From the IMG/VR virus record IMGVR_UViG_3300040959_000809: a stretch of DNA of 64,000 nucleotides. One strand, 5' to 3'. A model generated the notes under the pieces. The model was given only the letters and a program-made list of their open reading frames with translations, searched no databases and was not told the origin of the DNA. Origin of the DNA: a virus. Of the stretch, positions 1 through 64,000 are shown one piece after another (positions within the stretch are counted from its first letter, which is position 1; every line of letters begins with the position of its first letter). The position numbers were made by a program, and so were the translations under genes.

Positions 1-1
1 A

Positions 2-133
2 CAACTGCTTGAACAAAGACAAAAAGGATTAGTAATTGTATTCCCTTCCTATATGAAACATAGGGTAACAGAATTAACAAAAGGATCTCGTAAGGCATTG
101 GTATGCTGGATGGAAGGTCCACGGTGGAGGTAA
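2..133 (+). CDS. 2OG-Fe(II) oxygenase, C-terminal end (truncated by window edge)
   Basis: Own translation QLLEQRQKGLVIVFPSYMKHRVTELTKGSRKALVCWMEGPRWR* carries the FPS..HRV...KG.R..LV.W..GP tail of PKHD-type oxygenases. Confidence 0.75.
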   Translation, partial: QLLEQRQKGLVIVFPSYMKHRVTELTKGSRKALVCWMEGPRWR

Positions 134-138
134 CTTAA

Positions 139-366
139 ATGCAAGTTGAAATTGAAGATATTGTTTTGGATGAGATTGTAGCTCAAAGGCTTAAAAGTGA
201 TGCCGAGATTATTGATGGTGATCTCACCCAGCTACAAGAAAAAATGAAAATGGTAGGGCTCACAGATGATGAGGATGTAGAATATATGTGGTTGGTTAAT
301 ACCCTGGATGCCTTGAATACAGCATTAAAGTACTACACTGGTGTTGGTTGGCCACAGAGAGAGTAA
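139..366 (+). CDS. hypothetical protein
   Basis: 75-aa ORF with GGAGG Shine-Dalgarno (SD) upstream. Confidence 0.6.
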   Translation: MQVEIEDIVLDEIVAQRLKSDAEIIDGDLTQLQEKMKMVGLTDDEDVEYMWLVNTLDALNTALKYYTGVGWPQRE

Positions 367-423
367 AAAAGTTAAAATAAATGTAAAAAAATGGTTGACA
401 TTCGTTACTACCTGTGTTATTAT
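365..423 (+). promoter_or_regulatory. early sigma70-type promoter with A-tract UP element
   Basis: aaaaaagttaaaataaatgtaaaaaaatgg TTGACA(395)-N17-TATTAT. Confidence 0.85.
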
Positions 424-450
424 GTATATATGATAACAAAAGGTGATGAT

Positions 451-762
451 ATGACTAAGTTTGAAAAAGAATTGTTCCAGTGGGACGGAATGTACTTAAT
501 GTACAAAGGCGACTACAAAGGTTCAGTATTGATGAACGAAGCTCATCCGGACTGCCACCCTTCATGGATAGGCAAAGTCAAACCTGCATTTATTGCTCGG
601 TTTAAATATGGACAAAAACCTTGGAAATCTTGGGTTAAATGTCTGGTAGAAAACTATACTGTTGAGGGCTATCTGGCTGAGGTTGAAGCAACCAATCCGT
701 TGGAAGCAGTTCAAAAAGTTGGTTATGCTGGCCGTGGTAGATACCTTCGTAAAAAAAGTTAA
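451..762 (+). CDS. hypothetical early protein
   Basis: ORF track 391..762; start moved to ATG 451 because 391-423 is the promoter and AAGGTG SD precedes 451. Confidence 0.65.
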   Translation: MTKFEKELFQWDGMYLMYKGDYKGSVLMNEAHPDCHPSWIGKVKPAFIARFKYGQKPWKSWVKCLVENYTVEGYLAEVEATNPLEAVQKVGYAGRGRYLRKKS

Positions 763-811
763 AATAAATGTAAAAAAATGGTTGACATTTGCTTAGCAGG
801 TGTTATATTAA
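752..811 (+). promoter_or_regulatory. early promoter, copy of same cassette
   Basis: Same UP element, TTGACA at 782, TATATT 16 nt later. Confidence 0.85.
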
Positions 812-839
812 TAGTATAAGGTAAATAAAGGAAAACCAA

Positions 840-1115
840 ATGTCAAGAATTACTCATTTAAACGACGGCTCAATGATCAAAGCAGATGTTGTGGAATCTT
901 TCGACCGTGCGGTTGACAACCCCGAGAACATCAATACCGATGGTTCTATCAATTGGAACTTTGTAGATGCTGATATGAACCTTGACTGTGGTTACTATTC
1001 AGCTTCATATATTGCCGAATGCCTTGACAAACTGGCTGACGATTATGATCTAAACATTGCTTGGGATCGCTTGCAAGTTCTTAAAACTGATTATCTTGGA
1101 ATGGAGGCAGTATAA
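840..1115 (+). CDS. hypothetical early protein
   Basis: 91-aa ORF, AAGGA SD. Confidence 0.65.
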   Translation: MSRITHLNDGSMIKADVVESFDRAVDNPENINTDGSINWNFVDADMNLDCGYYSASYIAECLDKLADDYDLNIAWDRLQVLKTDYLGMEAV

Positions 1116-1345
1116 TGAAACGTCAGTGGGTAGCAGATATGATCCTTGTGGAAGAAGAACAGCGCCGTATTGAACCATATGTATGCGAAGGCGACATGCA
1201 AGCTGAAGTTAAATCAGACATGGGCAAGTGGGCAAAAGCTACTGGTGTTTGGGGGAGCATGCACTACAGTCATATAGTTGAAGCTTATGCTGAGGCTCGT
1301 GGCTGGACTCAAGAAGGCTTTACTGGGCTGGAGGTCTGCGAATAG
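1115..1345 (+). CDS. hypothetical early protein
   Basis: 76-aa ORF coupled to previous stop, GGAGG SD. Confidence 0.6.
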   Translation: MKRQWVADMILVEEEQRRIEPYVCEGDMQAEVKSDMGKWAKATGVWGSMHYSHIVEAYAEARGWTQEGFTGLEVCE

Positions 1346-1814
1346 ACAAGGCCCTGGCCGAGGGATAGAGTTCGTAACTCACCTTATCATCCTGATTACC
1401 ACCTAGAATAACATAATACTCTATACCAGTGACTGAATATGTTGAAATATAAAACCCTACATGGCCTTGCCATTCTGAATTGCCTCTTGGAAACACAATG
1501 ATGTCTCCTCGTTCTGGTTCAGATACTTTTTCACCCCAGAGCAAGAAACTTCTTGCCATCAAGGGATGTTCACTAACAGATTCAGATCCTGGTATATTGT
1601 TAACCTCTAGTACAGAATTTACAAATGCAGCACACCATTCATATCGGACTGGATCTAAACCAAGAAATTGCTTTAACTCTGCTCGGTCCTTAGTTTCGCT
1701 AGAGTGTAAAAACTCTCGAGCTGTTTTGATTGAGTCCGTAGTAGGATTCTCCAGCTCTAATTGCTCACAACCGGAAACTACAAAGAGAAATGGGATTAAT
1801 AAATGAAGACGCAT
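1320..1814 (-). CDS. TIGR02594-family (NlpC/P60-like) lipoprotein, putative peptidoglycan hydrolase
   Basis: Lipobox-like leader MRLHLLIPFLFVVSGC; WCAAFVNSVL catalytic Cys, GDIIVF, QGHVGFY, LGGNQDD motifs. Confidence 0.75.
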   Translation of the reverse strand: MRLHLLIPFLFVVSGCEQLELENPTTDSIKTAREFLHSSETKDRAELKQFLGLDPVRYEWCAAFVNSVLEVNNIPGSESVSEHPLMARSFLLWGEKVSEPERGDIIVFPRGNSEWQGHVGFYISTYSVTGIEYYVILGGNQDDKVSYELYPSARALSIRRPPAQ

Positions 1815-1820
1815 TTTTTG

Positions 1821-1849
1821 TTGACATACCAATCATAATGGGTTATAGT
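1821..1849 (+). promoter_or_regulatory. early promoter
   Basis: TTGACA-N17-TATAGT. Confidence 0.75.
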
Positions 1850-1905
1850 AATATTAATGTGCAACTTTATTTATTGGTCCGAGAAGGATTACAGAGGAAG
1901 AAAAA

Positions 1906-2367
1906 ATGAAAAATAAATTAATTGCTTTTGCCTTGGCAGGATCCATATGTACACCTGCATTTGCGGATACCGTTGCCAAGGTTCGTGATGTCTATATTGA
2001 CATTGAGCAGAGTACTCCTTTACAGGAAAGACGTTGTCGAAAAGTTGAGGTGCCTGTGTATGAGAGACAGCAAACAGAAGGTGACGCAGCCGGTGGTGCA
2101 TTGCTAGGTATGATCCTTGGTGGTGTAATTGGCAAAAGTGTTACAGGTGACGACGGTGGTGCCGCAGCAGGAGCAGTAATGGGTGGCCTTATTGGTGCTG
2201 ATAAAGGTTCACAACAAGGTAAAAATGTTATCGTTGGCTATAAGGAAAGCACACATTGTGATTATGTGACTACATGGAAAACTTCTACTGTAACAGAATA
2301 TAGCCACAGTGAGGTTACTTTTAAAACTGATGGAAAGGTATATACTCTGCGATTTTTAAAAGATTAG
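1906..2367 (+). CDS. glycine-zipper 2TM exported/surface protein
   Basis: Signal peptide plus GALLGMILGGVIG...GAAAGAVMGGLIG glycine zipper. Confidence 0.75.
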   Translation: MKNKLIAFALAGSICTPAFADTVAKVRDVYIDIEQSTPLQERRCRKVEVPVYERQQTEGDAAGGALLGMILGGVIGKSVTGDDGGAAAGAVMGGLIGADKGSQQGKNVIVGYKESTHCDYVTTWKTSTVTEYSHSEVTFKTDGKVYTLRFLKD

Positions 2368-2411
2368 CAGGCTTCTAAATAGATTTGTTATTAATAAAGT
2401 GAGGAAAAAAT

Positions 2412-3224
2412 ATGAAAACAATTGCAGTATTTGGTTGTGGCTTTGTTGGCGGCACAACAGCTGAGTTTTTGGAAATGACTGGCTCTAAGGTAATTAGAGT
2501 TGATCCCGTAAAATATCCTGATACAATACCAGAGATTGCTATCAGCAAGGCAGACGGAATTATAATTGCAGTCCCTACTCCTATGGGAGATGATGGTCGT
2601 TGTGATGATTCCATTGTTCGAAGTCTCTTTAAAAAGATGGGCCCGAAAAAGCGTATTCTCTTAAAAAGCACAGTAACGATGGATAATATTGCAGACTATC
2701 CAAAGAACGTAGTTTACAATCCTGAGTTTCTTCGTGAACGGTGTGCAATGGAAGACTTTAAGGCAGCAGAGTTTCAAATTTTTGGATCAGCCGATAAAGG
2801 CAACAGCCTTGCGGATACAATGTGGTGGGCTGATTTGTTTGAAGACTCTTATAAAGTCTTAGGTAGGTTTATCGAATCTGTATTTACAGATAGAGCAACC
2901 GCAAGTATGATTAAATATGTACACAATTCATGGTTGGCAACAAAGGTTGCATGGTTTCATGAACTCTATGCAAATTTGCCAGAGGGCATTGACTATAAGT
3001 CACTGACTGCTACTCTTGGTATGTTTGAGCGTATTGGTCCTGATATGATGGCAGCACCTAATCATGAAGGAAGTCTGGGTTATGGTGGAGCTTGTTTCCC
3101 TAAGGATGTGAGTGCTCTATTGCAGATACTACCTCATTCAATTTTGGAAAAGGTTCACTCAACTAATTCTGAATTAAATAAATTCAGAGCAGAGCATAAG
3201 GAAACTGTATTGGAGGTAGCATGA
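2412..3224 (+). CDS. ugd: UDP-glucose/GDP-mannose 6-dehydrogenase family (short form)
   Basis: GCGFVG Rossmann, VPTP, NPEFLRE, GYGGACFPKD motifs. Confidence 0.85.
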   Translation: MKTIAVFGCGFVGGTTAEFLEMTGSKVIRVDPVKYPDTIPEIAISKADGIIIAVPTPMGDDGRCDDSIVRSLFKKMGPKKRILLKSTVTMDNIADYPKNVVYNPEFLRERCAMEDFKAAEFQIFGSADKGNSLADTMWWADLFEDSYKVLGRFIESVFTDRATASMIKYVHNSWLATKVAWFHELYANLPEGIDYKSLTATLGMFERIGPDMMAAPNHEGSLGYGGACFPKDVSALLQILPHSILEKVHSTNSELNKFRAEHKETVLEVA

Positions 3225-3334
3225 ATCTAATAAAAGTTTTATTTTACAGAATGCTATTCTGGAATCATTCTTTTTTGGAAAACATCGTGATTGCATTCAT
3301 GCTGTTAGCAATGATAGGGTTGGCTTATATTTAA
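3221..3334 (+). CDS. small membrane protein (37 aa)
   Basis: Own translation MNLIKVLFYRMLFWNHSFLENIVIAFMLLAMIGLAYI; GGAGG SD; ATGA overlap with ugd stop. Confidence 0.45.
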   Translation: MNLIKVLFYRMLFWNHSFLENIVIAFMLLAMIGLAYI

Positions 3335-3351
3335 GCCAACCCTTCCAATAC

Positions 3352-3684
3352 TTATTTTTTGGCAGAATATGCATTCGCACCAAAGAATACTGATACCAAG
3401 GCAGAAATAGCAACAAAGTATGTTGGCGCAATATCACCCACAATACCTGCGGCTCCGTCTAGTCCTAGATAAGCTGTAAACATAATGGTAGCTGGATAGA
3501 GCAACATTCCAAACAATGCAAACCATGTCATTTTACGCATGGCATCCCTTTGAGCATCTTGATCTTCTAGTTCTCTCCGTTTGAATTCTAGATGCATGTT
3601 CATTTCTTCTTTTGAAATGTGTCCGTCACCGTTTGCGTCAACTCCTTCTACAGCATCCGCATCAATCGTTTTCTTTGCAGCCAT
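3352..3684 (-). CDS. EF-hand-containing two-TM membrane protein
   Basis: DANGDGHISKEE EF-hand loop then two hydrophobic helices; AAGGAGG SD on minus strand. Confidence 0.7.
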   Translation of the reverse strand: MAAKKTIDADAVEGVDANGDGHISKEEMNMHLEFKRRELEDQDAQRDAMRKMTWFALFGMLLYPATIMFTAYLGLDGAAGIVGDIAPTYFVAISALVSVFFGANAYSAKK

Positions 3685-3731
3685 TGTGCAACCTCCTTTT
3701 TATTATGTTTTTTATGCACTTGCACAAATTT

Positions 3732-3739
3732 TATTTATA
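3732..3739 (-). promoter_or_regulatory. T4-type late promoter (TATAAATA)
   Basis: tatttata on + strand, about 47 nt upstream of the 3684 start. Confidence 0.65.
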
Positions 3740-3787
3740 AAAAAATTAAAATAATGGTTGACATTCGCTCTGGATGGTATATATTAG
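3740..3787 (+). promoter_or_regulatory. early promoter
   Basis: A-tract, atgg TTGACA(3758), TATATT. Confidence 0.8.
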
Positions 3788-3811
3788 TACTATAAACAGA
3801 AAGGATACACA

Positions 3812-3985
3812 ATGGAAATGTTTAAAAGATTCTATGAAATCACAGTCACATCTCCTGAAGGAAAACTTCTACATAAGTCAGAAGAATATTCTGGTTATTC
3901 AACATCTGAAGAACTAATGTATCTTGATAGAAAATATCCTGATTGTAAAGTTGAAGCTGAATTCAAAGAACTTCAAATCTCATAG
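3812..3985 (+). CDS. hypothetical early protein (57 aa, below track cutoff)
   Basis: Own translation MEMFKRFYEITVTSPEGK...; AAGGA SD. Confidence 0.55.
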   Translation: MEMFKRFYEITVTSPEGKLLHKSEEYSGYSTSEELMYLDRKYPDCKVEAEFKELQIS

Positions 3986-4075
3986 GAAAAAAATGAAAAT
4001 AAATGCAAATAAATGGTTGACATTTGCTATAGATGGTGTATATTAATACTATAAGGTGAAAACAAAGGAACTAAC
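3986..4075 (+). promoter_or_regulatory. early promoter plus leader cassette, near-identical to 63770-63857
   Basis: aaatgcaaataaatggTTGACAtttgct..gatggt.tatattaatactataaggtgaaaacaaaggaa shared by both copies. Confidence 0.85.
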
Positions 4076-4333
4076 ATGTCTATTCAGAAACTTATCGATC
4101 AAACTCACAGCTACTTTGTAGAAGCACAAGGTACAGACCTTGCTGATCTATATAAAGGTGATCTATCTGATTTCCAAGCAGTACAATGGATGATTAATTC
4201 GGATGACATTGATGATGCCGTCGCAAAAATCGATAATATGGATACGGAACCACGTGAGCAGATCATGTTGGCTATTGCGGATGAGTATGGTAATGGATAT
4301 GTAGAAACTGTAATAGGCTATGAGGTAGCATAA
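4076..4333 (+). CDS. hypothetical early protein, paralogue of a module in the 26392 polyprotein
   Basis: DF...M..S...V...D..DTEPRE....GN..V...G pattern shared with ORF 26392. Confidence 0.7.
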   Translation: MSIQKLIDQTHSYFVEAQGTDLADLYKGDLSDFQAVQWMINSDDIDDAVAKIDNMDTEPREQIMLAIADEYGNGYVETVIGYEVA

Positions 4334-4346
4334 ATTAAAATGATTA

Positions 4347-4423
4347 CTCGGTGTAGCGCAGTCTGGTAGCGCATTTGGTTTGGGACCAAAGGGTCGGGAG
4401 TTCGAATCTCTCCACCGAGACCA
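4347..4423 (+). tRNA. tRNA-Pro(UGG)
   Basis: CTCGGTG/CACCGAG acceptor stem, GCGC D-stem, TTTGG-TT(TGG)GA-CCAAA anticodon arm, TTCGAAT T-loop, encoded CCA. Confidence 0.97.
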
Positions 4424-4451
4424 CTGACACAACTCTTTTGGAGACTTTATT

Positions 4452-4616
4452 ATGACTGAACTTATGACTGATATTGATGTTATTGAATCTGCATTAATCG
4501 CCTTTAACGAAGGTGCCAGCGATGAGAAATATGCGGCACTTTACTCTTTGGAAAAACTTCTGTTGGAAAAGAAGGACATGGTTGCAAAATTTGAAGCAAC
4601 TGCATGTGACTTATAG
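4452..4616 (+). CDS. hypothetical protein (54 aa)
   Basis: Own translation MTELMTDIDVIESALIAFNEGASDEKY...; GGAG SD. Confidence 0.5.
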   Translation: MTELMTDIDVIESALIAFNEGASDEKYAALYSLEKLLLEKKDMVAKFEATACDL

Positions 4617-4669
4617 GTCACATAATGATGTTATATATTGACTTTTGATGTATAACATCATAAATACTA

Positions 4670-4980
4670 TGTAATCGTTGATACGATTCAACGCATGGAC
4701 TGGACCGGGGGGCAATACCCCGCAGCTCCACCATAAACACACTGAGAACGTGCAAGCGTCAGTAAGTCTATAAAGGGTCGCAACCTTGAGCAACAGTGTG
4801 TTTTTGATGGGGCTGAACTAGGATCGACAGGTGTGTAGAGATGAGAGTAGATTACCGTGGTGGCTTACGACATTCGGCCAAACAAACTAAATGCAAACGA
4901 TAATGTTGCACCTTCAGGTTACGCACTAGCGGCATAAGCTGACGGGCTGGTCACTTGCCTCGGAACAGAAAAGTGACACT
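4670..4980 (+). ncRNA. ssrA: two-piece (circularly permuted) tmRNA; outer ends approximate
   Basis: T-arm/acceptor piece ...ccggggggcaataccccgcagctccACCA ends 4733, upstream of the GGGGCTGAA..GGATCGAC 5' end at 4809; tag frame 4893-4937 = ANDNVAPSGYALAA*. Confidence 0.93.
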
Positions 4981-4990
4981 TTATTCTAAT

Positions 4991-5021
4991 GACTCGTCAG
5001 TACTGACGGGTCTTTATTTTT
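4991..5021 (+). terminator. intrinsic terminator
   Basis: gactcgtcag-ta-ctgacgggtc hairpin followed by T-run. Confidence 0.75.
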
Positions 5022-5049
5022 CTTAATACACACAAGGAGATTTTCAAGG

Positions 5050-5835
5050 ATGAAAAATCTATTTTTAACTACAGCAGCGATGGCTTTGATGACCTCAGCT
5101 GCCTTTGCCGCAGATGTCACTGGTGAAATTCAATTGGACTTTACACAAAACGCAGCTGATGATATTGTTGCCAACCAAACACTAGAACTTGGTGTTGATG
5201 CAATGGCAGGAAATGCCGGCATTGGATTTGCAATGAACGGAGATACTGTAGAGGTTGATTCGTGGCATGTGGGAATGTCAACAGGAGATATTGCCTTCTC
5301 ATTTGGTGATCAGGGTGACTTGCTAGGTGACTTTGGTGGAATCACAGAAAACGCAGGCGGGACAACTTTGGCCAATCCAGCTGATGATGGTGAAAGTCTA
5401 ATCGCAAGTGCATATGGCGCAAGCATTATGGTTGGTCTTACTGATATGACAGCTGATGTGACTGACGTAAAAAATGTACAAGCTACATATGGCATGGATG
5501 CAGCCGGGATTGACATCGGTGTAGGTTTGGACTATAACCTAGATTCAGAGGAATTTATCTACATGGGCTTTGGCGGAGCAACTCGTTCCATCGCAGGTAC
5601 TGAGGCTAGCATCGGAACTACTTTTACTTATGGTGCCGAAACCTTTGCTTATGAAACAGATGTAACTGTATTTGGTGTTACAGGTTTTGTCAACGGCGAT
5701 GAAAACGACAGCTTACAAAATGTAGGTGGTGGTTACTACACCAATGTACAAGGTTTGGATGTGTATGCTGAAACTGCATATAACCTTGATAGCGAAGAGT
5801 GGACCCCATCCACGGGTGTTGCGTTCTCGTTCTAA
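5050..5835 (+). CDS. outer-membrane porin, alphaproteobacterial/Rhodobacter type
   Basis: Signal peptide ending AAFA; alternating beta-strand pattern, acidic; C-terminal Phe (GVAFSF). Confidence 0.7.
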   Translation: MKNLFLTTAAMALMTSAAFAADVTGEIQLDFTQNAADDIVANQTLELGVDAMAGNAGIGFAMNGDTVEVDSWHVGMSTGDIAFSFGDQGDLLGDFGGITENAGGTTLANPADDGESLIASAYGASIMVGLTDMTADVTDVKNVQATYGMDAAGIDIGVGLDYNLDSEEFIYMGFGGATRSIAGTEASIGTTFTYGAETFAYETDVTVFGVTGFVNGDENDSLQNVGGGYYTNVQGLDVYAETAYNLDSEEWTPSTGVAFSF

Positions 5836-5851
5836 AGAATAAATACACACA

Positions 5852-5879
5852 CAAGGTGGGCAGGATTCTTGCCCCCTTG
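5852..5879 (+). terminator. hairpin after porin
   Basis: caaggtgggcaggattcttgcccccttg inverted repeat. Confidence 0.55.
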
Positions 5880-5884
5880 TACCT

Positions 5885-5892
5885 TATAAATA
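5885..5892 (+). promoter_or_regulatory. T4-type late promoter
   Basis: Exact TATAAATA 64 nt upstream of hemO. Confidence 0.7.
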
Positions 5893-5955
5893 AGTTCAAA
5901 AGTTGCACGAGCGAACTTTGTAATTAACACTCACAATTTGGAGGAATTAGATTTT

Positions 5956-6573
5956 ATGGCAAACAACTTAAAAGAACTTACCTGGGAACATCACAAATCA
6001 GCAGAACGTACTGAATTTACTCAAATTTTGCTAGGTGGTGAAATTAGCCCAGAACTTTATCACAAATATCTTTGCAGCCAATTAATTTGTTATACTGCAC
6101 TTGAAGAGGCGGTGACATTGCCAACAGAATTTCAATCTGTATTCAGACAAACTGGATTAGAGGAAGATATTGCGGAATTAGAAAGCATTTATGGTATTGA
6201 ACCATGGGATGAACCTTTACCAGCGGTAATTGAATATGTTGAGCATATAGGTTATCTTGCGAAAAATAACGACAACAATGGTCTTTTGGCTCACCTATAT
6301 GTTCGCCATTTTGGTGATATGAGCGGTGGACAAATTATCAGAACCAAGGTTCCAGGCGATGGTACATTCTATGATTTTGATGACATTGATACATTAAAAT
6401 CTGGTATTAGAGAATTGTTGAATAATGATATGGCTGTAGAAGCTGGCATTTGTTTCCAATATGCTGAGCAAATGTTTGGTGAATTGCTGGATTGCACTCC
6501 ATATTATTTTAATACTGAATATGCAATGGCGGAAGGCTTACCATATGATGTCGCTGATGGTGAAGAAGAATAG
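5956..6573 (+). CDS. hemO: heme oxygenase
   Basis: LKELTWEHHKSAE proximal His; AHLYVRHFGDMSGGQII distal helix; start at 5956 after GGAGG. Confidence 0.92.
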   Translation: MANNLKELTWEHHKSAERTEFTQILLGGEISPELYHKYLCSQLICYTALEEAVTLPTEFQSVFRQTGLEEDIAELESIYGIEPWDEPLPAVIEYVEHIGYLAKNNDNNGLLAHLYVRHFGDMSGGQIIRTKVPGDGTFYDFDDIDTLKSGIRELLNNDMAVEAGICFQYAEQMFGELLDCTPYYFNTEYAMAEGLPYDVADGEEE

Positions 6574-6576
6574 CAT

Positions 6577-7254
6577 ATGGAAATAGTAAAAAAATTAAAT
6601 AAATTTACGGCCGACACAAAGACACTTTTTTCCAATAATATGGAAAGAACTATGCCCGATTATAGAGTCGAGCAATTCCCTGGATGGTCGGATCAGTTTT
6701 GGAAAAAGCCAGGATTGATTAGAAAATGTCATTTAAAAACAATAGATCTAATTGAAGAACGAAACCTTTGGCTTCTGCATATTAATATCTTTCCAGAGTT
6801 CGGGCTTGATTTGCCTATATTAGGATGTGATGTAGTTGCAGGGCCGAATAAAATTAGCGGTTCGTTCTTTGATTTCTCACCTATTATCAAACAACACCAT
6901 CCAATGATTAAGCACTTTGCAGAACAAACTGGTGGGGTGTCTTGGAAACGAGAAAGAAAATTGCCACCGTGGGCCACAAAAATCTTTTCAAACCATATGG
7001 TCGCTGCTGGTGCGGTTCGTAATGAAGAGGTGGATCAGTTCACACAGTTGACATATTCTCTTATGGAATACTATCTCTTACAGATGGAAACTCTTGCCGA
7101 GAATACTAAATTGGATACAAAGGCGGTCCAGAATAACTATTGCAAAAATCAGAAAAAGAATCCTAAGCTACACAGTTCAATTGCTGCAATGGGGATTCCA
7201 GAGCATAAGAAAGATTATTATGTAGATCGAATTCTTTTTGAAGAAATTGGTTGA
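6577..7254 (+). CDS. pcyX: ferredoxin-dependent bilin reductase (PcyX/PcyA type)
   Basis: WLLHINIFP, LPILGCDVVAG, DFSP, R.LPPWA.KIFS, QNNYCKNQKKNP motifs; adjacent to hemO. Confidence 0.85.
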   Translation: MEIVKKLNKFTADTKTLFSNNMERTMPDYRVEQFPGWSDQFWKKPGLIRKCHLKTIDLIEERNLWLLHINIFPEFGLDLPILGCDVVAGPNKISGSFFDFSPIIKQHHPMIKHFAEQTGGVSWKRERKLPPWATKIFSNHMVAAGAVRNEEVDQFTQLTYSLMEYYLLQMETLAENTKLDTKAVQNNYCKNQKKNPKLHSSIAAMGIPEHKKDYYVDRILFEEIG

Positions 7255-7279
7255 CATTTCTTATAGTACGTGATATAGT
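7251..7279 (+). promoter_or_regulatory. sigma70-type promoter for gp33-gp59-gp32
   Basis: TTGACA-N17-TATAGT. Confidence 0.75.
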
Positions 7280-7314
7280 AATAGTATTACCAATCAAATA
7301 GGAGATAGGTTTTT

Positions 7315-7551
7315 ATGGTCGTTACTATGACACCTGAAAAAATACATCATGCAATATCGACAATGGTTTCTCAAGGTGTTCCTTATATTGACGCGCTAGT
7401 GACATACGCAGAAAATAATGGACTTGAAATTGAAACTATTGCTGCTATAATAAAGAAATCCTCTATACTTAAGGAAAAAGTACGTTCAGAGGCAGTTCAG
7501 TTGAGAATGGTGAAAAAAGATGAAAATGACCTCACCGACATTTGCGAATGA
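7315..7551 (+). CDS. gp33: late transcription co-activator gp33
   Basis: YIDALVTYAENNGLEIETIAAII...LKEKVRSEA pattern; T4 33-59-32 synteny. Confidence 0.85.
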   Translation: MVVTMTPEKIHHAISTMVSQGVPYIDALVTYAENNGLEIETIAAIIKKSSILKEKVRSEAVQLRMVKKDENDLTDICE

Positions 7552-8122
7552 GGAATCATTCAGTGCTTATGTAAAATATCTTGCTTTTAAAAGACATTTT
7601 ACTACAGACTCGTATGATTATTTCAAATACAATGGAAAAGTTAGAGCTTCGATTGATTCGTTTCAGTCGAGAAATGATTCGTTTTTCTTTCTGAAACTGG
7701 CAAGAAAAGACGATTATGAAAATATAATTCTGGCTAATATGATTGAAAAGCCAGATATATGGGTACGTGATATACTGGAGCAGGAGGGACACAATCGCTA
7801 TATAAAATGGAAAAAAAGAATGGACTCGTTAGGATATATCTTCAAGAGTGATATAAATACTATGTTGGATGAATATGAAGATAATTTTGTAGTTCGTGAT
7901 GGGCAACACCCACATATAATGACTATGATGCTACAGAAAAAAATATCCTTAGAAACATTCACCATCATGACACACTTGGCAAATATTTTTCCTTATTGGG
8001 ACAAAAAAATTGTTGACAAAGTTGTGTCACGTGATATAATGAAAAAATCAAGGAAGTATAAACCTTTCTTGGATCTTGATTGGAATAGGTACAAGACATA
8101 TGTCAAAGATCAATTCCTTTAA
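7520..8122 (+). CDS. gp59: helicase loader gp59
   Basis: YLAFKRHFTTDSYDYFKYNGK; ISLETF motif; synteny. Confidence 0.9.
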   Translation: MKMTSPTFANEESFSAYVKYLAFKRHFTTDSYDYFKYNGKVRASIDSFQSRNDSFFFLKLARKDDYENIILANMIEKPDIWVRDILEQEGHNRYIKWKKRMDSLGYIFKSDINTMLDEYEDNFVVRDGQHPHIMTMMLQKKISLETFTIMTHLANIFPYWDKKIVDKVVSRDIMKKSRKYKPFLDLDWNRYKTYVKDQFL

Positions 8123-8179
8123 TGAAGATATAAACCGCAATAAAATACTATATAACGCAAAATTAGGAGAAATAAAACC

Positions 8180-9109
8180 ATGACTATGGATTTCAACGCA
8201 CTAAAAAAGAACCGTTCTTCGTCACTAGACAAACTGAACGCTCAACTCGATAAAATCACCACAAAATCTTACTCCGACCCGAACGAGGGTAAATTCTGGA
8301 AACCGACCCGTGATAAGGCCGGTAACGGTTTTGCAATTATTCGTTTCCTTCCACCTCCTCAAGGTGAGGAAATGCCATTCGTACGTATCTGGGATCACGG
8401 TTTCCAAGGACCTAACGGTCAATGGTACATTGAGAACTCACTGACAACTCTTGGTCAGGATGATCCAGTCTCCGAGTACAATTCCAAATTATGGAACTCT
8501 GGCCTGGAATCAGACAAGGACCTTGCACGTAAACAAAAACGTCGACTGAAATATGTGGCAAACATTTATGTGGTCAAGGATTCTGCTAACCCAGAAAACG
8601 ATGGTAAAGTATTCCTTTATCAGTTTGGTAAAAAAATCTTTGATAAACTCAATGATCTAATGAACCCATCATTTGAGGATGAGAAACCAGTCAACCCATT
8701 TGATCTATGGGAAGGTGCTAACTTCCGTCTGAAAATTCGTCAGTTCGAAGGTTATCCTAACTATGACAAATCAGAGTTTGATGGACCGACATCATTATTT
8801 GATGATGATGACAAACTAGAGGCTACTTGGAAATCTCAGCATTCTCTCCAGGAATTACTAGATCCTAAAAACTTCAAATCATATTCTGAACTCAAAACAA
8901 AATTGTACCGAGTTCTTGATCTTTCAGAAGATGCAGGACCAACTGCATCTAGTCGGATGGAAGAGTCCACTACGGACAATGATTTGGACTTGAGCAATAT
9001 GGGTAACACACAGGCTTCAGCTGAAGCCGCACCGGCACCCGTGAATATGTCCATGAACGATGACGATGATGACGATTTGTCAATCTTCAAAGAACTTGCA
9101 CGCTCATAA
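8180..9109 (+). CDS. gp32: single-stranded DNA binding protein gp32
   Basis: AGNGFAIIRFLP, WYIENSLTT, GKKIFDK, NYDKSEF, acidic C-tail. Confidence 0.96.
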   Translation: MTMDFNALKKNRSSSLDKLNAQLDKITTKSYSDPNEGKFWKPTRDKAGNGFAIIRFLPPPQGEEMPFVRIWDHGFQGPNGQWYIENSLTTLGQDDPVSEYNSKLWNSGLESDKDLARKQKRRLKYVANIYVVKDSANPENDGKVFLYQFGKKIFDKLNDLMNPSFEDEKPVNPFDLWEGANFRLKIRQFEGYPNYDKSEFDGPTSLFDDDDKLEATWKSQHSLQELLDPKNFKSYSELKTKLYRVLDLSEDAGPTASSRMEESTTDNDLDLSNMGNTQASAEAAPAPVNMSMNDDDDDDLSIFKELARS

Positions 9110-9123
9110 TTAAGTAATCACCT

Positions 9124-9157
9124 AAGAGGGCTCAAATAGTTGGGCCCTCTTATTTTT
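9124..9157 (+). terminator. intrinsic terminator after gp32
   Basis: aagagggc..gccctctt hairpin plus T-run. Confidence 0.8.
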
Positions 9158-9158
9158 A

Positions 9159-9452
9159 TTGGAGAAAAACATGTCAACAGTATCAGAAGATATTTTAGAT
9201 TTTGATTTTGGATTTACTGCAGTAGATGCTGATGAGCTTGAGGTTGTACGAACTGCAACTGAAAAATCAGAGGAACTATCTGCTCAGGTAGAATCCACAA
9301 GCGCAAAAGCAGAACTTGTTTATAATGCAATTATTCCACTTCTTAATAATCTAAAGGCAAATCCTGAAAAGGATTATATTTACTGGCCTAATCGCCACGA
9401 AAAGATTGATGCTTTTGCCGACAAGCTTTATGAAATTATGAATGGGAGTTAA
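9159..9452 (+). CDS. conserved T4-like hypothetical
   Basis: FDFGFT / PEKDYIYWPNR motifs; GGAG SD. Confidence 0.7.
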   Translation: MEKNMSTVSEDILDFDFGFTAVDADELEVVRTATEKSEELSAQVESTSAKAELVYNAIIPLLNNLKANPEKDYIYWPNRHEKIDAFADKLYEIMNGS

Positions 9453-9454
9453 CT

Positions 9455-10516
9455 ATGAGTCTACTAGACAAACTTGTCAAAAACAGCACAATTAAAATGA
9501 CGGCTCAACTTACTGAGTCGACGGTTTTTGGTAAAAAAGAAATGGCAACAACACCGGTCCCTATGGTGAATGTTGCCCTATCAGGTGATCCTGATGGTGG
9601 TTTAAGCCCAGGTTTGCTGGTGCTTGCTGGACCATCAAAACATTTTAAATCAGCATTTGCACTCTTAACTGCATCAGCATACATGAAAAAATATGACGAT
9701 GCGGTTTTGTTATTTTATGATTCAGAATTTGGAACACCTCAAGCCTATTTTGAAACATTTGGTATTGATATGGACCGTGTCGTGCATACACCAATTACTA
9801 ATGTTGAGGAACTTAAATTTGATATTAGTAATCAATTAGATCAGATTGAGAAAAAAGATCATGTAATTGTTATTATTGATTCTGTGGGTAACCTTGCCTC
9901 TAAGAAAGAGGTTGAGGATGCAATGAACGAAAAGAGTGTCGCCGATATGTCTCGGGCTAAGTCACTCAAATCATTGTTCCGTATTGTTACACCACATCTT
10001 AATCTTAAGGATATTCCACTCATTGCCGTAAACCACACATACCAAGAGATTGGCTTGTTCCCTAAGGCAATCGTTTCAGGCGGCACAGGGATTTATTACT
10101 CAGCAGATGCCATTTGGATTATTGGTCGCCAACAGGACAAGGTTGGTACGGAAATTCAAGGTTATCATTTTGTAATTAATATTGAAAAATCTCGCCATGT
10201 AAAAGAGAAATCCAAGATCCCAATTTCAGTATCCTGGGAAGGTGGTATCGTCAAATGGTCAGGTCTTATGGATGTGGCCGAAAAAGGTGGATACCTTCGT
10301 AAACCAAAAGTTGGTTGGTATGAAGCGGTGGATCCCTCCACTGGTGAAATTATATCAGACAAACTAATGAGAGCAAAAGATGTAAATAATAATGAAGAGT
10401 TCTGGCAGATGATGTTTGCAAAAACTGATTTTAAAGAATATATTAGAAAATTATTTACAATAGGTGCCTCGGGCAGTATCATGGGTGAAGATGATATTGT
10501 TGAGGTTGTTGAATAA
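9455..10516 (+). CDS. uvsX: UvsX RecA-like recombinase
   Basis: AGPSKHFKS Walker A, DSEFG, IIDSVGNLASKKE, SGGTG. Confidence 0.96.
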   Translation: MSLLDKLVKNSTIKMTAQLTESTVFGKKEMATTPVPMVNVALSGDPDGGLSPGLLVLAGPSKHFKSAFALLTASAYMKKYDDAVLLFYDSEFGTPQAYFETFGIDMDRVVHTPITNVEELKFDISNQLDQIEKKDHVIVIIDSVGNLASKKEVEDAMNEKSVADMSRAKSLKSLFRIVTPHLNLKDIPLIAVNHTYQEIGLFPKAIVSGGTGIYYSADAIWIIGRQQDKVGTEIQGYHFVINIEKSRHVKEKSKIPISVSWEGGIVKWSGLMDVAEKGGYLRKPKVGWYEAVDPSTGEIISDKLMRAKDVNNNEEFWQMMFAKTDFKEYIRKLFTIGASGSIMGEDDIVEVVE

Positions 10517-10521
10517 ACCTG

Positions 10522-10550
10522 TTGACTTTTCCTATAATTAATGATATTAT
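10522..10550 (+). promoter_or_regulatory. sigma70-type promoter for gp41
   Basis: TTGACT-N17-TATTAT. Confidence 0.7.
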
Positions 10551-10616
10551 AGGTACTATAAAACAAACCGGTGGTGGCTTTTGTCACCACCTATCTTTTT
10601 ATAATATAGGGACAAC

Positions 10617-12056
10617 ATGCTAGAAAAGTCTATTTTATCAAATTTAATCTTCAACGAGGAATATTACCGAAAGGTTTATCCTTATGTAAAGGGCGAGTAT
10701 TTTGACGACTCGAACCATGAGCGTATTTTTTCTACCTTTAGTGAATATGTAGAAAATTACAAGGAGGCTCCTTCGATTGAGGCTCTTAAATTATCACTTG
10801 ACAAACGTAAGGATCTCAACGAAGACTCATATAAAAATGTAATGTCTGCGGTTGATGACTTTCGTGTTGATGAGGAAACAAATACTGAGTTCCTTATTGA
10901 TGAAACAGAAAAATTCTGTCAAGATAAAGATCTCTATAATTCAATCCGCAAGGCTATTCTTATTCTGGATGGTGAGGATAAGCAAAACGATAAGGGATCC
11001 ATTCCTAAAATCTTATCGGATTCTCTAGGTATTACATTTGACCAAAGTGTGGGTCATGATTTTCTTGAGGATTATGAAGGACGATACGAATATTATCACA
11101 AAAAAGAAGAGCGGCTGCCATTTGATATTGATCTTTTAAACAAGGTTACCAAGGGTGGCTTACCTCGTAAATCAATGACAGTTCTGTTGGCAACAACCGG
11201 TGGTGGTAAATCTTTGGTAAAATGTCACATGGCTGCAAATTATTTGATGTACGGTAAGAATGTCTTATATATAACCATGGAGCTTGCTGAGGAAGAGGTT
11301 GGTCGTCGAATTGATGCCAACATTATGGATGTTACTCTGGATGAGGTTTCAATTACACCACGTGATGTTTTTGAAAAACGAATGAACAGATACAGATCCA
11401 AGACTCCTGGTAAACTCATTGTCAAGGAATATCCAACTGGTTCTGCTCACGTAGGACATTTCCGACATCTATTAAACGAATTGGAAATGAAAAAAGGCTT
11501 TAAGCCGGATGTGGTCTTTGTTGACTATATTAACATCTGCGCGTCTGCACGGGTCAAAGGTGCGGCCGCAGCAAACTCTTACACACTTGTCAAATCTATT
11601 GCGGAGGAAATTCGTGGTCTGGCTATGGAATTTAATTGTGCCGTTGTTACTAGTTCTCAGTTTAATAGGGACGGTTACGGCAACTCTGATGTTGATCTCA
11701 CCAACACCTCTGAGTCTATGGGTATTACTCACACTGCTGATTGTATCCTTGGACTTATAACGTCGGAAGACCTAGACAGTCTAGGCCAGTTGATGTTCAA
11801 ACAACTTAAAAATCGTTGGGGCGATTTAGGATATTATCGTAGATTCCTTGTAGGCATTGAACGTGCCAAAATGAAAATCTATGATCTTGAGGAATCAGCC
11901 CAACAAAACGTACAAAATACTGATGGTAATAATCAATCGGCATCAAACAATGATACCCCTTCGTTTGATAAGACCTCATTTGGTCAGGTTGTTACCATGA
12001 ACAGTAGAGGCAAAAGTCGTAAAAATGTATTCGAGGACATGGAAGGATTCAAATAA
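10617..12056 (+). CDS. gp41: replicative DNA helicase gp41
   Basis: ATTGGGKSL Walker A, YITMEL, IVKEYPT, VDYINIC, SQFNR, QLKNR. Confidence 0.96.
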   Translation: MLEKSILSNLIFNEEYYRKVYPYVKGEYFDDSNHERIFSTFSEYVENYKEAPSIEALKLSLDKRKDLNEDSYKNVMSAVDDFRVDEETNTEFLIDETEKFCQDKDLYNSIRKAILILDGEDKQNDKGSIPKILSDSLGITFDQSVGHDFLEDYEGRYEYYHKKEERLPFDIDLLNKVTKGGLPRKSMTVLLATTGGGKSLVKCHMAANYLMYGKNVLYITMELAEEEVGRRIDANIMDVTLDEVSITPRDVFEKRMNRYRSKTPGKLIVKEYPTGSAHVGHFRHLLNELEMKKGFKPDVVFVDYINICASARVKGAAAANSYTLVKSIAEEIRGLAMEFNCAVVTSSQFNRDGYGNSDVDLTNTSESMGITHTADCILGLITSEDLDSLGQLMFKQLKNRWGDLGYYRRFLVGIERAKMKIYDLEESAQQNVQNTDGNNQSASNNDTPSFDKTSFGQVVTMNSRGKSRKNVFEDMEGFK

Positions 12057-12260
12057 ATGAAATACGAAATAGCATTATCACGGACCGGGGTATACGGAAT
12101 TTTGGAGAACACATCTGGTACTTTTATAAATATGTCAAACACCAAAAAAAGTACCATAGAGTCAGTCTGTGATAATTTAAACTGGGGCACTGGGTTTCAA
12201 GGACATACCCCCAATTTTATTGCTAACTTTTCTCCTTTGGTAAGAACAAAAAGAGAATGA
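12057..12260 (+). CDS. hypothetical protein
   Basis: 67-aa ORF abutting gp41 stop; GTGFQGHTPNF. Confidence 0.6.
   Translation: MKYEIALSRTGVYGILENTSGTFINMSNTKKSTIESVCDNLNWGTGFQGHTPNFIANFSPLVRTKRE
12125..12132 (+). promoter_or_regulatory. T4-type late promoter
   Basis: Exact TATAAATA upstream of the 12265-16514 block. Confidence 0.6.
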
Positions 12261-12264
12261 AAAA

Positions 12265-13707
12265 ATGCCTCGTAATTTTAGAAACTATTTAAATGAAGCT
12301 TCTATATTAAAACCTGATTATGTAGAAGGGCATAAATTTGCCTGGAACGGTAAAGGTGTAAAGGAATTTGAAACCGCCGGTTATAAGCGCAATAATATAT
12401 TTACTGTAGTTACTGGTTCAGAAGGTGCTGTACTCATTGGAAGCCAAGATGCTGAGAATGAAAAATACCTACAAGGACCTGACGGAAAGGTATGGCACTT
12501 TAAAGGTGGTCTAAGTTTTAAGGCATCTTCTTTTACCCATGTTAAGGAATCTGGTGGGACACCCAGTGGCGCCGAATGGGAAAACCTTATTGTATTTGCC
12601 TATAATAATCTTAAAGGTACTGCTACAGATGAGGAAACAAAGGAAGTTGCTCTCAAATATTGGGAGCGTTATGGTAATATTTCGGATGAAATTGCTAAAA
12701 ACTTTGATACCAATCTTAAGGCAAAGCAGTTAGTACAAACAGGGCGTGGTTTGGGTAATGTCAAACTTGGAAAGTTTTGGAAAGCAGCTGGTGCGACAAA
12801 CAAGACACCAAAAACTGATATCGCATCATCTAATTTTGTGGAAAAGATTTCACTTAAAAAAGGTGGTGGATCTCAGCTCATTTCAGCAGAGAAAAAAGAA
12901 GCACTTGCAATCGTCAATGCTGCCCTATACGAAATGGGTGGTAACGCACCATTTGCCAAAAAGTTAACTAAGGCTATTGAAGATAAAATGACCAGACTTG
13001 TTACAACTGAGGCGGTCACAACCCTACAGAAACGCTCAATGATGGGTGATAAGGACGCTGGTGTGATTGATTATCAGAAAAAGGATAATGATCATAAGGA
13101 ATTGTCTGCAATGCTCAAGGAGGCCATTAGAGGGGCATCCGAAAGCAATAACTTATTCGCTCGACATATTGTACTAGAGGCAGCCACTGGTAATAATAAA
13201 TTTGGTGGTGCCAATTCAAAGGCAGCCGCAAATGTTTTAGGAAAATTTGATATTAGAACATTTGAGGTGGTTGTACAACCCATTTCATCTATTGATGATC
13301 CTATTATTATAGAGTATGCACAAAAGGTACGGCCATATGTTGCATTTAAAAAAGGTTCAGCGGGTTCTGCTGCTTATTCGGCAATGCGGATGGGTTTATC
13401 CGAAGGCTATACATTCCAAAAACTAGTCACCGAAGAACTTTCAAACATTCAAGGTTTCTATCTTACAGAGGATATTCTAAACGAAGGTCCTATGGGTATG
13501 CTTAGACGTGCTGGCACATTTGCCAAACGTGCAGGTGCCGCAGCTAAAAAAGCATTGGATGCAGCAGTTAAAAAGATCATTTTAAAATTAAAAAAGGTAT
13601 TTGCAGCCATTGCCAAAAAAGGTAAAAACATGATGGCAGCCCTTATGAAGTTCTTAGGGGTTGAGGTAAGTACTGCATCAGGAATTCCAGCAGAGGTAGG
13701 TCTATAA
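12265..13707 (+). CDS. putative capsid-packaged PD-(D/E)xK-fold nuclease-like protein
   Basis: Leader MPRNFRNYLNE; AEWE ... PKTD ... ISLKK restriction-fold-like triad. Confidence 0.6.
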   Translation: MPRNFRNYLNEASILKPDYVEGHKFAWNGKGVKEFETAGYKRNNIFTVVTGSEGAVLIGSQDAENEKYLQGPDGKVWHFKGGLSFKASSFTHVKESGGTPSGAEWENLIVFAYNNLKGTATDEETKEVALKYWERYGNISDEIAKNFDTNLKAKQLVQTGRGLGNVKLGKFWKAAGATNKTPKTDIASSNFVEKISLKKGGGSQLISAEKKEALAIVNAALYEMGGNAPFAKKLTKAIEDKMTRLVTTEAVTTLQKRSMMGDKDAGVIDYQKKDNDHKELSAMLKEAIRGASESNNLFARHIVLEAATGNNKFGGANSKAAANVLGKFDIRTFEVVVQPISSIDDPIIIEYAQKVRPYVAFKKGSAGSAAYSAMRMGLSEGYTFQKLVTEELSNIQGFYLTEDILNEGPMGMLRRAGTFAKRAGAAAKKALDAAVKKIILKLKKVFAAIAKKGKNMMAALMKFLGVEVSTASGIPAEVGL

Positions 13708-14960
13708 TGAAAAGATTTAAAAACTATATTGCAGAGGAGGTCCTTACAGAGGATAAGAATTTGCATATGACGCACCTTGAGGATGCGGTCCTTGATGGGG
13801 GTGTGGTTGGTACTCGGAATGTTATTAACTATCTTCGTGCATTGAGAGACATGTTAGGTGGCAACACCAAGGCACCAGTAAATGTCTCTGTAAAATGGGA
13901 TGGGGCACCGGCAATTTTTGCTGGGAAAGATCCATCCGATGGCAAATTCTTTATTGCCAAAAAAGGTGTTTTTAATAAGAATCCCAAAATATATAAAACA
14001 GAAGCTGAAATTGACAATGATATATCAGGTGACCTTGCGTCAAAGTTTAAGGTTGCTTTAAAAGAGTTTAGTAAGCTCGGCATTGAAGGAGTGGTACAGG
14101 GTGATTTCCTATATACGAATGATGATTTACAAACGACGGCTATTGATGGAGAATCGTATATTACTTTCCATCCTAATACGATTGTTTACGCGGTACCAAC
14201 AAAAAGCAAACTTGCAAAAACAATTTCAGGATCCTCGATCGGCGTGGTCTTCCATACAACATACCGAGGAGATTCATTTGAAACAATGTCAGCAAGTTTT
14301 GGAAAGGAGATTGTACCTTCTCTCAAAAAAGTCAAATCGGTCTGGGCGGTAGATGCAGTATTTGAAGATAAGTCGGGCAATGCCACATTTACAGCTGCAG
14401 AGACAAAAGCATTAAATTCTATTCTAACCAAGGTAGGCACACTGTTCAGAACAATTAAAAAGGAAACCCTAAACGGTCTTTCAAAGGCAAATAATGAGGA
14501 ACTTAATACACGCGTAAATGTATATGTAAATCAAAAGGTCCGAGCTGGAGAACGTATTGGAAACCCTAAACAGTTTGTGGCTGGTCTCACAAAATACATC
14601 AATGACTATTACGGCAAAGAGGCAGATAAAAAGAAAACCCAGCGCGGTAAAGACACACAGACCGCAAAGCGTGACTCGGCTCTAGCCTATTTTGCAAACA
14701 ATAATAAAAAAGAAATAGAACGCTTATTTGAAATGTATAACCTATTAGTTGATGCTAAACTTATGGTTATTTCAAAATTAAACCATGTCGATGGTCTACA
14801 AACATTTCTTAAAACCAATAAAGGTTTTGAGGTTACTGGACAGGAAGGCTTTGTCGCCATTGATCATATGGGTAAAAATTCACTTAAACTTGTAGATAGA
14901 CTACAATTTAGTAAGGCGAACTTTAGTACAGAATATATTAAAGGCTGGGAGAAAAAGTAA
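13707..14960 (+). CDS. putative capsid-packaged RNA-ligase-like nucleotidyltransferase
   Basis: Leader MKRFKNYIAE; KWDG (motif I), QGDFL (III), EGFV (IV), KLVD (V). Confidence 0.65.
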   Translation: MKRFKNYIAEEVLTEDKNLHMTHLEDAVLDGGVVGTRNVINYLRALRDMLGGNTKAPVNVSVKWDGAPAIFAGKDPSDGKFFIAKKGVFNKNPKIYKTEAEIDNDISGDLASKFKVALKEFSKLGIEGVVQGDFLYTNDDLQTTAIDGESYITFHPNTIVYAVPTKSKLAKTISGSSIGVVFHTTYRGDSFETMSASFGKEIVPSLKKVKSVWAVDAVFEDKSGNATFTAAETKALNSILTKVGTLFRTIKKETLNGLSKANNEELNTRVNVYVNQKVRAGERIGNPKQFVAGLTKYINDYYGKEADKKKTQRGKDTQTAKRDSALAYFANNNKKEIERLFEMYNLLVDAKLMVISKLNHVDGLQTFLKTNKGFEVTGQEGFVAIDHMGKNSLKLVDRLQFSKANFSTEYIKGWEKK

Positions 14961-15190
14961 TGGCTTGGGTAGCAGTACCAGGATCTAATGGAATTTGGGA
15001 ATATGATAATGCGGCCAGCACAGCTGATGCTGATACATATGATGATGCAAATGGTACTGTTACTGGAGGAATTAGATCATTTACACCTCCGGGCGGTTCT
15101 GCTCAATTCACCTATATCAAGACAAGAAAAGTAGGTGAGACAATCGTTCGCGGAGAACTCAATAAAAACTATTATGACGGCAAAATTTAA
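14960..15190 (+). CDS. hypothetical protein
   Basis: 76-aa coupled ORF. Confidence 0.6.
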   Translation: MAWVAVPGSNGIWEYDNAASTADADTYDDANGTVTGGIRSFTPPGGSAQFTYIKTRKVGETIVRGELNKNYYDGKI

Positions 15191-15206
15191 GAGATAGGTA
15201 AGAGCA

Positions 15207-16514
15207 ATGGCACAATTTAACAAAGATACAGGTGAATTTCTCAATAATAATAAAACACTATATGAAGTTGTTATGGTTGCTGGCCAAGCCGGGCCCTCAA
15301 CATATGTTAATACAGGCAATCTAAACACATCTTCTGATTCTTTTGGCAGAATGAGAGTCTCAGAACCACTTACTTTGTTTGATAGTAGTCATAGATACGC
15401 CGACAATGGACTTTTTTCAGAGAGCATAACAGGAACGGCATCATCAACATTTAACGGTGATGCAGGACTTATTGACTTAGATGTTGGTTCAAGTTCCGGT
15501 GATGAAATTCTCAGAGAAACCAATAAGACATTTGCATATCAGCCCGGCAAAAGTCTATTGATTCTTTCAAGTTTTATGCTTGCTGCAGCAAAAACTAATC
15601 TAAGACAGCGAGTTGGTTATTTTGGTTCTGAAAATGGTATCTTCTTAGAACAAGACGACAGTAATATATTAGTGGTATTGCGAAGTAAAGTAACTGGTAG
15701 TGTAGTTGACACAAAAATTGCAAAGGCAAACTGGAACGTTGACTCGTTAGATGGTACAGGCCCAAGTGGAGTGACTTTAGATTTGACTAAGGTTCAACTT
15801 ATGTGGTTGGACGTTGAGTGGCTTGGTGTTGGTAGTGTGCGTTTTGGTTTTGTGGTCAATGGACAGTTTATTCCATGTCATGTATTCCATCATGCAAATT
15901 TAATTGATTCCACATACATGACAACTGCATCTCTACCATTAAGACAAGAACTTACAAATACTGGTGCAACTTCTGGTGCAAGTCAGGCAAAACAAATTTG
16001 TAGCACTGTTATTAGTGAAGGTGGATATGAACTAAGAGGTAGACAACACGCCATTGGAACTCCAATTACCAGTGCATATCAATTGGCCGATGCCGGAACA
16101 TATTATCCTGTAGTTTCAATTAGACTGAAATCTGCAAGACAAGATGCAATTGTTATTTTGACTGCATTGTCTCTATTGGGGGTTGGTAATGGTGTAAACT
16201 TCTCATGGAAAATTGTTGCAGGCGGAACAGTGACAACAGCTTCTTGGACAAGTGCTGGTTCCGATTCTTCAGTCGAATACACCTTATCTGGAACTGCGCA
16301 TGATGGCGGTGGTAGAGTTCTTGCACAGGGGTATTTGAATTCCTCTAATCAAGGTTCGCCCACAATGGATATTCTAAAAGAGGCACTATTCAAGTTTCAG
16401 TTAGAGAGAAATTCATTTGCTGATGTTATGGAACCACTCTCGTTTTTGGTTGCTCCGGCAACTGATGATGAAGATATTTTTGCCTCGCTGGATTGGGAAG
16501 AGGTTACACGATAA
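15207..16514 (+). CDS. probable virion structural protein (beta-rich)
   Basis: 435 aa, Ser/Thr/Gly-rich; DSFGRMRVS, YQPGKS, WLGVGSVRFG; position in late block. Confidence 0.6.
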   Translation: MAQFNKDTGEFLNNNKTLYEVVMVAGQAGPSTYVNTGNLNTSSDSFGRMRVSEPLTLFDSSHRYADNGLFSESITGTASSTFNGDAGLIDLDVGSSSGDEILRETNKTFAYQPGKSLLILSSFMLAAAKTNLRQRVGYFGSENGIFLEQDDSNILVVLRSKVTGSVVDTKIAKANWNVDSLDGTGPSGVTLDLTKVQLMWLDVEWLGVGSVRFGFVVNGQFIPCHVFHHANLIDSTYMTTASLPLRQELTNTGATSGASQAKQICSTVISEGGYELRGRQHAIGTPITSAYQLADAGTYYPVVSIRLKSARQDAIVILTALSLLGVGNGVNFSWKIVAGGTVTTASWTSAGSDSSVEYTLSGTAHDGGGRVLAQGYLNSSNQGSPTMDILKEALFKFQLERNSFADVMEPLSFLVAPATDDEDIFASLDWEEVTR

Positions 16515-16532
16515 TTTATTATAGGTTATATT

Positions 16533-17246
16533 ATGAAAAATTTAATTTATCAGTATTACAGTAGTCCAGATAAAGATCGAGTGAAAAAAGATAGGCCCGG
16601 TGTATATATAAATGCCGGTAATTATCACGAGTACTCTAAACAATCCATATCAGCATATGCCAAAAAGCATGGTGTTTTATATAAATTTATGGACCACAAA
16701 TTACCTGACGACATCCCTTTATTCTATGGTATTTTTCTACCATTTCTAGAGGGCTGGTGTTGGGATTATGATAATATTTGTTTTATTGATAGTGATATTA
16801 TGGCTACCGTAAATAGTGGAAATGTATTCGACTATGCTGGCAAACAAGGTCTTACATTACATAAAATGGATGCTTCAAAACATCGATTTGATTCCAAGCG
16901 AGCATTTAAATTCTTTAATGAAATTAACGGCTTCTTTAATAGTGGTGTAGTGATCTTTCCAAGATCCGAATATGAAAATTTCATACATTTTGCATCCACA
17001 TTAAAACAAAGAGACTTAAACAGAACCTCTGTCGAGAATAGTCTTGGCGGTTTTGATCAAGGTTTATTAAATACCTGGATAGCAAATCATAAACGCTATA
17101 ACGAATTGCCAAAGCAATATAATTATCATATGGGTAGATATCAAAAGCCCGAAAGATGGTACGATGGCGTGAGCCTAATACACTACCATCGAGAGGACAA
17201 AGCATTAATGGAACCAGAGTTTCAGGATGAGAGAATACTTAAATGA
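16533..17246 (+). CDS. GT-A fold glycosyltransferase (GT8-like)
   Basis: FIDSD DxD motif, FNSGVV, DQGLLN, YNY...IHY. Confidence 0.8.
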   Translation: MKNLIYQYYSSPDKDRVKKDRPGVYINAGNYHEYSKQSISAYAKKHGVLYKFMDHKLPDDIPLFYGIFLPFLEGWCWDYDNICFIDSDIMATVNSGNVFDYAGKQGLTLHKMDASKHRFDSKRAFKFFNEINGFFNSGVVIFPRSEYENFIHFASTLKQRDLNRTSVENSLGGFDQGLLNTWIANHKRYNELPKQYNYHMGRYQKPERWYDGVSLIHYHREDKALMEPEFQDERILK

Positions 17247-17824
17247 TGGGTGATTTAAAATTTACAACTTGTGGGGATTTTATGCAAGAGCAAGATACTT
17301 ATATTGACCAGTATAAAGAATTTTACAATAACGGCGGTTACGAAAATAATGATCCCGTGATGAGAGCAAAAGATGACATTAAAAAGATGCTAAAAAAGTT
17401 CGACTGTAAATCATTATTAGATTATGGATGTGGACATGGACTACAATATTCTCAGCACAAATTAGATCAGTATTGGGATATTAAAAAACTTACGAAATAT
17501 GATCCAGGTGTACAAGAATTTGAAATAAAGCCTACTGGGACATTTGATGCAGTCATTAATACTGATGTTTTAGAGCATATTCCTGAGGATTATGTATATG
17601 ATGTGATTGCAGACATTTTTAGTTATGCTGGTAAGTTTGTATACTTTAGTATTGCCACAGATCTGGCAAAGGCAGTATTACCGAACGGGGAAAACGCTCA
17701 TTGCACATTAAAACCACATTCTGAATGGGTTACCATTATTGATGAAATGCGTGGGGATATTCCTACATTGGTAAAATGTACTGGCCGTAATCGCTCAAAG
17801 ATAGGGAGCACGTTACTGGAATGA
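17243..17824 (+). CDS. class I SAM-dependent methyltransferase
   Basis: LLDYGCGHG, YDP, DVLEHIP, NAH. Confidence 0.85.
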   Translation: MMGDLKFTTCGDFMQEQDTYIDQYKEFYNNGGYENNDPVMRAKDDIKKMLKKFDCKSLLDYGCGHGLQYSQHKLDQYWDIKKLTKYDPGVQEFEIKPTGTFDAVINTDVLEHIPEDYVYDVIADIFSYAGKFVYFSIATDLAKAVLPNGENAHCTLKPHSEWVTIIDEMRGDIPTLVKCTGRNRSKIGSTLLE

Positions 17825-18339
17825 TTAGAAAGGTTATACTCATTGGTAATGGTCCGTCAAGTAAATTTTATTCACAATTAAATCATTTAGATGGCGGAAT
17901 GACAGCTGGGTTTAACCTTACTGAACACAATGTAGATATTATTTTTGTAAGCGATAAAAAAGTTATTAATAAACTTGAAGGCAATCCAAAGGTACATGTA
18001 TTAAAAAAGCCTTTCATGACAAAAAAAGGTGGGCTTAATCTTGCATGGAATACAGGCCATAATGCATATAACTACCTAAGAAAAATGGGTTATACTCATT
18101 TTGAAATGTATGGTTTTGATTTGCTCTTTTCAGACAATTGGAGTTCGTCGACAGATCGAGTATTTAATAAGGATCTGTGGGTTCAACAGGCGATTGAGGT
18201 TGACATTAATAACGAATGGATTCAATACTGGAATGAGATAATTGACACACCTACAATCATTCATGCTCCTGTCGGGGCAAAACTTTATGTAAACTCTAAA
18301 CATGCACAAATAGAACACCATGAAAACTTTAATTATTAG
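17821..18339 (+). CDS. GNGPS-motif protein (sialyltransferase/Maf-like fold)
   Basis: VILIGNGPSS N-terminal motif, MYGFD. Confidence 0.45.
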   Translation: MIRKVILIGNGPSSKFYSQLNHLDGGMTAGFNLTEHNVDIIFVSDKKVINKLEGNPKVHVLKKPFMTKKGGLNLAWNTGHNAYNYLRKMGYTHFEMYGFDLLFSDNWSSSTDRVFNKDLWVQQAIEVDINNEWIQYWNEIIDTPTIIHAPVGAKLYVNSKHAQIEHHENFNY

Positions 18340-18868
18340 TATGCCTAAATCAGGCACATATCTATGTAGTAATTTACTTTTAGAGTTTGGAATCAGACAA
18401 ACCTTACTACATTTAAACACAGGTACCTACCAGCAATATACATCTGATATAAACGATACCAGAAAAAATCCCCAAAAATACACACACCAGTTGAACTTTG
18501 AAAAGTCAATAGAGTTATTTGGTGATAATGAGTTTGCGGTCACCCACGTACCATATAATAAGAAAAGAGCTCAATTGCTGAAGAACACAAAGAAAATACT
18601 TTTGGTGAGAGACGAAAAGGAAATTGTAGAATCATATCAAAGATGGAATGAAAAAACTGATAGACCTATGCCAGCGTTAAATTTAGGTGATATAAAGAGA
18701 TGGGAGCAAGAAACTAATATTTTTAAGCTTTCATTTAATGATATGATAAATAAAAATGTAGAACAGATTGATAGGTTACAGAACTATCTTTTTAATAGTA
18801 TAAAGTTTGATAGTCTGATGTGTATTAAGAATGCAATTGAATTGCCATCAATGACAAAAATGAGGTAA
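18320..18868 (+). CDS. sulfotransferase-like protein
   Basis: SMPKSGTYL PAPS-binding loop, LLVRD. Confidence 0.6.
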   Translation: MKTLIISMPKSGTYLCSNLLLEFGIRQTLLHLNTGTYQQYTSDINDTRKNPQKYTHQLNFEKSIELFGDNEFAVTHVPYNKKRAQLLKNTKKILLVRDEKEIVESYQRWNEKTDRPMPALNLGDIKRWEQETNIFKLSFNDMINKNVEQIDRLQNYLFNSIKFDSLMCIKNAIELPSMTKMR

Positions 18869-18872
18869 TATT

Positions 18873-19544
18873 ATGGTAATATGTGATAAACATAATTTTA
18901 TATTTCTGAGAATTCCGAAGAATGCAAGCTCTAGTCTTGCAGATTTTTTCGTGAGAAACTTTTGTGATCAGAATGATATATGGACAGAGGTAAACGATTG
19001 TGGTATTAGAGACAATAATGTAAGCCCAGAGTTGATTAGAAAATATAGACATCAGTACAGGTTTATCCACCTAATGCTTCAGGAACTAGTGGATAATAAT
19101 GTCGTGACCCCGACTACGTTGGCTGATAAGGAAATCATAAGTGTACTTAGAAACCCACATAGGCGCCAATTATCACTTTATTTCTTTTTAAAGCGAGGAC
19201 AAAGAAAATCGCCTGAGGAATTTAGACATATTTTTAGAGATGGTTATCATGAAACGGATACTTCAAATAGGATTCTCCAAACAGATTATCCTAAATTAAA
19301 AGGTGTTGACAAAGGGACATGGTGGATATATAATAGACTTAATGAACACTTGCAAGAGTTTTGCTCCTCCAAGGGCATGACAGGAAAGTTAGAATTAAAA
19401 CAATATAAAAACGGATATACACCGAAACAACAAGAAATCTTTGAACAGTATTATGACCAAAAAACACTTGATGCTGTTAAAAAATATTATGAAAAGGATT
19501 TTGACAAACTTATGGAATTAGGAACGGGATTGGAACTAGCATGA
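18873..19544 (+). CDS. sulfotransferase family 2 protein
   Basis: FIFLRIPKNASSS, LRNPHRRQLSLY, YYEKDF. Confidence 0.75.
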   Translation: MVICDKHNFIFLRIPKNASSSLADFFVRNFCDQNDIWTEVNDCGIRDNNVSPELIRKYRHQYRFIHLMLQELVDNNVVTPTTLADKEIISVLRNPHRRQLSLYFFLKRGQRKSPEEFRHIFRDGYHETDTSNRILQTDYPKLKGVDKGTWWIYNRLNEHLQEFCSSKGMTGKLELKQYKNGYTPKQQEIFEQYYDQKTLDAVKKYYEKDFDKLMELGTGLELA

Positions 19545-20221
19545 ACGAAATACAAAAAGCTTATATTTTAAGAATTGACACCGATCTATCACGAGAGTAT
19601 GCTCAAATTACCGCTGATTCTTGTGATACAATAGGACTACCTTACGAATATCACGAGGGCTTCTATAACATGGATCCAAATGACGCCTGGAATACCATAG
19701 GCTTGAGTAGACATATCAAGCGTAATAACTGGGTTCCAGCTGCACAACTTTGTACGGCTGGTCATGCAGCTATTTGGAAAAAGATTGCAGACAATAATGA
19801 AACTGCAATTATTCTTGAGCATGATGCTGTAATGCTACACGATCCTCGGAATGTTAAAATTGGTGATAATAGAATTGTATGTCTAGGATACAAGTTAAAG
19901 GATCCAACTAGATATGACCATGAAGCCGCAGGTGGTCCTAGAGGACTTAGACAAATATCTGGCCACGAAGGTGCTCATGCTTATGCCATCTCGGCGGCTA
20001 CCGCTAGGTCGATGCTCAAGGAAATTGAGGAAAATGGTGTAAGGTCAGCGGTTGACAATCTATACTTTCTCATCCAACGTGCAAATTATACAAAGATTCC
20101 TTTGGCTATTATGGACCCAACAGCTGCAATTGGTTGGCTGCGAGACTCTACAATTTGGGAGGAACCAGCAGAAAATAATTATGCCTTTGTAGCATCATTT
20201 GAAAGAAATCTGGTAAATTAA
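19541..20221 (+). CDS. glycosyltransferase family 25-like
   Basis: CTAGHAAIW, ILEHDA, AHAYAIS.. A. Confidence 0.75.
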   Translation: MNEIQKAYILRIDTDLSREYAQITADSCDTIGLPYEYHEGFYNMDPNDAWNTIGLSRHIKRNNWVPAAQLCTAGHAAIWKKIADNNETAIILEHDAVMLHDPRNVKIGDNRIVCLGYKLKDPTRYDHEAAGGPRGLRQISGHEGAHAYAISAATARSMLKEIEENGVRSAVDNLYFLIQRANYTKIPLAIMDPTAAIGWLRDSTIWEEPAENNYAFVASFERNLVN

Positions 20222-20224
20222 ACC

Positions 20225-20884
20225 ATGTCGTTTCTGTTAAAGAATGATGTTATATCATTACACGTACCAAAGACGGGTGGTAAGGCATTTGAGCAGTGGA
20301 TTACATATGGTGCCAGGGTGGTTAAGGAACGAATTGTCAATCAACATTATTCATATTCTGAACTAATAAATGTTCACCCTGAGTATACTGATAACGACTA
20401 TATTATGATTATCAGAAATCCATATGCAAGAATTGTAAGTTGGTACCACCACAGTAGAGATGTGTATACATATAGTATTAATAGACCAGCACAAAAGGAC
20501 AAGAACCATCCACCAGAATCACCTAGGTTTAGCCCATCATTTGAAGATTGGGTACGAAAGGAGGACCTAAGAGATTTTCCAGCATTTACAAAAAACAGAA
20601 CGGCTGGATCTTTTGGAACAATGAAATCATATTTACACCCATCTGGTAGGATGCCAACATATCTATTACACCAGGAAACATTAGCAGATGATCTAAAACC
20701 ATTGAGAGAACTATGGGAAACAGACGCACCATTAACAACTGAAAATAAATCGTCTGTTTCCTTTTCAGGTAATAATAATTGGAAAAATGAGTTTAAATCG
20801 GATTATACAAAGGACTTTATATACGAATACTTCAAGGAAGACTTTGAAACCTTTGGATATGATAGAAAGTTCCCCACCGATTAA
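20225..20884 (+). CDS. sulfotransferase family 2 protein
   Basis: LHVPKTGG, IRNPYARIVSWY, FKEDFETFGY. Confidence 0.8.
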   Translation: MSFLLKNDVISLHVPKTGGKAFEQWITYGARVVKERIVNQHYSYSELINVHPEYTDNDYIMIIRNPYARIVSWYHHSRDVYTYSINRPAQKDKNHPPESPRFSPSFEDWVRKEDLRDFPAFTKNRTAGSFGTMKSYLHPSGRMPTYLLHQETLADDLKPLRELWETDAPLTTENKSSVSFSGNNNWKNEFKSDYTKDFIYEYFKEDFETFGYDRKFPTD

Positions 20885-20890
20885 GTAAGT

Positions 20891-20898
20891 TATAAATA
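20891..20898 (+). promoter_or_regulatory. T4-type late promoter
   Basis: Exact TATAAATA 35 nt before the 20933 start. Confidence 0.8.
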
Positions 20899-20932
20899 TA
20901 TCTATAAAGTAGCATAGGAATCGAGACATATA

Positions 20933-23242
20933 ATGGCCGATAAAAAGAAGAAAAAGCCCCCAGTCAAAAACTTTAAAGAATTTGACCCGGCCCAATTCAT
21001 TGAAACTGAACCAAAATTAACAGAAGCCGTTAAAAAAGACACGGTCGTTATTAGTTTCGGCAGAATGAATCCTATTACAGTAGGACATGAAAAGCTTGTT
21101 GGTAAGGTTTTAAATGTTGCTCAAAGCCAAAAGGCGGATCCTGCTATTTTTCTTTCTCACACAACTGATCCTAAAAAGAACCCTTTAACATATGAGGAAA
21201 AACTATTTTTTGCTCAAAAGGCCTTTGGCAAAGTAATTAAGAAATCACCTGCAAGGACAATTATTGAGGTGGCAAAACAACTACAGAATATGTATAAGAA
21301 TATGACTGTGGTAGTTGGTTCTGACAGAGTAAAGGAATTTGAAACCTTATTAAATAAATACAATGGAAAAGATTATAAATTTAATACTATTAATGTAGTT
21401 TCAGCTGGTGAAAGAGACCCAGACTCGGAAGGTGTTTCCGGCATGAGTGCATCCAAGATGAGATCGGCTGCTGCCGATGATGACTTTAAAAGTTTTAAAC
21501 AAGGTCTTCCTAAAAAATTACAATCAACCGCAAAAAAGATTTTTGATACAACGAGGCAAGGTATGGCATTAGATGAAGAAACTTTAGAAGAAGCAGTTCT
21601 ATCGAGAGCCGCACGACGGAAAAGAGCTCGACTCCTTAGAAGATATAAAGGTAAAATTGCTCTTGCACGCAAAAAGGCAATGCGTAGACGTGCCACATTA
21701 GACACTCTAAAGAAAAGAGCTCGGAAAACTGCACGTACTATGATCAAGGATAAATTGGCAAAGTCCAAAAGATTTGCTGATCTTGATCCTACTGCAAAAA
21801 TTGCTATTGAAAAGAGACTTGAGAAAATGCCATCGGCGCGTCTTGAAAGATTGGCTCGACGGATTCTCCCTTCAATTAAACGTAAGGAAACGGACCGTAT
21901 GCAACAAAGAAAAAAGAATGAGTCCTTAAATATTGATGAACAATTTGAAATGTTTATGGAAGAAAGAACACCGTCAGGTCGTTTTGGAAAGAATACCCAT
22001 GATATCAAGGTAAAGGTACCAGGTAGAATTAATAAAGCTATTAAAAAGGGAAGCCCGGTTTGGGACCAACGTGAGAACAAACCTCACCAGGAAACCAAGA
22101 AACACCTTTCCGATATAATGAAAAAGCATGGTGTAAAACCATCTAAGGCAAAACATTATCATAATGACATGACAGGTCATTATATGATGGCACATCCAAG
22201 TAATGATCCAGCAAAAGTTCATGCCGCGGCAACTGAATTTGAAAAAACAGTAGGTAAGGCGGTTCGTACAGAAGCCAAAGATGGTGATGGTGTCAATATC
22301 GTAAGGGACCGTGAATTTAAGGGTAAACCTATGAAGAAAGAGCCTGGTACAATAGGCATTAAATTCTCTGATATGAGAAAGTCTAAGTGGGCCAAGGACT
22401 CTGATACCAATCCAAAAAGATCCAAAGCTATGGGTGAAGCCACAGATCTTGAGGAAAAGCTAAAAGCCTCCGATGATATGGGCACTTGGATTAAGGATTT
22501 CCAGGATTCTGATGCACCACAGTTTAAAGACAAATCAAAAGAAAAGCGTAGACAAATGGCTATTGCTGCTAAATTGGATGCCGAGGATGATGTTAAAAAG
22601 GAATCGGTTCAAAAGGGAACTCATATTTCAGACGATCCAAAGGCTATGGCTAGAATAGAAAAATTCTTCAAAGGTTTGAAGCATCAGCCCAAAGGCAAAG
22701 ATATGAAAGATATGTTCGGGTTCATGATGAAACAAATGGGCTATAACCCTAAAACCGGCCTTAAAGAATATAATGAAGATGTAGATCTTGATGAAGCAGC
22801 TCATGATCCTAAACATGTAAAAATGGCTATAGGCATTGCATCTGATAAAAGATATAAAGGTGGTGACATGACTGGTGCAGTCAAGTCCATCGAAAAGATC
22901 AAAAAGGGACTATCTGATCATCCACAAGTTTCTGCTGTACTAAGAAGACAGAACGAAGAAACCAAAACGGAATCGTTGGACGAAATGTGGGGAACATATG
23001 TTTCAAAACGACCTCACATGCTATTGGATAAGAACAATAAGGTTAAATTTGACAAGCGCTTTAAAATGTTTAAAAAGCAAAATGAACTTGAAGAAGAATT
23101 TACACTTAATGAAGAAATGGATTTGGTAAATGATCTTGAGAATTCAGTAAATGAGTTTGTAGAATCTAATGAATTCAAGGAAGCAACTGAACCAAAACTT
23201 TCGTTTAAGGATATCCAAAAAAGAATGGGAAAGGCAAAGTAA
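20933..23242 (+). CDS. putative polyprotein: HxGH nucleotidyltransferase (cytidylyltransferase/NadD-like) plus about 7 small basic modules
   Basis: FGRMNPITVGH and MSASKMR motifs; acidic linkers LDEETLEE, NIDE..FMEE, DLEE, DVDLDE, SLDE. Confidence 0.75.
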   Translation: MADKKKKKPPVKNFKEFDPAQFIETEPKLTEAVKKDTVVISFGRMNPITVGHEKLVGKVLNVAQSQKADPAIFLSHTTDPKKNPLTYEEKLFFAQKAFGKVIKKSPARTIIEVAKQLQNMYKNMTVVVGSDRVKEFETLLNKYNGKDYKFNTINVVSAGERDPDSEGVSGMSASKMRSAAADDDFKSFKQGLPKKLQSTAKKIFDTTRQGMALDEETLEEAVLSRAARRKRARLLRRYKGKIALARKKAMRRRATLDTLKKRARKTARTMIKDKLAKSKRFADLDPTAKIAIEKRLEKMPSARLERLARRILPSIKRKETDRMQQRKKNESLNIDEQFEMFMEERTPSGRFGKNTHDIKVKVPGRINKAIKKGSPVWDQRENKPHQETKKHLSDIMKKHGVKPSKAKHYHNDMTGHYMMAHPSNDPAKVHAAATEFEKTVGKAVRTEAKDGDGVNIVRDREFKGKPMKKEPGTIGIKFSDMRKSKWAKDSDTNPKRSKAMGEATDLEEKLKASDDMGTWIKDFQDSDAPQFKDKSKEKRRQMAIAAKLDAEDDVKKESVQKGTHISDDPKAMARIEKFFKGLKHQPKGKDMKDMFGFMMKQMGYNPKTGLKEYNEDVDLDEAAHDPKHVKMAIGIASDKRYKGGDMTGAVKSIEKIKKGLSDHPQVSAVLRRQNEETKTESLDEMWGTYVSKRPHMLLDKNNKVKFDKRFKMFKKQNELEEEFTLNEEMDLVNDLENSVNEFVESNEFKEATEPKLSFKDIQKRMGKAK

Positions 23243-23736
23243 TGAATAGCTTTAAAGATCATCTTGCAGAAAAGAAAAATGCAGAAGATCCGGATATCGG
23301 AGACCGAAAAGGATCACAACCTTCCGAATATCATAAAGGAATTAAGTCTGTTTCCACCAAGGTCGCTCGTGATCAACACTTTAAAAAGTATGCCAAAAAA
23401 GGTGAAGATGGCGAGGCGGACAGTCAAGCAAATTATAAACCTGCACCAGGTGACGCCACTGCTACAACAAAACCTTCAAAGCACACAAAACGCTATAAGG
23501 CTATGTTTGGAGAAGATGCAACAGAAGGCTTAAAGAAAAAGGCCGAGAAAAGCGGTATGCCTCTTGGAGTACTTAGGCAGGTTTACAACCGTGGTGTTGC
23601 TGCATGGAAATCTGGTCATCGCCCTGGCACTACTCCTCAGCAATGGGGCTTTGCAAGAGTTAATAGCTTTGTGACCAAATCAAAAGGGACTTGGGGCAAG
23701 GCAGATAAGGATTTAGCAGCCAAGGTGGGGGGCTAA
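23242..23736 (+). CDS. CTS-leader protein with HRPG..PQQW..ARVNSF domain (DUF5824-like)
   Basis: Leader MNSFKDHLAE; C-terminal VYNRGVAAWKSGHRPGTTPQQWGFARVNSF. Confidence 0.65.
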   Translation: MNSFKDHLAEKKNAEDPDIGDRKGSQPSEYHKGIKSVSTKVARDQHFKKYAKKGEDGEADSQANYKPAPGDATATTKPSKHTKRYKAMFGEDATEGLKKKAEKSGMPLGVLRQVYNRGVAAWKSGHRPGTTPQQWGFARVNSFVTKSKGTWGKADKDLAAKVGG

Positions 23737-23738
23737 AA

Positions 23739-24371
23739 ATGCAAAACTTTAAATCGTTTATTTCTGAAGCCGGTGGTGCTGGTGAGTGGGGAGCAAAGAA
23801 ACTCACAAAGAAATATAAAAAAGACACCCCAGGCGAATCCTCTGATTTAAATGAAAGCGCATTAAAAGCACTTAGGGTTGCGACCAAAGCTCATGCAGGA
23901 CAAACACGTAAAAGTGGTGGCAAGTATATTGAGCACCCAAAAGAGGTTGCTCGATTTGTAAAGCAATTTAAAAAGTCAAATAATCTTTCGGCGTTAGTAC
24001 AGGCAGCCTATCTACACGATACTATTGAAGATACTGATACAACATATGATGATTTGGTTAAACAGTTTGGTGCTCTTGTAGCTGATATGGTTCAGGAATT
24101 AACAACTGATAAAGCTGCCTCTGATGCTATTGGTAAAGGTGAATACATCGCTGGTAAGATGGCTAAAATGTCAAGTTGGTCATTAGTTATTAAACTTGCG
24201 GATAGATTAGCAAATGTACAAGACATTGATACTCGGCCTGCAGATTTCCAAAAGAAATATGCTGCACAGACTGCACTTGCCATTAAACGTCTCCGTAGTG
24301 ATAGGTTCTTGAGCAAAACACATAATAAAATCATCTCGGCAATTGAGAAAAAGATTAAAGAGTATGTTTAA
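23739..24371 (+). CDS. CTS-leader HD hydrolase, SpoT/Mesh1 type
   Basis: Leader MQNFKSFISE; AHAGQTRKSG..YIEHP, AAYLHDTIEDT, V.ELT.DK, IKLADRLAN. Confidence 0.88.
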   Translation: MQNFKSFISEAGGAGEWGAKKLTKKYKKDTPGESSDLNESALKALRVATKAHAGQTRKSGGKYIEHPKEVARFVKQFKKSNNLSALVQAAYLHDTIEDTDTTYDDLVKQFGALVADMVQELTTDKAASDAIGKGEYIAGKMAKMSSWSLVIKLADRLANVQDIDTRPADFQKKYAAQTALAIKRLRSDRFLSKTHNKIISAIEKKIKEYV

Positions 24372-24747
24372 GTTTAAAAAATATGTATCTGAAGGCCTCA
24401 AGCTTAAACTCATTAGAGGTAAAGGCGAAGACGTCTTAAAAATAAAAGATAGTAAAGAGAAGTCTTGGGTTGAAGTGCGTGGAAAACCTAACTTCGAAAC
24501 TAAGTTTGATCCAAAAGATCCTCTACATAAAGCAATTGCAGCTTTAAGAAAATCTGTTAATGTGTCTGAGCTTGTGAATGGAGAGCCTGTAGGCATTAAT
24601 CCAAACCATCCTGACGGTAAAAAAGCTCTGGCAGCAATAAAGAAGTTGATGAATGAAACTAACGGCTTTCAACCAGCAATGATGTTACATGAGCCAACCA
24701 AAAAGAAAATATTGTCTAAACAAAAAAAGAATAGAGAAGAAAAATGA
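24364..24747 (+). CDS. CTS-leader hypothetical protein
   Basis: Start moved to MFKFKKYVSE at 24364, overlapping the previous stop. Confidence 0.7.
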   Translation: MFKFKKYVSEGLKLKLIRGKGEDVLKIKDSKEKSWVEVRGKPNFETKFDPKDPLHKAIAALRKSVNVSELVNGEPVGINPNHPDGKKALAAIKKLMNETNGFQPAMMLHEPTKKKILSKQKKNREEK

Positions 24748-25439
24748 AAAGATTTAAGCATTATATTTCAGAAGGTAATGCTAAAGGTGGTTACCATTAT
24801 GAAGATCAGGTTAATAGTAATCTGAAAAAGCATGGAATGCAGAAAAAGGACCAAAAGAGTGCTGGAGCATCAAAGGATGCACCTGATGGAACAATTCGGT
24901 CCAAGGATGGTAAACATCACAATCTTGAAATTAAACAGAATAAAAATGCTATGTATGGACAAATTGGTATGCACCACGATGGCAAAACATGGAAGGTAAA
25001 GGATAAATCCAAAAAGGATTATCCTGAAACTGCAAAACATATTGAAAAACATGTAGTACCTCATATGAATAAACATATGGGAAAGCCATCCGGTGATTAT
25101 CACAAGGATAAAGAAGTACACGGTAACCATTATATCCCACATAAGGGCACTCAGCCCATCCGTGATCATTATGCAAAAGATAGAAACACACATTATATTC
25201 AGATTGGCAAATCCGGTCTCCACCATATGTCAAAGGATCATGGTAAACTTGGTACTCATGAATTAAACGGAGATACTCGTTTCCGTGTACGTGTTAAATA
25301 CCATGGAACAAATAAAAAGACCAACAAGGTAAGTTATAGCCATACTGTTACGATGGAATTAAAGAACCATAAAGCATCACATATAGATCTGGACCATCAT
25401 TCAGAACATTTAGGTAAAATACACGGCAAACATGAATAG
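24744..25439 (+). CDS. CTS-leader PD-(D/E)xK nuclease-like protein, His/Lys-rich
   Basis: Leader MKRFKHYISE; YE ... APDG ... LEIK triad. Confidence 0.65.
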   Translation: MKRFKHYISEGNAKGGYHYEDQVNSNLKKHGMQKKDQKSAGASKDAPDGTIRSKDGKHHNLEIKQNKNAMYGQIGMHHDGKTWKVKDKSKKDYPETAKHIEKHVVPHMNKHMGKPSGDYHKDKEVHGNHYIPHKGTQPIRDHYAKDRNTHYIQIGKSGLHHMSKDHGKLGTHELNGDTRFRVRVKYHGTNKKTNKVSYSHTVTMELKNHKASHIDLDHHSEHLGKIHGKHE

Positions 25440-25716
25440 TTTTAAAACATATATTCTTGAAGCAAAGACACCCAAATGGAAAAAGGCAGGGCCGGATGGT
25501 GAGCAGGAAATTACCTTTCCTACAGGTAGAAGGTTTAAAATAGAAAAACAACTTGATCAAAATGAGCGACATCAACGTGGCGAATATAAGGTCATGGAAT
25601 GGGATTCCAAAACTCGGGATTGGGAATGGCATGAAACATATAGTCCAAAATGGTATGCTAAAGAGAAGGTAATGGAACTAGGCAAGTATGACCAAAAGGG
25701 AAAAAAGGTAGGATGA
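25432..25716 (+). CDS. CTS-leader hypothetical protein
   Basis: Leader MNSFKTYILE. Confidence 0.7.
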   Translation: MNSFKTYILEAKTPKWKKAGPDGEQEITFPTGRRFKIEKQLDQNERHQRGEYKVMEWDSKTRDWEWHETYSPKWYAKEKVMELGKYDQKGKKVG

Positions 25717-26087
25717 AAAAGTTTAAACAACATTTACATGAATCTAACTTTGGTCTATATGAAGGAACCACAGTACCACTTGATCAGCCGATGATTGAAA
25801 TTGATGAGGAACAGGAACCAGAACTTAATTCACCAAAACGTGGCGGCAAGAAAAAGTACATTGTATATGTCCGGGATCCTAATACAAAGAATATAAAAAA
25901 GATCCAATTCGGAGACGACACGGGATTGTCTGCAAAGATTAATGACCCAGGTGCTCGGAAGAATTTTGCAGCCAGACATAATTGTGCTGATAAAACAGAT
26001 AAAACCAAGGCTGGCTATTGGGCATGTAGATTACCAAAATATGCCAAACAATTAGGTCTTAAAGGCGGAGGTGATTTCTTTTGGTAG
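25713..26087 (+). CDS. CTS-leader basic protein
   Basis: Leader MKKFKQHLHE; KNFAARHNC...KAGYWAC domain. Confidence 0.7.
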   Translation: MKKFKQHLHESNFGLYEGTTVPLDQPMIEIDEEQEPELNSPKRGGKKKYIVYVRDPNTKNIKKIQFGDDTGLSAKINDPGARKNFAARHNCADKTDKTKAGYWACRLPKYAKQLGLKGGGDFFW

Positions 26088-26341
26088 TCCCGTATAACGA
26101 CACCAACATGGGGCTCAGAATATTTGACGTACTAGCCGAGAGCTCAGAGTACGTATGGCACCGTGATAAGGAAAGTAGAGAAATAGAAGTTATTTCTGGT
26201 GAGGGTTGGCAGTTTCAAGTTGAGGATTGCTTACCTTGGTTATTAACTAAAGGGATGAAGTTTACAATAGAGTCAGGTGTTTACCATAGGCTTTTAAAGG
26301 GTGTAGATAATCTTGAAATAAGAATAAAAGAAATAACTTAG
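26081..26341 (+). CDS. small cupin-like protein
   Basis: VWHRD, WQFQ, YHRLLKG; TTG start. Confidence 0.6.
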   Translation: MVVPYNDTNMGLRIFDVLAESSEYVWHRDKESREIEVISGEGWQFQVEDCLPWLLTKGMKFTIESGVYHRLLKGVDNLEIRIKEIT

Positions 26342-26344
26342 CAA

Positions 26345-26352
26345 TATAAATA
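26345..26352 (+). promoter_or_regulatory. T4-type late promoter
   Basis: Exact TATAAATA 40 nt before the 26392 start. Confidence 0.8.
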
Positions 26353-26391
26353 TCAAAAATAACCACATTAAATTTTTAAGGATCTAATAAA

Positions 26392-28170
26392 ATGGCTTTT
26401 ACAGACAGAATTAAACAGTTAATGTCGTCTCATCTCGAGGCGGAACTAATGGAAGGTCTGAAACACGACCGTTATATGCGTGCTCACGGTAAAAAAGCTA
26501 AAGGCACCGCAACATGGATGTTTACCACCAAAAAAGATGGTGAAGTAAACTACGATAACGATAAGGAAGTTTTCCAATCCGGTCCATCTATGAAACTTGC
26601 AGATGCTGCCAAAAAAGCAATGGATGCTCTTAAATCAAAAACAATTTATGTAATGGAAGCTAAATTAGATCCAGTTGGCAAAGAAGATGATGATGTGGAC
26701 AATGACGGTGATGTAGATAAATCCGATAAGTATCTTAAAAAGCGCCGGGCCGCAATCAAAAAGGCTATTAATACAAAACCAGCAATGAAAGAGGCAGCTA
26801 AAAAGCAAAAAGCAAAACTACTGCCCGTCAAAGGTTCTGTAGATGATGCAAATGATGTGGCACAAAAGGCAACTGGCGAATCTGTTAATGAAGCGGCAAC
26901 ACCTCAAATGATGAAAGCCGCAAAAGAACTTGAAATGTACGCAAAGAAACACGGTGGGATTGATAAAACAGACTTTATGAAAGCCTCAAAGATGTTGGCA
27001 TCCGGTAAAGCCGGAACAAACCTTGTTAAATTTGTAGACGGACTTGACACAGATCCTCGTGAAAAGGTTATTACAGTTATGGGAACCCACATGGGTAATA
27101 AAACTGTTGGAAAAATGTTTGGTGTTAACATCCGTGAAGAAGTAGAATTAGACGAAGATCGTAGAACGGAACTTAGTCATCAATCAATGATGTTTACTCA
27201 TGCAATGAAACAAGCTGAATTTAAAAAGAAAGATCCGAGACTCGCAAAACAGCATGATATGGCTGGCAAGTTGCATGCTAAAGCGGCAGATATGCACGCT
27301 GATAACCATCCAGATGCAAAAAAGCATTCAGATAAAGCAAATAAAGCATCAAAGCTATTAGGCGAAGAAGTAGAACTTGATGAAACTTTATCACCATCTG
27401 AAAAGAAACTTGTCAATCAAATGTATGATAAGAAAGGTAACCTGACACCACTTGGTAAAAAGGTTATGAACCACGGTAAAAAGCCTGGTGATAACATCCG
27501 TGAGGAAACTGAACAGCTTGATGAATCAACTCAAATGATGGAAAATCTAGCTGATGCGATTGATAATACAGATTTGGCTAAACTCACAGTAGAAGAGTTA
27601 TCTGAAATCGAAGAAGGTATTATTAAGGCGCTAGGTGTTGCCGCCAAAAAGACTGTAGGTGGTGTCGCTAAGGGTGTAGGTGCTGTCGCTAAGGGTGTTG
27701 GTAAGGCAGCTAAATCCGCAGTCATTAATAAACAAGGTAATATCCGTGGTACACAAGCGGCTAAAACTGACGCACAGACTAACAAGGCTAATAAAATTGC
27801 TGATAAATTGCAACGAAATAAAGATGCGGCCGATAGATTAAAAGCGGCTCAGGACAGAATTAAATCTCTTTCCTCTAAGCCTAAGAAACCATTAGCGGCA
27901 AGTTATAATGAGGACCTAAACGAAATCGGAAGTAACTTTGAAACAAAACCGAATGAAAAGAAACTTGCTGACCTAGGCCGTAAAATGATGGATATGGGTC
28001 AAAAGGAAAAGAATGATACTCTTTCAAATGCATATGCCAGACTTGGTGACGCGTTGACAAGATATGGTACCACATTTGGTGCCAGAAATATAAAAGATTT
28101 GGAAAAGAAAACTGGCATGAAACAAGCCATTATTATGGATCTTATGAAAAGAGCTGCGAAGCATAAGTAA
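26392..28170 (+). CDS. putative polyprotein of about 9 modules separated by prohead-protease-type linkers
   Basis: Linkers ELME, YVME, SVNE, NIREEVELDE, GEEVELDE, NIREETEQLDE, EIEE, DLNE. Confidence 0.75.
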   Translation: MAFTDRIKQLMSSHLEAELMEGLKHDRYMRAHGKKAKGTATWMFTTKKDGEVNYDNDKEVFQSGPSMKLADAAKKAMDALKSKTIYVMEAKLDPVGKEDDDVDNDGDVDKSDKYLKKRRAAIKKAINTKPAMKEAAKKQKAKLLPVKGSVDDANDVAQKATGESVNEAATPQMMKAAKELEMYAKKHGGIDKTDFMKASKMLASGKAGTNLVKFVDGLDTDPREKVITVMGTHMGNKTVGKMFGVNIREEVELDEDRRTELSHQSMMFTHAMKQAEFKKKDPRLAKQHDMAGKLHAKAADMHADNHPDAKKHSDKANKASKLLGEEVELDETLSPSEKKLVNQMYDKKGNLTPLGKKVMNHGKKPGDNIREETEQLDESTQMMENLADAIDNTDLAKLTVEELSEIEEGIIKALGVAAKKTVGGVAKGVGAVAKGVGKAAKSAVINKQGNIRGTQAAKTDAQTNKANKIADKLQRNKDAADRLKAAQDRIKSLSSKPKKPLAASYNEDLNEIGSNFETKPNEKKLADLGRKMMDMGQKEKNDTLSNAYARLGDALTRYGTTFGARNIKDLEKKTGMKQAIIMDLMKRAAKHK

Positions 28171-28209
28171 TAAATAATAGTAGTCATTACAAAATATAGG
28201 AGAACTAAA

Positions 28210-28497
28210 ATGGCTTTATGGGGAAAAACAGACGCCACGGGATCAATCCCAAAATGGCTAGAGGACGATGTAAATAACACAAACAAGTCAAATGATAAAG
28301 ACTTGTGTGTATTTTTGGACCTTGACGAAGCTCAGGTTGCAGGAAACAGAGACATTGGTTTGAAAACACCAGGTTGGAATATCTATACAACCTATGTGAA
28401 TGCCAATGGTGACACTCGTCGGATCATCGAGCCATTAGTTGCAATGAAAGTTTCTGCAGCTGATGCGGGTGATAACGACGCCATCGCAAATAGCTAA
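28210..28497 (+). CDS. hypothetical late protein
   Basis: MALWGK..., TPGW; aataaata late-like element at 28169; AGGAG SD. Confidence 0.65.
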   Translation: MALWGKTDATGSIPKWLEDDVNNTNKSNDKDLCVFLDLDEAQVAGNRDIGLKTPGWNIYTTYVNANGDTRRIIEPLVAMKVSAADAGDNDAIANS

Positions 28498-28513
28498 TAA
28501 CAGTTAATATATA

Positions 28514-28888
28514 ATGAAATTGACAGAATCAACTTTCGTAATGTTCGCTATGAAGTATTATGATAATCCTCAATGCTCAGATATTTCAGAGTTTGAGGAG
28601 GACCTAAAAAGATTTCAATATTTAAGAAAGCTTTTCGGGCGTTATCGTCAAGACGGAGATTTGAAAGAAAGGTTGATTATTAATCATTTGATAGTTATAT
28701 ACAACGTATTTGGTCCCTCCGCAACCAATATGTTGTTCATGAAGCTACACGAATACCATGAGTATTTATTGCCATTCGTCTCGTATTTAAATTTTATGCC
28801 AACGGTAGTATTGTACGAGGATACTGTTCTCCACAAGGACAGTATTGTTGGTGACGAATCGATTGTTGAAACACTTAAGGAACTCTAA
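28514..28888 (+). CDS. conserved T4-like hypothetical
   Basis: FAMKYYDNPQC, EDLKRFQYL..LF.RY, ERLIINH. Confidence 0.7.
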   Translation: MKLTESTFVMFAMKYYDNPQCSDISEFEEDLKRFQYLRKLFGRYRQDGDLKERLIINHLIVIYNVFGPSATNMLFMKLHEYHEYLLPFVSYLNFMPTVVLYEDTVLHKDSIVGDESIVETLKEL

Positions 28889-29269
28889 ATGGTAGTTGAT
28901 CTATTTTTAGTCTATCAGTTTATCAGAAGACTTGTAACTCCCTTCAATAAATGGGAGGCGTATGAGCTTGGGATAATTGATGATAAGGGAAACATCCTTC
29001 GAAAGAAAAGAGACCGCACTCCAGAAGAAAGAAGAAAATTCGGCGTGTTTGATATTATGATTTTAAAACTTAAAAAACTATTGGCAAAAATTCCAGGAGG
29101 TACTACCAAGTTAGCTTCCTATGCCACAGCCCTTTGGCTGATTAGAGAATGGAATCATTTCTCAAGCGAATCACTTCTTACAGAGGACGTATCCGAGGAT
29201 CAGATGGACGAATCAATTGATAACTTTATCAACGAGCGCCTGATCCCACTCTTAAATAAGGATACCTAG
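28889..29269 (+). CDS. conserved T4-like hypothetical
   Basis: YQFIRRLVTPF..WEAY.LGIID.KG. Confidence 0.7.
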   Translation: MVVDLFLVYQFIRRLVTPFNKWEAYELGIIDDKGNILRKKRDRTPEERRKFGVFDIMILKLKKLLAKIPGGTTKLASYATALWLIREWNHFSSESLLTEDVSEDQMDESIDNFINERLIPLLNKDT

Positions 29270-29271
29270 TT

Positions 29272-31209
29272 ATGCCATTACCAAGAAATAATTGGGGTAA
29301 CTCATGGCCGCTTGCAGTCGAAGCATGGGTACAAGAAGTCCTTGCAAATATTGTTGGTAACCCTTCATCTAACCAAAACATTCCTGAAACCAACCGAGGA
29401 AAACTCGACACTAATGGTGATGGTAACGTGAACCTCACTGATGTCATTACTCTGCTTAGAGTACAAACCGGACTGACTGAACCTAGCGATAATGTTGTTA
29501 GTGGTGAATTTTTAGCAAGACATGGCTATAATGTTCTTAGAAGAGGAAGATATTATAATACTGAGGTTGCAAACCAAACATATAATTTAGGATTTGAAGA
29601 AATTAACAACCCTGGCAATCCAGGCGTAGACGATCATCTAAGTACGGTTCATGGTGGAACAGCTATGAGTATGAATATGGTCCGAAAGGAATTTAAACTT
29701 AGGGATACGGATGTTGCAACTACCTCATCAGTAAGTGAATTCCGAGGTGCAGACCCCGGTATTCCAGCAAGTGGACAAGGATCATTTAAAGACTATTATG
29801 GTACATCTGGTAATGTTCTTGGTCTTATTGCATATGAAATTACCAGATCAGATAAGCAAAATAATGGCTACCAGACAGTTGTAATTGATAGCCCGTCCGA
29901 GTTTGTACCTGGGAACCCCAGTACCATGATGTGGAAAGGTGGGCAGGAAGTAGGATGGGGATATAGAATCTATATTGGTTATAAGAATGGTGATAGTGGT
30001 ACCGCCTGGAGAGGCGATTTTCAGATAGATGATATTAACCTACGTGCCAGCAACAACAACCGTGTAAAAACTTGGACCTTCTCCACTTCTAGCGAAGGCT
30101 GGACACAATTAGATGGCAGCGCGGATATTGGGCAAGCTTATAATGCCAGAGGTTTTAATGATGACATATATGATGTAATTAATGAACCAAATTGGATTAG
30201 TATCGGCAACGGCACTACTGCAGCACGATGGAATAGAGATTCTGGTGGTACTCCGTCAAACAGTACTGGTGTGGCCTCTGATGCTAATGATGCTGGTTCA
30301 TATTATTTGTATGCTGAAACAACCTCTCCAACTAACTATAGTGATAATTTCTGGATGAAATCTCCACTGCTTACTTATGATACTGGTGAATGGTCTAAAC
30401 TTGCTTGGCAGTGGGCTTGTTACTCACCAATCAGTGTAGGTCAGGACAATCAAGGAGCATATGCTGTTTATATAGTCGCCGAACCAGTGGTTTTTAAGCA
30501 ACCCATAGCCCAACAAATTGCTACTGGTGGATCATCGAACAGTACCACCGCAAGGCGCGCCAGATTCCCAATTGGATGGACATATCCTTCTGGTAGCTAT
30601 CACGTAGGTACTGGACCGACTGGTGTCTATAATTTTGGAAGAGTACCAGAAGGAACCGATTTTAGATTATATCTTAGATACCAAAATGGTGACGCTGGGA
30701 CCAGCTACCGTGGTGATTTTCAGGTAGGACAGATTCAGCTTTTGGATGGGACTGGTTCCAGTAAATATAATATAGGCTTTGGATCAGTTTGGTCTGGAAG
30801 TTCTCCAAAAGGTGGCCCATGGTATACATTTAGCAATAATACCTATCCAAATATTGTGAACTGGGAAGATACATTAGGTAAATGGTCGGCAATGGCTGAT
30901 GGAATTAGCAATACAACTAATTATCAATGGAATAAGAAAAGCGGTGGCACCCCATCTAGCCAAACCGGCGTAGACCCGCCTACTGGTTCATATGAACCTT
31001 ACATATATGCAGAAACTTCAGGTACTGGTGTGAGTCTTAATTATTATTGGACAAGATCAAGAGTATATACTGTGCCTACTGGAACCCAAAATGGGCAAGG
31101 TATTACCAATATGGACATTTGGTATTTTGCTTATGGTGATAATATCAAAAATGGGGCACTTGATGTTTTTGTAGAATTTGATAATCAATACAAACAGGAT
31201 ACATTCTAA
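29272..31209 (+). CDS. adhesin/fibre-like protein with dockerin/EF-hand-like N-domain and two MAM-like repeats
   Basis: DTNGDGNVNLTDVITLL; two copies of RGDFQ, W...SGGTPS..TG and Y.YAET. Confidence 0.65.
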   Translation: MPLPRNNWGNSWPLAVEAWVQEVLANIVGNPSSNQNIPETNRGKLDTNGDGNVNLTDVITLLRVQTGLTEPSDNVVSGEFLARHGYNVLRRGRYYNTEVANQTYNLGFEEINNPGNPGVDDHLSTVHGGTAMSMNMVRKEFKLRDTDVATTSSVSEFRGADPGIPASGQGSFKDYYGTSGNVLGLIAYEITRSDKQNNGYQTVVIDSPSEFVPGNPSTMMWKGGQEVGWGYRIYIGYKNGDSGTAWRGDFQIDDINLRASNNNRVKTWTFSTSSEGWTQLDGSADIGQAYNARGFNDDIYDVINEPNWISIGNGTTAARWNRDSGGTPSNSTGVASDANDAGSYYLYAETTSPTNYSDNFWMKSPLLTYDTGEWSKLAWQWACYSPISVGQDNQGAYAVYIVAEPVVFKQPIAQQIATGGSSNSTTARRARFPIGWTYPSGSYHVGTGPTGVYNFGRVPEGTDFRLYLRYQNGDAGTSYRGDFQVGQIQLLDGTGSSKYNIGFGSVWSGSSPKGGPWYTFSNNTYPNIVNWEDTLGKWSAMADGISNTTNYQWNKKSGGTPSSQTGVDPPTGSYEPYIYAETSGTGVSLNYYWTRSRVYTVPTGTQNGQGITNMDIWYFAYGDNIKNGALDVFVEFDNQYKQDTF

Positions 31210-31379
31210 TGAAAAAGATTAAAGTAGAAGAACCAGTAAATAATGTAGGCGGTGGAAATATTGCTGGTCTCGGTGTGGGTCCTCAAGGTGAACCTGGGGT
31301 AACACCAAAGCAACAGAAAAAATATAAAAAGAAAAATATTTTAAAATTTAAAGATTATTTGGAAGGAGATAAACCATGA
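31209..31379 (+). CDS. small protein (56 aa, below track cutoff)
   Basis: Own translation MKKIKVEEPVNNVGGGNIAGLGVGPQGEPGV...LKFKDYLEGDKP; coupled at both ends. Confidence 0.6.
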   Translation: MKKIKVEEPVNNVGGGNIAGLGVGPQGEPGVTPKQQKKYKKKNILKFKDYLEGDKP

Positions 31380-32233
31380 TCACATTAGAGCAATTCCAAG
31401 CAATGATTCCCAGAAATAAAGAGGCGGATGCTTGGTTTGAGGCAGCAACAGAACTTTTTGAGGCCTATGATATTAATACACCAAATAGAATCGCAGGGTT
31501 TATGGCACAATGTGCTCACGAATCCGCAGATTTTACTAGATTGGAAGAGAATCTTAATTATAGTGAAAAAGCACTCAATGGTGTCTTTGGTCGCTATTTT
31601 GGAAAAGGGAAAAGAGATGCTGCTGAGTATGCGCGCAATCCTGAAAAAATTGCAAACTATGTTTACCAAGATGAGTTCCGATCTAAGCGAGGAGCAATGG
31701 GTAATGTTAATGACGGCGACGGCTGGAGGTTCCGCGGACGCGGTATCAAGCAGCTCACTGGCCGTAACAATTACACGGCATTTGGAAAAACGGTCGGAAT
31801 GTCAGCAGAAGAAGCAGCCGATTATGTAGCAACACCAAAAGGTGCTATTGAATCCGCATGCTGGTTCTGGAAAACAAACAAACTTGAAAAATGGGCTGAT
31901 AAAGGTGACAATGTAGGGTTGACAAAAAAGATCAATGGTGGTACTATTGGATTAGATGATCGTAACCGTCGTTGGGAGGAAGCACTGGCAATTCTAGGAG
32001 GAGAAGTTCCTATTCCTACTCCTACCGCAGCACCAAAGGCTACAGGTGCAAGAACTCTCCGTAAAGGTATGAAAGGTGATGATGTCGCCAAAATGCAAAA
32101 GGCTATTGGTGTAGGTGCTGATGGTGATTTTGGCTTTGGTACACTAACTGCAGTTAAAAAATGGCAGTCATCTAATGGACTTACGGCTGATGGTATTGTA
32201 GGACCGGCAACACAAGCTAAAATGTTCAGTTGA
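31376..32233 (+). CDS. endolysin: glycoside hydrolase family 19 plus C-terminal peptidoglycan-binding domain
   Basis: AQCAHES, RGRGIKQLTGRNNY, INGG.IGL.DR; LRKG...ADGDFG...ADGIVGPAT. Confidence 0.9.
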   Translation: MITLEQFQAMIPRNKEADAWFEAATELFEAYDINTPNRIAGFMAQCAHESADFTRLEENLNYSEKALNGVFGRYFGKGKRDAAEYARNPEKIANYVYQDEFRSKRGAMGNVNDGDGWRFRGRGIKQLTGRNNYTAFGKTVGMSAEEAADYVATPKGAIESACWFWKTNKLEKWADKGDNVGLTKKINGGTIGLDDRNRRWEEALAILGGEVPIPTPTAAPKATGARTLRKGMKGDDVAKMQKAIGVGADGDFGFGTLTAVKKWQSSNGLTADGIVGPATQAKMFS

Positions 32234-32241
32234 TATAAATA
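32234..32241 (+). promoter_or_regulatory. T4-type late promoter
   Basis: Exact TATAAATA 28 nt before 32269. Confidence 0.75.
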
Positions 32242-32268
32242 GTTTTGATAAAAAAATAGGAGACATCG

Positions 32269-32718
32269 ATGTCGGTTGAAAAAATTATTAGATCCGCAAT
32301 AGAGGAAAAACCATTAGAGATGAAGGAAGCACTTGATTTAGAAATGAATCAACGTGTACATCTTGCTCTCGAGGGTTATAAAAAGAAAAAAATGGCCGAA
32401 AACGATGATGAGGCTGAAGGTGACAATGATACATGTGATCATTGTAACGGAACTGGCTATCATGAGAATGATGGTGAAAAGGTTAAATGCAAACCCTGTA
32501 AAGGGACCGGCAAAGTTTCAGATGACGACGATGATGACGATGATGACGATGATGATGAGCAAGATGTACAGGAATCAGACGAGTATGAAGCTGATAAAGT
32601 ACATATGTCCAGAGAATTGGCTAAAAGAGCTCGTGAACGTGGTGACTATAAAGTCGCACAAAAACATGACCGTGAACAGGAAAAGCATGCTATCCGCCAA
32701 CACGGCATACAAAAATAA
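32269..32718 (+). CDS. prohead-core-like (gp67-like) protein with DnaJ-type Zn finger and poly-Asp tract
   Basis: N-terminus similar to ORF 32731; CDHCNGTG...CKPCKGTG; run of Asp codons at about 32520-32556. Confidence 0.55.
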   Translation: MSVEKIIRSAIEEKPLEMKEALDLEMNQRVHLALEGYKKKKMAENDDEAEGDNDTCDHCNGTGYHENDGEKVKCKPCKGTGKVSDDDDDDDDDDDDEQDVQESDEYEADKVHMSRELAKRARERGDYKVAQKHDREQEKHAIRQHGIQK

Positions 32719-32730
32719 AAGGAAAATATT

Positions 32731-32955
32731 ATGTCAGTAGAAAATATGATTAAATCGGCGATTGACAGTAGCCCAGTTGATTTTCAAGATCAATTCGGTA
32801 CAATTATGGCAGATCGAGTAAAAGATGCTTTATCTGCTAAATATAATGAAATGTCTGCTGGTGCGGTAGAAATTGAACCAGAAGTTGAGGCGCCAGAAAT
32901 GGAAGCCTCAGCTGAAGTAGAGACCTCAAGCGATGAGGTGAACTCGGAGGTATAA
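32731..32955 (+). CDS. prohead-core-like (gp67-like) small acidic protein
   Basis: MSVENMIKSAI...F...MADRV..AL; acidic tail. Confidence 0.5.
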   Translation: MSVENMIKSAIDSSPVDFQDQFGTIMADRVKDALSAKYNEMSAGAVEIEPEVEAPEMEASAEVETSSDEVNSEV

Positions 32956-33465
32956 ATGTTTAGCGGTGTTAAAATCGCTTTTGTTTTTGTAATTTTGGCA
33001 ACAGCTGGAAGTGGTTACTTATACATTACAAAGCTTCAATCTGATTTACAAACAGCTAGAGCAAATGTGGCTAAAATGGAGGTTGCTGTGGCGACCGCAG
33101 AATCTAGTGTGAAGGCACTACAGGAAGATGCGGTCAAAATGGCAACTTTAAATCAAAAGCTAAATGCTGATCTTCAACAGGCTGAGGCCTATGGTGATGA
33201 CCTCAGATCAAAATTGAGTCGGCACAATCTTACAACTCTGGCATTGAAAGAGCCAGGTCAACTTGAAGGAAAGATGAATGGTGCGACAGCAAAATTATGG
33301 CGTAGGCTCGAAAAGGACACTGGCGGTCCTGGCGATACTCCTCTTCCTCCCTGGCTGCAGCGCCCTACTGCTGGGGAAACCGGAACCGGAAGTACAGGTA
33401 GTAACCCAAATCCAGAAAACGACAGTGCCGACGGTAGCGCGGCCGAAACCGATACGTCTAACTGA
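32956..33465 (+). CDS. inner-membrane spanin (Rz-like)
   Basis: N-terminal TM, long coiled coil, Pro-rich tail; overlaps a lipoprotein ORF. Confidence 0.75.
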   Translation: MFSGVKIAFVFVILATAGSGYLYITKLQSDLQTARANVAKMEVAVATAESSVKALQEDAVKMATLNQKLNADLQQAEAYGDDLRSKLSRHNLTTLALKEPGQLEGKMNGATAKLWRRLEKDTGGPGDTPLPPWLQRPTAGETGTGSTGSNPNPENDSADGSAAETDTSN

Positions 33466-33682
33466 TACACAATTATATGTAGTCAATAAAGATAACCTCG
33501 AGGAATTCTTAAAAGAGTTCGAAGAAAAAAATGGTAATGTAGCCTTTGTGGCATTTAGTGTAAAGGACTATGAGAATCTTTCATTAAATATTGCTGAGTT
33601 ACGCCGATATATTGGTCAACAAAAAGAAATTATAATTTATTATGAAAATGCAACCAGGCCAGAGCCTTCAACAAATAAATAG
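33278..33682 (+). CDS. outer-membrane spanin lipoprotein (Rz1-like)
   Basis: LLFLPGC lipobox, Pro-rich; overlaps Rz-like gene in another frame. Confidence 0.75.
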   Translation: MVRQQNYGVGSKRTLAVLAILLFLPGCSALLLGKPEPEVQVVTQIQKTTVPTVARPKPIRLTDTQLYVVNKDNLEEFLKEFEEKNGNVAFVAFSVKDYENLSLNIAELRRYIGQQKEIIIYYENATRPEPSTNK

Positions 33683-33712
33683 TAATATTAACCAGTATGA
33701 GGTATCATCCCG

Positions 33713-34210
33713 GTGGCAGAAGATAATAAAGACTTAAAAACGGACATTGCGCTGATTAAATCAGACATCAAACAGATTGAAAAATTTTTTAATAGGTTTG
33801 AAGCAGCAATCGAAACTATGTCAAATATCGGGCAGAAAGTGGCAGTTCAAAGTGAGATACTTAAAAATACTGCTGATAAGCTTGACGATATGGAAGATAG
33901 GATTGAGAATCACAAGAAGGAAGATATTGCTCGTGCCGCCGTCATGACTGATAGGCTGGAACAATATAGACTTTCATCAAAAGAAGACCACCAACGATTA
34001 TCAGATCTGAGTGCACAAAACAGAGAAAAACGTAATCAAGAAATTATGACTGAATTATCTAAATTAAATGGCAATTTAGAAAGAAAAATGGATAGTCTTT
34101 CTTCAAGGATTGGTAAACTTGAGAATTGGAAATACTATATGATGGGACTTGGAGCAGCCGTTTTGTTTATAGTAATTAAATTTATTGTTCCTACAATAAC
34201 TATTACTTAA
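33713..34210 (+). CDS. coiled-coil protein with C-terminal TM anchor
   Basis: GTG start after GAGG; hydrophobic C-terminus. Confidence 0.6.
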   Translation: MAEDNKDLKTDIALIKSDIKQIEKFFNRFEAAIETMSNIGQKVAVQSEILKNTADKLDDMEDRIENHKKEDIARAAVMTDRLEQYRLSSKEDHQRLSDLSAQNREKRNQEIMTELSKLNGNLERKMDSLSSRIGKLENWKYYMMGLGAAVLFIVIKFIVPTITIT

Positions 34211-34233
34211 TATTACCTTAAGGACATAGTCCT

Positions 34234-34262
34234 ATTATATCAAACACCCAACCAACTGTCAA
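34234..34262 (-). promoter_or_regulatory. perfect-consensus sigma70 promoter, antisense to lysis/late genes
   Basis: Reverse strand reads TTGACA-gttggttgggtgtttga(17)-TATAAT. Confidence 0.75.
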
Positions 34263-34295
34263 CAACTAATTTGTAAAAAAATATAAAAAAAATGG

Positions 34296-34324
34296 TTGAC
34301 TTTTTAGTCAGCCTGTTTTATTAT
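34296..34324 (+). promoter_or_regulatory. early-type promoter for primase
   Basis: A-tract, atgg TTGACT-N17-TATTAT. Confidence 0.75.
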
Positions 34325-34360
34325 GTATAGTATCCTCGATGAAAAAAGGTATTATTTGAA

Positions 34361-35369
34361 TATGGTAGACTTTGTAGACCTACAATACGCCCAACTACTT
34401 TCCGGTAGACTTGAGCAATTTAAGATTAGACACACTAGTCCTTATAAAATTAACTTCAGATGTCCTATCTGTGGTGATTCTCAGAAATCAAGGTCGAAGG
34501 CCCGCGGTTGGCTGTTGGAGAGAGACAATAAGTTCTTTTATTATTGCCACAATTGTGGTGAGAGTCAAACGTTCTCTACGTTTCTCAAGACGGTTGACAA
34601 CGTTGCCTATAAGGATTGGGTGGCGGACAAATATGTAAAAAAAGATAAACCAAATACAACATCTAGTATACTAAATAAATTTTCGGCACCGGTCTTTGAT
34701 ACCAAAAATCCTTTGAAAAAATTAAAAAAGATCAGTCAACTACGGTTTGACCACCCTATTAAAAGATATATAGAGAGTAGGGCAATTCCTACTGATTCAC
34801 ATTGGCGTTTATATTATGCTCCCAAATTCAAAACATGGGTCAATGAGATCATACCTAATAAGTTTGAGAATATAGAAAAAGACGAACCAAGATTGGTTAT
34901 GCCATTTTTTGATGAGAATGGCAAGATGTTTGGTGTCTCAGCCAGAGGATTTAATCCAAAGGGTGTGCGATACCTGACCATTATGTTTGATGAAAGGCCA
35001 AAAATATTTGGACTTGATACTGTGGACTTTGATAAACAATATTATGTGATGGAAGGTGCTATTGATAGTTTCTTTGTGACCAATGCTCTTGCTATGGCAG
35101 GCGCCGATGGTACAGTTAAGGGGTTGAAAAATTTTGATAATGCTGTATTTGTATTTGATGCTGAACCTCGAAACCGGGAAATAGTAAAACGAATGGAAAA
35201 GGTCATATCTGGTGGATACAGAATCTGTATATGGCCTAGTGATATAATTGGTAAAGATGTAAACGAAATGATTTTAAATGGAACAGAAAATGTCAACAGG
35301 GTAATTCAGGATAATATCTATAAAGGATTACAGGCTAAGTTGAGATTGCATGAATGGAGAAAAGTATGA
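34361..35369 (+). CDS. gp61: DNA primase gp61
   Basis: CPICGDS...CHNC Zn finger; EGAIDS and FDAEPRN TOPRIM motifs; start moved to 34361-region ATG. Confidence 0.93.
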
Positions 35370-36040
35370 ATGTGAATTTAATTAGTTACTCACAGCCAAC
35401 CGAAAACTTTATCGGTATTGAGGATGTGCAGGATTTAATTGCCTATGCGGCAAGGGTTTCAAATCCAAGTAACCAAATAAATAAGGAGACAGCCCCAAAG
35501 CTATTAAGTTATTTAATTAAACATAAGCATTGGTCACCGTTTGAAATGGCTTCAGCATGTATGGAAATTGAAACTACACGTGATATTGCTAGACAGCTTT
35601 TACGTCATAGATCATTTTCGTTTCAAGAGTTTAGTCAACGTTATGCAGACCCTACTACAGATTTAGATTTTGAAATTAGAGACGCAAGACTGCAAGACCC
35701 TAAGAATAGACAGAACAGTATCGCACTTGATATGTCTGATGAATACGACGGTGGTTTACAAGATCGTTGGGGACAAATGCAACAACGTGTTATAAACGAA
35801 GCCAAGATTGCTTACAACTGGGCCATCGATAACGGTATTGCTAAAGAACAAGCAAGGGCAGTACTACCAGAAGGAAACACACGTTCAAGATTATATGTGA
35901 ATGGAACTATTCGTTCTTGGATCCATTATATCGAGTTACGTAGTGCAAATGGTACTCAAAAAGAACATATGGATTTAGCAGTTGAATGTGCTAAGGCAAT
36001 TTCCAGCATCTTTCCGCACACGGATGAATATCTAAAATAG
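35366..36040 (+). CDS. thyX: flavin-dependent thymidylate synthase
   Basis: HWSPFE, RQLLRHRSFSFQEFSQRY, QARAVLP. Confidence 0.96.
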   Translation: MNVNLISYSQPTENFIGIEDVQDLIAYAARVSNPSNQINKETAPKLLSYLIKHKHWSPFEMASACMEIETTRDIARQLLRHRSFSFQEFSQRYADPTTDLDFEIRDARLQDPKNRQNSIALDMSDEYDGGLQDRWGQMQQRVINEAKIAYNWAIDNGIAKEQARAVLPEGNTRSRLYVNGTIRSWIHYIELRSANGTQKEHMDLAVECAKAISSIFPHTDEYLK

Positions 36041-36051
36041 TAAGAGACAAA

Positions 36052-36085
36052 AATAGAGCAGGGGTTCAAGCCCCTGTTTTCTATT
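36052..36085. terminator. hairpin, possibly bidirectional terminator
   Basis: aatagagcagggg...cccctgttttctatt inverted repeat. Confidence 0.65.
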
Positions 36086-36100
36086 GAACTAGGAGAAAAT

Positions 36101-38398
36101 ATGATACAAGTAACAAAAAGGGACGGTTCAAAGGAACCACTGGACATTGAAAAGTTGCATAAGGTTGTTTTTCACGCATGTCGGGATATTACTGGTGTGA
36201 GCCCTAGTGAAGTTGAGATCAATAGTCAGATTCAGTTTTACAATGGGATTACATCACAGGAAATCCAGGAAACATTAATCAAAGCTGCGGCTGATCTTAT
36301 CAGTGAGGAAACACCTAACTATCAATTTGTTGGTGGTCGTATGATTAACTATGCTCTGCGTAAAGAAGTATATGGTCATTATGAGCCTTGCTCAATTAAG
36401 GAACTTGTAGAGCGTAATACTGAAATTGGTTTTTATGATCCAGAATTAATTACAAAATATAATGATGATGAATGGGCCAAGCTCGACTCCTATGTTAAAC
36501 ATGGACGTGATGAAGATCTGACATATGTTGCTATGGAACAACTTCGTGGCAAATATCTATGCCAAAATCGTGTGACGGGTGAAATTTTTGAAACACCTCA
36601 GATGTGTTATATCCTTATTGCCGCTACTCTTTTTCAGGACTATCCCACAGACATACGAATGGAATGGGTAAAGGAATATTATGATGCTATTTCTCTACAC
36701 GACATTAGCCTTCCTACTCCTGTTATGGCCGGTGTTCGTACTCCTCAGAGACAATTCAGTTCGTGTGTCCTTATTGAAACTGGTGATAGTCTTGATTCCA
36801 TTAATGCTACTTCTTCCTCTATTGTCAAATACGTCAGTCAGAAGGCTGGTATTGGAATTGGTGGCGGAAGCATTCGAGCTATTGGTACTCCTATCCGTAA
36901 GGGTGATGCGTTTCATACTGGTATCATACCATTCTATAAGATGTTTCAGTCGGCTACAAAATCTTGCTCGCAGGGTGGTGTACGAGGTGGTGCCGCTACC
37001 ATTTATTACCCAATTTGGCACTTGGAAGTAGAAGAATTGCTAGTGCTCAAGAATAATAAAGGTACTGAAGAGAATCGTGTACGTCATATGGATTATGGTG
37101 TACAATTTAATAAGCTGATGTATGAGCGACTTATCTCCGGTGGTGATATAACCCTATTCTCACCATCAGATGTGCCTGGATTGTATGAAGCTTTCTTTGC
37201 AGACCAAGATAAGTTCCGTGAACTATATGAACGTGCCGAACGTAATACACGGCTTCGTAAAAAGACGATGAAGGCATCTGAACTGTTCTCTATGTTTATG
37301 GAGGAGAGAAAGAACACTGGAAGGATCTATTTGCAGAATGTTGATAACGCTAATGACCACGGTTCATTTTTGCCAGATGTCGCACCGATTCGTCAATCAA
37401 ATCTTTGCGCTGAAATTGATTTGCCAACCAAACCGCTGAACGATGTAAATGATCCTGAAGGTGAAATCAGTCTTTGTACATTGAGTGCTATTAACTGGGG
37501 TAACATAAGGCAACCAAGCGACTTTGAACGAATTTGCAAGTTGGCAGTAAGAGGTTTGGATGCTCTATTGAGCTATCAGAATTATCCTATTTTGGCTGCT
37601 CAACTCTCTACTGAAAAGCGGCGGCCTATTGGAATTGGAATTATTAACTTTGCATATTGGTTGGCAAAACACGACCTCACATATCAAGATATTACATCAG
37701 AAGGGTTGGAATTAATTGATGAATATGCAGAGGCATGGTCCTATTATCTTATCAAAGCCTCTGCTGACCTAGCAGTAGAACAGGGACCTATTCCTGGGCT
37801 GATGGAGACCAAATACGGACACGGCATTACTCCTAACCAGACATATAAGAAAGACTTAGATGAGTTGGTTAAGCACAAAGAGCGTATGGATTGGAAGGGA
37901 CTTCGTAAACAGCTCAAGCATACTGGTATTCGTAACTCTACACTCATGGCTCTAATGCCATCCGAAACATCAGCTCAAATTGCAAATGCGACTAACGGTA
38001 TTGAGCCACCTCGGTCACTTATTTCAGTTAAACAATCAAAGCATGGAGTATTAAAACAGGTCGTTCCTGAATTTAAGCGACTAAAAAATAAATATGATCT
38101 ACTGTGGGACCAAAAGTCTCCAGAAGGTTACTTGAAAATTATGGCGGTTCTACAAAAGTACATTGACCAAGGTATCAGTATCAATACTAGTTACAATCCA
38201 GTATATTCAGAAGATGAAAAGATTCCTATGAGTACAATGTTGCAGCACCTATTGATGTTCTACAAATATGGTGGGAAGCAGTTATATTACTTTAATACCT
38301 ACGATGGTCAAGGTGAGGTTGATGTTGACAAGTTGGCACAAGAGCCTCTTGCACAATCAGATGTAGATGATGAGGATTGCGAATCCTGCACAATATAA
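36101..38398 (+). CDS. nrdA: ribonucleotide reductase class Ia alpha subunit
   Basis: ATP cone VTKRDG, TPVM, FSSC, CSQGG.RGGA, SNLCAEI, C-terminal CESC; no intein seen. Confidence 0.97.
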   Translation: MIQVTKRDGSKEPLDIEKLHKVVFHACRDITGVSPSEVEINSQIQFYNGITSQEIQETLIKAAADLISEETPNYQFVGGRMINYALRKEVYGHYEPCSIKELVERNTEIGFYDPELITKYNDDEWAKLDSYVKHGRDEDLTYVAMEQLRGKYLCQNRVTGEIFETPQMCYILIAATLFQDYPTDIRMEWVKEYYDAISLHDISLPTPVMAGVRTPQRQFSSCVLIETGDSLDSINATSSSIVKYVSQKAGIGIGGGSIRAIGTPIRKGDAFHTGIIPFYKMFQSATKSCSQGGVRGGAATIYYPIWHLEVEELLVLKNNKGTEENRVRHMDYGVQFNKLMYERLISGGDITLFSPSDVPGLYEAFFADQDKFRELYERAERNTRLRKKTMKASELFSMFMEERKNTGRIYLQNVDNANDHGSFLPDVAPIRQSNLCAEIDLPTKPLNDVNDPEGEISLCTLSAINWGNIRQPSDFERICKLAVRGLDALLSYQNYPILAAQLSTEKRRPIGIGIINFAYWLAKHDLTYQDITSEGLELIDEYAEAWSYYLIKASADLAVEQGPIPGLMETKYGHGITPNQTYKKDLDELVKHKERMDWKGLRKQLKHTGIRNSTLMALMPSETSAQIANATNGIEPPRSLISVKQSKHGVLKQVVPEFKRLKNKYDLLWDQKSPEGYLKIMAVLQKYIDQGISINTSYNPVYSEDEKIPMSTMLQHLLMFYKYGGKQLYYFNTYDGQGEVDVDKLAQEPLAQSDVDDEDCESCTI

Positions 38399-38407
38399 AA
38401 AAATTAG

Positions 38408-38436
38408 TTGACATTACATCGGTATTATGTTATATT
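38408..38436 (+). promoter_or_regulatory. sigma70-type promoter for nrdB
   Basis: TTGACA-N17-TATATT. Confidence 0.7.
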
Positions 38437-38470
38437 GGTTTAATGTGGCTACAATATCAAAGAGGGCAAG

Positions 38471-39599
38471 AATGAGCGTTTTTAACACCGCAAACAAAGC
38501 GGATCACACAAAGGTAACAATGTTTTTGGATCCAACTGGTGGTCCAACAATTCAGCGTTACGACACATTAAAATATAAATCATTTGATAAGTTGACTGAT
38601 AGTCAACTCGGGTTTTTCTGGCGACCAGAAGAGGTTGACATTTACCAGGATGCAAAGGACTTTAAAAGTCTAACTGAACATGAACAACACATCTTTACGA
38701 GTAATTTGAAGCGTCAAATTTTACTTGATTCTGTGCAAGGTCGAGCTCCAGTAGAAGCATTTGCTCCTATTGTAAGTTTGCCAGAGATTGAGAATTGGAT
38801 CCAAACATGGACATTCTCAGAGACAATTCATAGCCGTTCGTACACACATATTATTCGTAACATTTATTCTAATCCATCTAAAATCTTTGATGAAATGATG
38901 GACATTGAAGAAATTGTTGATTGTGCTGGCGACATCTCCAAGTATTATGATGACCTGATTAGAATGAGTTCATATTACAATCTACTGGGTGTTGGTCGTC
39001 ATGCAATCAATGGTGATATTGTACCTGTTGACCTATATGAGTTGAAGAAGCTATTATGGCTTACACTGATGAGTGTTAACATTCTTGAAGGTGTTCGTTT
39101 CTATGTTTCGTTTGCATGTTCTTGGGCATTTGCAGAACTGAAGAAGATGGAAGGTAATGCTAAGATCATCAAGTTGATTGCACGTGATGAGAATTTGCAC
39201 CTTGCTTCGACTCAACTAATGCTTCGTACACTACAAAAGGACGACCCAGATTTTGTAAAAATTGCAAAAGAAACTGAAGCAGAATGCATTCAAATGTTTG
39301 TAGATGCTGTAGACCAAGAAAAGGCCTGGGCTGAATATCTATTTAAAGACGGGTCAATGATTGGTTTGAATACTGAGTTGCTTGGGCAATATATTGAGTT
39401 TATTTGTACACGCCGAATGAAGAATGTAAATTTGACCTCTCCTTATGATGTCAAAACAAATCCACTTCCGTGGACTCAAAAATGGATTTCTGGTGCTGAT
39501 GTTCAGGTAGCACCTCAGGAAACAGAAATTACAAGTTATGTATCAGGTGGGACTAAACAAGACGTATCAACAGACACATTTAAGGGGTTCTCACTATGA
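38471..39599 (+). CDS. nrdB: ribonucleotide reductase class Ia beta subunit
   Basis: FFWRPEE, ETIHSRSY, EGVRFY, RDENLH, APQE; start moved to 38471. Confidence 0.97.
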
Positions 39600-39817
39600 C
39601 GGTAGAAATTTGGGGCAAGGACAATTGTCCTTATTGTGTAAAAGCAAAGGCATTATGCGAACAGAAGGAATTGGAATATACATATAAACAACTGGGTATA
39701 GACTTTACCCGCGAGGAAATATTAGAAACGTTTCCAGGTGCAAGAACATTTCCACAGATTAAGGTAGACGAGTCTCCTATTGGTGGTTACGAACAATTAT
39801 GGCATTTATACTCATAA
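39596..39817 (+). CDS. glutaredoxin (NrdC-like)
   Basis: CPYC, RTFPQI, IGGY. Confidence 0.92.
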   Translation: MTVEIWGKDNCPYCVKAKALCEQKELEYTYKQLGIDFTREEILETFPGARTFPQIKVDESPIGGYEQLWHLYS

Positions 39818-39881
39818 ATCAGTATGCTAAAATAACATAAATAAGCTTGTAAGTTCACCCACTAAGAGGAATGTAAATAAA

Positions 39882-40361
39882 ATGAACACAAACGAATATG
39901 ACATTGTCGTGATTAAGGTCGTCGACGGTGATACAGTAGATGTAGATATTGATCTTGGATTCGGTATTTGCTTGAAGGATGAGAGGGTCCGTATTATGGG
40001 CATCGATACTCCTGAATCACGTACATCAGATAGAGTAGAAAAGTTATTTGGTAAGGCATCTAGCAAACGGCTAGGTGAGTTGCTTGCAAATGGTGCTAAA
40101 CTTATTACTACTGAGGACAAATCTGGTGAGGATATGAAGGGAAAGTTTGGTCGTATTCTTGGTGACTTTCGTGCTGCGGATGGACGTTTGGTTACTGAAA
40201 TCATGATTTCAGAAGGGCATTGTGTTCCATATTTTGGTGGATCAAAGGAAGAGGTCCAAGCACAACATATGAAAAATAGGGAAAAGCTATTAGCCGAAGG
40301 TGTAGTAGACCGTGCAGAATTTGATAAAATGACAATCGCTGAGGCTAACGAAAAGAAATAA
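39882..40361 (+). CDS. thermonuclease (SNase-like)
   Basis: [22 protein letters not shown]. Confidence 0.88.
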
Positions 40362-40377
40362 TGCAAGGTTTTTTGCT

Positions 40378-41571
40378 ATGATTGAAACTTCATATTTTGA
40401 AAAGATAGTTGAAACTTTAAAACTTGATGGCAATTATCGGGTTTTTAATGATATCCTTAGAGAGCGGGGAGACTTTCCCCGCTCTATTTGGTATGGCCCA
40501 TATGCACCAAAGCAAATTGTAAATTGGTGTTCTAATGATTATCTTGGTATGGGGCAAAATAAAATCGTTATAGATGCAATGCACACCGCATTGGATCAGA
40601 CAGGTTCCGGATCTGGTGGTACCCGTAATATTGGAGGAACCTCGCATTATCATGTTACACTTGAACGAGAATTAGCATCCCTACATAAAAAGGAATCTGC
40701 CCTTTTATTTACTAGTGCATATGTCGCCAACGAGTGGTCGTTGATTGCACTTACAAGAATAATTCCTGATCTTATTTTTCTGTCTGACAATAAAAATCAT
40801 GCCTCTCTTATTATGGGCATAAAACACAGTCGAGCACCCAAAATTGTTTGGGAACATAATAATATGCAAGAGCTTGAGTTAGCACTTCAAACTGCTCAGT
40901 TGTCAAACAAGACACCAATAATTGTTTTTGAATCTGTATATTCAATGGATGGTGATGTGGCACCGATTAAAGAGATATGTGATCTTGCTGATAAGTATAA
41001 TGCAATGACGTATATTGATGAGGTTCATGCGGTCGGGCTCTATGGTCATATGGGGGCTGGATATTTAGAAAAGCTAGGATTAACAGATAGGGTTGATATT
41101 ATAAATGGGACGATGGGAAAAGCCTTTGGAGTTCAGGGAGGTTATATTTCTTCTAGCTCTATTGTTATTGATGCAATTCGTTCTGTGGCTTCTGGATTTA
41201 TCTTCACCACCTCACTCAGCCCAGTCATTTGCGCCGGCGCTCTCGCGTCCATCAGATATCTTAAGGATCACAACGAATTAAGAGAACAGCACCAGGAACG
41301 TGCGGCAAAACTGACATCAATGTTAAAAGATAATAATATTGAGATACACGAATCAGCCTGTACTCATATTGTTCCTGTAATGATTAGAGATGCCAAAAAG
41401 TGTAAAAAGTTAAGTGATATCTTATTGCAACAATTTGGCATATATATTCAACCAATCAACTATCCTACGGTAGATGAAGGGCAGGAAAGGTTGCGCATTG
41501 CGCCGACACCATTACATGATGACACTATGATGCTAGACCTGGTAAATTCACTAAAGAAAGTTTTAGAGTGA
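40378..41571 (+). CDS. hemA: 5-aminolevulinate synthase
   Basis: [54 protein letters not shown]. Confidence 0.93.
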
Positions 41572-41725
41572 ATAATAAAAACAATAATGTATTAACAGTC
41601 AAACTTATGCTATTTTTATGTGTGTTTTTGCATTTTATAGTAATACCAATATGGATGTGGAGTTTAGGATTATGAATCAACTTGAATCGGCATTCTTTGG
41701 CAAACGACTGTGGAAGGAAAATAAA

Positions 41726-42145
41726 ATGAATAAAATTAAAAAAGCTTTTTGGTTTACACTTGGGATTTTACTGGTTGGCGTAGCCTACTTGGGTGTTATT
41801 CTTCCAGGCTTGCCGTGGAGTACGCCAATCCTTGGGGCCGCCTTTTGCTTTGCAAAATCGAGCAAGAGGTTTCACGATTGGATCATGAATCATAAGACCT
41901 TTGGGCCATTTATTACTGAATGGCAGACGTATAAAGTCTACCCACAAAAAGCTAAATACCTTATGATGGTTGTAATGGCTACATCGCTAGGGTTTATGTA
42001 CTGGGGCACTGGTAACCTTATGGCAACATTTTATCTCTTTATCTTATTTGTGTTAATCGTAACATGGGCATGGAGATACCCAGGTTCAAAAGAGGAATCA
42101 AAAAGACGTAAAAAGGCAGGCAAAAGACTTGGCTGGCTTAAATAA
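41726..42145 (+). CDS. YbaN/DUF454 family membrane protein
   Basis: G..LPGLPWSTP...AAFCFAKSS.RFH.W...H..FGP; start moved to MNKIKK. Confidence 0.85.
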   Translation: MNKIKKAFWFTLGILLVGVAYLGVILPGLPWSTPILGAAFCFAKSSKRFHDWIMNHKTFGPFITEWQTYKVYPQKAKYLMMVVMATSLGFMYWGTGNLMATFYLFILFVLIVTWAWRYPGSKEESKRRKKAGKRLGWLK

Positions 42146-42212
42146 ATAAACATAACAACGCTTGGTGGTAATTCTGCCAAGCACTTTACAATGTTATTGA
42201 TGAGGAGATATA

Positions 42213-43238
42213 ATGACAAAACGAATTCTTATTACCGGTGGCGGTGGTTTTATTGCTCACCATCTGATCAATCAAGTACTTATCCGTACCGATTGGGAAA
42301 TTGTTACATTAGATCGGTTGGACTATAGCGGTAATCTTAATCGCTTACATGATCTACTTCAAGACCGAACACCGGCAGAACGCAAACGCGTACGAACAAT
42401 CTTTCACGATTTAAAGGCTGAAATCAATCCAATGCTCGAAGCTGACATTGGACCTGTAGATATTGTGGCTCATCTTGCGGCTGGATCTCATGTCGATAGA
42501 TCAATTGATAGGCCTATGGAATTCGTAATGGATAATGTTGTTGGTACTGGCAACCTATTGGAATATGCTCGTAGGCAAGAAAACCTTGAGCGGTTCCTGT
42601 ACTTCTCCACAGATGAGGTTTTTGGCCCAGCGCCAGAAGGTATAAAATATGACGAGTATGATCGTTATAATAGTACAAACCCATATTCTGCTTCAAAGGC
42701 CGGTGGTGAAGAATTAGCTGTTGCATATCAAAACACATATAATATGCCAATTTACATTACGCACACAATGAATGTATTTGGCCAACGACAGCACCCAGAA
42801 AAATTTATTCCTATGACTATTCGGAATGTCCGTGATGGTAATACCGTTACGATCCATTCTGATGCTTCAAAAACAATCCCAGGTTCCCGTCATTATATCC
42901 ATGCTGAGGATGTAGCAGATGCTACACTATTTTTGTTACAGCATGAAGGTACCTTGGATATGTCAAACAATACAGGAATTAAATGTCCTAAATTTAATAT
43001 CTGCGGTGCTACGGAATTAAACAACTTGGAACTTGCACAACTTATTGCAAAGGCCCAAGGAAAGGAATTAAAATATGAGTTTATGGACTTTCATAGTTCT
43101 CGGCCTGGCCACGACCTTCGGTATGCTCTTAGCGGTGACCGTATGGCGGCTATGGGTTGGCTTCCACAACCAGTTGAACAGCGACTTGAAGAAGTTGTGC
43201 GATGGACTTTAGATAATACGAGGTGGTTAGACATATGA
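42213..43238 (+). CDS. rmlB: dTDP-glucose 4,6-dehydratase-like NAD epimerase
   Basis: TGGGGFI, AAGSHVDRSI, STDEVFG, PYSASKA, HPEKFIP, RPGHDLRY. Confidence 0.9.
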   Translation: MTKRILITGGGGFIAHHLINQVLIRTDWEIVTLDRLDYSGNLNRLHDLLQDRTPAERKRVRTIFHDLKAEINPMLEADIGPVDIVAHLAAGSHVDRSIDRPMEFVMDNVVGTGNLLEYARRQENLERFLYFSTDEVFGPAPEGIKYDEYDRYNSTNPYSASKAGGEELAVAYQNTYNMPIYITHTMNVFGQRQHPEKFIPMTIRNVRDGNTVTIHSDASKTIPGSRHYIHAEDVADATLFLLQHEGTLDMSNNTGIKCPKFNICGATELNNLELAQLIAKAQGKELKYEFMDFHSSRPGHDLRYALSGDRMAAMGWLPQPVEQRLEEVVRWTLDNTRWLDI

Positions 43239-43801
43239 GTTGGAATCAATTAATTGATAATGCATATAATTTTGCAAGATATCAGAAGAGTGACATTCAT
43301 GAGCACATTCCGGTTCTGTATGAGCTAGGTTTGGAGTGTGACCATGTAACAGAAATGGGTGTGCGGACAGGTAACAGCACCAGAGCATTTCTTAAAACTG
43401 ATGCTGTATTGAGATCATATGATTTAAAATTGGATAAACGTATGGTTGAAATTTTTAATGAGGCTGTAAAGGCAGATAAAGATGTAGAGTATATTGCAGG
43501 AGATGTTCTCACATTGGACATTGAGGAAACTGATCTGTTATTCATTGACACCTGGCATTGTTATGCTCAACTTTGTAAGGAATTAGAACTTCATGGTAAT
43601 ATGGCTCGGAAATATTTGGTGTTTCATGATACATTTACATATGGCCTACGAAATGAAAGTGGGCAAGATCCTGAGCCAGGATCCGAGCCATACCAAGGTT
43701 TGTTGCCAGCTATCATTCAATTTATTATAAAGAATCCTCACTGGCGATTTAAAGAGTTTTATATGAACAATAATGGTTTAACGGTATTGGAACGAGTATA
43801 A
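43235..43801 (+). CDS. class I methyltransferase-like (Methyltransf_24 type)
   Basis: EMGVRTGNST, LFIDTWH, VFHDT, NNNGLT. Confidence 0.7.
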   Translation: MSWNQLIDNAYNFARYQKSDIHEHIPVLYELGLECDHVTEMGVRTGNSTRAFLKTDAVLRSYDLKLDKRMVEIFNEAVKADKDVEYIAGDVLTLDIEETDLLFIDTWHCYAQLCKELELHGNMARKYLVFHDTFTYGLRNESGQDPEPGSEPYQGLLPAIIQFIIKNPHWRFKEFYMNNNGLTVLERV

Positions 43802-45369
43802 TGATTGTAGATTGTTTTCCGTGGTTCGCACCATATGGTGAGGAAGTATTACGCTTAAGAGTAAATCTTTTAAAGGATTACGTTGACAAATTTATTATTG
43901 TAGAATCAAACAAGACTCACAGTGGCAAGCCCGTTGAGAGAAAATTTCTGGAAATTGCCAAACGTAATGATCTTCCAATGGATAAAATTATATACGTCGA
44001 GCATGACATTCCAGAACCCGATGAGTTTGAAATACTTGATATTGATTATCAAAACGCTGGGTTGAATAGAAAAAGAAAACATTCGGTAAATGCTAGAGTC
44101 CGTGAACGACTACAAAAAGATGCTGTTATGGAAGGTATGAAAGATTTACCAGACGATGCCGTGTTTATCTATGGTGATGCTGATGAGGTTATAAATCCAA
44201 TCAATATTCCTTGGGTGGCTAATATCACCAGAAACAACCCTAATGTAATCATTAAGATACCATTGGTATATTTACAAGGCCGAGCAGATCTTCGTATCCA
44301 CCATGAAGAAGGAAAACCAGTTGTTTGGTGGCGCGCGATGTTCTTTGCTACAAAAAAGCAAATTATGGAAAATAAAATCAGCAATATTCGCTGTGGTAAC
44401 ATAAAACTACCAGTACAGTGGCCTACTCACAATAATGCTGTTATTCAGGACATGGGGTGGCATTTTGCCTGGATGGGTAATAACGAACAACGAAATACAA
44501 AGGCCACTTCTTTTGCGCATGCGTTTGATAAATTCGCCTGGCAGATAAAACAAGGCGCTGGCGACTATTCTAAATATGACCAGTTTATGAAAAGTACACC
44601 CCCAGTTGCTGGTGAGGTAGCCCCAGATGGTCACCCAGATCACATATTACGAGAGTATGCACTGGAAAAACTACCACCTATGGTCCTAGAGGATTCATTC
44701 ATTAGAGAGTTTCTCTTGCCAGAGACTGATCTTGATAAACCAGAAGAGTTTATGTTCAATAGGTGTACTTGTAGTTGGTGTGAATCAATTAAATGGCCAT
44801 TACTGTTTGATCTGGATGGTGAAAAGACTTGGTTTGAAATACCTAGAAGCTGTTCGGTCACCATTAAGGAAACGTATCCCAACCGAAAAAGAATTGAAAA
44901 GGATGCTCAGTTGGTGAAGGGCAAATGGCTAAAATACAGTGCAGTTAAGAGTAAACCTATTGTAATATTTACTGATCCTATTGATAGATTTATTTCCTGT
45001 ATTAATGTGTATCTTGTGCCTGGTCAGAGATATTACAATTATGGGCAAAATATTTTTCAAGCACTTGGTAAGAATCTTGATGAGTGTACGAAGGAAGAAA
45101 AAATTGATCTGTTTTTTAAAAACCTGCAAAAGATTGGTAGTCTCCACCAGGTCCATCATTTTCACCCACAATGTATGTTTGTGGACACTCAATCGTTTGA
45201 TGAGTTCGAGGTCGTTCCTCGGAAGAGTGTGAATAAGTTCTTTGGTATATCAACTGTATATAATAGAACAAAGAAAGAGATAACAAAGAATGATCTGAGC
45301 CCACAACAGCTTAATTTTATTACAAAAATTTATCAGTCAGATTATGACTTTTTTGAAAAATATGGTTGA
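43801..45369 (+). CDS. GT17-like glycosyltransferase fused to a sulfotransferase-2-like domain
   Basis: N: VDCF, VESNKTHSG, RERLQK, GDADE, GWHFAW; C: WFEIPRS, FTDPIDRFISC, HFHPQ, YQSDY. Confidence 0.75.
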   Translation: MIVDCFPWFAPYGEEVLRLRVNLLKDYVDKFIIVESNKTHSGKPVERKFLEIAKRNDLPMDKIIYVEHDIPEPDEFEILDIDYQNAGLNRKRKHSVNARVRERLQKDAVMEGMKDLPDDAVFIYGDADEVINPINIPWVANITRNNPNVIIKIPLVYLQGRADLRIHHEEGKPVVWWRAMFFATKKQIMENKISNIRCGNIKLPVQWPTHNNAVIQDMGWHFAWMGNNEQRNTKATSFAHAFDKFAWQIKQGAGDYSKYDQFMKSTPPVAGEVAPDGHPDHILREYALEKLPPMVLEDSFIREFLLPETDLDKPEEFMFNRCTCSWCESIKWPLLFDLDGEKTWFEIPRSCSVTIKETYPNRKRIEKDAQLVKGKWLKYSAVKSKPIVIFTDPIDRFISCINVYLVPGQRYYNYGQNIFQALGKNLDECTKEEKIDLFFKNLQKIGSLHQVHHFHPQCMFVDTQSFDEFEVVPRKSVNKFFGISTVYNRTKKEITKNDLSPQQLNFITKIYQSDYDFFEKYG

Positions 45370-45394
45370 CATTTGGTCCAAAATGTATTATATT
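45366..45394 (+). promoter_or_regulatory. early promoter
   Basis: atgg TTGACA-N17-TATATT. Confidence 0.75.
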
Positions 45395-45427
45395 AATAGT
45401 ATGTATTTAATAAAGAGAGTATGAAAT

Positions 45428-45745
45428 ATGAAATATGCGGTAGCAACTGTAACATCAACATTCCGAATGCGATATGTTCTTTCTGAAGAAGAGCTTCAAT
45501 CTTTAAATACGGATGTGAAATTGGATGATCAAAAAATGGTTGAATGGTTGGAAGATACCGTCACCTGCGAAGAGGTCAATGAGTTTTCACAGAAGTTTCT
45601 TGGCGAACAAATTATTAGTACTGAGATCATGGATGAAGATCAGACATTAAAGCTCTTTGACACAGACAATGATTATCTTGCTGACTGGTCCAAGGAACAA
45701 AAACTTGACTACCTCCAAAAAAGGTTAATTCAAAAAGATTCTTAA
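45428..45745 (+). CDS. hypothetical protein
   Basis: 105-aa acidic ORF. Confidence 0.6.
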   Translation: MKYAVATVTSTFRMRYVLSEEELQSLNTDVKLDDQKMVEWLEDTVTCEEVNEFSQKFLGEQIISTEIMDEDQTLKLFDTDNDYLADWSKEQKLDYLQKRLIQKDS

Positions 45746-45747
45746 AC

Positions 45748-46026
45748 ATGATTGTAATATATGGGCGTACACAATGTGAGTTCTGCAATGCTGCACAGCA
45801 GATGTGCAAAAAGTGGAACCTTGAATATGAATACAAAAACATTGAATATGTAATGTATTTAAATGAACTTTTTGAAACTTATGGAAAGGACATTGGAAGC
45901 GAAAGCGCAAATGGTTTGCTTGACTGTCCTTACATTATTTGGCATAATAGATACATCGGACACTATAATGATCTTCTTAAAGAAATAGAAAATACTATTG
46001 GTGGATACGGTGAAGGGGGTTTTTAG
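45748..46026 (+). CDS. second glutaredoxin-like protein
   Basis: CEFC, CPYI, YIGHY. Confidence 0.75.
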   Translation: MIVIYGRTQCEFCNAAQQMCKKWNLEYEYKNIEYVMYLNELFETYGKDIGSESANGLLDCPYIIWHNRYIGHYNDLLKEIENTIGGYGEGGF

Positions 46027-46028
46027 TT

Positions 46029-46274
46029 TTGGCTATAAGAAAACCTAATGACTTAACAGTCGAAAAATTACAATACGAATTAAAAGCAATAAAATCTGAG
46101 CGTGATCAATACCGTAGAGATAATGATTCTCTTCGAAATGAATCCATGATGCTCATGGAAACACTGGATGATCTCACTTCAAATATGGATTACTGGTCCG
46201 AAAAGAGCATCAAATCAGGGGTTGTTTTTAGATTAAAGAATGTTTTAACTCAACTTAGGCAAATGGGAGAATAG
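46029..46274 (+). CDS. coiled-coil hypothetical
   Basis: 81-aa ORF, TTG start. Confidence 0.5.
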   Translation: MAIRKPNDLTVEKLQYELKAIKSERDQYRRDNDSLRNESMMLMETLDDLTSNMDYWSEKSIKSGVVFRLKNVLTQLRQMGE

Positions 46275-46277
46275 TGA

Positions 46278-46415
46278 ATGGCTAAAGTTGTAAATCTAGG
46301 TGGTTCATCTTTGCATCGAATCAAAAAGGTAACATCAATTGGTAAATCAGTTCGATCACGACCAAAGAATAAATCGGCAAAGCGTGGGTGGAAAAAATAC
46401 CGAGGACAGGGCTAA
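46278..46415 (+). CDS. small basic protein (45 aa)
   Basis: Own translation ...KKVTSIGKSVRSRPKNKSAKRGWKKYRGQG; GGAG SD. Confidence 0.6.
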   Translation: MAKVVNLGGSSLHRIKKVTSIGKSVRSRPKNKSAKRGWKKYRGQG

Positions 46416-46418
46416 AAT

Positions 46419-47156
46419 ATGGCACGCAAGTTTATTTTTGATGTGGATGGAACTCTCACACCCAGTAGAGGAAAAATGGATCCAGAGTTCAAGGAATTCT
46501 TTTTGGATTTTATGAACCGCGAGCCATGCTTTCTGGTGACTGGTAGTGATTATCCCAAAACTGTAGAACAGATTGGAGCAGAGGTTACTGAAAATGTTGC
46601 CTGTGTTTATAACTGTAGTGGTAATGATATATTCTTTAAGGGTAAACGAGTAAATTCTAATGAGTTTACTTTGCCTTCTGACCTAAAAGCATTTCTTCAG
46701 GGATGGCTAATTTCTAGTAAATTTTATTTGCGTACTGGAAACCATATTGAGGAACGGAAGGGACTGGTAAACTTTAGTGTCGTTGGCCGAAATGCCAAGC
46801 CAAAACAAAGGGGGGAATATGTTAAACACGACAAAGAGTTCCGTGAAAGAGAAACAATTGCATATCTAATCAACACACAATGGCCTGAAATTCAAGCGTC
46901 TGTTGGTGGTGAAACTGGAATTGATATTCACCGTCGAGGTTCTGACAAGTCTCAAATTCTGGAAGACTTCGACAAGGATGCCGAAATCCATTTCTTTGGT
47001 GATGCGATGGATCCAGGTGGAAATGACTATCCTTTATACGCTGCTTTGCAACAGGTTAACACTAATCATAGGACTAGATGTTATCATATAAAAGATTGGC
47101 AAGAAACATATAATAATTTGAAAAAAATGGTTGACATTCCTTTAGGAGTGTGGTAA
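46419..47156 (+). CDS. phosphomannomutase, HAD-IIB (eukaryotic PMM-like)
   Basis: FDVDGTLT, VTGSD, E.R.G..NFS..GRNA, GGETGIDI, FFGD....GGNDY. Confidence 0.85.
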   Translation: MARKFIFDVDGTLTPSRGKMDPEFKEFFLDFMNREPCFLVTGSDYPKTVEQIGAEVTENVACVYNCSGNDIFFKGKRVNSNEFTLPSDLKAFLQGWLISSKFYLRTGNHIEERKGLVNFSVVGRNAKPKQRGEYVKHDKEFRERETIAYLINTQWPEIQASVGGETGIDIHRRGSDKSQILEDFDKDAEIHFFGDAMDPGGNDYPLYAALQQVNTNHRTRCYHIKDWQETYNNLKKMVDIPLGVW

Positions 47157-47159
47157 TAT
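47131..47159 (+). promoter_or_regulatory. early promoter overlapping the PMM 3' end
   Basis: aaaaaaatgg TTGACA-N17-TAATAT. Confidence 0.75.
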
Positions 47160-47171
47160 GGTATATATCAA

Positions 47172-47420
47172 ATGAAAGGAAACCGATTGTATTATTCAGC
47201 CAAATTCCATCTACCGAAGAATACTACAGATAATCAGATCTTCGTATTCGCCCTAGAACATGGGTGTGTATCATATCTTTTATCTGAAAACGAAAAAAGT
47301 AACGTATATGGATTTATGAGCAGAAACTACGATCATATATTAGAGTTGTGTGACCAACTCTGCGATCACGACGAAAACGCACAATCTAAAATAAGTACTG
47401 AATCTATAACCATACATTGA
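47172..47420 (+). CDS. hypothetical protein
   Basis: 82-aa ORF. Confidence 0.5.
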   Translation: MKGNRLYYSAKFHLPKNTTDNQIFVFALEHGCVSYLLSENEKSNVYGFMSRNYDHILELCDQLCDHDENAQSKISTESITIH

Positions 47421-47430
47421 GGTTTACATT

Positions 47431-47871
47431 ATGACTATGCATCTAGTAGGTCCATATATGACCACTACTAATCATAAAAAGCGAAAGAGCAAAGCTCTCA
47501 CCGAAAAGCAACTCCAAGCAAAAAGAGTTGAATGGAGTCAATATAATAAGAGCTGTCGCAAGAAAAACATGCACAGTGCTCAGTTTCAAGAGTTCGAGGA
47601 TTACCTCTCGTACATCCGCGGCGAGTATAAACCTAAAAAAGAGTTTAAAACTTATGAACCGAAACCATCGAATGCGCCACAACGCTCGACGAAGAGCTAT
47701 CCAAGCATCAAGACGTCGAACACAGTACCTGGATACGCACCAAGAAAAGAACGAAATCAATATACAGGAGACCTCATCGTTGGCATCGGCACGATGCACA
47801 AGTCTAACCTCGTCCCAATTATGCGAGGAACAAACGAAGCAAAAGACATAGCAAACATGCGCCGAGGCTAA
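47431..47871 (+). CDS. conserved T4-like hypothetical
   Basis: C-terminal YTG..I.GI.TMHKSNLVP motif. Confidence 0.7.
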   Translation: MTMHLVGPYMTTTNHKKRKSKALTEKQLQAKRVEWSQYNKSCRKKNMHSAQFQEFEDYLSYIRGEYKPKKEFKTYEPKPSNAPQRSTKSYPSIKTSNTVPGYAPRKERNQYTGDLIVGIGTMHKSNLVPIMRGTNEAKDIANMRRG

Positions 47872-47872
47872 A

Positions 47873-48373
47873 ATGAATAAATTTATTACTATGATGGCAG
47901 CTATGGCTGTAGCATTTTCGTTCCCTGCACAGGCAGAAAATACCGGAATGGATGCCGAAACACGAGAAGACTATCAATGTCTTGCTCTTAATATTTACTA
48001 TGAAGCACGTGGGTCAAGTCTAGCGGATATGGCAGGTGTTGCTGATGTTGTTCTGAACCGAGTACTTGATATTCGATACCCCGGAACAATTTGTGGTGTT
48101 GTGAAGGATGCTAAACTTGATAGCAATGGAAATCCTATTAGAAACAAATGTCAGTTTTCTTGGTATTGTGATGGTAAGAGCGATCGCCCTACAGACAGAG
48201 ATTCGTTTGAAAAGTCTCTATTGATTGCTGGTCAAATGTTATTCCAGGGTCGCTACCGTGGCATATCAGAAGGTGCCACACATTATCATGCTGATTATGT
48301 AAAACCCAGATGGGCCAAAAAGATCACCCACGTAGGGCGTATAGGAGACCATATCTTTTATCGCTGGGACTAA
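47873..48373 (+). CDS. cell wall hydrolase, SleB family
   Basis: CLALNIYYEARG, VLNRV, CQFSWYCDG, GATHYHA..V.P.W, IGDHIFY. Confidence 0.92.
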   Translation: MNKFITMMAAMAVAFSFPAQAENTGMDAETREDYQCLALNIYYEARGSSLADMAGVADVVLNRVLDIRYPGTICGVVKDAKLDSNGNPIRNKCQFSWYCDGKSDRPTDRDSFEKSLLIAGQMLFQGRYRGISEGATHYHADYVKPRWAKKITHVGRIGDHIFYRWD

Positions 48374-48381
48374 TATAAATA
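48374..48381 (+). promoter_or_regulatory. T4-type late promoter
   Basis: Exact TATAAATA. Confidence 0.65.
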
Positions 48382-48408
48382 TCTCCATGAATGAATGGAG
48401 ATGTTTTT

Positions 48409-48975
48409 ATGATTGTTGCAGGAATTGATTATAGTTTAAGTAGCCCGGCAATTTGTGTACACGAAGGTGACACTTGGGACTATAAGAATTGCCACTTTTA
48501 CTATTTGGTTAAACGTGAAAAATTATTGGAGGCAGAAATGCCATTTTTACCTAATATGTATCCGGATGGATATACTAATGATCTTGAAAGATATGAAAGT
48601 CTTTCAACCTGGTCCCTTAATATTCTCAAAAAACACAATGTAGAAAAAGTATTCATCGAAGGCTATGCTTTTGGTGCTGTCGGTCGAGTCTTTCAGATTG
48701 CAGAAAATGCAGGCCTGCTAAAATATATGATATGGAAGGCTGGTATGAGTATCGGCACGATTCCTCCTACGGCAATTAAAAAATTTGCAACTGGTAAAGG
48801 AAACGCTAACAAAGAAAAGATGTATGATTCATTTTTTTCTGAAAATATGGTTGACATTCGAGATAAGTGTGGTATTATGAATAATGGATGGAATCCTGTG
48901 AGTGACATTGTCGACTCATATTATATTGCTAAATTTGGTTTAGACCAGGAGAACGAAAATGCAAATCAAGCGTAA
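48409..48975 (+). CDS. RuvC-like Holliday junction resolvase
   Basis: GIDYSL, IEGYAFG, P...IKKFATGKGNANK, DIVDSY; likely start at MIVAG. Confidence 0.8.
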   Translation: MIVAGIDYSLSSPAICVHEGDTWDYKNCHFYYLVKREKLLEAEMPFLPNMYPDGYTNDLERYESLSTWSLNILKKHNVEKVFIEGYAFGAVGRVFQIAENAGLLKYMIWKAGMSIGTIPPTAIKKFATGKGNANKEKMYDSFFSENMVDIRDKCGIMNNGWNPVSDIVDSYYIAKFGLDQENENANQA

Positions 48976-49186
48976 AAGTGTAATTTCCGGAGTTTGGAGA
49001 ACTCGTGAGATTAGAGTTAAACCTGAGGACTATGCTTCTTGGGAAAAAGGATTTGTATCCGTAATGGATGCAATGCCTTATCTAAATGAGGATGATCGTA
49101 CGTTCATCTTAGCAGGCATTACAAATAACGAGTGGAAAGAAGCCTTTTCCGACCAGATTAGGTCGATTATTAACGATCGCTTTTAA
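48959..49186 (+). CDS. hypothetical protein
   Basis: 75-aa coupled ORF. Confidence 0.6.
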   Translation: MQIKRKSVISGVWRTREIRVKPEDYASWEKGFVSVMDAMPYLNEDDRTFILAGITNNEWKEAFSDQIRSIINDRF

Positions 49187-49195
49187 GGGAAGCAA

Positions 49196-49411
49196 ATGAT
49201 AGAATTTAGCGCAAATTACCTATGGTTGGCCCTTGCTTACGTGGCAGGGTCTGGTATCGGTTGGCACATAGGAAACAAAAAACGAATTGAGGATATAGTC
49301 GAAAGTGTAATCGACGACCTCATTGCTCAAGGATATATTAAAGTCGATCGAAAGGACAGCGACAATATTCAACTTTTAAAACACTGGGAAAATAATGATA
49401 GTGATCTTTAA
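49196..49411 (+). CDS. small membrane protein
   Basis: N-terminal TM. Confidence 0.55.
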   Translation: MIEFSANYLWLALAYVAGSGIGWHIGNKKRIEDIVESVIDDLIAQGYIKVDRKDSDNIQLLKHWENNDSDL

Positions 49412-50009
49412 CGGACCTCCTGCCTCTGGTAAGGATGCAGGAACCGCTTATTTTAAAAATAATTTTGGTTATGAGCATCTCAGCTTTAAGTATCAATTGT
49501 TTAAGGAATGCTTTAAACTATTTGATGTGACAAAGGAATGGTTTATGGAAGGCTATGATAATCGCCAAATCAAGGAAGCACCTAGTGTACATCTTGGTGG
49601 TCTTTCGCGTAGAGAGGCAATGATTTATACCTCCGAAAACCATATCAAACCCAAATACGGTAAATCGTTTTTTGGTGATAAAGTTGCCGAAGAGATTGAT
49701 ATTACCAAGAATTATGCAGTCTCTGATGGCGGTTTTATGGAAGAACTGTATCCGATTATAAATAAAGTTGGATACGATAATATGGTATTGGTTCAATTGG
49801 TTCGTGATGATTGTTCATACAGTTCAGATTCTCGGCGATACTTTAACGGTAAGCCACTTGAGAAATTTGTAATCTCTCACGAAACTCCTATTGTTCAAGA
49901 GGATATCCTTCCCGAGGAAATTCCTATTCTGACATATAGGATTTACAATAATGGAACTCTACCAGATTTTAATTCAACATTAACTGAAATATATAATAAA
50001 CTAAACTGA
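49395..50009 (+). CDS. deoxynucleoside monophosphate kinase-like (gp1-like)
   Basis: NGPPASGKD P-loop, SDGGF. Confidence 0.75.
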   Translation: MIVIFNGPPASGKDAGTAYFKNNFGYEHLSFKYQLFKECFKLFDVTKEWFMEGYDNRQIKEAPSVHLGGLSRREAMIYTSENHIKPKYGKSFFGDKVAEEIDITKNYAVSDGGFMEELYPIINKVGYDNMVLVQLVRDDCSYSSDSRRYFNGKPLEKFVISHETPIVQEDILPEEIPILTYRIYNNGTLPDFNSTLTEIYNKLN

Positions 50010-50019
50010 GGAATATATT

Positions 50020-50283
50020 ATGAAAACTAGAAGCGAAATTTTAACAGCACTGAACGAAGGTGTGTGTATTGTAAACTTCACCAAGCAAAATGGTGAGTCA
50101 CGCGTAATGCAATGTACCCTTAACGAGGCCATTGTTCCCCCAGCCGAAAAAGCAGATCCTTTAACTCAGAAAAAAGTTCGTTCTGTTTCTGAGGAAGTCG
50201 TTGTCTGTTGGGACATCGAAAAGGAAGGTTGGAGATCTTTCCGGATGGATAGTGTAAATGCTTTTGATTCAGTAGCAATCTAA
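50020..50283 (+). CDS. WYL-like/SH3-fold protein
   Basis: VNFTKQNGESRVMQCTL, WDIEKEGWRSFR. Confidence 0.8.
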   Translation: MKTRSEILTALNEGVCIVNFTKQNGESRVMQCTLNEAIVPPAEKADPLTQKKVRSVSEEVVVCWDIEKEGWRSFRMDSVNAFDSVAI

Positions 50284-50304
50284 ACATAAAAAGGTAATAA
50301 AAAT

Positions 50305-51258
50305 ATGAGTTGTTTGTACAAAGGGAAAGTTGTAGAATCTGAACTATCCAAGAATGCTCGTGGTGGAAGTGAAATGATGAGAGACCGTCTGCTTAATAGC
50401 GCGGATCCCATCCTTTTAGATAAGGTAGCAATTCATCTTTCCAGACCACGGGAATTGTACGAGGATGTCCCTAATATTCTATGGTGTCATGATCTAGCCG
50501 AAGATCCTGAAAACGAAATCCTCAAGGATGGTGGTTGGAAAAAATTTGACCACTTTATATTTGTCACCGCTTGGCAACGTGATCAGTATGTAGTACGATA
50601 TGGAATTCCATACTCAGAATGTACTGTGATCTATAATGCTATTGAGAAGACATATGATCCCAAGGAAAAGAATACTGATACTATAAGATTTGTTTATCAC
50701 ACCACTCCACATCGTGGGCTGGAATTGTTGGTACCTATCTTTGAGGCTCTTGCTCAACAGTTTCCGAATATTCATCTCGATGTGTATTCAGGGTTTGATA
50801 TCTATGGATGGCAAGATCGTGATGAGCCTTACAAAGGTCTTTACACCAGGATTGATTCTCATCCTAATATGACGTATCATGGGGTCCAGGATAATGAGAC
50901 TGTGCTAAAAGCACTTGAAAGTGCTCACGTGTTCCTATATCCAAACATTTGGCGTGAGACGTCTTGCATCGCACTCATCGAGGCAATTAAAAGTCAGGTG
51001 ATTTGTATCCATCCAAATCTTGGTGCCTTACCAGAGACAGCGACAAACGCAACTATTATGTATGATTTTAATGAGGATCCAAAGATCCATGCAAATTATG
51101 CATATGCAATTACTGCTCAACTTCTTGTGGCAATGCAGAATGATGAAAATTATTTTAATAAGTGGACATATTCTGATCGCTTTGCCTTGGCAAGAAACAG
51201 CATAGAGTCGTTTGCAACTGTGTGGAATCAAACACTTAGGAATATTACAGATGTCTGA
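50305..51258 (+). CDS. GT-B glycosyltransferase (GT4-like)
   Basis: GGSE, W.HD, STPHRGL-like TTPHRGLE, ETSCIALIEA. Confidence 0.82.
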   Translation: MSCLYKGKVVESELSKNARGGSEMMRDRLLNSADPILLDKVAIHLSRPRELYEDVPNILWCHDLAEDPENEILKDGGWKKFDHFIFVTAWQRDQYVVRYGIPYSECTVIYNAIEKTYDPKEKNTDTIRFVYHTTPHRGLELLVPIFEALAQQFPNIHLDVYSGFDIYGWQDRDEPYKGLYTRIDSHPNMTYHGVQDNETVLKALESAHVFLYPNIWRETSCIALIEAIKSQVICIHPNLGALPETATNATIMYDFNEDPKIHANYAYAITAQLLVAMQNDENYFNKWTYSDRFALARNSIESFATVWNQTLRNITDV

Positions 51259-51586
51259 TAACATCATCCAGTTCCCAAAATTTGGGCCTGGGCCCTCGTC
51301 TCCTGAGGAACTTGCAGAAATGCTACAGGATTATAAAGAGGACTTTGCAAATGAAATAGCTGAGATGTTATGGAATCACGTAATTGGTGAGCTCCATAGG
51401 GCTGGATGTGATTTTCATACTGACATAGAAAGGTACTTTCCTTCAATGCTGTTGGTATTAGAATCCATTCGGTCCTTGCATTTGCAGTCACAGGGTGTAT
51501 ATCATCCACTCCAAGAAGTTGCTAAAGAGTCAGTCAACCCAGATGATCTGAAAAAAATGGTTGACATTAGTGAAGATTTGGATTAA
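51251..51586 (+). CDS. conserved hypothetical
   Basis: MSDNIIQFPK start at 51251. Confidence 0.6.
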   Translation: MSDNIIQFPKFGPGPSSPEELAEMLQDYKEDFANEIAEMLWNHVIGELHRAGCDFHTDIERYFPSMLLVLESIRSLHLQSQGVYHPLQEVAKESVNPDDLKKMVDISEDLD

Positions 51587-51589
51587 TAT
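51561..51589 (+). promoter_or_regulatory. early promoter overlapping the upstream ORF end
   Basis: aaaaaaatgg TTGACA-N17-TAATAT. Confidence 0.75.
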
Positions 51590-51622
51590 AGTAGTATTAT
51601 ATCAAATAAAACGGAAAATATT

Positions 51623-52483
51623 ATGGCAATACTAATTGATTATAACCAAGTAATGCTGGCAAACCTATTTGCTAGTATCGGTAACCACACCAATGTGGAG
51701 GTTGACGAGAGTCTTATCCGCCACATGTTTCTAAGTTCTCTCCTACGAATTCGTAAAAAGTTTAATGATGAGTATGGTGAGATTGTTTTATGTGCTGATG
51801 CTAAAAATGTCTGGCGCAAGGATGTGTATCCTTATTATAAGGCGAATCGGCGTAAATCACGAGATGAATCTGATCTTGATTGGAATCAACTTTTTAATGT
51901 GATGCACAAAATTCGTGAGGAGGTTGCTGATAACTTCCCTTATAAGGTACTATGGATTGAGAAATGTGAAGCAGACGATATCATTGCCACCATTTGCCAC
52001 GACAACGGCACCGAACTCAATACTGGTTCTGAAAAGTATCTTATTGTTTCTGGTGACAAGGATTACATTCAGTTACATGTTTACGCAAATATTGATCAAT
52101 ATGATCCTATCCGTAAGCGTTGGATTAAAAATAATGATCCAAATAAATACCTGCAGGAACATATTTTAAAGGGTGATTCTGGTGATGGAGTACCTAATGT
52201 GCTGTCTCCAGACAATTGTCTTGCTATAGGTGAGCGCCAGCGGCCTATGACATCAAAACGATTGAATGTTTTATTGGAAGGTACTGATAACATGGATGAG
52301 GAAACTCTTCGTCGGTATCACCGTAATAAGATGATGATTGACCTTAATGATATTCCTGATAATTACAAGACTATCATTCGTGAACAGTTTAACAAGGAAA
52401 AAGCTATCGGCAGAGAGGGGTTATTTAATTACTTCGTACAGAACAAATTAAAGAATCTTATGACCGACATACAGGATTTTTAA
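51623..52483 (+). CDS. rnh: RNase H / 5'-3' exonuclease
   Basis: WRKDVYPYYKANR, EADDII, SGDKDYIQL, KGDSGDGVPN. Confidence 0.94.
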   Translation: MAILIDYNQVMLANLFASIGNHTNVEVDESLIRHMFLSSLLRIRKKFNDEYGEIVLCADAKNVWRKDVYPYYKANRRKSRDESDLDWNQLFNVMHKIREEVADNFPYKVLWIEKCEADDIIATICHDNGTELNTGSEKYLIVSGDKDYIQLHVYANIDQYDPIRKRWIKNNDPNKYLQEHILKGDSGDGVPNVLSPDNCLAIGERQRPMTSKRLNVLLEGTDNMDEETLRRYHRNKMMIDLNDIPDNYKTIIREQFNKEKAIGREGLFNYFVQNKLKNLMTDIQDF

Positions 52484-52486
52484 AAC

Positions 52487-52921
52487 ATGAAACTTTCTAT
52501 TTCTGAAATTTTAACCAAAGCAGCAACCGAAAAGAAAAAAGCAGATAAGGTTGATTGGTTACGTAAAAATGATTCGCCGCAGATTCGAATGATTTTACGA
52601 CTCACATATGATGAGAATATAAAATTTCTTATACCAGACACTGCTCCTCCATGGACAAGAAATGAGTTTGAGGATGAAGCAAAGCCATTGCTCTTCAGAG
52701 AGGCAAGGCGGCTTAAGATTTTTGTAGAGGGTGGAGGCTATGACACCATCCATCCAATCAAACGCGAAACACTATTCATCCAACTACTACAGGATATTGA
52801 TAACAATGACGCTGAATTGTTAGCAAACAATATGATAGCTCATAAACCAATTAAAGGGTTGACTCGAAAGACTGTTGAGGAATCATATCCTAATCTATTT
52901 ACTTCTCCACTAAAAATATAA
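52487..52921 (+). CDS. conserved T4-like hypothetical
   Basis: ISEIL..A, P...PP, KRETLFIQLL. Confidence 0.7.
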   Translation: MKLSISEILTKAATEKKKADKVDWLRKNDSPQIRMILRLTYDENIKFLIPDTAPPWTRNEFEDEAKPLLFREARRLKIFVEGGGYDTIHPIKRETLFIQLLQDIDNNDAELLANNMIAHKPIKGLTRKTVEESYPNLFTSPLKI

Positions 52922-52939
52922 GGACCAATAGGAAGAAAA

Positions 52940-53113
52940 ATGGCAAAGCGATTCAAAAATCTGCGTAGTGGTACTCCACAGTATGATGATGACTGGGGAC
53001 CCAAAAATGAAGATCGTTGGAAAGAAAAGCAACGTGGTAAGAAACGTACACAAAAGCGGAAGCATAAGCACCGTGAAAAGTTTCAGAACTTTAAGGACTT
53101 CAACGAGACGTAA
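52940..53113 (+). CDS. small basic protein (57 aa)
   Basis: Own translation MAKRFKNLRSG...KFQNFKDFNET; AGGA SD. Confidence 0.55.
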   Translation: MAKRFKNLRSGTPQYDDDWGPKNEDRWKEKQRGKKRTQKRKHKHREKFQNFKDFNET

Positions 53114-53153
53114 AAATATTTTAAATTATTTTAAATTATTTTCGTTAGAGGGG

Positions 53154-53183
53154 TTGACATTTCCTAGAAAGGTGTTATATTAA
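53154..53183 (+). promoter_or_regulatory. early promoter
   Basis: TTGACA, TATATT 16 nt later. Confidence 0.7.
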
Positions 53184-53210
53184 TACTATGATTATGATAA
53201 AGGAAATGAA

Positions 53211-53792
53211 ATGACAATAAGTGATAAATTGATTCTCATCGACTGTGATGGTGTAGTACTTGATTGGGAATATGCATTTGATGCATGGATGAAGCGACAC
53301 AACTATGTAAAAGAAGTTGAAGGCGCTTATGATATGGACATTGCATATAATATGCCGTCAGTTGAGATCAAGCGTTTGATCCGAATGTTTAATGAAAGTG
53401 CTACCATCCGTAAATTACCACCCCTCCGTGACGCTATTAAATATATCAAAAAGCTTCACGAGGAACATGGATATATTTTCCATGCCATTACTAGTCTTAG
53501 TAATGATCAATACGCTCAACATTTACGGACTAAGAATCTCCGTGAGCTGTTCGGCGATACCGTATTTGAAAAATACATATATTTAGATACAGGTGAAGAT
53601 AAGGACAATGAGCTCATTCGGTACGAAGGTACCGGCTGCTTTTGGGTTGAAGATAAAATCCAGAACGTAGATTGTGGAATTGGCTTTGGTCTACAAGGTA
53701 TCCTTATGGCTCATCAACATAACTCAGGTTATACCGGTGAAGCACTTCGTGTACAAAATTGGAAAGAAATTTACGATCATATTGTTGGTTGA
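53211..53792 (+). CDS. HAD-family 5'(3')-deoxyribonucleotidase-like
   Basis: IDCDGVVLDW, AITS, WVEDK. Confidence 0.8.
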   Translation: MTISDKLILIDCDGVVLDWEYAFDAWMKRHNYVKEVEGAYDMDIAYNMPSVEIKRLIRMFNESATIRKLPPLRDAIKYIKKLHEEHGYIFHAITSLSNDQYAQHLRTKNLRELFGDTVFEKYIYLDTGEDKDNELIRYEGTGCFWVEDKIQNVDCGIGFGLQGILMAHQHNSGYTGEALRVQNWKEIYDHIVG

Positions 53793-53794
53793 TG

Positions 53795-53802
53795 TATAAA
53801 TA
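53795..53802 (+). promoter_or_regulatory. T4-type late promoter
   Basis: Exact TATAAATA. Confidence 0.6.
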
Positions 53803-53830
53803 CATTCAACAGGTTAATTTTATTATGTTC

Positions 53831-53867
53831 AAGAGGTGGCCTGTGATACCGGGCTGCCTCTTTTTTT
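53831..53867 (+). terminator. intrinsic terminator
   Basis: aagaggtggcc...ggctgcctctt plus T-run. Confidence 0.75.
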
Positions 53868-53882
53868 AACTCAGGAGAATGA

Positions 53883-54134
53883 ATGCCTACCTATAACTTT
53901 AAAAATGATAAAACTGATGAAATTATAGAACTCTTCCTCTCGATGGGAGAGCGAGAAGAATACCTCAAAAATAACCCCCACATGTCTCAAATCCTTTTAA
54001 AGCCGCCAAACGTGGATGCAGGCGGCCGTATCACTGTTGGTAAGCCCGACAGTGGCTTTCGTGATGTTTTAAAGAATATTAAGTCGCACCATCCCGGTTC
54101 GCGTTCAATTAAAAACACAATCAATGATTGGTAG
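53883..54134 (+). CDS. FmdB-like small protein (Cys-less)
   Basis: MPTYNF, E.YLKNNPH, GFRDVL..IK..HPG. Confidence 0.65.
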   Translation: MPTYNFKNDKTDEIIELFLSMGEREEYLKNNPHMSQILLKPPNVDAGGRITVGKPDSGFRDVLKNIKSHHPGSRSIKNTINDW

Positions 54135-54162
54135 TTCAATCATGCATTAAGGAGAGTCCAAT

Positions 54163-54921
54163 ATGGCATCAACGCAACGTCGTCTTTCAAAAAAACAGCA
54201 ACGTAAAGCGAATCAAAATCAAAATAGGCAACAAATGCTCATGAGAGAAATTGAACCTATGACTGATACGCAAGAAACTCTATTTGATTTATATGATGAA
54301 GATAATAATGTGGCTGCCATAGGTTCTGCTGGAACGGGAAAGACAATGTGTGCTTTATATTTAGCACTATCGGATGTACTAGAACTACCTGAATATGATA
54401 AAGTTATTATAATCAGGTCGGCAGTACAAACTAGAGAACAAGGTTTTATGCCTGGTTCAAAGGCACAAAAGGAAGCTGTGTTTACGGCACCATACGTCGA
54501 TATTGTAAATAATCTCTTTGGGAGAGGAGATGCCTGGGAAGTTTTAAAATCAAAACAACTTATTGAATTTATGACTTCGTCATTTGTACGAGGTCTTACA
54601 TTCGACAATGCAATTATAGTAGTAGATGAATGTCAGTCTATGACATACCACGAGCTTGATTCAATTATTACTCGGGTCGGTGAATCATCAAAAATTATTT
54701 TCTGTGGAGACACCGCACAAGATGATTTGGCGACATCCAGAAATAGAGCTGAGTTCTCCGGGCTGGTTGATTTCATTAAAGTACTTAGAAAAATTCCATC
54801 ATTTAAGGTGGTAAATTTTAAGACTGCTGACATCGTTCGCTCAGGTCTTGTAAAGGAATATATAATTGCAAAGGAAAACGAAAGTAGAAATCTTAGGCTG
54901 GTAGAACCAGTCCGTATGTGA
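54163..54921 (+). CDS. phoH: PhoH-like ATPase
   Basis: GSAGTGKT, GFMPG, RGLTF, VDECQS, TRVG, GDTAQ.DL, DIVRS. Confidence 0.93.
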   Translation: MASTQRRLSKKQQRKANQNQNRQQMLMREIEPMTDTQETLFDLYDEDNNVAAIGSAGTGKTMCALYLALSDVLELPEYDKVIIIRSAVQTREQGFMPGSKAQKEAVFTAPYVDIVNNLFGRGDAWEVLKSKQLIEFMTSSFVRGLTFDNAIIVVDECQSMTYHELDSIITRVGESSKIIFCGDTAQDDLATSRNRAEFSGLVDFIKVLRKIPSFKVVNFKTADIVRSGLVKEYIIAKENESRNLRLVEPVRM

Positions 54922-54928
54922 GGATAAT

Positions 54929-55621
54929 ATGGTAGATTATGTGATTGCAGGTGGTAATAATTATACAGTAGTGGATCTGGGAGATCCGGATCCACTCACT
55001 GAATTCCCGGAAATATTTGGGAATGAAAACTTTTCATATGTAGTGTCATTTACACAGCCAGATGCTACAGACTATCTTGGTATTACAGTAAATAGCAAAC
55101 CAGACTGGGTTTCTGCTACAGCAGTAAGTAATAATCAGATATGGATAACAAGAGATCCGGCATATACAATCTTTCCTGGTGAAGCATATGTATTGACTCA
55201 GTATCCTACTGGCTATGAAAGTGAAACAGTTACCACGGTGACACCTGGTGAGTGGGAACTCTTGCCAAACAAAGAAGATTACATTTTGAATTCCTGGACG
55301 ACACCATCCCAGGAAGAGGTGAGTGGTTCATATTCGTTTACTTTATCGTATGAATATCTTGATGAAGGATCTCCAACAACAGCATCAGTTGGTCCGAACT
55401 ATACTCAAAATTATGTGTGGAATGTACAAAACGCACTTCCCGGTTTCATAAATAGTCTTGATCAATCTATGCCACCAACTGATGATGCATTGCTTAACGA
55501 ATATGCAAATACTGATGCTCCATTTGACACAAGTAATACATTTACATCAACAACCGAGCTCAAGGACTTGTTGGCAAACACAGGCATAGACCCAACAGAA
55601 TTGGACAACGCACGACCATGA
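54929..55621 (+). CDS. probable structural protein
   Basis: Acidic, Thr/Pro-rich; directly precedes a PAAR-like gene. Confidence 0.5.
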   Translation: MVDYVIAGGNNYTVVDLGDPDPLTEFPEIFGNENFSYVVSFTQPDATDYLGITVNSKPDWVSATAVSNNQIWITRDPAYTIFPGEAYVLTQYPTGYESETVTTVTPGEWELLPNKEDYILNSWTTPSQEEVSGSYSFTLSYEYLDEGSPTTASVGPNYTQNYVWNVQNALPGFINSLDQSMPPTDDALLNEYANTDAPFDTSNTFTSTTELKDLLANTGIDPTELDNARP

Positions 55622-55923
55622 GACCAGTAGCAAGATGGCCAGTAGATAGAATAGCAACGGGGCACCTTTGTAGTGCTACCGCAAATATTGCCGGAGAATT
55701 TCAAATAGCAGTATTTGCAGGAGGGGAACCCATATCCTGCCCAGGTGATATCATCGGTGATCATACAATTAAAGTTGGCAAAGAATGCATATCTCATGCA
55801 GCAATTGTAAATGCCGGCTCACGTTTTGTTACTGCATTTGGTCGTCCTGTTGCAAGGATAGGAGACTCAGCCGATATGGGTAAAATCATTTCCGGAACCC
55901 CTCTGGTCCGTTGCGGCGGCTAG
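55618..55923 (+). CDS. PAAR-like spike-tip protein (gp5.4-like)
   Basis: TGH.C, GEPISCPGD, GRPVARIGD. Confidence 0.75.
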   Translation: MRPVARWPVDRIATGHLCSATANIAGEFQIAVFAGGEPISCPGDIIGDHTIKVGKECISHAAIVNAGSRFVTAFGRPVARIGDSADMGKIISGTPLVRCGG

Positions 55924-55988
55924 ACTAAAGAAGACACACACACTGACAACACAGAACAGAAGCAATCAGTTACAGTGGAGTCTAATTA

Positions 55989-56198
55989 ATGAACAACACA
56001 CCGGCCACCCAAGTAACCATTAAAGAAGCATATCGTCTCTTTTGGATGGTTAAAGGACATCTGAATGTAGATGAAAAAACGGCACTGGGTTGTGCTGATT
56101 CATATTTTAACCGATTGTGGGGAAATACCGATGGCTTCTATAGATCTGATGGGTTTGATGAAGCTTGGGAGAAAAAAGTTAAAATAAATGCAAAATAA
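55989..56198 (+). CDS. hypothetical protein
   Basis: 69-aa ORF, GGAG SD. Confidence 0.55.
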   Translation: MNNTPATQVTIKEAYRLFWMVKGHLNVDEKTALGCADSYFNRLWGNTDGFYRSDGFDEAWEKKVKINAK

Positions 56199-56230
56199 TG
56201 GTTGACAGGGCATTCTAACGGTGTTATAAT
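56172..56230 (+). promoter_or_regulatory. early promoter
   Basis: UP element plus TTGACA(56202)-N17-TATAAT. Confidence 0.85.
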
Positions 56231-56254
56231 ATGTAAAGAAATGAGGAATTTATT

Positions 56255-56914
56255 ATGTTTAACCACGTGAACCACGGTATAGTTTTACCTAAAATCGAAC
56301 GAAAGACCACCGAGGCTGGTCGCAAATACTTTACACCAGAGGGTGAAGCTTATCCTTCAATTACCACGGTGCTGTCAATTCTAAGCAAAGAAGCAATTCA
56401 GGCTTGGAGAGCACGGGTTGGTGCCGAGGAAGCCAATAAGATCTCTCGCCAGGCTGCCGGCCGTGGCACTGCAGTTCATAAACTAGCTGAGGACTATATT
56501 GATAATGTAGATGATTGGAAAGGCAAACAACAGCCCGCCAATCTGTTTATGTTTAATCAGATCAAACCAATCATTGATGAAAGCATCAATAACATCTGGT
56601 TCCAAGAGGCATTTCTATACAGCGATAAACTCAAGACTGCCGGACAGGTTGACTGTATCGCTGAATGGGATGGAGAATTATCAGTAATTGATTTTAAAAC
56701 ATCTCGCCGACCTAAAAAGATAGATCAAATTCAAAATTACTTTATGCAAGCATCCTTTTATGCCGCTGCATTTTTGGAACGAACTGGAGTGCCAATCAAA
56801 CAAGCAGTTATTCTGATTGCAGTGGATGATAATGAACCTCAAGTTTTTAAAATTAACACTTTCGATTACCTGGAGCACTTTTTAGCAGTACGGAAAAAGT
56901 TTGATGACTTATGA
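56255..56914 (+). CDS. PD-(D/E)xK exonuclease (Cas4-like)
   Basis: YPSITTVL, RGTAVH, AGQVDC, IDFKTS, Q...Y. Confidence 0.85.
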   Translation: MFNHVNHGIVLPKIERKTTEAGRKYFTPEGEAYPSITTVLSILSKEAIQAWRARVGAEEANKISRQAAGRGTAVHKLAEDYIDNVDDWKGKQQPANLFMFNQIKPIIDESINNIWFQEAFLYSDKLKTAGQVDCIAEWDGELSVIDFKTSRRPKKIDQIQNYFMQASFYAAAFLERTGVPIKQAVILIAVDDNEPQVFKINTFDYLEHFLAVRKKFDDL

Positions 56915-57132
56915 TACAAGCACTAAAATGGATCGCAACAGCAATGTTCCTCACAGCAGGAACCCTCTTATCTCTTAACATTGTCATTTCAAAGATTGGA
57001 TTTATTCTCTTCTTTACTGGGCACATTATACTGTTCTTTTTGTTTCTAAGACTTAAGGACAATCCTATGATAGTACAGAATGGATTTTTCATAGTTATTG
57101 ACGCCATTGGTATATACAGATGGTGGTTTTAA
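56911..57132 (+). CDS. small multi-TM membrane protein
   Basis: Three hydrophobic segments. Confidence 0.55.
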   Translation: MIQALKWIATAMFLTAGTLLSLNIVISKIGFILFFTGHIILFFLFLRLKDNPMIVQNGFFIVIDAIGIYRWWF

Positions 57133-57190
57133 AAAAATTAAAATAAATGCAAATAAATGGTTGACATTTGCTCAGGATGGTATATATTAG
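57131..57190 (+). promoter_or_regulatory. early promoter
   Basis: UP element plus TTGACA(57161). Confidence 0.85.
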
Positions 57191-57221
57191 TATTATAACA
57201 CATTAATGAAAAGGTTTTACA

Positions 57222-57449
57222 ATGTTGGTTTTTTGTGACTATATAGCAGACCGAATAAAGCGTGGTCTGGAATTTGATATCCGTGCTAACAGACCCTATA
57301 CTAAAGTAGGTGAGGTGGGCCCTGTCAAAATGGATCTACATCTTACTGAAGGCTATTTCTTGTCTACTAAAAAGACAATCCACGTCTCTGATTTGAATGG
57401 CAAAATGTATAAAGTGACTATCGAAGAGGAAAATGATTATGAAAATTAA
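57222..57449 (+). CDS. hypothetical early protein
   Basis: 75-aa ORF after promoter. Confidence 0.55.
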   Translation: MLVFCDYIADRIKRGLEFDIRANRPYTKVGEVGPVKMDLHLTEGYFLSTKKTIHVSDLNGKMYKVTIEEENDYEN

Positions 57450-57600
57450 AGGTGCAATGACCGTACTACAACGTCGGGCTCAATTCTATGGCAAACCCCT
57501 TGGTTGGCTACTTGATGCAATGGAAGCAGGCATGGACGAAAACATGACTGTAACAAAGGCATTTGCTGTGTACAAAGCGGAGATGCTTCGTGGACTTTGA
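57439..57600 (+). CDS. hypothetical (53 aa)
   Basis: Own translation MKIKGAMTVLQRRAQFYGKPLGWLL...; GAGG SD. Confidence 0.5.
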   Translation: MKIKGAMTVLQRRAQFYGKPLGWLLDAMEAGMDENMTVTKAFAVYKAEMLRGL

Positions 57601-57796
57601 TCAGCGGCATGGTGGGCCTTATGATAGAGGAACGGCTGATAGTTATTATGGCCGTGGGTTTAATCCTCACTATTTTAAAGGTTCATCATACCTATCAGAT
57701 GCTGTTATGATTGATGACATGACAGCAGAGGAAATTATGGCATATAAAACCGGCTATGATGATAATGAAACCGCCGGTAACTTTAAGGAGTGGTAA
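57563..57796 (+). CDS. hypothetical; true start probably near 57590
   Basis: HGGPYDRG.ADSYY.R.F.PHY motif. Confidence 0.6.
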   Translation: MLCTKRRCFVDFDQRHGGPYDRGTADSYYGRGFNPHYFKGSSYLSDAVMIDDMTAEEIMAYKTGYDDNETAGNFKEW

Positions 57797-58033
57797 TGAT
57801 GATACAGAAAGTAATTTATGGCACAGCTGCGGCAATTGGGCTTGTATTATTTGGTTGGTATCTGATTCACATTTGGACTGATTGTTTGAATGAAAATTCA
57901 ATCTTTACTTGCATGCGTATGTTAAATAAATGACATATATTGTAAACGGCAAAAAATTTGACTGTGTGTTTGATGCTATAGAATATAGAGATATTCTTGA
58001 TGCTCATTATATAAAGGTAGTATGGAGACAATT

Positions 58034-58603
58034 GTGAATATTTTTGTAACTGATATGTGCCCCGTTATTTCAGCACAAAGTGTCTGTGATAAACACTCTT
58101 CAAAAATGGTTGTTGAGTCAGGCCAGATGCTATCAACAGCACATCGAATGTTGGACGGGCAGATGGAATTGCGTAGATCTAAATCTGGTAAGCGTATGGT
58201 AAAATACTTTGTCCATCCCAACAGCAACCTCGAAGCCGTTCTTTATAAGGCTGTTCATCACTATCATCCCTGTACTGTATGGTCTATGGAATCAAAGGAA
58301 AACTATATTTGGCATTACAAACACTTTGTTGCTCTTGCTGAGGAGTTTGAGTTTAGATACGGAAAGAACCACATGACTATAAATAAACTTCGTGAGGTTC
58401 TTAAAGCACCTCCAAGCAATATTCCTAGTTTGGGCCTCACTGAATTCCCTCAGGCTATGAGCCACTTTCCAGATTGTAAAGTAGAAGGTAATCCAGTACA
58501 AGCCTATAGGAACTACTATCACATGGCCAAACCTTTTGCCAAATGGGAAAAAGGCAGGTCGGCACCCAATTGGTGGGAAGGTTATAAAGGGTTAAATGGC
58601 TAA
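58034..58603 (+). CDS. pyrimidine-dimer DNA glycosylase/DenV-like family
   Basis: MNIF, KMVVESGQMLSTAH, HPCTVW, AYRNYY. Confidence 0.75.
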   Translation: MNIFVTDMCPVISAQSVCDKHSSKMVVESGQMLSTAHRMLDGQMELRRSKSGKRMVKYFVHPNSNLEAVLYKAVHHYHPCTVWSMESKENYIWHYKHFVALAEEFEFRYGKNHMTINKLREVLKAPPSNIPSLGLTEFPQAMSHFPDCKVEGNPVQAYRNYYHMAKPFAKWEKGRSAPNWWEGYKGLNG

Positions 58604-58979
58604 AAAAACTAGGTACATACTCATAGATAATAAACTTGGTGTGTTTTTAGGATCTTATTCAATGCAGGATTTTGTAGAGCCAAAGGCTATTTTGGAAGGT
58701 AAAGTAAATATGCTCAAGGAAGATCCTAGATCGTATGCTTTATTTGCCAAACATAATCCATTTGGAGTAACAGATGCTGAATCATTTGACAGTAAAGAAG
58801 AAGCTGAACAATTTATCCGTGATGCTTTTTTCGATGTAAAGGGCGTAGGGCTAAGTGCTCAGCCGGTCGATACTGACCTTGATGATCCAGATCTAATTGA
58901 TATTATAAAAGCAGGTTATGGCGATCATACATTTGATATGCTAGAAGGATTGGAAACTTATAATGACACAATACACTAA
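58596..58979 (+). CDS. hypothetical protein
   Basis: 127-aa coupled ORF. Confidence 0.6.
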   Translation: MAKKTRYILIDNKLGVFLGSYSMQDFVEPKAILEGKVNMLKEDPRSYALFAKHNPFGVTDAESFDSKEEAEQFIRDAFFDVKGVGLSAQPVDTDLDDPDLIDIIKAGYGDHTFDMLEGLETYNDTIH

Positions 58980-59302
58980 TGAGTCTTGAGCAGTTCTTTG
59001 ATGAGTCAGATGCTCCAGCAAAAACACCTTGGGGTTCGACCAAGGAAAAGGAAATTCGACTTCGCACAAAACTTTGTGTAGCAGCATATGCTTATGAAAT
59101 TGATAATAACAGCGTTATGTCAGATGCTGAATTTGATGAAAAATGCCAACTAGTAAATCTTGATATTAAGACAGGAAATAGAAAACTAGATAACTGGTTT
59201 AAAAAACACTTTGATCCTTCCACGGGCCAATGGATTCACACACACCCAGAAAAACATAAGATAAAGTATGTGTATGAAAAATGGTATAAGGAGAAGGAAT
59301 GA
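58979..59302 (+). CDS. stand-alone NAD-dependent-ligase domain Ia-like protein
   Basis: AAYAYE....VMSDAEFD resembles the ligase Ia YY..D.P..SDAEYD motif. Confidence 0.5.
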   Translation: MSLEQFFDESDAPAKTPWGSTKEKEIRLRTKLCVAAYAYEIDNNSVMSDAEFDEKCQLVNLDIKTGNRKLDNWFKKHFDPSTGQWIHTHPEKHKIKYVYEKWYKEKE

Positions 59303-59551
59303 ATGTTTACTATAGAAATGGAGGACGATGAGACATTAATCACCATAATGGATGATACTGGTGAGCTCGACGATATTGGAGTTCTCTTATATGAAGATTA
59401 TTGCCATATTAGGCAATGGAACGAAAAGTCTCAAATGTTCGATGTAGTTACTCTTAAGCCGGAAATGTATGTAAAACTGATGAAAGCATGGAAGCTACCA
59501 GTAGGATCGTACATAATGGAGGAAGTGGACATTAATTACAAAAAAAGTTAA
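59303..59551 (+). CDS. hypothetical protein
   Basis: 82-aa coupled ORF. Confidence 0.6.
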   Translation: MFTIEMEDDETLITIMDDTGELDDIGVLLYEDYCHIRQWNEKSQMFDVVTLKPEMYVKLMKAWKLPVGSYIMEEVDINYKKS

Positions 59552-59600
59552 AATAAATGTAAAAAAATGGTTGACATTTACTCTAGATGGTGTATATTAG
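59540..59600 (+). promoter_or_regulatory. early promoter
   Basis: UP element identical to the 365 and 752 copies; TTGACA at 59571. Confidence 0.85.
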
Positions 59601-59636
59601 TTATATAAGGTTTAAAACACACACAGGAGATAAACC

Positions 59637-60017
59637 ATGGGTACTTCATCAATGATCGCAAACCACAACGAAGACGGAACTGTAACAGCTACATATTGTC
59701 ATTACGACGGTTATCTTTCGTACAACGGAAAAATGCTTGTTGAGAACTACAACACACCCGAAAAGGCAAAAGCTGTTGCCGAAGCAGGTTATCTTTCAAG
59801 CCTTAAGGCTAATCTGTACGAATCTGTAGTTGATTCCGTTCATAATGATCCTTCCGTTCAATACGATTCCCCTCAGCATTTCTTTGACGAAGCTGCAGAT
59901 TACTGTGGCGCTGAATATCTATACTTGTTTGATGGAGAGGCATGGTTTGTCCGTGAGGTTTATGGTAAGGCTGGTTACGAGGAAGTTGAAATGAACCTTG
60001 CTGCAAACGCGGCATAA
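59637..60017 (+). CDS. conserved phage hypothetical (YCHYDGY motif)
   Basis: YCHYDGY, EYLYLF; AGGAG SD. Confidence 0.7.
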   Translation: MGTSSMIANHNEDGTVTATYCHYDGYLSYNGKMLVENYNTPEKAKAVAEAGYLSSLKANLYESVVDSVHNDPSVQYDSPQHFFDEAADYCGAEYLYLFDGEAWFVREVYGKAGYEEVEMNLAANAA

Positions 60018-60045
60018 TTTTTAAAAAATAAAAGCAAAAAAATGG

Positions 60046-60074
60046 TTGACATTTGCTTTTAAATGATATATATT
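60046..60074 (+). promoter_or_regulatory. early promoter
   Basis: TTGACA-N17-TATATT. Confidence 0.8.
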
Positions 60075-60112
60075 ACTTATATGATGATTAATAAACTTGA
60101 GGAGATTACATC

Positions 60113-61066
60113 ATGGCACATAATCTTGAAATTATAGCTGGCCAGGCTCAAATGGCATACCGTGAATCAAAAGGCAAGCCTTGGCACGGTCTTGGCACCC
60201 CCGTACACGACTTTATGACTCCACAAATGATGATGGAAGCAGCTGGTCTTGACTGGGAAGTCGAAAAGGTTGACACATTTATTCGCTATAAAGGGGATAA
60301 TGTTGCGACTGGTACACAAGCTCTCGTACGCTCAAGCGATAGTAAAATCCTAACCCAGGTTGGTCCTGGATGGAATCCGGTTCAAAATGCAGAGGCGTTT
60401 GACTTCTTTACAGAGTTTGTTTCAAATGGTGACATGATCATGGATACAGCTGGCTCCCTAAAGGACGGGCAAATTGTCTGGGCCCTAGCTGATGTTCGTG
60501 ATGGATTTTCACTGTTTAACGGTGACGACGTAAAGGGCTACCTTTTGTTTTCAAACCCACACCAATACGGAAAATCAATCGACATTAAGTTCGTAATGGA
60601 ACGTGTCGTTTGCAATAACACTTTGACTGTGGCATTAAACGAAAAAGGAATGCCTGGTGTTCGGGTTAACCACCGTTCTGAATTTAATCCTCAGCGTGTA
60701 AAGGAGATTCTTGGTCTCTCTCACACACGGATTGGTCAGTTCGAAGAGGCTGCAAACTTCCTTGGCTCTAAGCAATACAACAAATTCGACCTTCAAAAAT
60801 TCCTTGCTGAAGTGTTTGGTGAGTCAAAAAAGGAAGGCAAGGAATTGTCTCGCACAGCACAACGTGCTATGGATATTGTAGAGTCACAGCCCGGCGCACA
60901 CTTCCGTCCAGGCTCATGGTGGAATGCATATAATGCAGTCACCTATATGACTGATCACGAGCTTGGCCGTTCAGCCGATACTCGGATGACATCTGCATGG
61001 TTTGGTACAAATGCCAAGCGTAAGGTTGATGCTCTAAATGTCGCCCTGGAAATGGCAGACGCATAA
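60113..61066 (+). CDS. DUF932-family protein
   Basis: PWHGLG, AGLDWEV, VQN.EAF, TAGSL..G, RVVCNNT, W.AYNAVT...DH. Confidence 0.88.
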   Translation: MAHNLEIIAGQAQMAYRESKGKPWHGLGTPVHDFMTPQMMMEAAGLDWEVEKVDTFIRYKGDNVATGTQALVRSSDSKILTQVGPGWNPVQNAEAFDFFTEFVSNGDMIMDTAGSLKDGQIVWALADVRDGFSLFNGDDVKGYLLFSNPHQYGKSIDIKFVMERVVCNNTLTVALNEKGMPGVRVNHRSEFNPQRVKEILGLSHTRIGQFEEAANFLGSKQYNKFDLQKFLAEVFGESKKEGKELSRTAQRAMDIVESQPGAHFRPGSWWNAYNAVTYMTDHELGRSADTRMTSAWFGTNAKRKVDALNVALEMADA

Positions 61067-61128
61067 TAGGATAGGTTTTATGGTCTTTTCCCTGAATAAA
61101 AGACCCTCTAACCTAGAAAGGGATACAT

Positions 61129-61254
61129 ATGATTGAAAGGTTTTTTAATAAGGTCGCAAAAATGGGACCTCGTGAAGTAATTTTTGTAGGCATATGGCTT
61201 GGTCTACTTCTTATTTTAATTGATACGGCAATGCCTGGCCGTGGCTTTTTTTAG
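61129..61254 (+). CDS. small membrane protein (41 aa)
   Basis: Own translation with one TM; AAGGGA SD. Confidence 0.4.
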   Translation: MIERFFNKVAKMGPREVIFVGIWLGLLLILIDTAMPGRGFF

Positions 61255-61265
61255 AATAGATCAAC

Positions 61266-61505
61266 ATGGAGGAAGCACCAAAGGCAAAGTTAATCTTACT
61301 TACTGACATCATTGAACAGAAGCTTCGTAAGGAAAAGGAATTAGAGTTTTATCAGAAGGAACTTGAAAAGCTCCAGGAGAAAATGTATTGGCTCGGTCGT
61401 GAAATCTCCTTAAATGAAACCATCATTCGTGTGATTGAAAATGAACAAGTTATAGATATAAGGGAAGGTTTATCTAAGAAACTGTTAGAGAGGTCAGACG
61501 AATGA
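61266..61505 (+). CDS. coiled-coil hypothetical
   Basis: 79-aa ORF. Confidence 0.6.
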   Translation: MEEAPKAKLILLTDIIEQKLRKEKELEFYQKELEKLQEKMYWLGREISLNETIIRVIENEQVIDIREGLSKKLLERSDE

Positions 61506-61771
61506 CATGGTTTTTAATAATATTGTTTGCATCGTGGGAAGAATATCCACTTTATGTGTTTACAGATCCTACATTTGGAAGCAAACAGGAATGTCTTGCA
61601 TCCGCTGCGGATAAAGAAGATGTAAAGAAATATGTTTATAAATTGTTAACAGAGTTTGGAAGACCAATGCCCATAGTAGGTGTTGGTTGTGTTAATGAGG
61701 ATGAATTGGAAACTATTTTAAATCAAATCAAGATTGATTTTCAAATAAAGGAACCAGGAATCGCAATATAA
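61502..61771 (+). CDS. hypothetical protein
   Basis: 89-aa coupled ORF with hydrophobic N-terminus. Confidence 0.55.
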   Translation: MTWFLIILFASWEEYPLYVFTDPTFGSKQECLASAADKEDVKKYVYKLLTEFGRPMPIVGVGCVNEDELETILNQIKIDFQIKEPGIAI

Positions 61772-62016
61772 TGATGACACCACTTGAAATTTCTGAATAT
61801 AAAAATAGATGGATGGCCTCTGGTGCAAACTGGAGGGTATCCGTTCATAGTGATCTTGCAGACCGGGCTAAAGCCTGGTGTAAACAACACCTTGATAAGC
61901 AGAGTTGGCATATAGTTCAATGGACTGATGTTTACGCACATACATTTTACTTTGAGGATCAGCTTCAAAGTCAAAATTTTGCCATGGAATTAAACCATAG
62001 ATTTAAAGGTACGTGA
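61771..62016 (+). CDS. hypothetical protein
   Basis: 81-aa coupled ORF. Confidence 0.6.
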   Translation: MMTPLEISEYKNRWMASGANWRVSVHSDLADRAKAWCKQHLDKQSWHIVQWTDVYAHTFYFEDQLQSQNFAMELNHRFKGT

Positions 62017-62303
62017 TGCAAGAATCATATCATAATTATATGCTTAGGCGTATTAGAGAAGATCGTCAAAAGGAGGAAAATATGGACGGCCCTTTTAAAG
62101 CAGCATTTGATTCTCACACCACTGGGGTGGTTCGCAGAGAGATTATCACATATCGCTATATAGATGGAATAATGGTTAAGGAAACCGCAACTCGTTCTTA
62201 TGGACGTGATGGGGATTACCACGATACTATTTCCACATTACCGTTGCCAGAGGATATGTCCGTGAAGACAACTGATCCACGGCAACTTGATTTATCTATT
62301 TAA
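62013..62303 (+). CDS. hypothetical protein
   Basis: 96-aa ORF; second SD-led ATG near 62081. Confidence 0.55.
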   Translation: MMQESYHNYMLRRIREDRQKEENMDGPFKAAFDSHTTGVVRREIITYRYIDGIMVKETATRSYGRDGDYHDTISTLPLPEDMSVKTTDPRQLDLSI

Positions 62304-62314
62304 TTAGAGGATTT

Positions 62315-62524
62315 ATGACATTACCTATAGAAAGAACGAATGCCGTTCTAAATACTGAAGCATTTCTTATAGACCTTTTAGACCCGAAGAAGACACCGAG
62401 AGTGCCGAAAGAGATTCGCCAGAGGGCAGCGAGTTGTTTGAGACATTATCCTTCTTGCTATAATATGGCGAACATAAAAGAAAGTTTTGAGGAGGTAGTA
62501 CAAGTGGGACCGAAGTATGACTGA
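62315..62524 (+). CDS. hypothetical protein
   Basis: MTLP.ERT.AV, TPRVPKEIR..A...LRHYP. Confidence 0.6.
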   Translation: MTLPIERTNAVLNTEAFLIDLLDPKKTPRVPKEIRQRAASCLRHYPSCYNMANIKESFEEVVQVGPKYD

Positions 62525-62843
62525 ATACAATCCTGACAACTGGGTAATTATTAAGATGAAAGGTGATGATCCTCACTACCGTGTCCTAGGCGGATGGAGT
62601 GGTGGTTACTTGGATGGTGATAGTTGGCGAATGAACAGTGGTATCACTCGTGTTGATGATGCTGACGAAGACTGGTTCTTCTATGGTAGCTCTGGCTCTG
62701 TATATCGTTGTAATAAAGGTTCTTACACGTTAAGAATGAATAACGAATACGTTTGGGCACAACTACAAGAACTTCACGGCGATAAAGTTGAAATGATGCC
62801 AGAAGATACTGACTGGCTGAACATGGATTGGATTATCAAATGA
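62517..62843 (+). CDS. conserved phage hypothetical
   Basis: PDNWV, GWSGGYLDGDSWRMNSGI, SGSVYRC. Confidence 0.7.
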   Translation: MTEYNPDNWVIIKMKGDDPHYRVLGGWSGGYLDGDSWRMNSGITRVDDADEDWFFYGSSGSVYRCNKGSYTLRMNNEYVWAQLQELHGDKVEMMPEDTDWLNMDWIIK

Positions 62844-62873
62844 AGTTTATTCAACACAAGGAAATGGCTAAGG

Positions 62874-63419
62874 ATGAAAGTTAAAATTGGCGGATACCCG
62901 AAATATTACTATTGGTTAGATAGATTGTTTGGTTGGAAACCTAAACAAAAGATAAGTGTTCGCATTGACCGTTATGACACGTGGAGCATGGATCACACCC
63001 TTGCTCCTATCATCTTGCCTATGCTTAAACAATTAAAAGAGACTAAGCACGGCGCTCCTAACGTGGATCCAAAGGATGTCCCAAAAGAACTGCGACCAAC
63101 CACTAAATGGAAAAAAGCATACGAGGGTGACGGCACAGCAGATCCTAAGTTCTTTGAACGTTGGGATTATGTTTTAGACGAAATGATTTGGGCATTTGAA
63201 CAAAAGTACCGTGATGATTGGGAAAGTGATTACTGCTCCGGCGAACACGATGTGTATTTTGAAATAATCACAGAAGGCGAGTACAAAGACCATAGCGAAA
63301 TGAAGCGTGGTCCTAAAGATACATTTGAAATAGACTGGGAAGGTCGTAAAGCACACCAAGAACGTATGTCAAACGGGTTTAGACTCTTTGGCAAATACTA
63401 CGAATCTCTTTGGGATTAA
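62874..63419 (+). CDS. conserved phage hypothetical
   Basis: DTWSMDHTLA.II.PML, RWDYVLDEMIWAF, GFRLFGKYY..LWD. Confidence 0.7.
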   Translation: MKVKIGGYPKYYYWLDRLFGWKPKQKISVRIDRYDTWSMDHTLAPIILPMLKQLKETKHGAPNVDPKDVPKELRPTTKWKKAYEGDGTADPKFFERWDYVLDEMIWAFEQKYRDDWESDYCSGEHDVYFEIITEGEYKDHSEMKRGPKDTFEIDWEGRKAHQERMSNGFRLFGKYYESLWD

Positions 63420-63429
63420 TAACAAAATA

Positions 63430-63485
63430 ATTTAAAATAATTACAAAAAAATGGTTGACATATGCTCATAGTATGATAGTATAGT
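63430..63485 (+). promoter_or_regulatory. early promoter
   Basis: A-tract, atgg TTGACA(63455). Confidence 0.7.
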
Positions 63486-63513
63486 TATATAAGGTGAAAA
63501 AAGGAACTATATT

Positions 63514-63768
63514 ATGAAAAACCATGTAACTGGCTACACATACTCAGGCAAAAACGCAGCTATCCTTGCAGCTGTTGGTGTGGACTCTGTCTGTACCTTC
63601 AAACAAGCTGTTCGTGAGATGGGTGTGCCTGGAAAGAACATGAAGGGCATCAAAGCTGTTGCTTCTCTGTTCCGTTTCTCTAAGGAATTGGATGATGAAG
63701 GCAATCGCAAGATGATCTGGTATTCAGTGTTTGATGCAAAGGCTGTCCTCGCTCGGAAGGCAGTCTAA
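63514..63768 (+). CDS. hypothetical early protein
   Basis: N.VTG..YSGKNA; AAGGA SD. Confidence 0.65.
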   Translation: MKNHVTGYTYSGKNAAILAAVGVDSVCTFKQAVREMGVPGKNMKGIKAVASLFRFSKELDDEGNRKMIWYSVFDAKAVLARKAV

Positions 63769-63769
63769 A

Positions 63770-63857
63770 AAAGTTTGAAATAAATGCAAATAAATGGTTG
63801 ACATTTGCTCAAGATGGTATATATTAATACTATAAGGTGAAAACAAAGGAATACACT
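63770..63857 (+). promoter_or_regulatory. early promoter plus leader cassette, near-identical to 3986-4075
   Basis: TTGACA at 63798 and shared leader aatactataaggtgaaaacaaaggaa. Confidence 0.85.
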
Positions 63858-64000
63858 ATGAAATATCAAATCTTCCAAATCCGTACTACCGAAGCTGAAG
63901 TCGATTTAATCAACAAAACTGGCGATTTCAATGCTGTGCCAAAGTTTGCAGCAAAACGTGATCTTGATTTTGCTCAAATGCGCGGTACTACAATCGAGGC
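63858..64000 (+). CDS. hypothetical early protein (runs off window)
   Basis: Own translation MKYQIFQIRTTEAEVDLINK...; AAGGA SD. Confidence 0.55.
   Translation, partial: MKYQIFQIRTTEAEVDLINKTGDFNAVPKFAAKRDLDFAQMRGTTIE

Follow-up and report, generated by a model that had tools for sequence, protein, structure and literature searches.

A small five-helix domain with two oppositely charged forms in a marine T4-like phage: a free-standing early-type protein and a module of a late multi-module protein

Introduction

Does a small early-type gene of a marine T4-like phage encode the same domain as one module of a much larger late protein, and do the two copies serve one function? Few viruses of the sea are as abundant as marine T4-like phages, and to our knowledge the contents of their heads are almost unstudied. 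The stretch of DNA analysed here (the window, 64 kb) is part of the genome of an uncultured marine T4-like myovirus. A preliminary description of this DNA had claimed that ORF4076, a free-standing early gene, is a paralogue of one segment of the polyprotein encoded by ORF26392. It had further proposed that such segments are independent proteins, and that one function is supplied both pre-made from the capsid and by early transcription, as expected for a host-takeover or anti-defence effector. We evaluated these claims using sequence comparison, profile searches and structure prediction.

Results

The locus and its surroundings

Almost every gene in the window lies on the + strand, and a search of the phage GenBank collection returned nothing closely related at the DNA level. 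The features of the two loci and the landmark genes of the window are collected in Table 1.

Table 1. Positions of the features at the two loci and of landmark genes in the window
Feature	Position	Strand	Remarks
Sigma70-type promoter-like site, TTGACA-N16-TATATT	4017..4044	+	11/12 consensus match; 32 nt 5' of the ORF4076 ATG
Near-identical sigma70-type promoter copies	782, 3758, 4017, 53154, 57161, 59571, 63798 (also 8013)		
Shine-Dalgarno-like AAGGA	4065..4069	+	6 nt 5' of the ATG; read from sequence
ORF4076, free-standing acidic five-helix protein, DxxDF...MDTxPRE family	4076..4333	+	85 aa; net charge -14; pI 4.05
tRNA-Pro(TGG)	4347..4423	+	about 13-14 nt past the ORF4076 stop
gp32-type SSB	8180		window gene
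UvsX	9455		window gene
gp41-type helicase	10617		window gene
Virion protein	15207		59% identity with the cyanophage S-RIM12 counterpart
T4-type late promoter motif TATAAATA	26345..26352	+	about 40 nt 5' of the ORF26392 start
ORF26392, late multi-module protein with EEVELDE-type linkers, module carrier	26392..28170	+	592 aa
V-N-E, a (V/L/M)-x-E motif	26884..26892	+	directly 5' of the module; proposed cut after E167
Basic five-helix module, YAKKxGGIDKxDF...LDTDPRE	26893..27138	+	residues 168-249; C-terminal I-R-E; core +6; pI 9.8
Acidic linker E-V-E-L-D-E, second L-x-E motif	27139..27156	+	directly 3' of the module
Endolysin	31376		window gene
Primase	34323		window gene
NrdA / NrdB	36101 / 38427		window genes

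No terminator-like site was found in the stretch from ORF4076 to the tRNA-Pro gene, and the two probably belong to one transcription unit. Directly 5' of ORF4076 lies a 57-aa ORF (3812-3985) that has its own early promoter copy and no family match. Minus-strand genes are very few in the window; the product of one of them (3352-3684) has 110 aa, contains an EF-hand loop (DANGDGHISKEE) and is hydrophobic in its C-terminal half. Four other phage loci (L088-L091) have a homologue of this gene, which lies a few kb downstream of that of ORF4076. The phage genes also include one for an enzyme with the class I/II aminotransferase fold (40378-41571; PF00155, 230 bits).

The tRNA-Pro gene is adjoined by a tmRNA of the permuted alphaproteobacterial type (4607-5028; RF01849, 103.6 bits; RF04321, 111.6 bits) with the tag peptide ANDNVAPSGYALAA, and this permuted type hints at an alphaproteobacterial host. 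The nearest genome, G001, is a 5.1-Mb bacterial assembly (98% complete), in which contigs C88 and C78 (L116-L118) are 97% identical to window positions 4670-20000. The early promoter sequence is also present several times in this assembly. The contigs are of phage origin, either binned with that bacterium or infecting it. A homologue of ORF4076 was not found in G001, where the matching contig stops at the tmRNA.

We also surveyed the relatives of each form. When 1.84 billion representatives were scanned in full with HMMER, the relatives of ORF4076 fell into 44 representative clusters. Almost all of them stand alone and are 64-133 aa long, with MDTxPRE and a C-terminal LGYEV in common. Four long proteins in which many short repeated stretches matched (P0051, P0058, P0063 and P0078) were left out of the free-standing family. 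The IMG/VR scan used the single ORF4076 sequence as its query, the free-standing alignment having no conserved 7-mer. The homologues are surrounded by small-gene clusters of early type, which adjoin PhoH, T4-type DsbA, thymidylate synthase and nucleotide-metabolism genes, or tRNAs. The conserved neighbours of the free-standing gene, i.e. a glycine-zipper protein, an EF-hand membrane protein and tRNAs, gave no functional clue.

With residues 150-260 of ORF26392 as the query, 35 proteins of 327-997 aa were recovered, in which the corresponding stretch of about 85 aa lies amid quite different neighbours. IMG/VR contributed 96 more module instances, and 80 loci were retained. The carriers are 193-1254 aa long and the module lies at positions 41 to 884 in them, P0031 has two module copies, and in the homologues of ORF26392 modules are added, dropped and reshuffled. 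A stand-alone module of 50-161 aa was looked for and none was found; the module is always embedded. At five loci (L030, L031, L039, L043 and L055) a short form of the module stops after DTDPRDxxxxxM-GEEVE(I/L)DE and is without the last helix, so that the linker motif directly follows helix 4. Elsewhere in ORF26392 (window 26392-26810, residues 33-140), a conserved DPVGKEDDDVDNDGDVDKSDKYLKKRR motif with a calcium-loop-like DxDxDG is shared with many carriers and matches PHROGs 4359, 3326, 38880 and 22379.

ORF4076 and the module as paralogues

The earlier alignment had matched ORF4076 with ORF26392 at about 26970-27125. In BLASTP we observed the same relationship, residues 29-84 of ORF4076 aligning with residues 191-247 of ORF26392 (nt 26962-27132). 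The two are identical at 16 of 57 positions (28%), and the score was 33.1 bits with an E of 5e-7 for the pair. Searched against the 191 window ORFs of at least 50 aa, the match had an E of 2.2e-4, with the next match at 0.06 or weaker. It was the sole significant paralogous match of either large late protein among these 191 ORFs.

Profile comparison, which the preliminary description had named as a check, gave a much stronger signal. When 39 free-standing homologues were compared with 28 modules in HHalign, the probability was 98.4% (E 5.2e-15), and with an independent and more diverse set of 30 modules the probability was 98.2% in local and 97.8% in global alignment (77 columns). HMMs built without the window sequences found the window counterpart reciprocally and as a unique match (E 4.4e-11 and 4.4e-9, the next best matches being at 0.3 and 0.0075, respectively). 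In five further phage records, the module HMM also recognised the free-standing gene. In the global alignment, ORF4076 is covered from residue 1 to the last and the module from residue 7 to its closing I-R-E, which indicates that the whole of ORF4076 corresponds to one whole module. Since each form has 85-95% identity with its orthologues elsewhere and the two window copies share only 28%, the split must be old and not a recent duplication.

The two proteins were then compared at the level of predicted structure. AlphaFold2 predicted five helices for ORF4076 (3-16, 22-41, 45-53, 57-71 and 73-80; pLDDT 95.2) and five for the isolated module (8-24, 26-40, 46-53, 57-71 and 73-80; pLDDT 83.7). The predicted five-helix layout is common to both, with helices 3-5 at equal residue numbers.

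Chance resemblance between two helical, compositionally biased sequences could draw on the modest single-pair score and on a single-sequence search of 1.8 billion proteins with ORF4076 that did not reach the modules, but the profile-profile probabilities of 98% with two independent module sets, the reciprocal and unique HMM matches with the window sequences left out, the cross-detection in five other phage records and the identical predicted helix layout make it extremely improbable and, as far as computation goes, exclude it. The claim of paralogy was thus borne out by BLASTP, HHalign and the reciprocal HMM matches, and on this computed evidence ORF4076 and the module are ancient paralogues.

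Neither form could be placed in a known family. ORF4076 matched no family in Pfam-A and PHROGs, and the module region had no match in Pfam or PHROGs either, the PHROG matches of ORF26392 spanning residues 33-186, nearly all of which precede the module. Neither ORF4076 nor ORF26392 was matched beyond noise in the phage GenBank collection, at the DNA or protein level. Both models were used for fold searches, with Foldseek in PDB and BFVD and with VIA-align in a set of 48,161 chains; nothing specific emerged, the best scores being Z 7.1, for a designed helical bundle, and Z 5.0, and ESM Atlas yielded no usable match.

Two weak resemblances to known folds came up, and neither was adopted. The secretoglobin/uteroglobin fold was matched by the module profile at E 2e-4 in tandem-uteroglobin constructs, but single domains scored only E 2-3; the free-standing profile reached E 0.13, and uteroglobin was absent from the fold-search lists. 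The 8-kDa helix-hairpin-helix domain of Pol X was found with both models at Z 4.2-4.8 (2w9m, 9cq3, 6go3 and 6h5h), a range that is common for helical bundles, and had no sequence support.

Two forms of opposite charge

When we examined the composition of the two families, we observed that they differ in charge. The free-standing family is acidic (mean net charge -8.6, median pI 4.4), with the window copy at -14, whereas the module core is basic (mean net charge +3.1, median pI 9.4), with the window copy at +6.

The two families have nine signature positions in common, each kept at 60-100%: D29, D32, F33, M/L55, D56, T57, P59, R60 and E/D61 (ORF4076 numbering). All but two are polar or charged. 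The residues DF and DT.PRE, listed earlier as shared between the two window copies, turned out to be exactly columns conserved across both families. The free-standing family has no counterpart to the module-invariant YAKKxGGIDK, to the GG hairpin or to further lysines of the module; the lysines K22, K23, K29, K34 and K50 are invariant in the module and missing from the free-standing family.

The charge inversion (-14 versus +6), together with the missing invariant lysines and GG hairpin, suggests different partners or roles. The inversion in itself suggests that the two forms are not simply redundant.

Module boundaries and candidate head-targeting starts

T4 gp21 cleaves after Glu, at sites such as ITE, LTE and LIE (PMC5694885, PMC9026906). 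In the window, the module is preceded by V-N-E followed by A and ends in I-R-E, with L-D-E in the linker behind it; the (I/L)-x-E type is thus present as a sequence motif. Among 30 module instances, the upstream boundary has a hydrophobic P3 (V/L/M/I/F) in 25, Glu at P1 in 28, and Ala, Ser or Gly at P1' in 25. This motif is kept although the modules before it are unrelated. The long form of the module ends in I-R-E, often followed by E-V-E-L-D-E. The boundary motifs are, as far as can be read from sequence, of the kind that the T4 gp21 prohead protease cuts, and we regard them as putative cleavage sites.

A gp21-family prohead protease is not encoded in the 64-kb window, which stops short of that region. 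However, a protease of this family (PF03420) is present in three related phage records, G003, G007 and G008, at 126-132 bits.

These observations bear on the earlier proposal that the polyprotein segments are independent units. For the module this proposal is supported: it is predicted to fold alone in AlphaFold2, its position varies among carriers, it is bounded by a conserved (V/L/M)-x-E followed by A, S or G, and the free-standing protein has equal boundaries.

The capsid-targeting tag of T4 is MKTYQEFIAE. The targeting sequence comprises the N-terminal 10 residues, with an aromatic residue at positions 4 and 7, I or L at 8 and E at 10 (PMC9026906). ORF26392 starts with MAFTDRIKQLMSSHLEAE (MAFTDRIKQ...) and its orthologues with MAFKDRIKE; the window protein has F3 and I7 and no E at 9 or 10, and is only loosely capsid-targeting-like. 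Other module carriers begin with MKKFSQIISE, MKSFKNHIEE, MKRFKHYVEE or MKNFNRFLKE. Window genes at 23242-26087 begin with MNSFKDHLAE, MQNFKSFISE, MKRFKHYISE, MNSFKTYILE and MKKFKQHLHE. The N-terminus of ORF4076 (MSIQKLIDQT) is without the T4 capsid-targeting pattern.

Promoters and co-occurrence of the two forms

The window has ten sigma70-type sites compared to 2.4 expected, and none of 100 shuffles reached ten. About eight near-identical promoter copies (TTGACATTTGCT...GATGGTRTATATT) each lie about 30 nt 5' of a small + strand ORF, and the extended sequence of the site at 4017 also precedes the ORFs at 840, 3812, 53211, 57222 and 59637. This promoter family would serve as a ready-made map of early transcription units. 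At the loci of free-standing homologues, sigma70-like elements were seen upstream in 14 out of 15 and TATAAATA in none, and the complete 221-kb genome G007 has an equal promoter arrangement at its free-standing gene.

The late motif found ahead of ORF26392 was also observed at -14 to -48 of 11 of the 34 distinct module-carrying ORFs in other phages. Over the whole window it occurs 11 times (6.5 expected), an enrichment that is not significant.

Both forms are present in the window phage and in G007. G008 (91% complete) has the module only, and G003 (77% complete) has the free-standing gene only, so that the two forms do not appear to be an obligate pair, as judged from these incomplete records.

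Discussion

A new family of small domains can be recognised by the signature DxxDF...DTxPRE; its two forms are unlike in charge, in context and in the type of promoter. The reading that we favour, which we consider an even call, is that a single small domain comes as a basic version, which would travel in the head, and as an acidic version, which would be made early, and that their core contact is probably common. The late multi-module protein would be loaded into the prohead and cut into modules, and the basic module would then be with the DNA in the head and enter the cell alongside it. The acidic copy would be produced within minutes from the injected DNA by the host RNA polymerase. The two versions would act at different times and places, as do the injected Alt and the early ModA and ModB of T4. 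As both versions keep D-x-x-D-F ... M/L-D-T-x-P-R-E/D, they most likely make an equal core contact with a host or phage partner; the shared signature may also be purely structural, e.g. a helix cap with a salt bridge. The role of host-takeover or anti-defence effector proposed earlier is a guess, for which no clue came from fold, family or neighbours.

The promoter motifs fit the earlier claim of supply both early and late, with a sigma70-type site at ORF4076 and TATAAATA at ORF26392. That one function is supplied twice fits less well, considering the opposite charge, the 28% identity and the fact that the forms are not always together. The same three observations speak for a doubtful but possible alternative, in which a stable helical scaffold was reused for diverged roles and ancestry is the only link. 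In that case the basic module, like the internal proteins of T4, would fill the head in association with the DNA or neutralise charge, and the acidic early protein would do something unrelated. The lysines that are invariant in the module and absent from the free-standing family also point this way, and the internal proteins of T4 are themselves basic and touch DNA via lysines (PMC3012670). However, nine mostly polar or charged positions are kept at 60-100% in both families, which is beyond the needs of a bare scaffold, and both forms are confined to one group of T4-like marine phages.

The equal predicted fold and complementary net charge, and the early-type promoter of the acidic copy, would also suit an antagonist, with the acidic early protein pairing with the injected or newly made basic module and switching it off or chaperoning it after phage expression begins. 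We consider this unlikely; phages with only one form exist, although their records are incomplete. A related version appears improbable, in which the injected basic domain acts first and its acidic early paralogue binds it or competes for its partner and switches it off; two charge-inverted copies of one new fold would then make up a built-in timer for an injected effector.

The pair independently supports the view that the beads of late multi-module proteins are stand-alone proteins, since the equal domain with equal boundaries exists as a separate gene. If, as in the reading we favour, injection of the head form is followed by the early form, the pair would join T4 Alt with ModA and ModB as a second case of one activity supplied by two routes, and could be used to look for the host target. 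Should the two forms instead oppose each other, a new regulatory principle would be at work. No description of a charge-inverted early twin of a head-precursor bead was found in the literature searched.

Among known systems, giant phages provide one comparison. In phiKZ and SPN3US, the ejection or inner-body proteins undergo multiple cuts after Glu per head protein by a gp21-related protease (PMC5694885, PMC9026906). However, these cuts mostly remove long propeptides and are not known to free a string of shuffled independent domains, and for the ejection proteins of giant phages no early free-standing paralogue has been described.

A second comparison is with the internal proteins of T4. IPI, IPII and IPIII, which are processed by gp21 and ejected, are small, basic and diverse; a 10-residue N-terminal tag serves to load them, and cuts after Glu set them free (PMC9026906, PMC3012670). 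One of them, IPI, acts against restriction. Like them, the module is basic and bounded by cut-type motifs, and the neighbouring genes and many of the carriers in relatives have T4-like tags. In contrast, the T4 proteins are encoded by single genes, each with its own tag, whereas here many modules share one ORF and the tag fit of ORF26392 is loose. No sequence or fold similarity exists between IPI-III and the module.

The closest comparison is with the ADP-ribosyltransferases of T4. Alt is an injected head protein, and its paralogues ModA and ModB are expressed early (PMC2988021). The head-borne paralogue is delivered with the DNA after processing by gp21 at (I/L)-x-E, and the others are made early via the host RNA polymerase (PMC2988021, PMC5694885). 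The promoters and motifs of the window pair form an analogous pattern. The proteins themselves differ: the Alt and Mod enzymes have 200-680 aa and known targets, while here we have an 85-aa helical domain without a catalytic signature. Unlike Alt, the putative head copy forms a single bead in a multi-module protein, and its charge is opposite to that of the early copy. The arrangement resembles a known T4 principle, with the twist that a bead of a multi-module head precursor has a charge-inverted early twin.

Follow-up and report, generated by a model that had tools for sequence, protein, structure and literature searches.

A probable T4-type capsid targeting leader on unrelated late genes of a marine T4-like phage

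Eight or nine presumably late genes, unrelated to one another and several of them encoding predicted enzymes, begin with the same short peptide in the 64,000-nucleotide stretch of viral DNA analysed here (IMG/VR record IMGVR_UViG_3300040959_000809, referred to as the window). Sequence comparisons support the view that this leader is a portable signal acting at the protein level, of the same class as the capsid targeting sequence of phage T4; the system in the window is a variant of the one known from T4. The source of the window is a T4-like marine myovirus in or near the Kyanoviridae, and its kin include C48C1, Methylophilales phage Melnitz, Stenotrophomonas phage DLP_6, Pelagibacter phage HTVC008M and cyanomyoviruses. 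Since the starts match the peptide that loads proteins into the T4 head and is then cut off, the leader proteins are probably packed in the virus particle.

The motif M-x-x-F-K-x-[YHF]-[ILV]-x-E opens seven ORFs (13707, 23242, 23739, 24364, 24744, 25432 and 25713), and the seven ten-residue leaders all lie exactly at the ATG starts that a preliminary description of this DNA had given for them. Apart from these starts, a six-frame regular-expression scan of the whole window returned a single internal non-start site (34821), and the motif occurs on none of the roughly 95 remaining window ORFs. A position matrix trained only on the leaders of DUF6267 homologues from other phages (75 leaders, with an invariant E10) gave 9.8–21.7 bits for the seven N-termini and −2.2 bits for the best remaining one of the 105 window ORFs. 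Only three of 18,556 internal 10-mers in the window reached at least 8 bits, and one of these is the 12265 leader with its one-residue shift. All seven leaders have F at position 4, Y, H or F at 7, I, L or V at 8 and E at 10. The concern that the motif might be equally common in early and replication proteins does not hold within the window, whose replication and early genes lack it, among them those for gp59, gp32, UvsX, gp41 and gp61; the late or virion genes at 15207 and 28210 also lack the leader. The ten cluster proteins have isoelectric points of 9.4–10.0, compared with a median of 5.6 for the remaining window ORFs.

The first gene of the cluster, 12265..13707 (plus strand, as are all cluster genes), encodes a basic protein of 480 aa (pI 9.5) with the leader MPRNFRNYLNE, in which the motif is shifted by one residue; it is an orthologue of Melnitz gene 15, whose start reads MQGFKTFLSE. 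The adjoining 13707..14960 encodes the DUF6267 protein, with the leader MKRFKNYIAE. After a stretch of leaderless genes for a virion structural protein, sulfotransferases, a glycosyltransferase and a methyltransferase (14960–20884) follows a tightly coupled operon (20933–26087). It opens with 20933..23242, which encodes a basic modular protein of 769 aa with a putative cytidylyltransferase-like domain ahead of Lys/Arg-rich modules. Next come 23242..23736 (164 aa, a DUF5824 protein, leader MNSFKDHLAE), 23739..24371 (210 aa, a predicted HD_4 hydrolase of the RelA/SpoT/Mesh1 type, leader MQNFKSFISE), 24364..24747 (127 aa, basic, no family assigned, leader MFKFKKYVSE), 24744..25439 (231 aa, His-rich, leader MKRFKHYISE), 25432..25716 (94 aa, basic, no family assigned, leader MNSFKTYILE) and 25713..26087 (124 aa, basic, phrog_7595, leader MKKFKQHLHE). 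In other phages, the DUF5824 module forms the C-terminus of proteins of the cytidylyltransferase family (phrog_3041, positions 605–676). The ATG at 24364 lies inside a longer TTG ORF, and the orthologues in relatives L046 and L063 begin at the leader; orthologues of the 25713 protein carry the leader in L018, L069, L076 and L090. Many cluster genes overlap the preceding stop codon (ATGA or TAATG).

The leaders described for 20933 and 26392 needed revision. The true start of the 20933 ORF is an ATG, reading MADKKKKKPP-VKNFKEFDPAQFIE. Its leader had been thought to begin at a 'V', which was rejected as a start; the codon is GTC (20963), so the leader-like stretch sits 10 residues inside the protein. 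Of the two related leaders described previously, that of 12265 stands with its one-residue shift, and that of 20933 does not stand as a start. The junction LEE/KLKASD at residue 506 of this protein corresponds to the point where the leader ends in stand-alone genes of relatives; those of L020 and L043 read leader-LEE/KLKVSD and align to it. The last gene, 26392..28170, encodes a basic modular protein of 592 aa that lacks the canonical leader; no divergent version, as had been suggested, is recognisable. Its residues 325–477 recur within a leader-bearing protein of L043. Unlike in T4, the cleavage site seems to serve a second time, as a linker inside the two long modular proteins. To speak of a regulon is a misnomer, as the genes appear to have a sorting signal in common.

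Three plus-strand copies of TATAAATA had been linked to these genes, and all three are present. The copies at 20891..20898 and 26345..26352 lie in intergenic gaps, 34 nt ahead of the 20933 ATG, where the motif heads the operon, and 39 nt ahead of the 26392 ATG. The copy at 12125..12132 resembles a T4-type late promoter and lies 132 nt upstream of 12265, but falls within a doubtful 67-codon ORF. Six of the ten plus-strand copies in the window are intergenic, although intergenic sequence makes up 7.4% of the DNA (p about 3e-5). By analogy with T4-like phages, we assumed that TATAAATA is a late promoter. The motif also stands before ordinary genes, for instance a heme oxygenase gene.

An enzyme toolkit had been read into the cargo, and four of its members are supported at the sequence or fold level. 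The 13707 protein, with a predicted ligase-type nucleotidyltransferase fold, is putatively ligase-like. It holds K63-x-D-G, E380-G and K394 (K63, D65, G66, E380, G381 and K394 do not vary among 92 homologues), and every one of its 17 best structural matches is an RNA or DNA ligase, the highest Z being only 8.1 (5cot, rmsd 3.9 Å, 189 residues); the best Foldseek match had an E value of 0.04, and Pfam places the protein in DUF6267 and in no ligase family. The 23739 protein is a candidate Mesh1/SpoT-type alarmone hydrolase, scoring 60 bits against Pfam HD_4 (cut-off 27.2) and matching Mesh1/HDDC3 at E 1.6e-16; Rel hydrolase domains and small alarmone hydrolases match too, and the match to TIGR00691 is partial. 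The 20933 protein is putatively cytidylyltransferase-like. It matches phrog_3041 'cytidyltransferase' (E 3.8e-70) and has a TVGH motif of the (T/H)xGH type; residues 33–215 gave 18.7 bits against Pfam CTP_transf_like, under the cut-off of 21. Sequence-family searches with the 24744 protein gave no match. Its AlphaFold model (pLDDT 87.7) resembles HhaI with a Z of 11.5 (6uke_X, 182 residues, rmsd 4.3 Å; VIA search), followed by MspI at 5.1, and P47, D48, E62 and K64 (P47-D48...E62-x-K64) are invariant or nearly so in 16 homologues. The model points to the PD-(D/E)xK type II restriction endonuclease fold of the HhaI/HinP1I/MspI group and a putative nuclease. For the second nuclease that had been claimed, the 12265 protein, we found weak leads only; it carries a PKTDI...SLK motif. 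In the models of the 13707 and 24744 proteins, residues 1–14 or 1–15 stay outside both folded domains, and residues 1–14 of the former have a pLDDT below 50.

The prohead protease gp21 cleaves after [IL]-x-E. In T4, IPI, IPII and IPIII are capsid targeting sequence proteins processed by gp21 (Mullaney and Black 1996, reviewed in PMC9026906); residues 4 and 7 of the leader govern targeting, and residues 8 and 10 govern processing (PMC9026906). The genes ipII and ipIII begin with MKTYQEFIAE (Y4, F7) and ipI with MKTFKEFTSTTTPVSTITE; when the T4 genome was scored with the matrix of marine leaders, ipIII, ipII and ipI ranked 2, 3 and 5 of 409 ORFs. The window and T4 have in common an N-terminal leader of about ten residues with aromatic residues at 4 and 7, an aliphatic one at 8 and Glu at 10, as well as unrelated, basic cargo; in the window, too, this cargo may be expressed late, going by TATAAATA. 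A two-part longer leader is common to the 20933 protein (KNFKEFDPAQFIE) and T4 IPI (MKTFKEF...ITE). The cluster also falls between gp41 and gp61, a position occupied in T4 by gp61.1 (MKTFKEFIKE). The systems differ in the marine, Kyanoviridae-related lineage of the window, in position 5 of the leader (Lys in the window, Gln in T4) and in the cargo, which in T4 consists of small DNA-binding or inhibitor proteins and in the window, in good part, of predicted enzymes. To call the set much larger than that of T4 was an overstatement, considering that the window has 8–9 leader genes, that T4 has three internal proteins plus gp61.1 and that complete relatives of the window phage have about 5–7 leader genes.

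We consider it probable that the leader is the T4-type capsid targeting sequence of this lineage, borne by late genes whose basic products are docked, cleaved by a gp21-type protease and kept in the head. After late transcription of the leader genes, the aromatic residues 4 and 7 would dock each protein onto the scaffolding core of the assembling prohead. A gp21-type prohead protease would then cut after Glu10, and probably also at [ILV]-x-E junctions within the two long modular proteins, and the basic mature proteins would remain in the head alongside the DNA. Like T4, the lineage has a gp21-family protease, and each of the seven relatives searched, namely C48C1, DLP_6 and five large related contigs, carries a Peptidase_S77 (gp21) gene. 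In the window itself gp21, gp22 and gp23 were not found, nor was gp21 in the nearest assembly (G001), which consists of fragments only.

The cargo might instead be directed to the particle only transiently, being scaffold-like and degraded or expelled, or reside elsewhere in the virion, with no injected kit. In T4, gp21 also processes gp22, gp67 and gp68 of the core, and these largely exit the head (PMC9026906); in relatives, genes adjoining gp21 have leader-like starts (MKTLRQIISE in L096, MKSFKDIYED in L094). We regard this as unlikely, given that the cargo is uniformly basic, like the T4 internal proteins, that it includes predicted folded enzymes with intact catalytic motifs, and that homologues occur in mature virions of cyanophage S-SM1, whose cluster is homologous and syntenic to that of the window. 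Mass spectrometry of purified S-SM1 virions found the T4-GC190 'cytidyltransferase' with 25 peptide counts (Sullivan et al. 2010, PMC3037559), together with its neighbours GC1453, GC1454 and GC1455. The listed virion proteins do not include GC71, the DUF6267 orthologue without a leader, and that paper describes neither leader nor processing. T4-GC190 is SSM1_190; its start is MKKFSAFLNE, and across the transferase domain it shares 43% identity with the 20933 protein. SSM1_191 has a DPVG-EDDDVDNDGD block in common with the 26392 protein. Since SSM1_188 and SSM1_191 are in the virion without a canonical leader, the leader is not the sole route into the S-SM1 particle.

Among 81 loci (the window and 80 related IMG/VR loci), the leader opens 146 ORFs on the gene strand and two on the opposite strand, and the cargo falls into at least 27 BLAST-unrelated families. 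Orthologues hold F4 and E10, and the other leader positions drift. Cyanophage DUF6267 orthologues are without exactly this N-terminal extension; DUF6267 works leaderless in cyanophages, so packaging cannot be essential for what it does. This counts against the capsid targeting reading, as do the missing leader of 26392 and the displaced one of 20933. A shared start of this kind could in principle be a feature of late mRNAs or their translation (an A/T-rich 5' coding region, or coupling) with no sorting signal, as A/T-rich codons encode the leader (ATG AAA xxx TTT AAA) and the many starts that overlap a previous stop suggest coupled translation. This is very improbable, because amino-acid exchanges in the leader are conservative (F/Y at 4, Y/F/H at 7, I/L/V/M at 8, with E10 invariant), the nucleotides upstream are not conserved, other late or virion genes do without the leader, and the same peptide pattern retrieves the proven targeting sequences of T4. 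We give equally little credence to a relic of common descent, or a mobile 5' cassette spread by recombination, without a current sorting role. The genes are clustered, with modules shuffled among them, and mobile regulatory cassettes are reportedly known in T4-type genomes; yet three window cargos have distinct folds (ligase-like, HD and restriction-endonuclease-like), and the leader persists among homologues that are only 40–50% identical, where non-key positions vary and the conserved key positions indicate selection. Targeting to the membrane, the periplasm or a different phage compartment, or to regulated proteolysis, is the least credible, as the leader is too weakly hydrophobic for a secretion signal, is predicted to be a short floppy helix and agrees with the T4 signal position by position, and we know of no such system in T4-like phages.

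The capsid targeting reading, which the preliminary description had already put forward, thus stands as a probable one, backed by the key T4 positions, the retrieval of ipI–III, the diversity of cargo families, the protease of the relatives, the basic cargo and the S-SM1 homologues. A known parallel for an enzyme as cargo is T4 Alt, an ADP-ribosyltransferase that is loaded into the head, trimmed by gp21, delivered with the DNA and active before phage gene expression, as is only proposed here. Alt differs in having its own propeptides at both ends and no ten-residue leader (PMC9026906), and the window enzymes belong to other classes. Many ejection and inner-body proteins of giant phages (SPN3US, phiKZ-like) and the Dar proteins of P1 are reportedly packaged in the head, with prohead protease cleavage after Glu or loading by an N-terminal signal, and some guard against restriction; they represent unrelated families with other signals and proteases, and their cargo is established by proteomics. 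If the leader proteins of the window were likewise ejected into the host, the ligase-like, alarmone hydrolase, cytidylyltransferase-like and HhaI-fold proteins could act early in infection, and the cargo may serve in counter-defence.

The preliminary description had reported a common ten-residue leader, M-x-x-F-K-x-[YHF]-[ILV]-x-E, and this observation is confirmed. The seven quoted copies are present at ATG starts (13707, 23242, 23739, 24364, 24744, 25432 and 25713), and a six-frame regular-expression scan of the window returned a single further motif site, which is internal. When the 105 ORFs of the window were scored with a position matrix trained solely on the leaders of DUF6267 homologues from other phages (75 distinct leaders), the seven N-termini reached 9.8–21.7 bits and the next-best N-terminus −2.2 bits. 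Three of 18,556 internal 10-mers scored at least 8 bits, one of them being the leader of the 12265 protein offset by one residue (MPRNFRNYLNE). Two of the related leaders had to be revised. As the 'V' at 20963 is encoded by GTC, the ORF of the 769-aa modular protein (20933) starts with MADKKKKKPP, after which the leader-like KNFKEFDPAQFIE follows, and the divergent leader ascribed to the 26392 protein is not recognisable there. The + strand carries all likely genes of the window, including the T4-type replication genes for gp59 (7520), gp32 (8180), UvsX (9455), the DnaB-like gp41 helicase (10617) and the gp61 primase (34323). No replication, nucleotide-metabolism or other remaining gene of the window bears the leader, so that the refuting case named in the preliminary description, a motif equally common in early and replication proteins, does not apply.

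A comparison of DUF6267 homologues (120 close and 150 distant) revealed conservative leader substitutions, with F/Y at position 4, Y/F/H at position 7, I/L/V/M at position 8 and Glu at position 10, while the remaining positions drift. The same pattern recurs in 16 homologues of the 24744 protein, and the nucleotides upstream of the leader genes differ from gene to gene. Selection thus appears to act on the leader peptide and not on the DNA. In AlphaFold models, residues 1–14 of the 13707 protein and 1–15 of the 24744 protein lie outside the folded domains (pLDDT < 50). The cyanophage DUF6267 orthologues of P-HM2 and S-SM1 have no leader extension; their first residues are the conserved KN-H-x-H-x-ED block.

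In T4, the internal protein genes ipII and ipIII start with MKTYQEFIAE and ipI with MKTFKEFTSTTTPVSTITE. The first 10 residues of IPIII are enough for packaging, targeting being mediated mainly by residues 4 and 7 and processing by residues 8 and 10 (PMC9026906). These four key positions are the ones conserved in the window leaders. Among all 409 first-Met ORFs of T4, the marine-leader matrix gave its top score to gp61.1 (MKTFKEFIKE), ranks 2 and 3 to ipIII and ipII, and rank 5 to ipI; rank 4 is a spurious frame across tRNA genes. T4 IPI has a long propeptide of the type FKEF-spacer-I-x-E, which the 20933 protein resembles in its displaced leader. By these likenesses, the marine leader belongs to one signal class with the T4 capsid targeting sequence. 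T4 gene 61.1 (NC_000866, 18966–19130, − strand; locus L131) encodes a 54-aa hypothetical protein beside primase gene 61, and its position in the 41–61 interval matches that of the leader cluster in the window. By its N-terminus, gp61.1 may be an unrecognised capsid-targeted protein. The T4 literature foresees that the tag allows T4-like phages to load varied proteins (PMC9026906). In a literature search covering a minority of the subscription journals, we found no description of the leader outside the T-even group, including cyanophage-related, pelagiphage and methylophage genomes.

Ranked by identity of the DUF6267 protein, the nearest named phages are C48C1 (Kyanoviridae, 52%), Stenotrophomonas phage DLP_6 (49%), the Methylophilales Melnitz phages (47%), Pelagibacter phage HTVC008M (39%) and several hundred cyanomyoviruses (36–39%). 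The region had no megablast match among 50,697 phage records, a set from which records close to the window may be missing, and short metagenome contigs were the only sources of the exact DUF6267 protein. Fragments 99% identical to the window phage were found in a bacterial assembly (G001; 5.1 Mb, 160 contigs, 98% complete; contig C88, locus L001), which has a DUF6267 gene 99% identical to that of the window. A search of this assembly for Peptidase_S77 or Gp23 gave no match, and its fragments include no capsid or protease gene. The assembly may represent the host culture or a contaminated bin.

The tag is portable. In the window and 80 related IMG/VR loci (57–97% identity on DUF6267), ORFs that begin with a relaxed leader pattern number 146 on the gene strand versus 2 on the opposite strand, and their leader-stripped cargo falls into 27 clusters that are mutually unrelated by BLAST. 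Cultured relatives with the same tag are Melnitz, C48C1 and DLP_6. Since complete relatives (C48C1, 156 kb; one IMG/VR genome, 195 kb) have roughly 5–7 leader genes each, the 8–9 of the window are comparatively many without being exceptional, and the preliminary description's 'much larger than T4's' is overstated. The modules themselves are also shuffled. Stand-alone genes in two related loci (L020 and L043) start with MKSFKQYLEE|KLKVSD, with the mature start aligning at residue 506 of the 769-aa protein (TDLEE|KLKASD), so that an [L]-x-E junction lying inside a protein of one phage forms the leader boundary in another, as expected for a protease-cut polyprotein. Next in the L043 protein comes a module shared with the 26392 protein, and the 23242 DUF5824 protein matches the C-terminal end of a 'cytidyltransferase' family profile. 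This shuffling supports the proposed processing.

C48C1, DLP_6 and five large related leader-bearing contigs all have a gene for Peptidase_S77, the family of the T4 prohead protease gp21. All ten candidate proteins (12265, 13707, 20933, 23242, 23739, 24364, 24744, 25432, 25713 and 26392) are basic (pI 9.4–10.0); the other 95 window ORFs have a median pI of 5.6, and only 15% exceed pI 9. Virion data come from cyanophage S-SM1, purified virions of which were analysed by Sullivan et al. 2010 (PMC3037559). The peptide counts in their Table S8 are 25 for the gene cluster T4-GC190 ('cytidyltransferase'), 12 for GC1453, 10 for GC1454, 7 for GC1455 and 8 for gp21 (PMC3037559). The four clusters correspond to the contiguous genes SSM1_188 and SSM1_190–192. 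The N-terminus of SSM1_190 is MKKFSAFLNE, and across the transferase domain this protein shares 43% identity with the 20933 protein; SSM1_191 has a DPVG-EDDDVDNDGD block in common with the 26392 protein. As evidence this is indirect, since S-SM1 is a distant relative of the window phage, and some of its virion-detected proteins are without a canonical leader. The proteomic list of the virions contains no entry for its leaderless DUF6267 orthologue, GC71 (SSM1_189) (PMC3037559). Taken together, sequence logic and the proteomics of a relative lend good support to the leader being a T4-type capsid-targeting sequence that would be cleaved by gp21.

That the cargo consists of enzymes, as had been proposed, holds by sequence or fold for a ligase-like, an alarmone-hydrolase-type, a cytidylyltransferase-like and a HhaI-fold protein; for a second nuclease (12265) there are only weak leads. 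The 13707 protein (Pfam DUF6267; model pLDDT 92.8) is predicted to be ligase-like, as the 17 best exhaustive structural (VIA) matches of its model are all RNA or DNA ligases (top Z 8.1), and K63-x-D65-G66, E380-G381 and K394 are invariant in DUF6267 homologues. Neither the 13707 nor the 24744 model had a significant Foldseek match in the PDB, usable matches coming from the exhaustive search only, and a PDB sequence search found nothing for the DUF6267 and 769-aa proteins. Other phages often fuse DUF6267 to a cytidylyltransferase or a P-loop kinase, which suggests that the ligase-like protein may work with such partners. It stands behind a cytidylyltransferase domain in three homologues (P0190, P0225 and P0264, the last with the leader MRLNKYLTE as well) and behind a P-loop kinase in P0124. 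The 20933 protein has a cytidylyltransferase-like N-terminal domain. The 23739 protein contains an HD_4 domain whose best solved relatives are Mesh1, Rel hydrolase domains and small alarmone hydrolases; it was the only cargo protein to gain from an NCBIfam search. The 24744 protein (model pLDDT 87.7) matches HhaI endonuclease (Z 11.5), and its PD...ExK motif is conserved; weak restriction-enzyme leads from the ESM Atlas concern 12265 (0.79–0.82) and 24744 (0.89). Searches with the 24364, 25432 and 25713 proteins gave no assignment. In the relatives, the leader-tagged HhaI-fold protein (window 24744–25439; Melnitz-3 locus L007, 1–938) is the second commonest tagged cargo beside DUF6267 (20 loci), and in Melnitz an annotated HhaI-type modification methylase is encoded a few genes upstream. 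The window shows no GCGC avoidance that would mirror a HhaI-like enzyme (observed/expected 0.99); the most under-represented 4-base palindrome is CATG (0.64 in the window, 0.62 in C48C1, L108–L115).

The T4-type late-promoter-like motif TATAAATA occurs in 10 + strand copies, six of which lie in intergenic DNA (7.4% of the window; p about 3e-5), including copies 34 nt before 20933 and 39 nt before 26392. The operon 20933–26087 is tightly coupled by overlapping stop and start codons. Late expression of the leader genes is plausible. Another intergenic copy (5885) precedes genes for heme oxygenase (5956–6573) and a ferredoxin-dependent bilin reductase (6577–7254), pigment-pathway genes typical of cyanophages. 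The nearest kin of the window phage infect heterotrophs, and fragments of it occur in the 5.1-Mb bacterial assembly. A further one at 32234, directly behind the endolysin gene (31376–32233), precedes two small paralogous genes (32234–32955; starts MSVEKIIRSAIEE and MSVENMIKSAIDS). Between a virion structural protein gene (15207, phrog_1645) and the leader operon, seven leaderless genes (16533–20884) encode three sulfotransferases, a family-25 glycosyltransferase, a methyltransferase and two proteins without confident family match; a glycan of the virion or of the host surface may be their target for modification. The early region contains a UDP-glucose/GDP-mannose dehydrogenase-like gene (2412–3224) that, together with the DNA-modification cluster (1–1620) of the preliminary description, hints at sugar chemistry.

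As to function, we infer that the cargo would be injected and serve in counter-defence. With considerable doubt as to the scenario as a whole, one may envisage that an abundant marine T4-like clade infecting SAR11-type, OM43-type and other heterotrophs loads its capsids by means of a conserved T4-type tag with a fast-changing enzyme kit, injects the kit with the DNA and disarms host defences before phage gene expression. The kit would comprise the alarmone hydrolase, the ligase-like protein with its cytidylyltransferase partner and HhaI-fold nucleases, delivered in part as protease-cut polyproteins and directed at alarmone-based abortive infection, RNA-cutting toxins and also competing DNA. 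The predicted cargo points to early-infection activities, namely an alarmone hydrolase, a ligase-like enzyme and a restriction-endonuclease fold. Should these proteins indeed be packaged, the loading tag of T4 would long predate the T-even coliphages and extend far more widely than they do, and could serve as a sequence-only marker for injected proteins of uncultured marine phages.

Follow-up and report, generated by a model that had tools for sequence, protein, structure and literature searches.

DUF6267 of marine T4-like phages, a predicted ligase-fold nucleotidyltransferase with a putative capsid targeting leader

The window, i.e., the whole 64,000-nucleotide stretch of viral DNA that was analyzed (IMG/VR record IMGVR_UViG_3300040959_000809), contains at 13707-14960 a gene of a marine T4-like phage. 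Its 417-residue product matches one family only, PF19782 (DUF6267), in a Pfam scan that admitted E-values up to 0.1; the match (E 4.9e-108, 362 bits vs. a cut-off of 27) spans residues 18-408 and profile positions 1-374 of 376. DUF6267 is a phage-only family with 2617 representative clusters at 50% identity, and 456 phage records, cyanomyoviruses for the most part, match it; phage T4 has no member. Few unannotated gene families of marine T4-like phages are as widespread. A literature search for DUF6267 returned nothing relevant, a recent paper on cyanomyovirus virion proteomes does not mention it, and a search of the ESM Atlas returned unnamed viral clusters only. Against 50,697 phage genomes, a megablast search with 24 kb from the window gave zero matches. 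The features that matter here are the following.

12125..12132, + strand: TATAAATA, box resembling a T4 late promoter, upstream of the genes that run from 12265 through 13707 to 14960
12265..13707, + strand: upstream gene, 480 aa, pI 9.5, leader-like start MPRNFRNYLNE, no known domain
13707..14960, + strand: DUF6267 protein, predicted ligase-fold nucleotidyltransferase with an N-terminal leader, 417 aa
13707..13736, + strand: leader MKRFKNYIAE, putative capsid targeting sequence, with a predicted protease cut after Glu10
13887..13910, + strand: motif I, SVKWDGAP; K63, D65, G66 and P68 invariant
13893-13895, + strand: codon of Lys63, candidate nucleotidyl acceptor, within motif I
14094..14111, + strand: motif III-like VQGDFL, on beta strand 129-137; D133 invariant
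14394..14780, + strand: helical bundle, residues ~230-358 in the model secondary structure, inserted between motifs IIIa and IV
14841..14858, + strand: motif IV, QEGFVA; E380 and G381 invariant
14883..14900, + strand: motif V-like LKLVDR; K394 invariant, R398 at least 90% conserved
20933..23242, + strand: "cytidyltransferase" partner gene, 769 aa, variant leader; N-terminal domain a PPAT/NMNAT-like HxGH nucleotidyltransferase
23242..23736, + strand: DUF5824 protein, leader MNSFKDHLAE, third member of a conserved triad
23739..26087, + strand: five more leader-bearing basic proteins, starting at 23739 (HD_4 hydrolase), 24364, 24744, 25432 and 25713

The stop codon of the upstream gene overlaps the DUF6267 start (TAATG). 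Boxes similar to the one at 12125 precede the other two runs of leader genes, at 20891 and 26345, but their enrichment is weak overall (11 found vs. 6.5 expected), and a scan for sigma-70 promoters and terminators revealed no enrichment. In the window, DUF6267 and the cytidyltransferase lie about 6 kb apart, with inserted genes between them; in related loci the latter lies directly downstream in 64 of 80, and DUF5824 is found downstream in 48 of 80. The partner enzyme is matched by Foldseek to PPAT and NaMNAT (E 2e-5) and carries the motifs FGRxNPxTxGH and GMSASKMR, of the HxGH and ISxxxxR-like kinds. Domains of DUF6267 and its partners are fused into single proteins in several cases (P0006, P0105, P0111, P0145). 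DUF6267 most likely acts together with the PPAT/NMNAT-like adenylyltransferase and DUF5824, its usual downstream neighbors, which share its leader and in some proteins are fused with it. A PNK/zeta-like P-loop kinase was also considered as a regular partner and rejected: it is present in 5 of the 80 loci only and is fused to DUF6267 in P0004, and the window encodes no polynucleotide kinase. More widely, the DUF6267 gene sits among the replication genes uvsX, gp41 and nrdA.

The first ten residues of the protein resemble the MKTYQEFIAE N-termini of T4 ipII and ipIII. In the T4 capsid targeting sequence, experiments mapped targeting to residues 4 and 7 and showed that processing requires residues 8 and 10 (PMC9026906). 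The DUF6267 leader has F4, Y7, I8 and E10 at these positions, the last two fitting the I/L-x-E pattern. Seven more genes in the window carry the strict leader, and variants start the genes at 12265 and 20933; all leader proteins have a pI of 9.2-10.0, as compared to 4.8-4.9 for their non-leader neighbors. Among the 1997 open reading frames of the window and the 80 related viral loci taken together, 151 begin with the leader where 1.7 would be expected, an excess beyond chance; all 151 lie on the coding strand, and they belong to at least nine protein families. Every one of the 81 close DUF6267 orthologues has the leader or a variant of it. The orthologues from Syn9, S-SM1 and S-PM2 do not, implying that packaging is not intrinsic to DUF6267 function.

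The head module falls outside the window, so the protease that would remove such a leader is known from relatives alone: Peptidase_S77 (gp21) was found in each of the five large records of related phages, and was not found in G001, the nearest genome searched, which covers a related phage incompletely. The proteins detected in the S-SM1 virion include the leader-bearing SSM1_190 (25 counts) and SSM1_192, and the cytidyltransferase family is represented among them; the leaderless DUF6267 orthologue SSM1_189 is not listed in this proteome. The virion proteomes cover leaderless DUF6267 orthologues only, and none was detected in them. SSM1_191 is in the virion with no obvious leader, and the link between leader and virion is thus imperfect. 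The T4 capsid-targeting system has been worked on mainly in coliphages, and literature searches pairing the targeting sequence with cyanophages or with RNA ligases returned nothing relevant. An earlier note on this DNA, made from the sequence alone, had called the protein capsid-packaged. This reading is supported by inference from the match to T4 at positions 4, 7, 8 and 10, the leader shared by many unrelated basic neighbors, gp21 in relatives and the leader-bearing neighbors in the S-SM1 virion. With a T4-type head-loading tag at its N-terminus, the DUF6267 protein is probably injected together with the phage DNA.

The same note had quoted five strings from the protein, and all of them are present: MKRFKNYIAE at residues 1-10, SVKWDGAP at 61-68, VQGDFL at 130-135, QEGFVA at 379-384 and LKLVDR at 393-398. 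An alignment of 59 sequences that share 34-53% identity shows no variation at K63, D65, G66, D133, E380, G381 and K394, and conservation of at least 90% at Q131 and G132. The seven residues stay invariant after the addition of seven more distant sequences, which include the short orthologues of Syn9 and S-SM1 (30% identity). Because the key residues are invariant across the alignment, the motif strings are not due to chance. D133, E380-G381 and K394 each lie on a predicted beta strand and the order I, III, IV, V is kept, the assignment of motifs III, IV and V being a pattern match rather than an alignment to any known ligase. The hallmark of the covalent nucleotidyltransferase superfamily, KxDG with a conserved lysine, is found as K63-W-D65-G66, and Lys63 of this motif is a likely candidate for the AMP acceptor, judging by sequence conservation. 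An H-x-x-H-x-E-D element near the N-terminus is likewise invariant and sets the family apart from the nick-sealing RNA ligases. A purely structural internal protein was considered and set aside, as the motif residues, unvarying throughout a very large family, point to an enzyme.

The structural model (pLDDT 92.1, pTM 0.88; below 50 pLDDT for residues 1-13, the leader region) predicts an RNA/DNA ligase fold with conserved active-site motifs. In a wide VIA search and in a second look, the top match was NgrRnl (5cot; 185 aa, 3.7 Å) with a Z of 8.9-9.0, a value only slightly above the range that the search tool labels "middling". It is followed by other RNA ligases: REL1 (1xdn, Z 8.3), Trl1 (6n0t, 7.8) and T4 Rnl2 (1s68/2hvq, 7.8). 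In the second look, the best 41 matches listed are all ligases (Z 9.0-5.7), RNA ligases scoring 7.2-9.0 vs. 5.7-7.1 for DNA ligases, whose matches cover the adenylation domain only. An mRNA capping enzyme was also considered and rejected: human guanylyltransferase scores only Z 4.9, beneath all ligases. The claim of a ligase-like nucleotidyltransferase thus held up, with a confident model, neighbors that are ligases with RNA ligases first, and invariant motif residues. The comparison with Rnl1 and Rnl2 that had been proposed as a check gave a ligase-like fold, with T4 Rnl2 at Z 7.8 and T4 Rnl1 at 6.5.

The relationship is remote. Foldseek against the PDB gave zero matches at E <= 0.001, with archaeal DNA ligases at a probability of 0.3-0.6 only; all PDB chains were searched by phmmer with the protein and by hmmsearch with the 59-member family profile, and only noise came back; and hhalign of the DUF6267 profile with T4 Rnl2, as a single sequence and as a 15-member profile (a shallow one, its members being at least 55% identical), gave a probability of 0.1. 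The helical insert is shortened in the aligned Syn9 and S-SM1 orthologues. No OB domain or other known nucleic-acid-binding domain was found in the protein. Beyond motif V it continues for ~20 residues only, and the model closes with a short helix, at residue 417.

On balance, the evidence leans toward DUF6267 being a very divergent covalent (lysine) nucleotidyltransferase that is packaged in the head and injected with the DNA, its predicted fold nearest to nick-sealing/tRNA-type RNA ligases. The analysis establishes the family assignment, the invariant motif residues, the confident ligase-like model, the common leader and the conserved gene triad. The packaging, cleavage, injection, catalysis and substrate that we infer for the protein can be arranged into one pathway. 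A late operon would yield the precursor with its 10-residue T4-type capsid targeting sequence, and the leader would bind the prohead scaffolding core. A gp21-type prohead protease would then cut the leader off after Ile8-Ala9-Glu10, and what remains, a basic mature enzyme of residues 11-417 (pI 9.3), would be kept in the head to enter the next cell along with the DNA. There, reaction of the enzyme with a nucleotide donor would give enzyme-AMP, from which the AMP would pass to a 5′-phosphate end of RNA or DNA, which may be sealed or marked ahead of any phage gene expression.

T4 Pnk and Rnl1 counter the PrrC anticodon nuclease, and the earlier note had proposed this kind of repair for the protein: an injected T4 Rnl1-like RNA ligase would reseal tRNAs after their cleavage by anticodon nucleases or other ribotoxins of the host. 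Such a role is unlikely. It would fit the higher rank of RNA ligases in the two structural searches, although their margin over DNA ligases is only 1-2 Z units, and the PNK/zeta-like kinase that is fused to DUF6267 in P0004 and present in 5 of 80 loci, whereas the window has no kinase. The leader-bearing HD-domain hydrolase at 23739 could be taken for an end-healing enzyme, but it is of the HD_4 (RelA/SpoT-like) type and not of a known end-healing type. The Rnl1 family and its tRNA-specific C-terminal domain are unmatched, with T4 Rnl1 (9do4) reaching only Z 6.5, and the partner that is conserved with DUF6267 is PPAT/NMNAT-like. The claim of ribotoxin-countering repair gained no support: the protein lacks an Rnl1/Rnl2 sequence signature, the window lacks a kinase, and the enzyme that regularly accompanies DUF6267 is not an end-healing one.

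The other readings concern DNA and small molecules. Cyanomyoviruses have no homologue of gp30, although distant homologues may, according to a review, have gone unrecognized (PMC2984593). DUF6267, with its 456 phage records mostly from this group, bears on this old question of cyanomyoviruses with no recognizable DNA ligase; as the missing enzyme it would seal replication nicks or, if injected, repair the incoming genome. A KxDG motif is typical of DNA ligases and motif I of DUF6267 fits it, the gene is placed among uvsX, gp41 and nrdA, and the leaderless orthologues would work in the cytoplasm. However, no OB-fold/motif VI domain follows motif V, the protein stopping ~20 residues on; DNA ligases score below RNA ligases in structure; and a replicative ligase would gain little from being locked into capsids. 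These points make the DNA ligase reading distinctly improbable. More doubtful still is a role outside ligation, in which DUF6267 and the PPAT/NMNAT-like enzyme would carry out small-molecule or cofactor chemistry, e.g., the use or regeneration of NAD+ or another ADP-linked donor, or protein nucleotidylation, as an injected counter-defense. The conserved order from DUF6267 through the cytidyltransferase to DUF5824, the fusions, the PPAT/NaMNAT fold and motifs of the partner, the presence of the partner family in the S-SM1 virion and the lack of a recognizable nucleic-acid-binding domain in DUF6267 all favor it. Yet all structural neighbors with Z >5.5 are polynucleotide ligases, and the link to NAD+ is speculation. 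We know of no member of the covalent nucleotidyltransferase fold that works on small molecules only.

In marine T4-like phages, the ligase-fold, PPAT/NMNAT-like and DUF5824 proteins, sometimes a single polyprotein, could form a conserved three-part module loaded into the capsid by way of the T4-type leader and injected as a ready-made pathway; this reading is tentative and, on present evidence, rather unlikely. Equally tentative is the idea that the module might regenerate or use an ADP-linked cofactor, e.g., NAD+, for nucleic acid repair or modification on entry. If it exists, an injected module would be a new pre-packaged counter-defense, distinct from both T4 Rnl1/Pnk repair and the known NAD+ reconstitution; the pairing with a PPAT/NMNAT-like enzyme in any case points to chemistry that known RNA repair systems do not explain. 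With its placement in the ligase fold, DUF6267 gains an activity that can be tested and a lysine that is a candidate for catalysis.

Among known systems, the nick-sealing RNA ligases (NgrRnl/Rnl5 of Naegleria gruberi, 5cot/5cou; T4 Rnl2 and T. brucei REL1, both of the Rnl2 family) are the best structural matches, with 175-195 residues aligned, and share with DUF6267 motifs I, III, IV and V in the same order and an invariant lysine. Sequence or profile similarity to Rnl2/NgrRnl was not found by Pfam, including PF09414, or by hhalign, and in place of the Rnl2 C-terminal and NgrRnl N-terminal domains DUF6267 has a ~130-residue internal helical bundle. The bacterial Pnkp/Hen1 RNA repair system, with its kinase-phosphatase-ligase polypeptide (4drf), is a weak structural match (Z 5.2). 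Its kinase plus ligase-fold architecture recurs in P0004 but is rare, at 5 of 80 loci, and its phosphoesterase domain and Hen1 partner were not seen with DUF6267. T4 Rnl1 and Pnk resemble the present case in that a phage ligase-fold enzyme may serve in counter-defense and some DUF6267 proteins come with a PNK-like kinase; they differ in the weaker structural match (Z 6.5), the lack of a kinase in the window and the PPAT/NMNAT-like partner. To our knowledge, neither T4 Rnl1 nor Pnk is capsid cargo.

The closest parallel to the leader is found in T4 IPI, IPII, IPIII and Alt, proteins that are targeted to the capsid, processed by gp21 and injected, and which, like DUF6267, have aromatic residues at positions 4 and 7, Ile or Leu at 8 and Glu at 10. 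The T4 internal proteins and the leader-bearing set in the window share basic mature proteins and the use of one leader on many unrelated proteins. If these similarities reflect the same pathway, T4-type capsid targeting operates in ocean phages with enzymes as cargo, and such phages deliver a pre-made enzyme kit upon injection. The T4 cargo consists of small inhibitors, whereas the putative cargo encoded in the window consists of predicted enzymes: a ligase-fold protein, an adenylyltransferase and an HD hydrolase.

The ORF at 13707-14960 (+) encodes a 417-residue protein with a full-length, very strong match (4.9e-108) to Pfam DUF6267 (PF19782) that also falls in PHROG 455; both families are of unknown function, and a literature search found no paper on DUF6267. 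DUF6267 is a large family, comprising 2617 representative clusters at 50% identity (E <= 1e-3). Of the 456 phage records that match it, most are from cyanomyoviruses and a few from pelagiphages and other marine phages; neither T4 nor any of 14 control cellular genomes has a match. In S-PM2 (NC_006820, 103037-104222; our loci L008/L010/L013), the match is broken across two reading frames, its second part lying within a gene annotated as cytidyltransferase (p142), a pattern that a frameshift, a fusion or faulty annotation could explain; P-SSM2 too has DUF6267 in two pieces.

By its gene content the window looks like a piece of a marine T4-like myovirus. Its products include a gp32-like single-strand-binding protein, UvsX, gp41 helicase and NrdA, and the + strand carries all of its long ORFs. 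No close genome turned up in a megablast search with 24 kb of the window; the best phage relative, Kyanoviridae phage C48C1, is related at the protein level only (52% identity). Of the 31-mers sampled from the window, 35% also occur in a 5.1-Mb, 98%-complete prokaryotic assembly (G001), which has a DUF6267 gene on contig C88 (8792-9964; L017); no gp21 prohead protease was found in it, and some of its contigs probably belong to a closely related phage. The window also carries tRNA-Pro (4347-4423) and a permuted, two-piece tmRNA at 4607-4980 (+) (Rfam tmRNA_permuted 111.6 bits, alpha_tmRNA 103.6 bits), whose ARAGORN tag, ANDNVAPSGYALAA, is of an alphaproteobacterial type that conflicts with the mostly cyanophage protein matches and may be a clue to host or donor.

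The strings quoted in the earlier note, the N-terminal MKRFKNYIAE and four ligase-superfamily motifs, are all present in the ORF (residues 1-10, 61-68, 130-135, 379-384 and 393-398). In an alignment of 59 homologues (34-53% identity), K63, D65 and G66 (KxDG), D133, E380-G381 and K394 are among the positions that never vary. They correspond to motifs I, III, IV and V, with K63 the candidate catalytic lysine, and adding the short orthologues of Syn9 (gp183) and S-SM1 (SSM1_189), which are 30% identical, does not break this invariance. An AlphaFold2 model built from the 59-homologue alignment is confident (pLDDT 92.1, pTM 0.88), with every motif on a beta strand, a disordered N-terminus (residues 1-13) and a ~130-residue helical bundle between motifs IIIa and IV. 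Foldseek returned no significant match to this model. In VIA, a structural search independent of Foldseek, the top matches are RNA ligases, led by NgrRnl (Z 8.9 over 185 residues, 3.7 A), a best Z of about 9 being barely over the range that the tool calls middling; TbREL1 (8.3), Trl1 and T4 Rnl2 (7.8 each), archaeal Rnl3 (7.2), T4 Rnl1 (6.5) and then many DNA ligases follow. In a second look, ligases fill the first 41 rows (Z 9.0 to 5.7), while an NAD+ ligase and a capping enzyme score near 5. Because the structural matches are uniformly ligases and the motif residues are invariant, the assignment to the ligase fold is reasonably secure and very probably right, upholding the nucleotidyltransferase claim and newly placing a very large DUF family in this fold.

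None of the sequence methods used detects a relationship to ligases. Since the protein also has neither an OB domain nor any known accessory domain, we treat DUF6267 as a putative new and highly divergent lineage within the superfamily, outside Rnl1, Rnl2, Rnl5 and DNA ligases. Its predicted architecture is unusual and new, combining an internal helical insert and an invariant N-terminal HxxHxED element with the lack of an OB domain.

The Rnl1-like tRNA repair against ribotoxins proposed in the earlier note finds no support in gene context: the constant partner is a gene annotated 'cytidyltransferase', and PNK/zeta-like kinases, absent from the window, are fused to DUF6267 in one representative (P0004) and adjoin it in 5/80 loci. 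DUF6267 could instead be the unrecognized DNA ligase of cyanomyoviruses, which are without gp30 (PMC2984593); this rival reading is reasonable, though made less likely by the lack of an OB domain and by the lower Z scores of DNA ligases.

The partner suggests a different setting for the ligase-fold protein. In 64 of the 80 loci the 'cytidyltransferase' gene lies directly 3' of DUF6267, and in 48 DUF5824 comes next; the three domains are also found fused in single proteins, and PHROG 455 covers DUF6267 and cytidyltransferase together. Because the partner's N-domain carries the motifs FGRxNPxTxGH and GMSASKMR, and Foldseek matches its model to adenylyltransferases for phosphopantetheine and NaMN/NMN (E 2e-5, probability 1.00), the module would pair a lysine nucleotidyltransferase with an enzyme making ADP-linked cofactors, both roles being predicted. 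In the window, ~6 kb of inserted genes (virion protein, methyltransferase, sulfotransferases, glycosyltransferase) break this triad. The methyltransferase, three or four sulfotransferases and a GT25 glycosyltransferase lie at 16533-20884 (+), a cluster suggesting that the phage carries out sulfated glycan modification.

The DUF6267 protein begins with the leader MKRFKNYIAE, a putative T4-type capsid targeting sequence (CTS) whose motif recurs in seven more genes and, more loosely, in the cytidyltransferase:

12265-13707 (+), leader variant, one residue longer
13707-14960 (+), DUF6267
20933-23242 (+), cytidyltransferase, looser internal version
23242-23736 (+), DUF5824, same motif
23739 (+), HD_4 hydrolase, same motif
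24364, 24744, 25432 and 25713 (+), same motif

Thus 12265-26087 (+) encodes about nine basic proteins with this leader, several without a known domain. The 12265-13707 product (480 residues, no known domain, Lys/Ala-rich amphipathic C-terminus) has homologues 5' of DUF6267 in several related loci, and its gene is translationally coupled to DUF6267, whose ORF has TAATG overlaps indicating coupling at both ends. The leader-bearing proteins all have a pI of 9.2-10.0; two leaderless neighbours are acidic. Across 80 related viral loci, the motif starts 151 of 1997 ORFs (1.7 expected), all on the coding strand and in at least nine unrelated families; 81/81 close DUF6267 orthologues carry it or a variant. 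The T4-late-promoter-like box TATAAATA precedes each of three leader-gene runs, its overall enrichment being weak, and a gp21-type protease is encoded in 5/5 large related phage records. The leader set forms an apparent capsid-cargo 'regulon', and the capsid packaging claimed by the earlier note, though inferential, is probable. In the polyprotein-like representatives P0004, P0038 and P0115, a leader-like peptide (e.g., GKTFTDFITEQK) between an N-terminal domain (kinase or other) and DUF6267 could be an internal prohead-protease cleavage site.

S-SM1 provides a natural comparison. Its virion proteome lists SSM1_188, 190, 191, 192, 195 and 197 (PMC3037559, Table S8), all neighbours of SSM1_189, the DUF6267 orthologue, which has no leader and is absent from that list. 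SSM1_190 (MKKFSAFLNEA) and SSM1_192 (MLSFKELQE) have leader-type starts; SSM1_191 is listed though it has no obvious leader. The pattern is consistent with packaging.

Also new are the pairing of DUF6267 with an enzyme resembling PPAT/NMNAT and, in marine phages, the apparent 'regulon' of CTS-bearing enzymes. T4 ipII and ipIII start with exactly MKTYQEFIAE, in which mutagenesis ties residues 4 and 7 to capsid targeting and 8 and 10 to processing (PMC9026906); the DUF6267 leader has aromatics at 4 and 7, Ile8 and Glu10, and T4 internal proteins are likewise basic. The DUF6267 protein would work like a ligase-fold enzyme placed on a T4-type capsid-targeting system, both parts being of known kinds.

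Follow-up and report, generated by a model that had tools for sequence, protein, structure and literature searches.

A HIGH-type nucleotidyltransferase of a T4-like marine cyanophage heads a train of exchangeable modules: a candidate cargo polyprotein of the phage head

Results and Discussion

The open reading frame (ORF) at positions 20933..23242 of a 64,000-nt stretch of viral DNA (IMG/VR record IMGVR_UViG_3300040959_000809; the whole stretch is hereafter called the window) is a putative late gene of a marine, T4-like cyanophage, in which a nucleotidyltransferase is followed by a train of small modules. Since these modules are joined by the motif of the head protease, capsid packaging and cutting of the protein are probable, and we consider it, with a probability of about 60%, to be a head-packaged, protease-jointed cargo polyprotein. 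Its packaging, cleavage and ejection, as well as the role of each module, are what we infer from the evidence set out below.

The gene and its genomic context

The ORF (P0001) runs open on the plus strand for 769 codons to a stop at 23240..23242, as the first-pass annotation had described it, and each of the motifs listed there was found in its translation. A T4-type late-promoter motif, TATAAATA, is located at 20891..20898 on the same strand, 42 nt 5' of the start codon. The window holds 11 copies of this motif against 6.5 expected, 10 of them on the plus strand; the overall enrichment is not significant, and the late-promoter argument is therefore one of position only. The context points to an operon whose genes are leader-tagged and probably expressed late: the six ORFs directly 3' of the ORF all begin with a canonical T4-like capsid-targeting leader, and the leader-tagged neighbour proteins include DUF5824, a MESH1-like hydrolase and DUF6267. 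The downstream ORF P0221 (164 aa; 23242..23736, plus strand), which overlaps the gene, carries a leader of its own, MNSFKDHLAE, and then DUF5824, a domain that in most homologues forms one protein with the enzyme and that is split off here. Genes of replication and nucleotide metabolism make up the surroundings.

The NCBIfam search gave no match for DUF5824 or for the neighbour ORFs 12265 and 15207, and comparison of DUF6267 with PDB sequences gave no credible match. For DUF5824 (model pLDDT 66), sigma-region-2-like helices were the best structural matches; they were rejected, as their Z score of about 5 is below the meaningful level for helical bundles, and the domain was assigned no function. 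With a 6-kb query surrounding the gene, megablast matched none of the cultured phages.

N-terminal leader

The canonical leader is about 10 residues long; its residues 4 and 7 are hydrophobic or aromatic, and its residues 8–10 read [ILV]-x-E. Seven ORFs in the window begin with M..[FY][KRQ].[YFH][ILV].E, against 0.02 expected, and the conserved positions 4, 7, 8 and 10 are those mapped as functional in the capsid targeting sequence (CTS) of T4 IPIII. The leader of the ORF itself (residues 1-31, 20933..21025, plus strand) is Lys-rich and predicted to be disordered, and its F-K-E-F element begins at residue 14, behind a Lys-rich stretch, instead of lying in a canonical N-terminal 10-mer. Its earlier description as CTS-like holds for the targeting positions 4 and 7, kept as F14 and F17 in the element NFKEF, but not for the processing positions 8 and 10, which are missing. 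The first canonical L/I-x-E site is L29-T-E31|A32, at the end of the leader, and P-x-[LI]-x-E-A is near-invariant just before β1 across the enzyme family. An alternative start giving a canonical leader was ruled out, as the V11 codon, GTC, is not a start. Canonical leaders are found at the start of the enzymes of cultured relatives; our literature search for capsid-targeting leaders in cyanophages returned a T4 review only.

Nucleotidyltransferase domain

An intact nucleotidyltransferase of the HIGH type, the one named 'cytitidyltransferase' in T4-like cyanophages, occupies residues 32-215 (21026..21577, plus strand). A NadD/CoaD-like HxGH nucleotidyltransferase had been proposed at 21026-21570 (residues 32-213), and this assignment agrees with the AlphaFold model, in which residues 32-215 form one domain (pLDDT 85-96), with the PHROG profiles phrog_3041 (E 4e-70) and phrog_395 (E 4e-46), with Foldseek, and with the generic Pfam model PF01467 (CTP_transf_like), which the ORF matches at 18.7 bits, short of the gathering cut-off of 21. 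Yet a homologue (P0021) scores 24.5 bits with the same model, and the ORF is therefore regarded as a member of a divergent subfamily. The (H/T)xGH motif follows β1 as T49-V-G-H52, inside FGRMNPITVGH (residues 42-52), with G43, N46 and H52 conserved in 90% or more of the 106 sequences aligned, and the second nucleotide-binding motif, of the ISxTxxR type, is G170-MSASKMR177 (MSASKMR, residues 171-177), kept in the DLP_6, cyanophage and Melnitz homologues. The fold is Rossmann-like: Foldseek aligned the model to PPAT, NadD and NMNAT with probability 1.0 and TM 0.55-0.67, at sequence identities of only 13-20%. Among PDB sequences, the single-sequence search yielded a marginal match to MJ0951 only, and the sole match of the whole-family profile, to a methane clathrate binding protein, was discarded as a low-complexity artefact.

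The fold, equally close to PPAT, NadD and NMNAT, does not single out one substrate, in agreement with the first reading, which had held that sequence could not determine it. The accompanying suggestion, that the enzyme is an injected NMN/NaMN adenylyltransferase rebuilding NAD+ against NAD-depleting defences such as SIR2 and Thoeris, is in our view doubtful. It is echoed in the automatic JGI names of homologues ('nicotinic acid mononucleotide adenylyltransferase') and in similar speculation in the literature; in our analysis it gained no support beyond the resemblance of the fold to NadD and NMNAT. Against it, PPAT fits the structure as well or slightly better, no NCBIfam equivalog model matches the enzyme at E <= 0.01, the Pfam match is only generic and sub-cut-off, and the 64-kb window showed neither Nampt nor another salvage partner. 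An adenylyltransferase alone is not known to remake NAD+ from the ADP-ribose and nicotinamide left by NADases. Phage reconstitution of NAD+, as published, pairs the adenylyltransferase with Nampt or proceeds through ADPR-PP chemistry.

Joints and modules along the chain

About eight modules follow the nucleotidyltransferase domain. Basic blocks alternate with acidic linkers, as had been noticed at first reading, the 15-residue charge profile ranging from +8 to -6, and all eight of the linkers named then are present at their sites. Joint 1, LDEETLEE (residues 213-220, 21569..21592; all features of the chain are on the plus strand), with E215 and E220 shared by at least 90% of the family, leads into an Arg/Lys-rich helical domain (residues 221-330, 21593..21922; pLDDT 82-95), which belongs to the conserved core of the subfamily and is covered by the phrog_3041 match (13-332). 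Joint 2, SLNIDEQFEMFMEE (residues 331-344, 21923..21964), contains an internal leader-like element, F338-E-M-F341-M-E-E344. Module X1 (residues 345-448, 21965..22276) is rarely conserved and ends with VRTE (445-448); module X2 (residues 449-502, 22277..22438) is absent or swapped in near-identical alleles; module A (residues 503-557, 22439..22603) begins with ATDLEE (503-508) and ends with VKKE (554-557); and module B (residues 558-612, 22604..22768) is present or absent between close alleles. Both VRTE and VKKE lack L/I at P3, i.e., they are not canonical L/I-x-E joints. The joint YNEDVDLDE (residues 612-620, 22766..22792) precedes module C (residues 621-684, 22793..22984), the most widespread of the modules, which ends with TESLDE (679-684). 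Module D (MWGTYVSKRPHML...; residues 685-727, 22985..23113) ends at the joints LEE and LNE, the FTLNEE linker being residues 723-728, and an acidic C-terminal tail (residues 728-769, 23114..23239), in place of which the homologue P0003 has another tail, completes the protein.

In the AlphaFold model of the ORF, pLDDT falls below 50 at residues 217-221, 447-505, 614-644, 677-691 and 720-725, and these dips coincide with the acidic joints, as expected if domains are separated by disordered linkers. The ends of BLAST HSPs, taken over 219 homologues, accumulate at these same joints. These two results, with the number of [LI]xE motifs in the ORF given below, put the modular reading above chance. 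At the DNA level the joints are imperfect repeats, the one encoding YNEDVDLDE resembling other joints, including one in ORF 26392.

Exchange of modules among relatives

The first-pass annotation had raised the question whether homologues carry different module sets, the contrary outcome being modules that never occur separately or reshuffled. Reordered, enzyme-less and single-module proteins were all found, and that contrary outcome therefore does not apply. Six module HMMs resolved 18 architectures, the commonest being core-D-DUF5824, and hundreds of proteins contain these modules, in whatever order, some of them lacking the enzyme. Cassettes are exchanged at the joints: swaps between alleles at least 90% identical fall exactly on them, module X2, for one, being missing from P0002 and substituted by a different, unrelated cassette of about 50 aa in P0008 and G001:C88. 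Module A was counted 120 times among 220 proteins. Module C occurs in 980 representative clusters, occupies any position in host proteins of 92-956 aa, and also exists by itself, as single genes that begin with a canonical leader. BLAST detected no copies of the modules in the remaining ORFs of the window. Two homologues (P0021 and P0118) bear ART-PolyVal and Zeta-type kinase domains, from which the ORF studied here is free.

Cleavage motif at the joints

The cutting consensus of the T4 prohead protease gp21 is L/I-X-E (PMC9026906). The ORF contains 11 [LI]xE motifs against 5.8 ± 2.3 expected, and across the family the motif stands upstream of 62-90% of unique module flanks, compared with 11% of all sequence windows and 33% of acidic ones. 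In the short inter-module segments it was counted 87 times against 27 expected (3-fold, z 12.4), the expectation being obtained by shuffling each segment within itself as a control for composition. The junction logo displays L/I at P3, E at P1 and A/K/S/G at P1'. Inside module A (0 vs 6.2 expected) and inside DUF5824 the motif is depleted; such depletion was not seen inside the nucleotidyltransferase domain and module C. An internal motif, [FY]..[FYH][ILVM].E, occurs 94 times against 8.9 expected, 50 of the 94 occurrences being at the end of the core, and judging from these sequences the joints look like internalised leaders. Acidic helical linkers with Leu could also be favoured for reasons besides cleavage.

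A packaged 'polyvalent' protein, trimmed at its N-terminus and otherwise left as a single uncut chain, would give the joints another meaning: they would act only as flexible links and as seams that tolerate recombination. Known polyvalent proteins have 2-15 domains, and some of them, such as the N4 virion RNAP, are packaged unprocessed (PMC5512222); the ART-PolyVal and Zeta-kinase domains of the homologues are in keeping with this, the two non-canonical joints (VRTE and VKKE) likewise, and the imperfectly repeated joint DNA could act as recombination microhomology. We nevertheless hold an uncut chain to be unlikely, as it leaves unexplained the 3-fold enrichment of L/I at P3 and E at P1 over composition-matched linker shuffles, the likeness of the joints to internalised processing leaders, and the occurrence of the same module as a leader-tagged single gene. 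Moreover, the gene tolerates being split at a joint, its downstream piece then having a new leader, and gp21 reportedly requires few determinants beyond L/I-X-E.

Protease genes and detection in virions

A gp21-type protease gene (Peptidase_S77, PF03420) was revealed in two of five related viral contigs that carry the family, each contig being about 40-55% complete; in the nearest genome, G001, which is a bacterial MAG that includes one short contig of a phage, no protease gene was found. Members of the enzyme family were detected by virion LC-MS in the cyanophages S-CREM2 and S-SZBM1, alongside the products of neighbouring genes, detections that rest on few peptides and about which the authors themselves warn of contamination.

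These cautions in the proteomics papers would suit a protein that is not virion cargo but a late enzyme of the cytoplasm, whose tail is disordered and evolves fast and whose detection in the virions of relatives would be carry-over, and so would the position of the gene among replication and nucleotide-metabolism genes and the want of a canonical N-terminal leader in the ORF. Such a reading is, however, very unlikely in our view: the ORF comes first, behind a late-promoter motif, in an operon with six ORFs that are tagged with canonical leaders, the enzymes of cultured relatives bear the canonical leader, the virion detections come from two independent phages and extend to the neighbours, and the enrichment of the joint motif serves no obvious cytoplasmic purpose.

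Proposed route of the cargo and its implications

According to the cargo polyprotein reading, the gene would be expressed late, and its product would be a capsid-cargo polyprotein consisting, in order, of the Lys-rich leader ending with L-T-E|A, the enzyme, the Arg/Lys-rich helical domain and six or seven small cassettes, with a disordered acidic joint containing L/I-x-E, a putative target of a T4-type prohead protease, between successive units. The precursor would be incorporated in the prohead core together with the leader-tagged neighbour proteins, and a gp21-type protease would cleave those joints that are accessible to it. The enzyme, together with the small basic modules, would then remain with the DNA as internal proteins and pass into the host at infection.

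A broader proposition, to which we give an even chance, is that T4-like marine phages load their capsids with a combinatorial cassette cargo, in which leader-tagged genes fuse and old leaders turn into protease joints that double as in-frame recombination seams. The train behind this enzyme would be an array of that kind, with the unexplained 'cytidylyltransferase in virions' observations as its signature. Since the joints would be in-frame recombination seams, strains would exchange injected cargo module by module.

If the joints are cut, one gene would send an enzyme into the host with the DNA, accompanied by half a dozen small proteins, prior to any phage gene expression, and close strains would differ in the exact cargo delivered. 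The proposal, if true, accounts for the recurrence of the cytidylyltransferase and its neighbours in cyanophage virion proteomes, extends the T4 paradigm of capsid targeting and gp21 to ocean phages, and defines a large pool of easily recognised candidates for injected effectors, to which module C by itself contributes about 980 sequence clusters. T4-like marine phages rank among the sea's most abundant viruses. Among the papers covered by our literature search, we found no description of a cargo composed of an enzyme and a module train.

Comparison with known systems

The enzyme shares with PPAT (CoaD), NadD and NMNAT the Rossmann fold, the (T/H)xGH motif and an ISxTxxR-like motif and, unlike them, sits inside a putative phage cargo chain. 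Its closest published counterparts are the cyanophage cytitidyltransferases (PHROG 3041 / 395; e.g., S-CREM2 ORF154, S-SZBM1_140, SynMITS9220M01_155), with 43-50% identity over the nucleotidyltransferase domain and the same neighbourhood, with DUF6267 upstream. The ORF differs from these relatives in its own module set and in having DUF5824 split off as a leader-tagged ORF. In contrast to our reading, they are annotated as auxiliary metabolic genes (cell-wall or NAD metabolism), in publications that make no mention of a leader, joints or a module train; a literature search with the term 'cytitidyltransferase' itself found no papers.

Polyvalent proteins (Iyer et al., 2017, PMC5512222), to which the putative cargo chain may be compared, are extensively mosaic and string unrelated domains into long chains that are associated with the virion. 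The ORF has the multi-module chain, whereas the hallmark domains occur in the homologues P0021 and P0118 only; processing of polyvalent proteins, where proposed, is ascribed to built-in metallopeptidase domains and not to a prohead protease acting at regular L/I-x-E joints, and neither cyanophages nor HIGH-type nucleotidyltransferases are mentioned in that survey. In the giant phages phiKZ, 201phi2-1 and SPN3US, head proteins, often with several cut sites and many of them ejected, are cut after the Glu of a three-residue motif by a gp21-related protease; there, however, the motif is S/A-x-E, and the proteins are not described as shuffled, independently occurring cassettes.

The internal T4 proteins IPI, IPII and IPIII and the enzyme Alt possess a capsid targeting sequence, are processed by gp21 and are ejected with the DNA. 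Their leader positions 4 and 7 (targeting) and 8 and 10 (processing) match those of the neighbour ORFs and of the relatives' enzymes, and the L/I-x-E cutting motif is common to both systems. Alt, moreover, is an enzyme cargo trimmed at both ends, and in both systems the small basic proteins are diverse and fast-changing; Alt is an ADP-ribosyltransferase, whereas the enzyme of the ORF is a HIGH nucleotidyltransferase. In T4, each cargo protein has one gene and one leader, whereas here several putative cargo units are encoded in one ORF, whose own leader is atypical and Lys-rich and whose joints resemble internalised leaders.

Architecture of the ORF and its nucleotidyltransferase domain

The open reading frame 20933-23242 (+) encodes 769 residues, and translation placed all sequence features quoted in the first-pass annotation at their claimed positions: FGRMNPITVGH at residues 42-52, MSASKMR at 171-177 and eight acidic linkers at 213-220, 331-344, 445-448, 503-508, 554-557, 612-620, 679-684 and 723-728. 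Lysine makes up 16% of the protein, and the charge profile bore out the alternation described there, with acidic stretches separating strongly basic blocks. A TATAAATA motif lies 42 nt 5' of the start codon; no over-representation of it was found across the whole window.

The N-terminal enzyme matched PHROG 3041 (‘cytidyltransferase’; E 4e-70, residues 13-332) and PHROG 395 (residues 31-218), while in Pfam only the generic CTP_transf_like was hit, slightly below its cut-off. According to tblastn, the domain is present in 568 cultured phage records, chiefly of T4-like cyanophages, where it is annotated as ‘cytitidyltransferase’. In an AlphaFold model built from 106 sequences, residues 32-215 were confident (pLDDT 85-96), and Foldseek matched them about equally to PPAT/CoaD, NadD and archaeal or human NMNAT (TM 0.55-0.67, 13-20% identity). 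The TxGH and SASKMR motifs are both intact and conserved, and P-x-[LI]-x-E-A is near-invariant throughout the family, 4-8 residues ahead of the first strand of the enzyme. No NCBIfam equivalog matched. Considering these fold matches, the intact motifs and the lack of an equivalog, the enzyme is predicted to be an active-looking adenylyl/cytidylyl-transferase of the HIGH superfamily whose acceptor, as previously stated, is not readable from sequence. The earlier proposal that it rebuilds NAD+ is based wholly on fold resemblance, which PPAT shares to an equal degree, and no salvage partner was found within the 64-kb window; we therefore regard this function as unlikely.

Modules as exchangeable units

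The ORF product has matches in over 7,400 database proteins of about 450 to 1,180 aa, and the C-terminal 435 residues gave 1,089 matches, most covering just 11-41% of this region, with alignment ends in BLAST accumulating at the proposed joints. HMMs for four modules, the core (the enzyme plus an Arg/Lys-rich helical domain) and the C-terminal domain of DUF5824 were used to scan 220 proteins. This resolved 18 architectures, modules A (residues 503-557) and C (621-684) in both orders, and 91 proteins bearing modules but no enzyme, so that homologues do carry different module sets, as the proposed check envisaged. Alleles with flanks at least 90% identical differ by whole cassettes, all breakpoints falling at joints: module X2 (449-502) is missing from the homologue P0002 and swapped for an unrelated cassette of about 50 aa in P0008 and in a phage contig of G001, module B (558-612) varies in presence, and P0003 has a different tail. 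For module C by itself, 980 representative clusters were found; it takes any position in host proteins of 92-956 aa, its copies usually being 70-87% identical to ours, and is also encoded by single genes with a leader fused straight onto the module. The suggested AlphaFold check agreed, with pLDDT below 50 at 217-221, 447-505, 614-644, 677-691 and 720-725, i.e., at the joints. The modules are real units.

The nearest genome, the 98%-complete bacterial MAG G001, bears a 98%-identical allele on a short contig (C88), which is probably phage DNA binned by mistake or else an infection caught in the sample. SynMITS9220M01_157 (6045-6851 of its locus) is annotated as opening directly at module A (…DFYKSDAPQFKGRSKEKRREMAIAAKL…), with a 13-nt overlap into the preceding ORF; lacking a leader itself, it may represent a train broken by splitting or a frameshift. 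In P0021 and P0118 the same chain also bears a Zeta-toxin/AAA_33-type kinase and an ART-PolyVal ADP-ribosyltransferase; this ties in with the kinases reported in cyanophage virions.

Protease motif at the joints

T4 gp21 cleaves after the Glu of L/I-X-E with few further determinants (PMC9026906). The ORF product contains 11 [LI]xE motifs vs 5.8 expected, 7-8 of them at joints; VRTE and VKKE are non-canonical. Within 10 residues upstream of unique flanks, [LI]xE was found for 62% of module C, 76% of module D (685-727) and 90% of DUF5824 C-terminal domains, against 11% of all windows and 33% of equally acidic ones. Short segments between two recognised modules contained 87 motifs vs 27.2 after within-segment shuffling (z 12.4). 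Inside module A and DUF5824 there were none (about 6 expected), and no depletion was seen within the nucleotidyltransferase domain or module C. In the logo of 188 unique joints, P7-P4 are acidic, P3 is L (74%) or I (26%), P1 is E and P1' is A/K/S/G. By sequence, the joints bear a motif of the prohead-protease type, at which the chain would be cut. Because the joint-coding DNA is imperfectly repeated (70-86% identity across 21-29 nt), the joints could additionally, or instead, be recombination seams.

A second module train, ORF 26392-28170 (+), has its own TATAAATA upstream (26345), and its EEVELDE joints resemble the EDVDLDE joint of ORF 20933-23242 in DNA (repeat families D1 and D17).

Phage type and virion context

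The genes for gp59, gp32, UvsX, gp41, NrdAB, ThyX, RNase H, PhoH, heme oxygenase and bilin reductase identify a T4-like cyanomyovirus type. Heme oxygenase lies beside ferredoxin-dependent bilin reductase (5938-7254, +), and this pair of typical cyanophage auxiliary genes points to a cyanobacterial host. Peptidase_S77 is encoded in two of the five related viral contigs bearing the enzyme family, which are half-complete. The enzyme was detected by LC-MS in S-CREM2 virions, along with adjacent hypothetical proteins, and in S-SZBM1 virions, along with its upstream neighbour, the authors mentioning possible contamination. Taken together, we estimate a probability of about 60% that the protein would be packaged into the capsid and cut there as cargo by a gp21-type protease.

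Leaders and comparison with T4

Seven window ORFs on the + strand (starts 13707, 23242, 23739, 24364, 24744, 25432 and 25713) begin with a 10-residue leader, M..[FY][KRQ].[YFH][ILV].E, vs 0.02 expected among the N-termini tested. ORF 20933-23242 has a variant, an F-K-E-F element from residue 14 behind MADKKKKKPPVK, without positions 8 and 10; no alternative start codon was present. In cultured relatives the enzyme itself has a leader of the kind seen on these seven ORFs: MKNFFQFLSE (SynMITS9220M01_155), MKKFSEIIE (Melnitz_18) and MKNIKDILE (DLP_6).

Among the leader-bearing neighbours, the DUF6267 protein (13707-14960, +; E 5e-108) has a canonical leader and no sequence relative found in the PDB; DUF6267 is fused N-terminally to this nucleotidyltransferase family in PHROG 455, and its gene lies upstream of the enzyme gene in DLP_6, Melnitz and cyanophages. 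Here, a run of ORFs of about 200 aa (16533-20884, +), including sulfotransferase-like genes (PF03567; phrog_3347), separates the DUF6267 and ‘virion structural protein’ genes from ORF 20933-23242. The HD_4 protein (23739-24371, +), which matches small alarmone hydrolases of the MESH1/SpoT type (E 1.6e-16 to 3nr1), is a candidate for capsid delivery as a hydrolase of (p)ppGpp or a related molecule. The DUF5824 protein (23242-23736, +) overlaps the stop of ORF 20933-23242; its fold is helical and weakly sigma-region-2-like (Z about 5), and the C-terminal ~70 residues hold 16 invariant positions (…RG.AAW..GHRPGT.P.QW…).

Internal leader-like elements are enriched ten-fold, more than half sitting directly behind the core, as does FEMFMEE (residues 338-344), which suggests an origin of the joints as internalised leaders, relics of gene fusion. 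Most homologues have DUF5824 and the enzyme in one chain; here DUF5824 is a separate ORF with its own leader, the converse of such internalisation.

There are earlier descriptions of the enzyme family, of the capsid targeting sequence in T4, of processing by gp21 and of ‘polyvalent proteins’; the literature searched held no description of independently occurring cargo cassettes chained via prohead-protease motifs in marine T4-like phages. Mutational work on the capsid targeting sequence of T4 IPIII assigned positions 4 and 7 to targeting and positions 8 and 10 to processing, and these same four positions are conserved in the window leaders.
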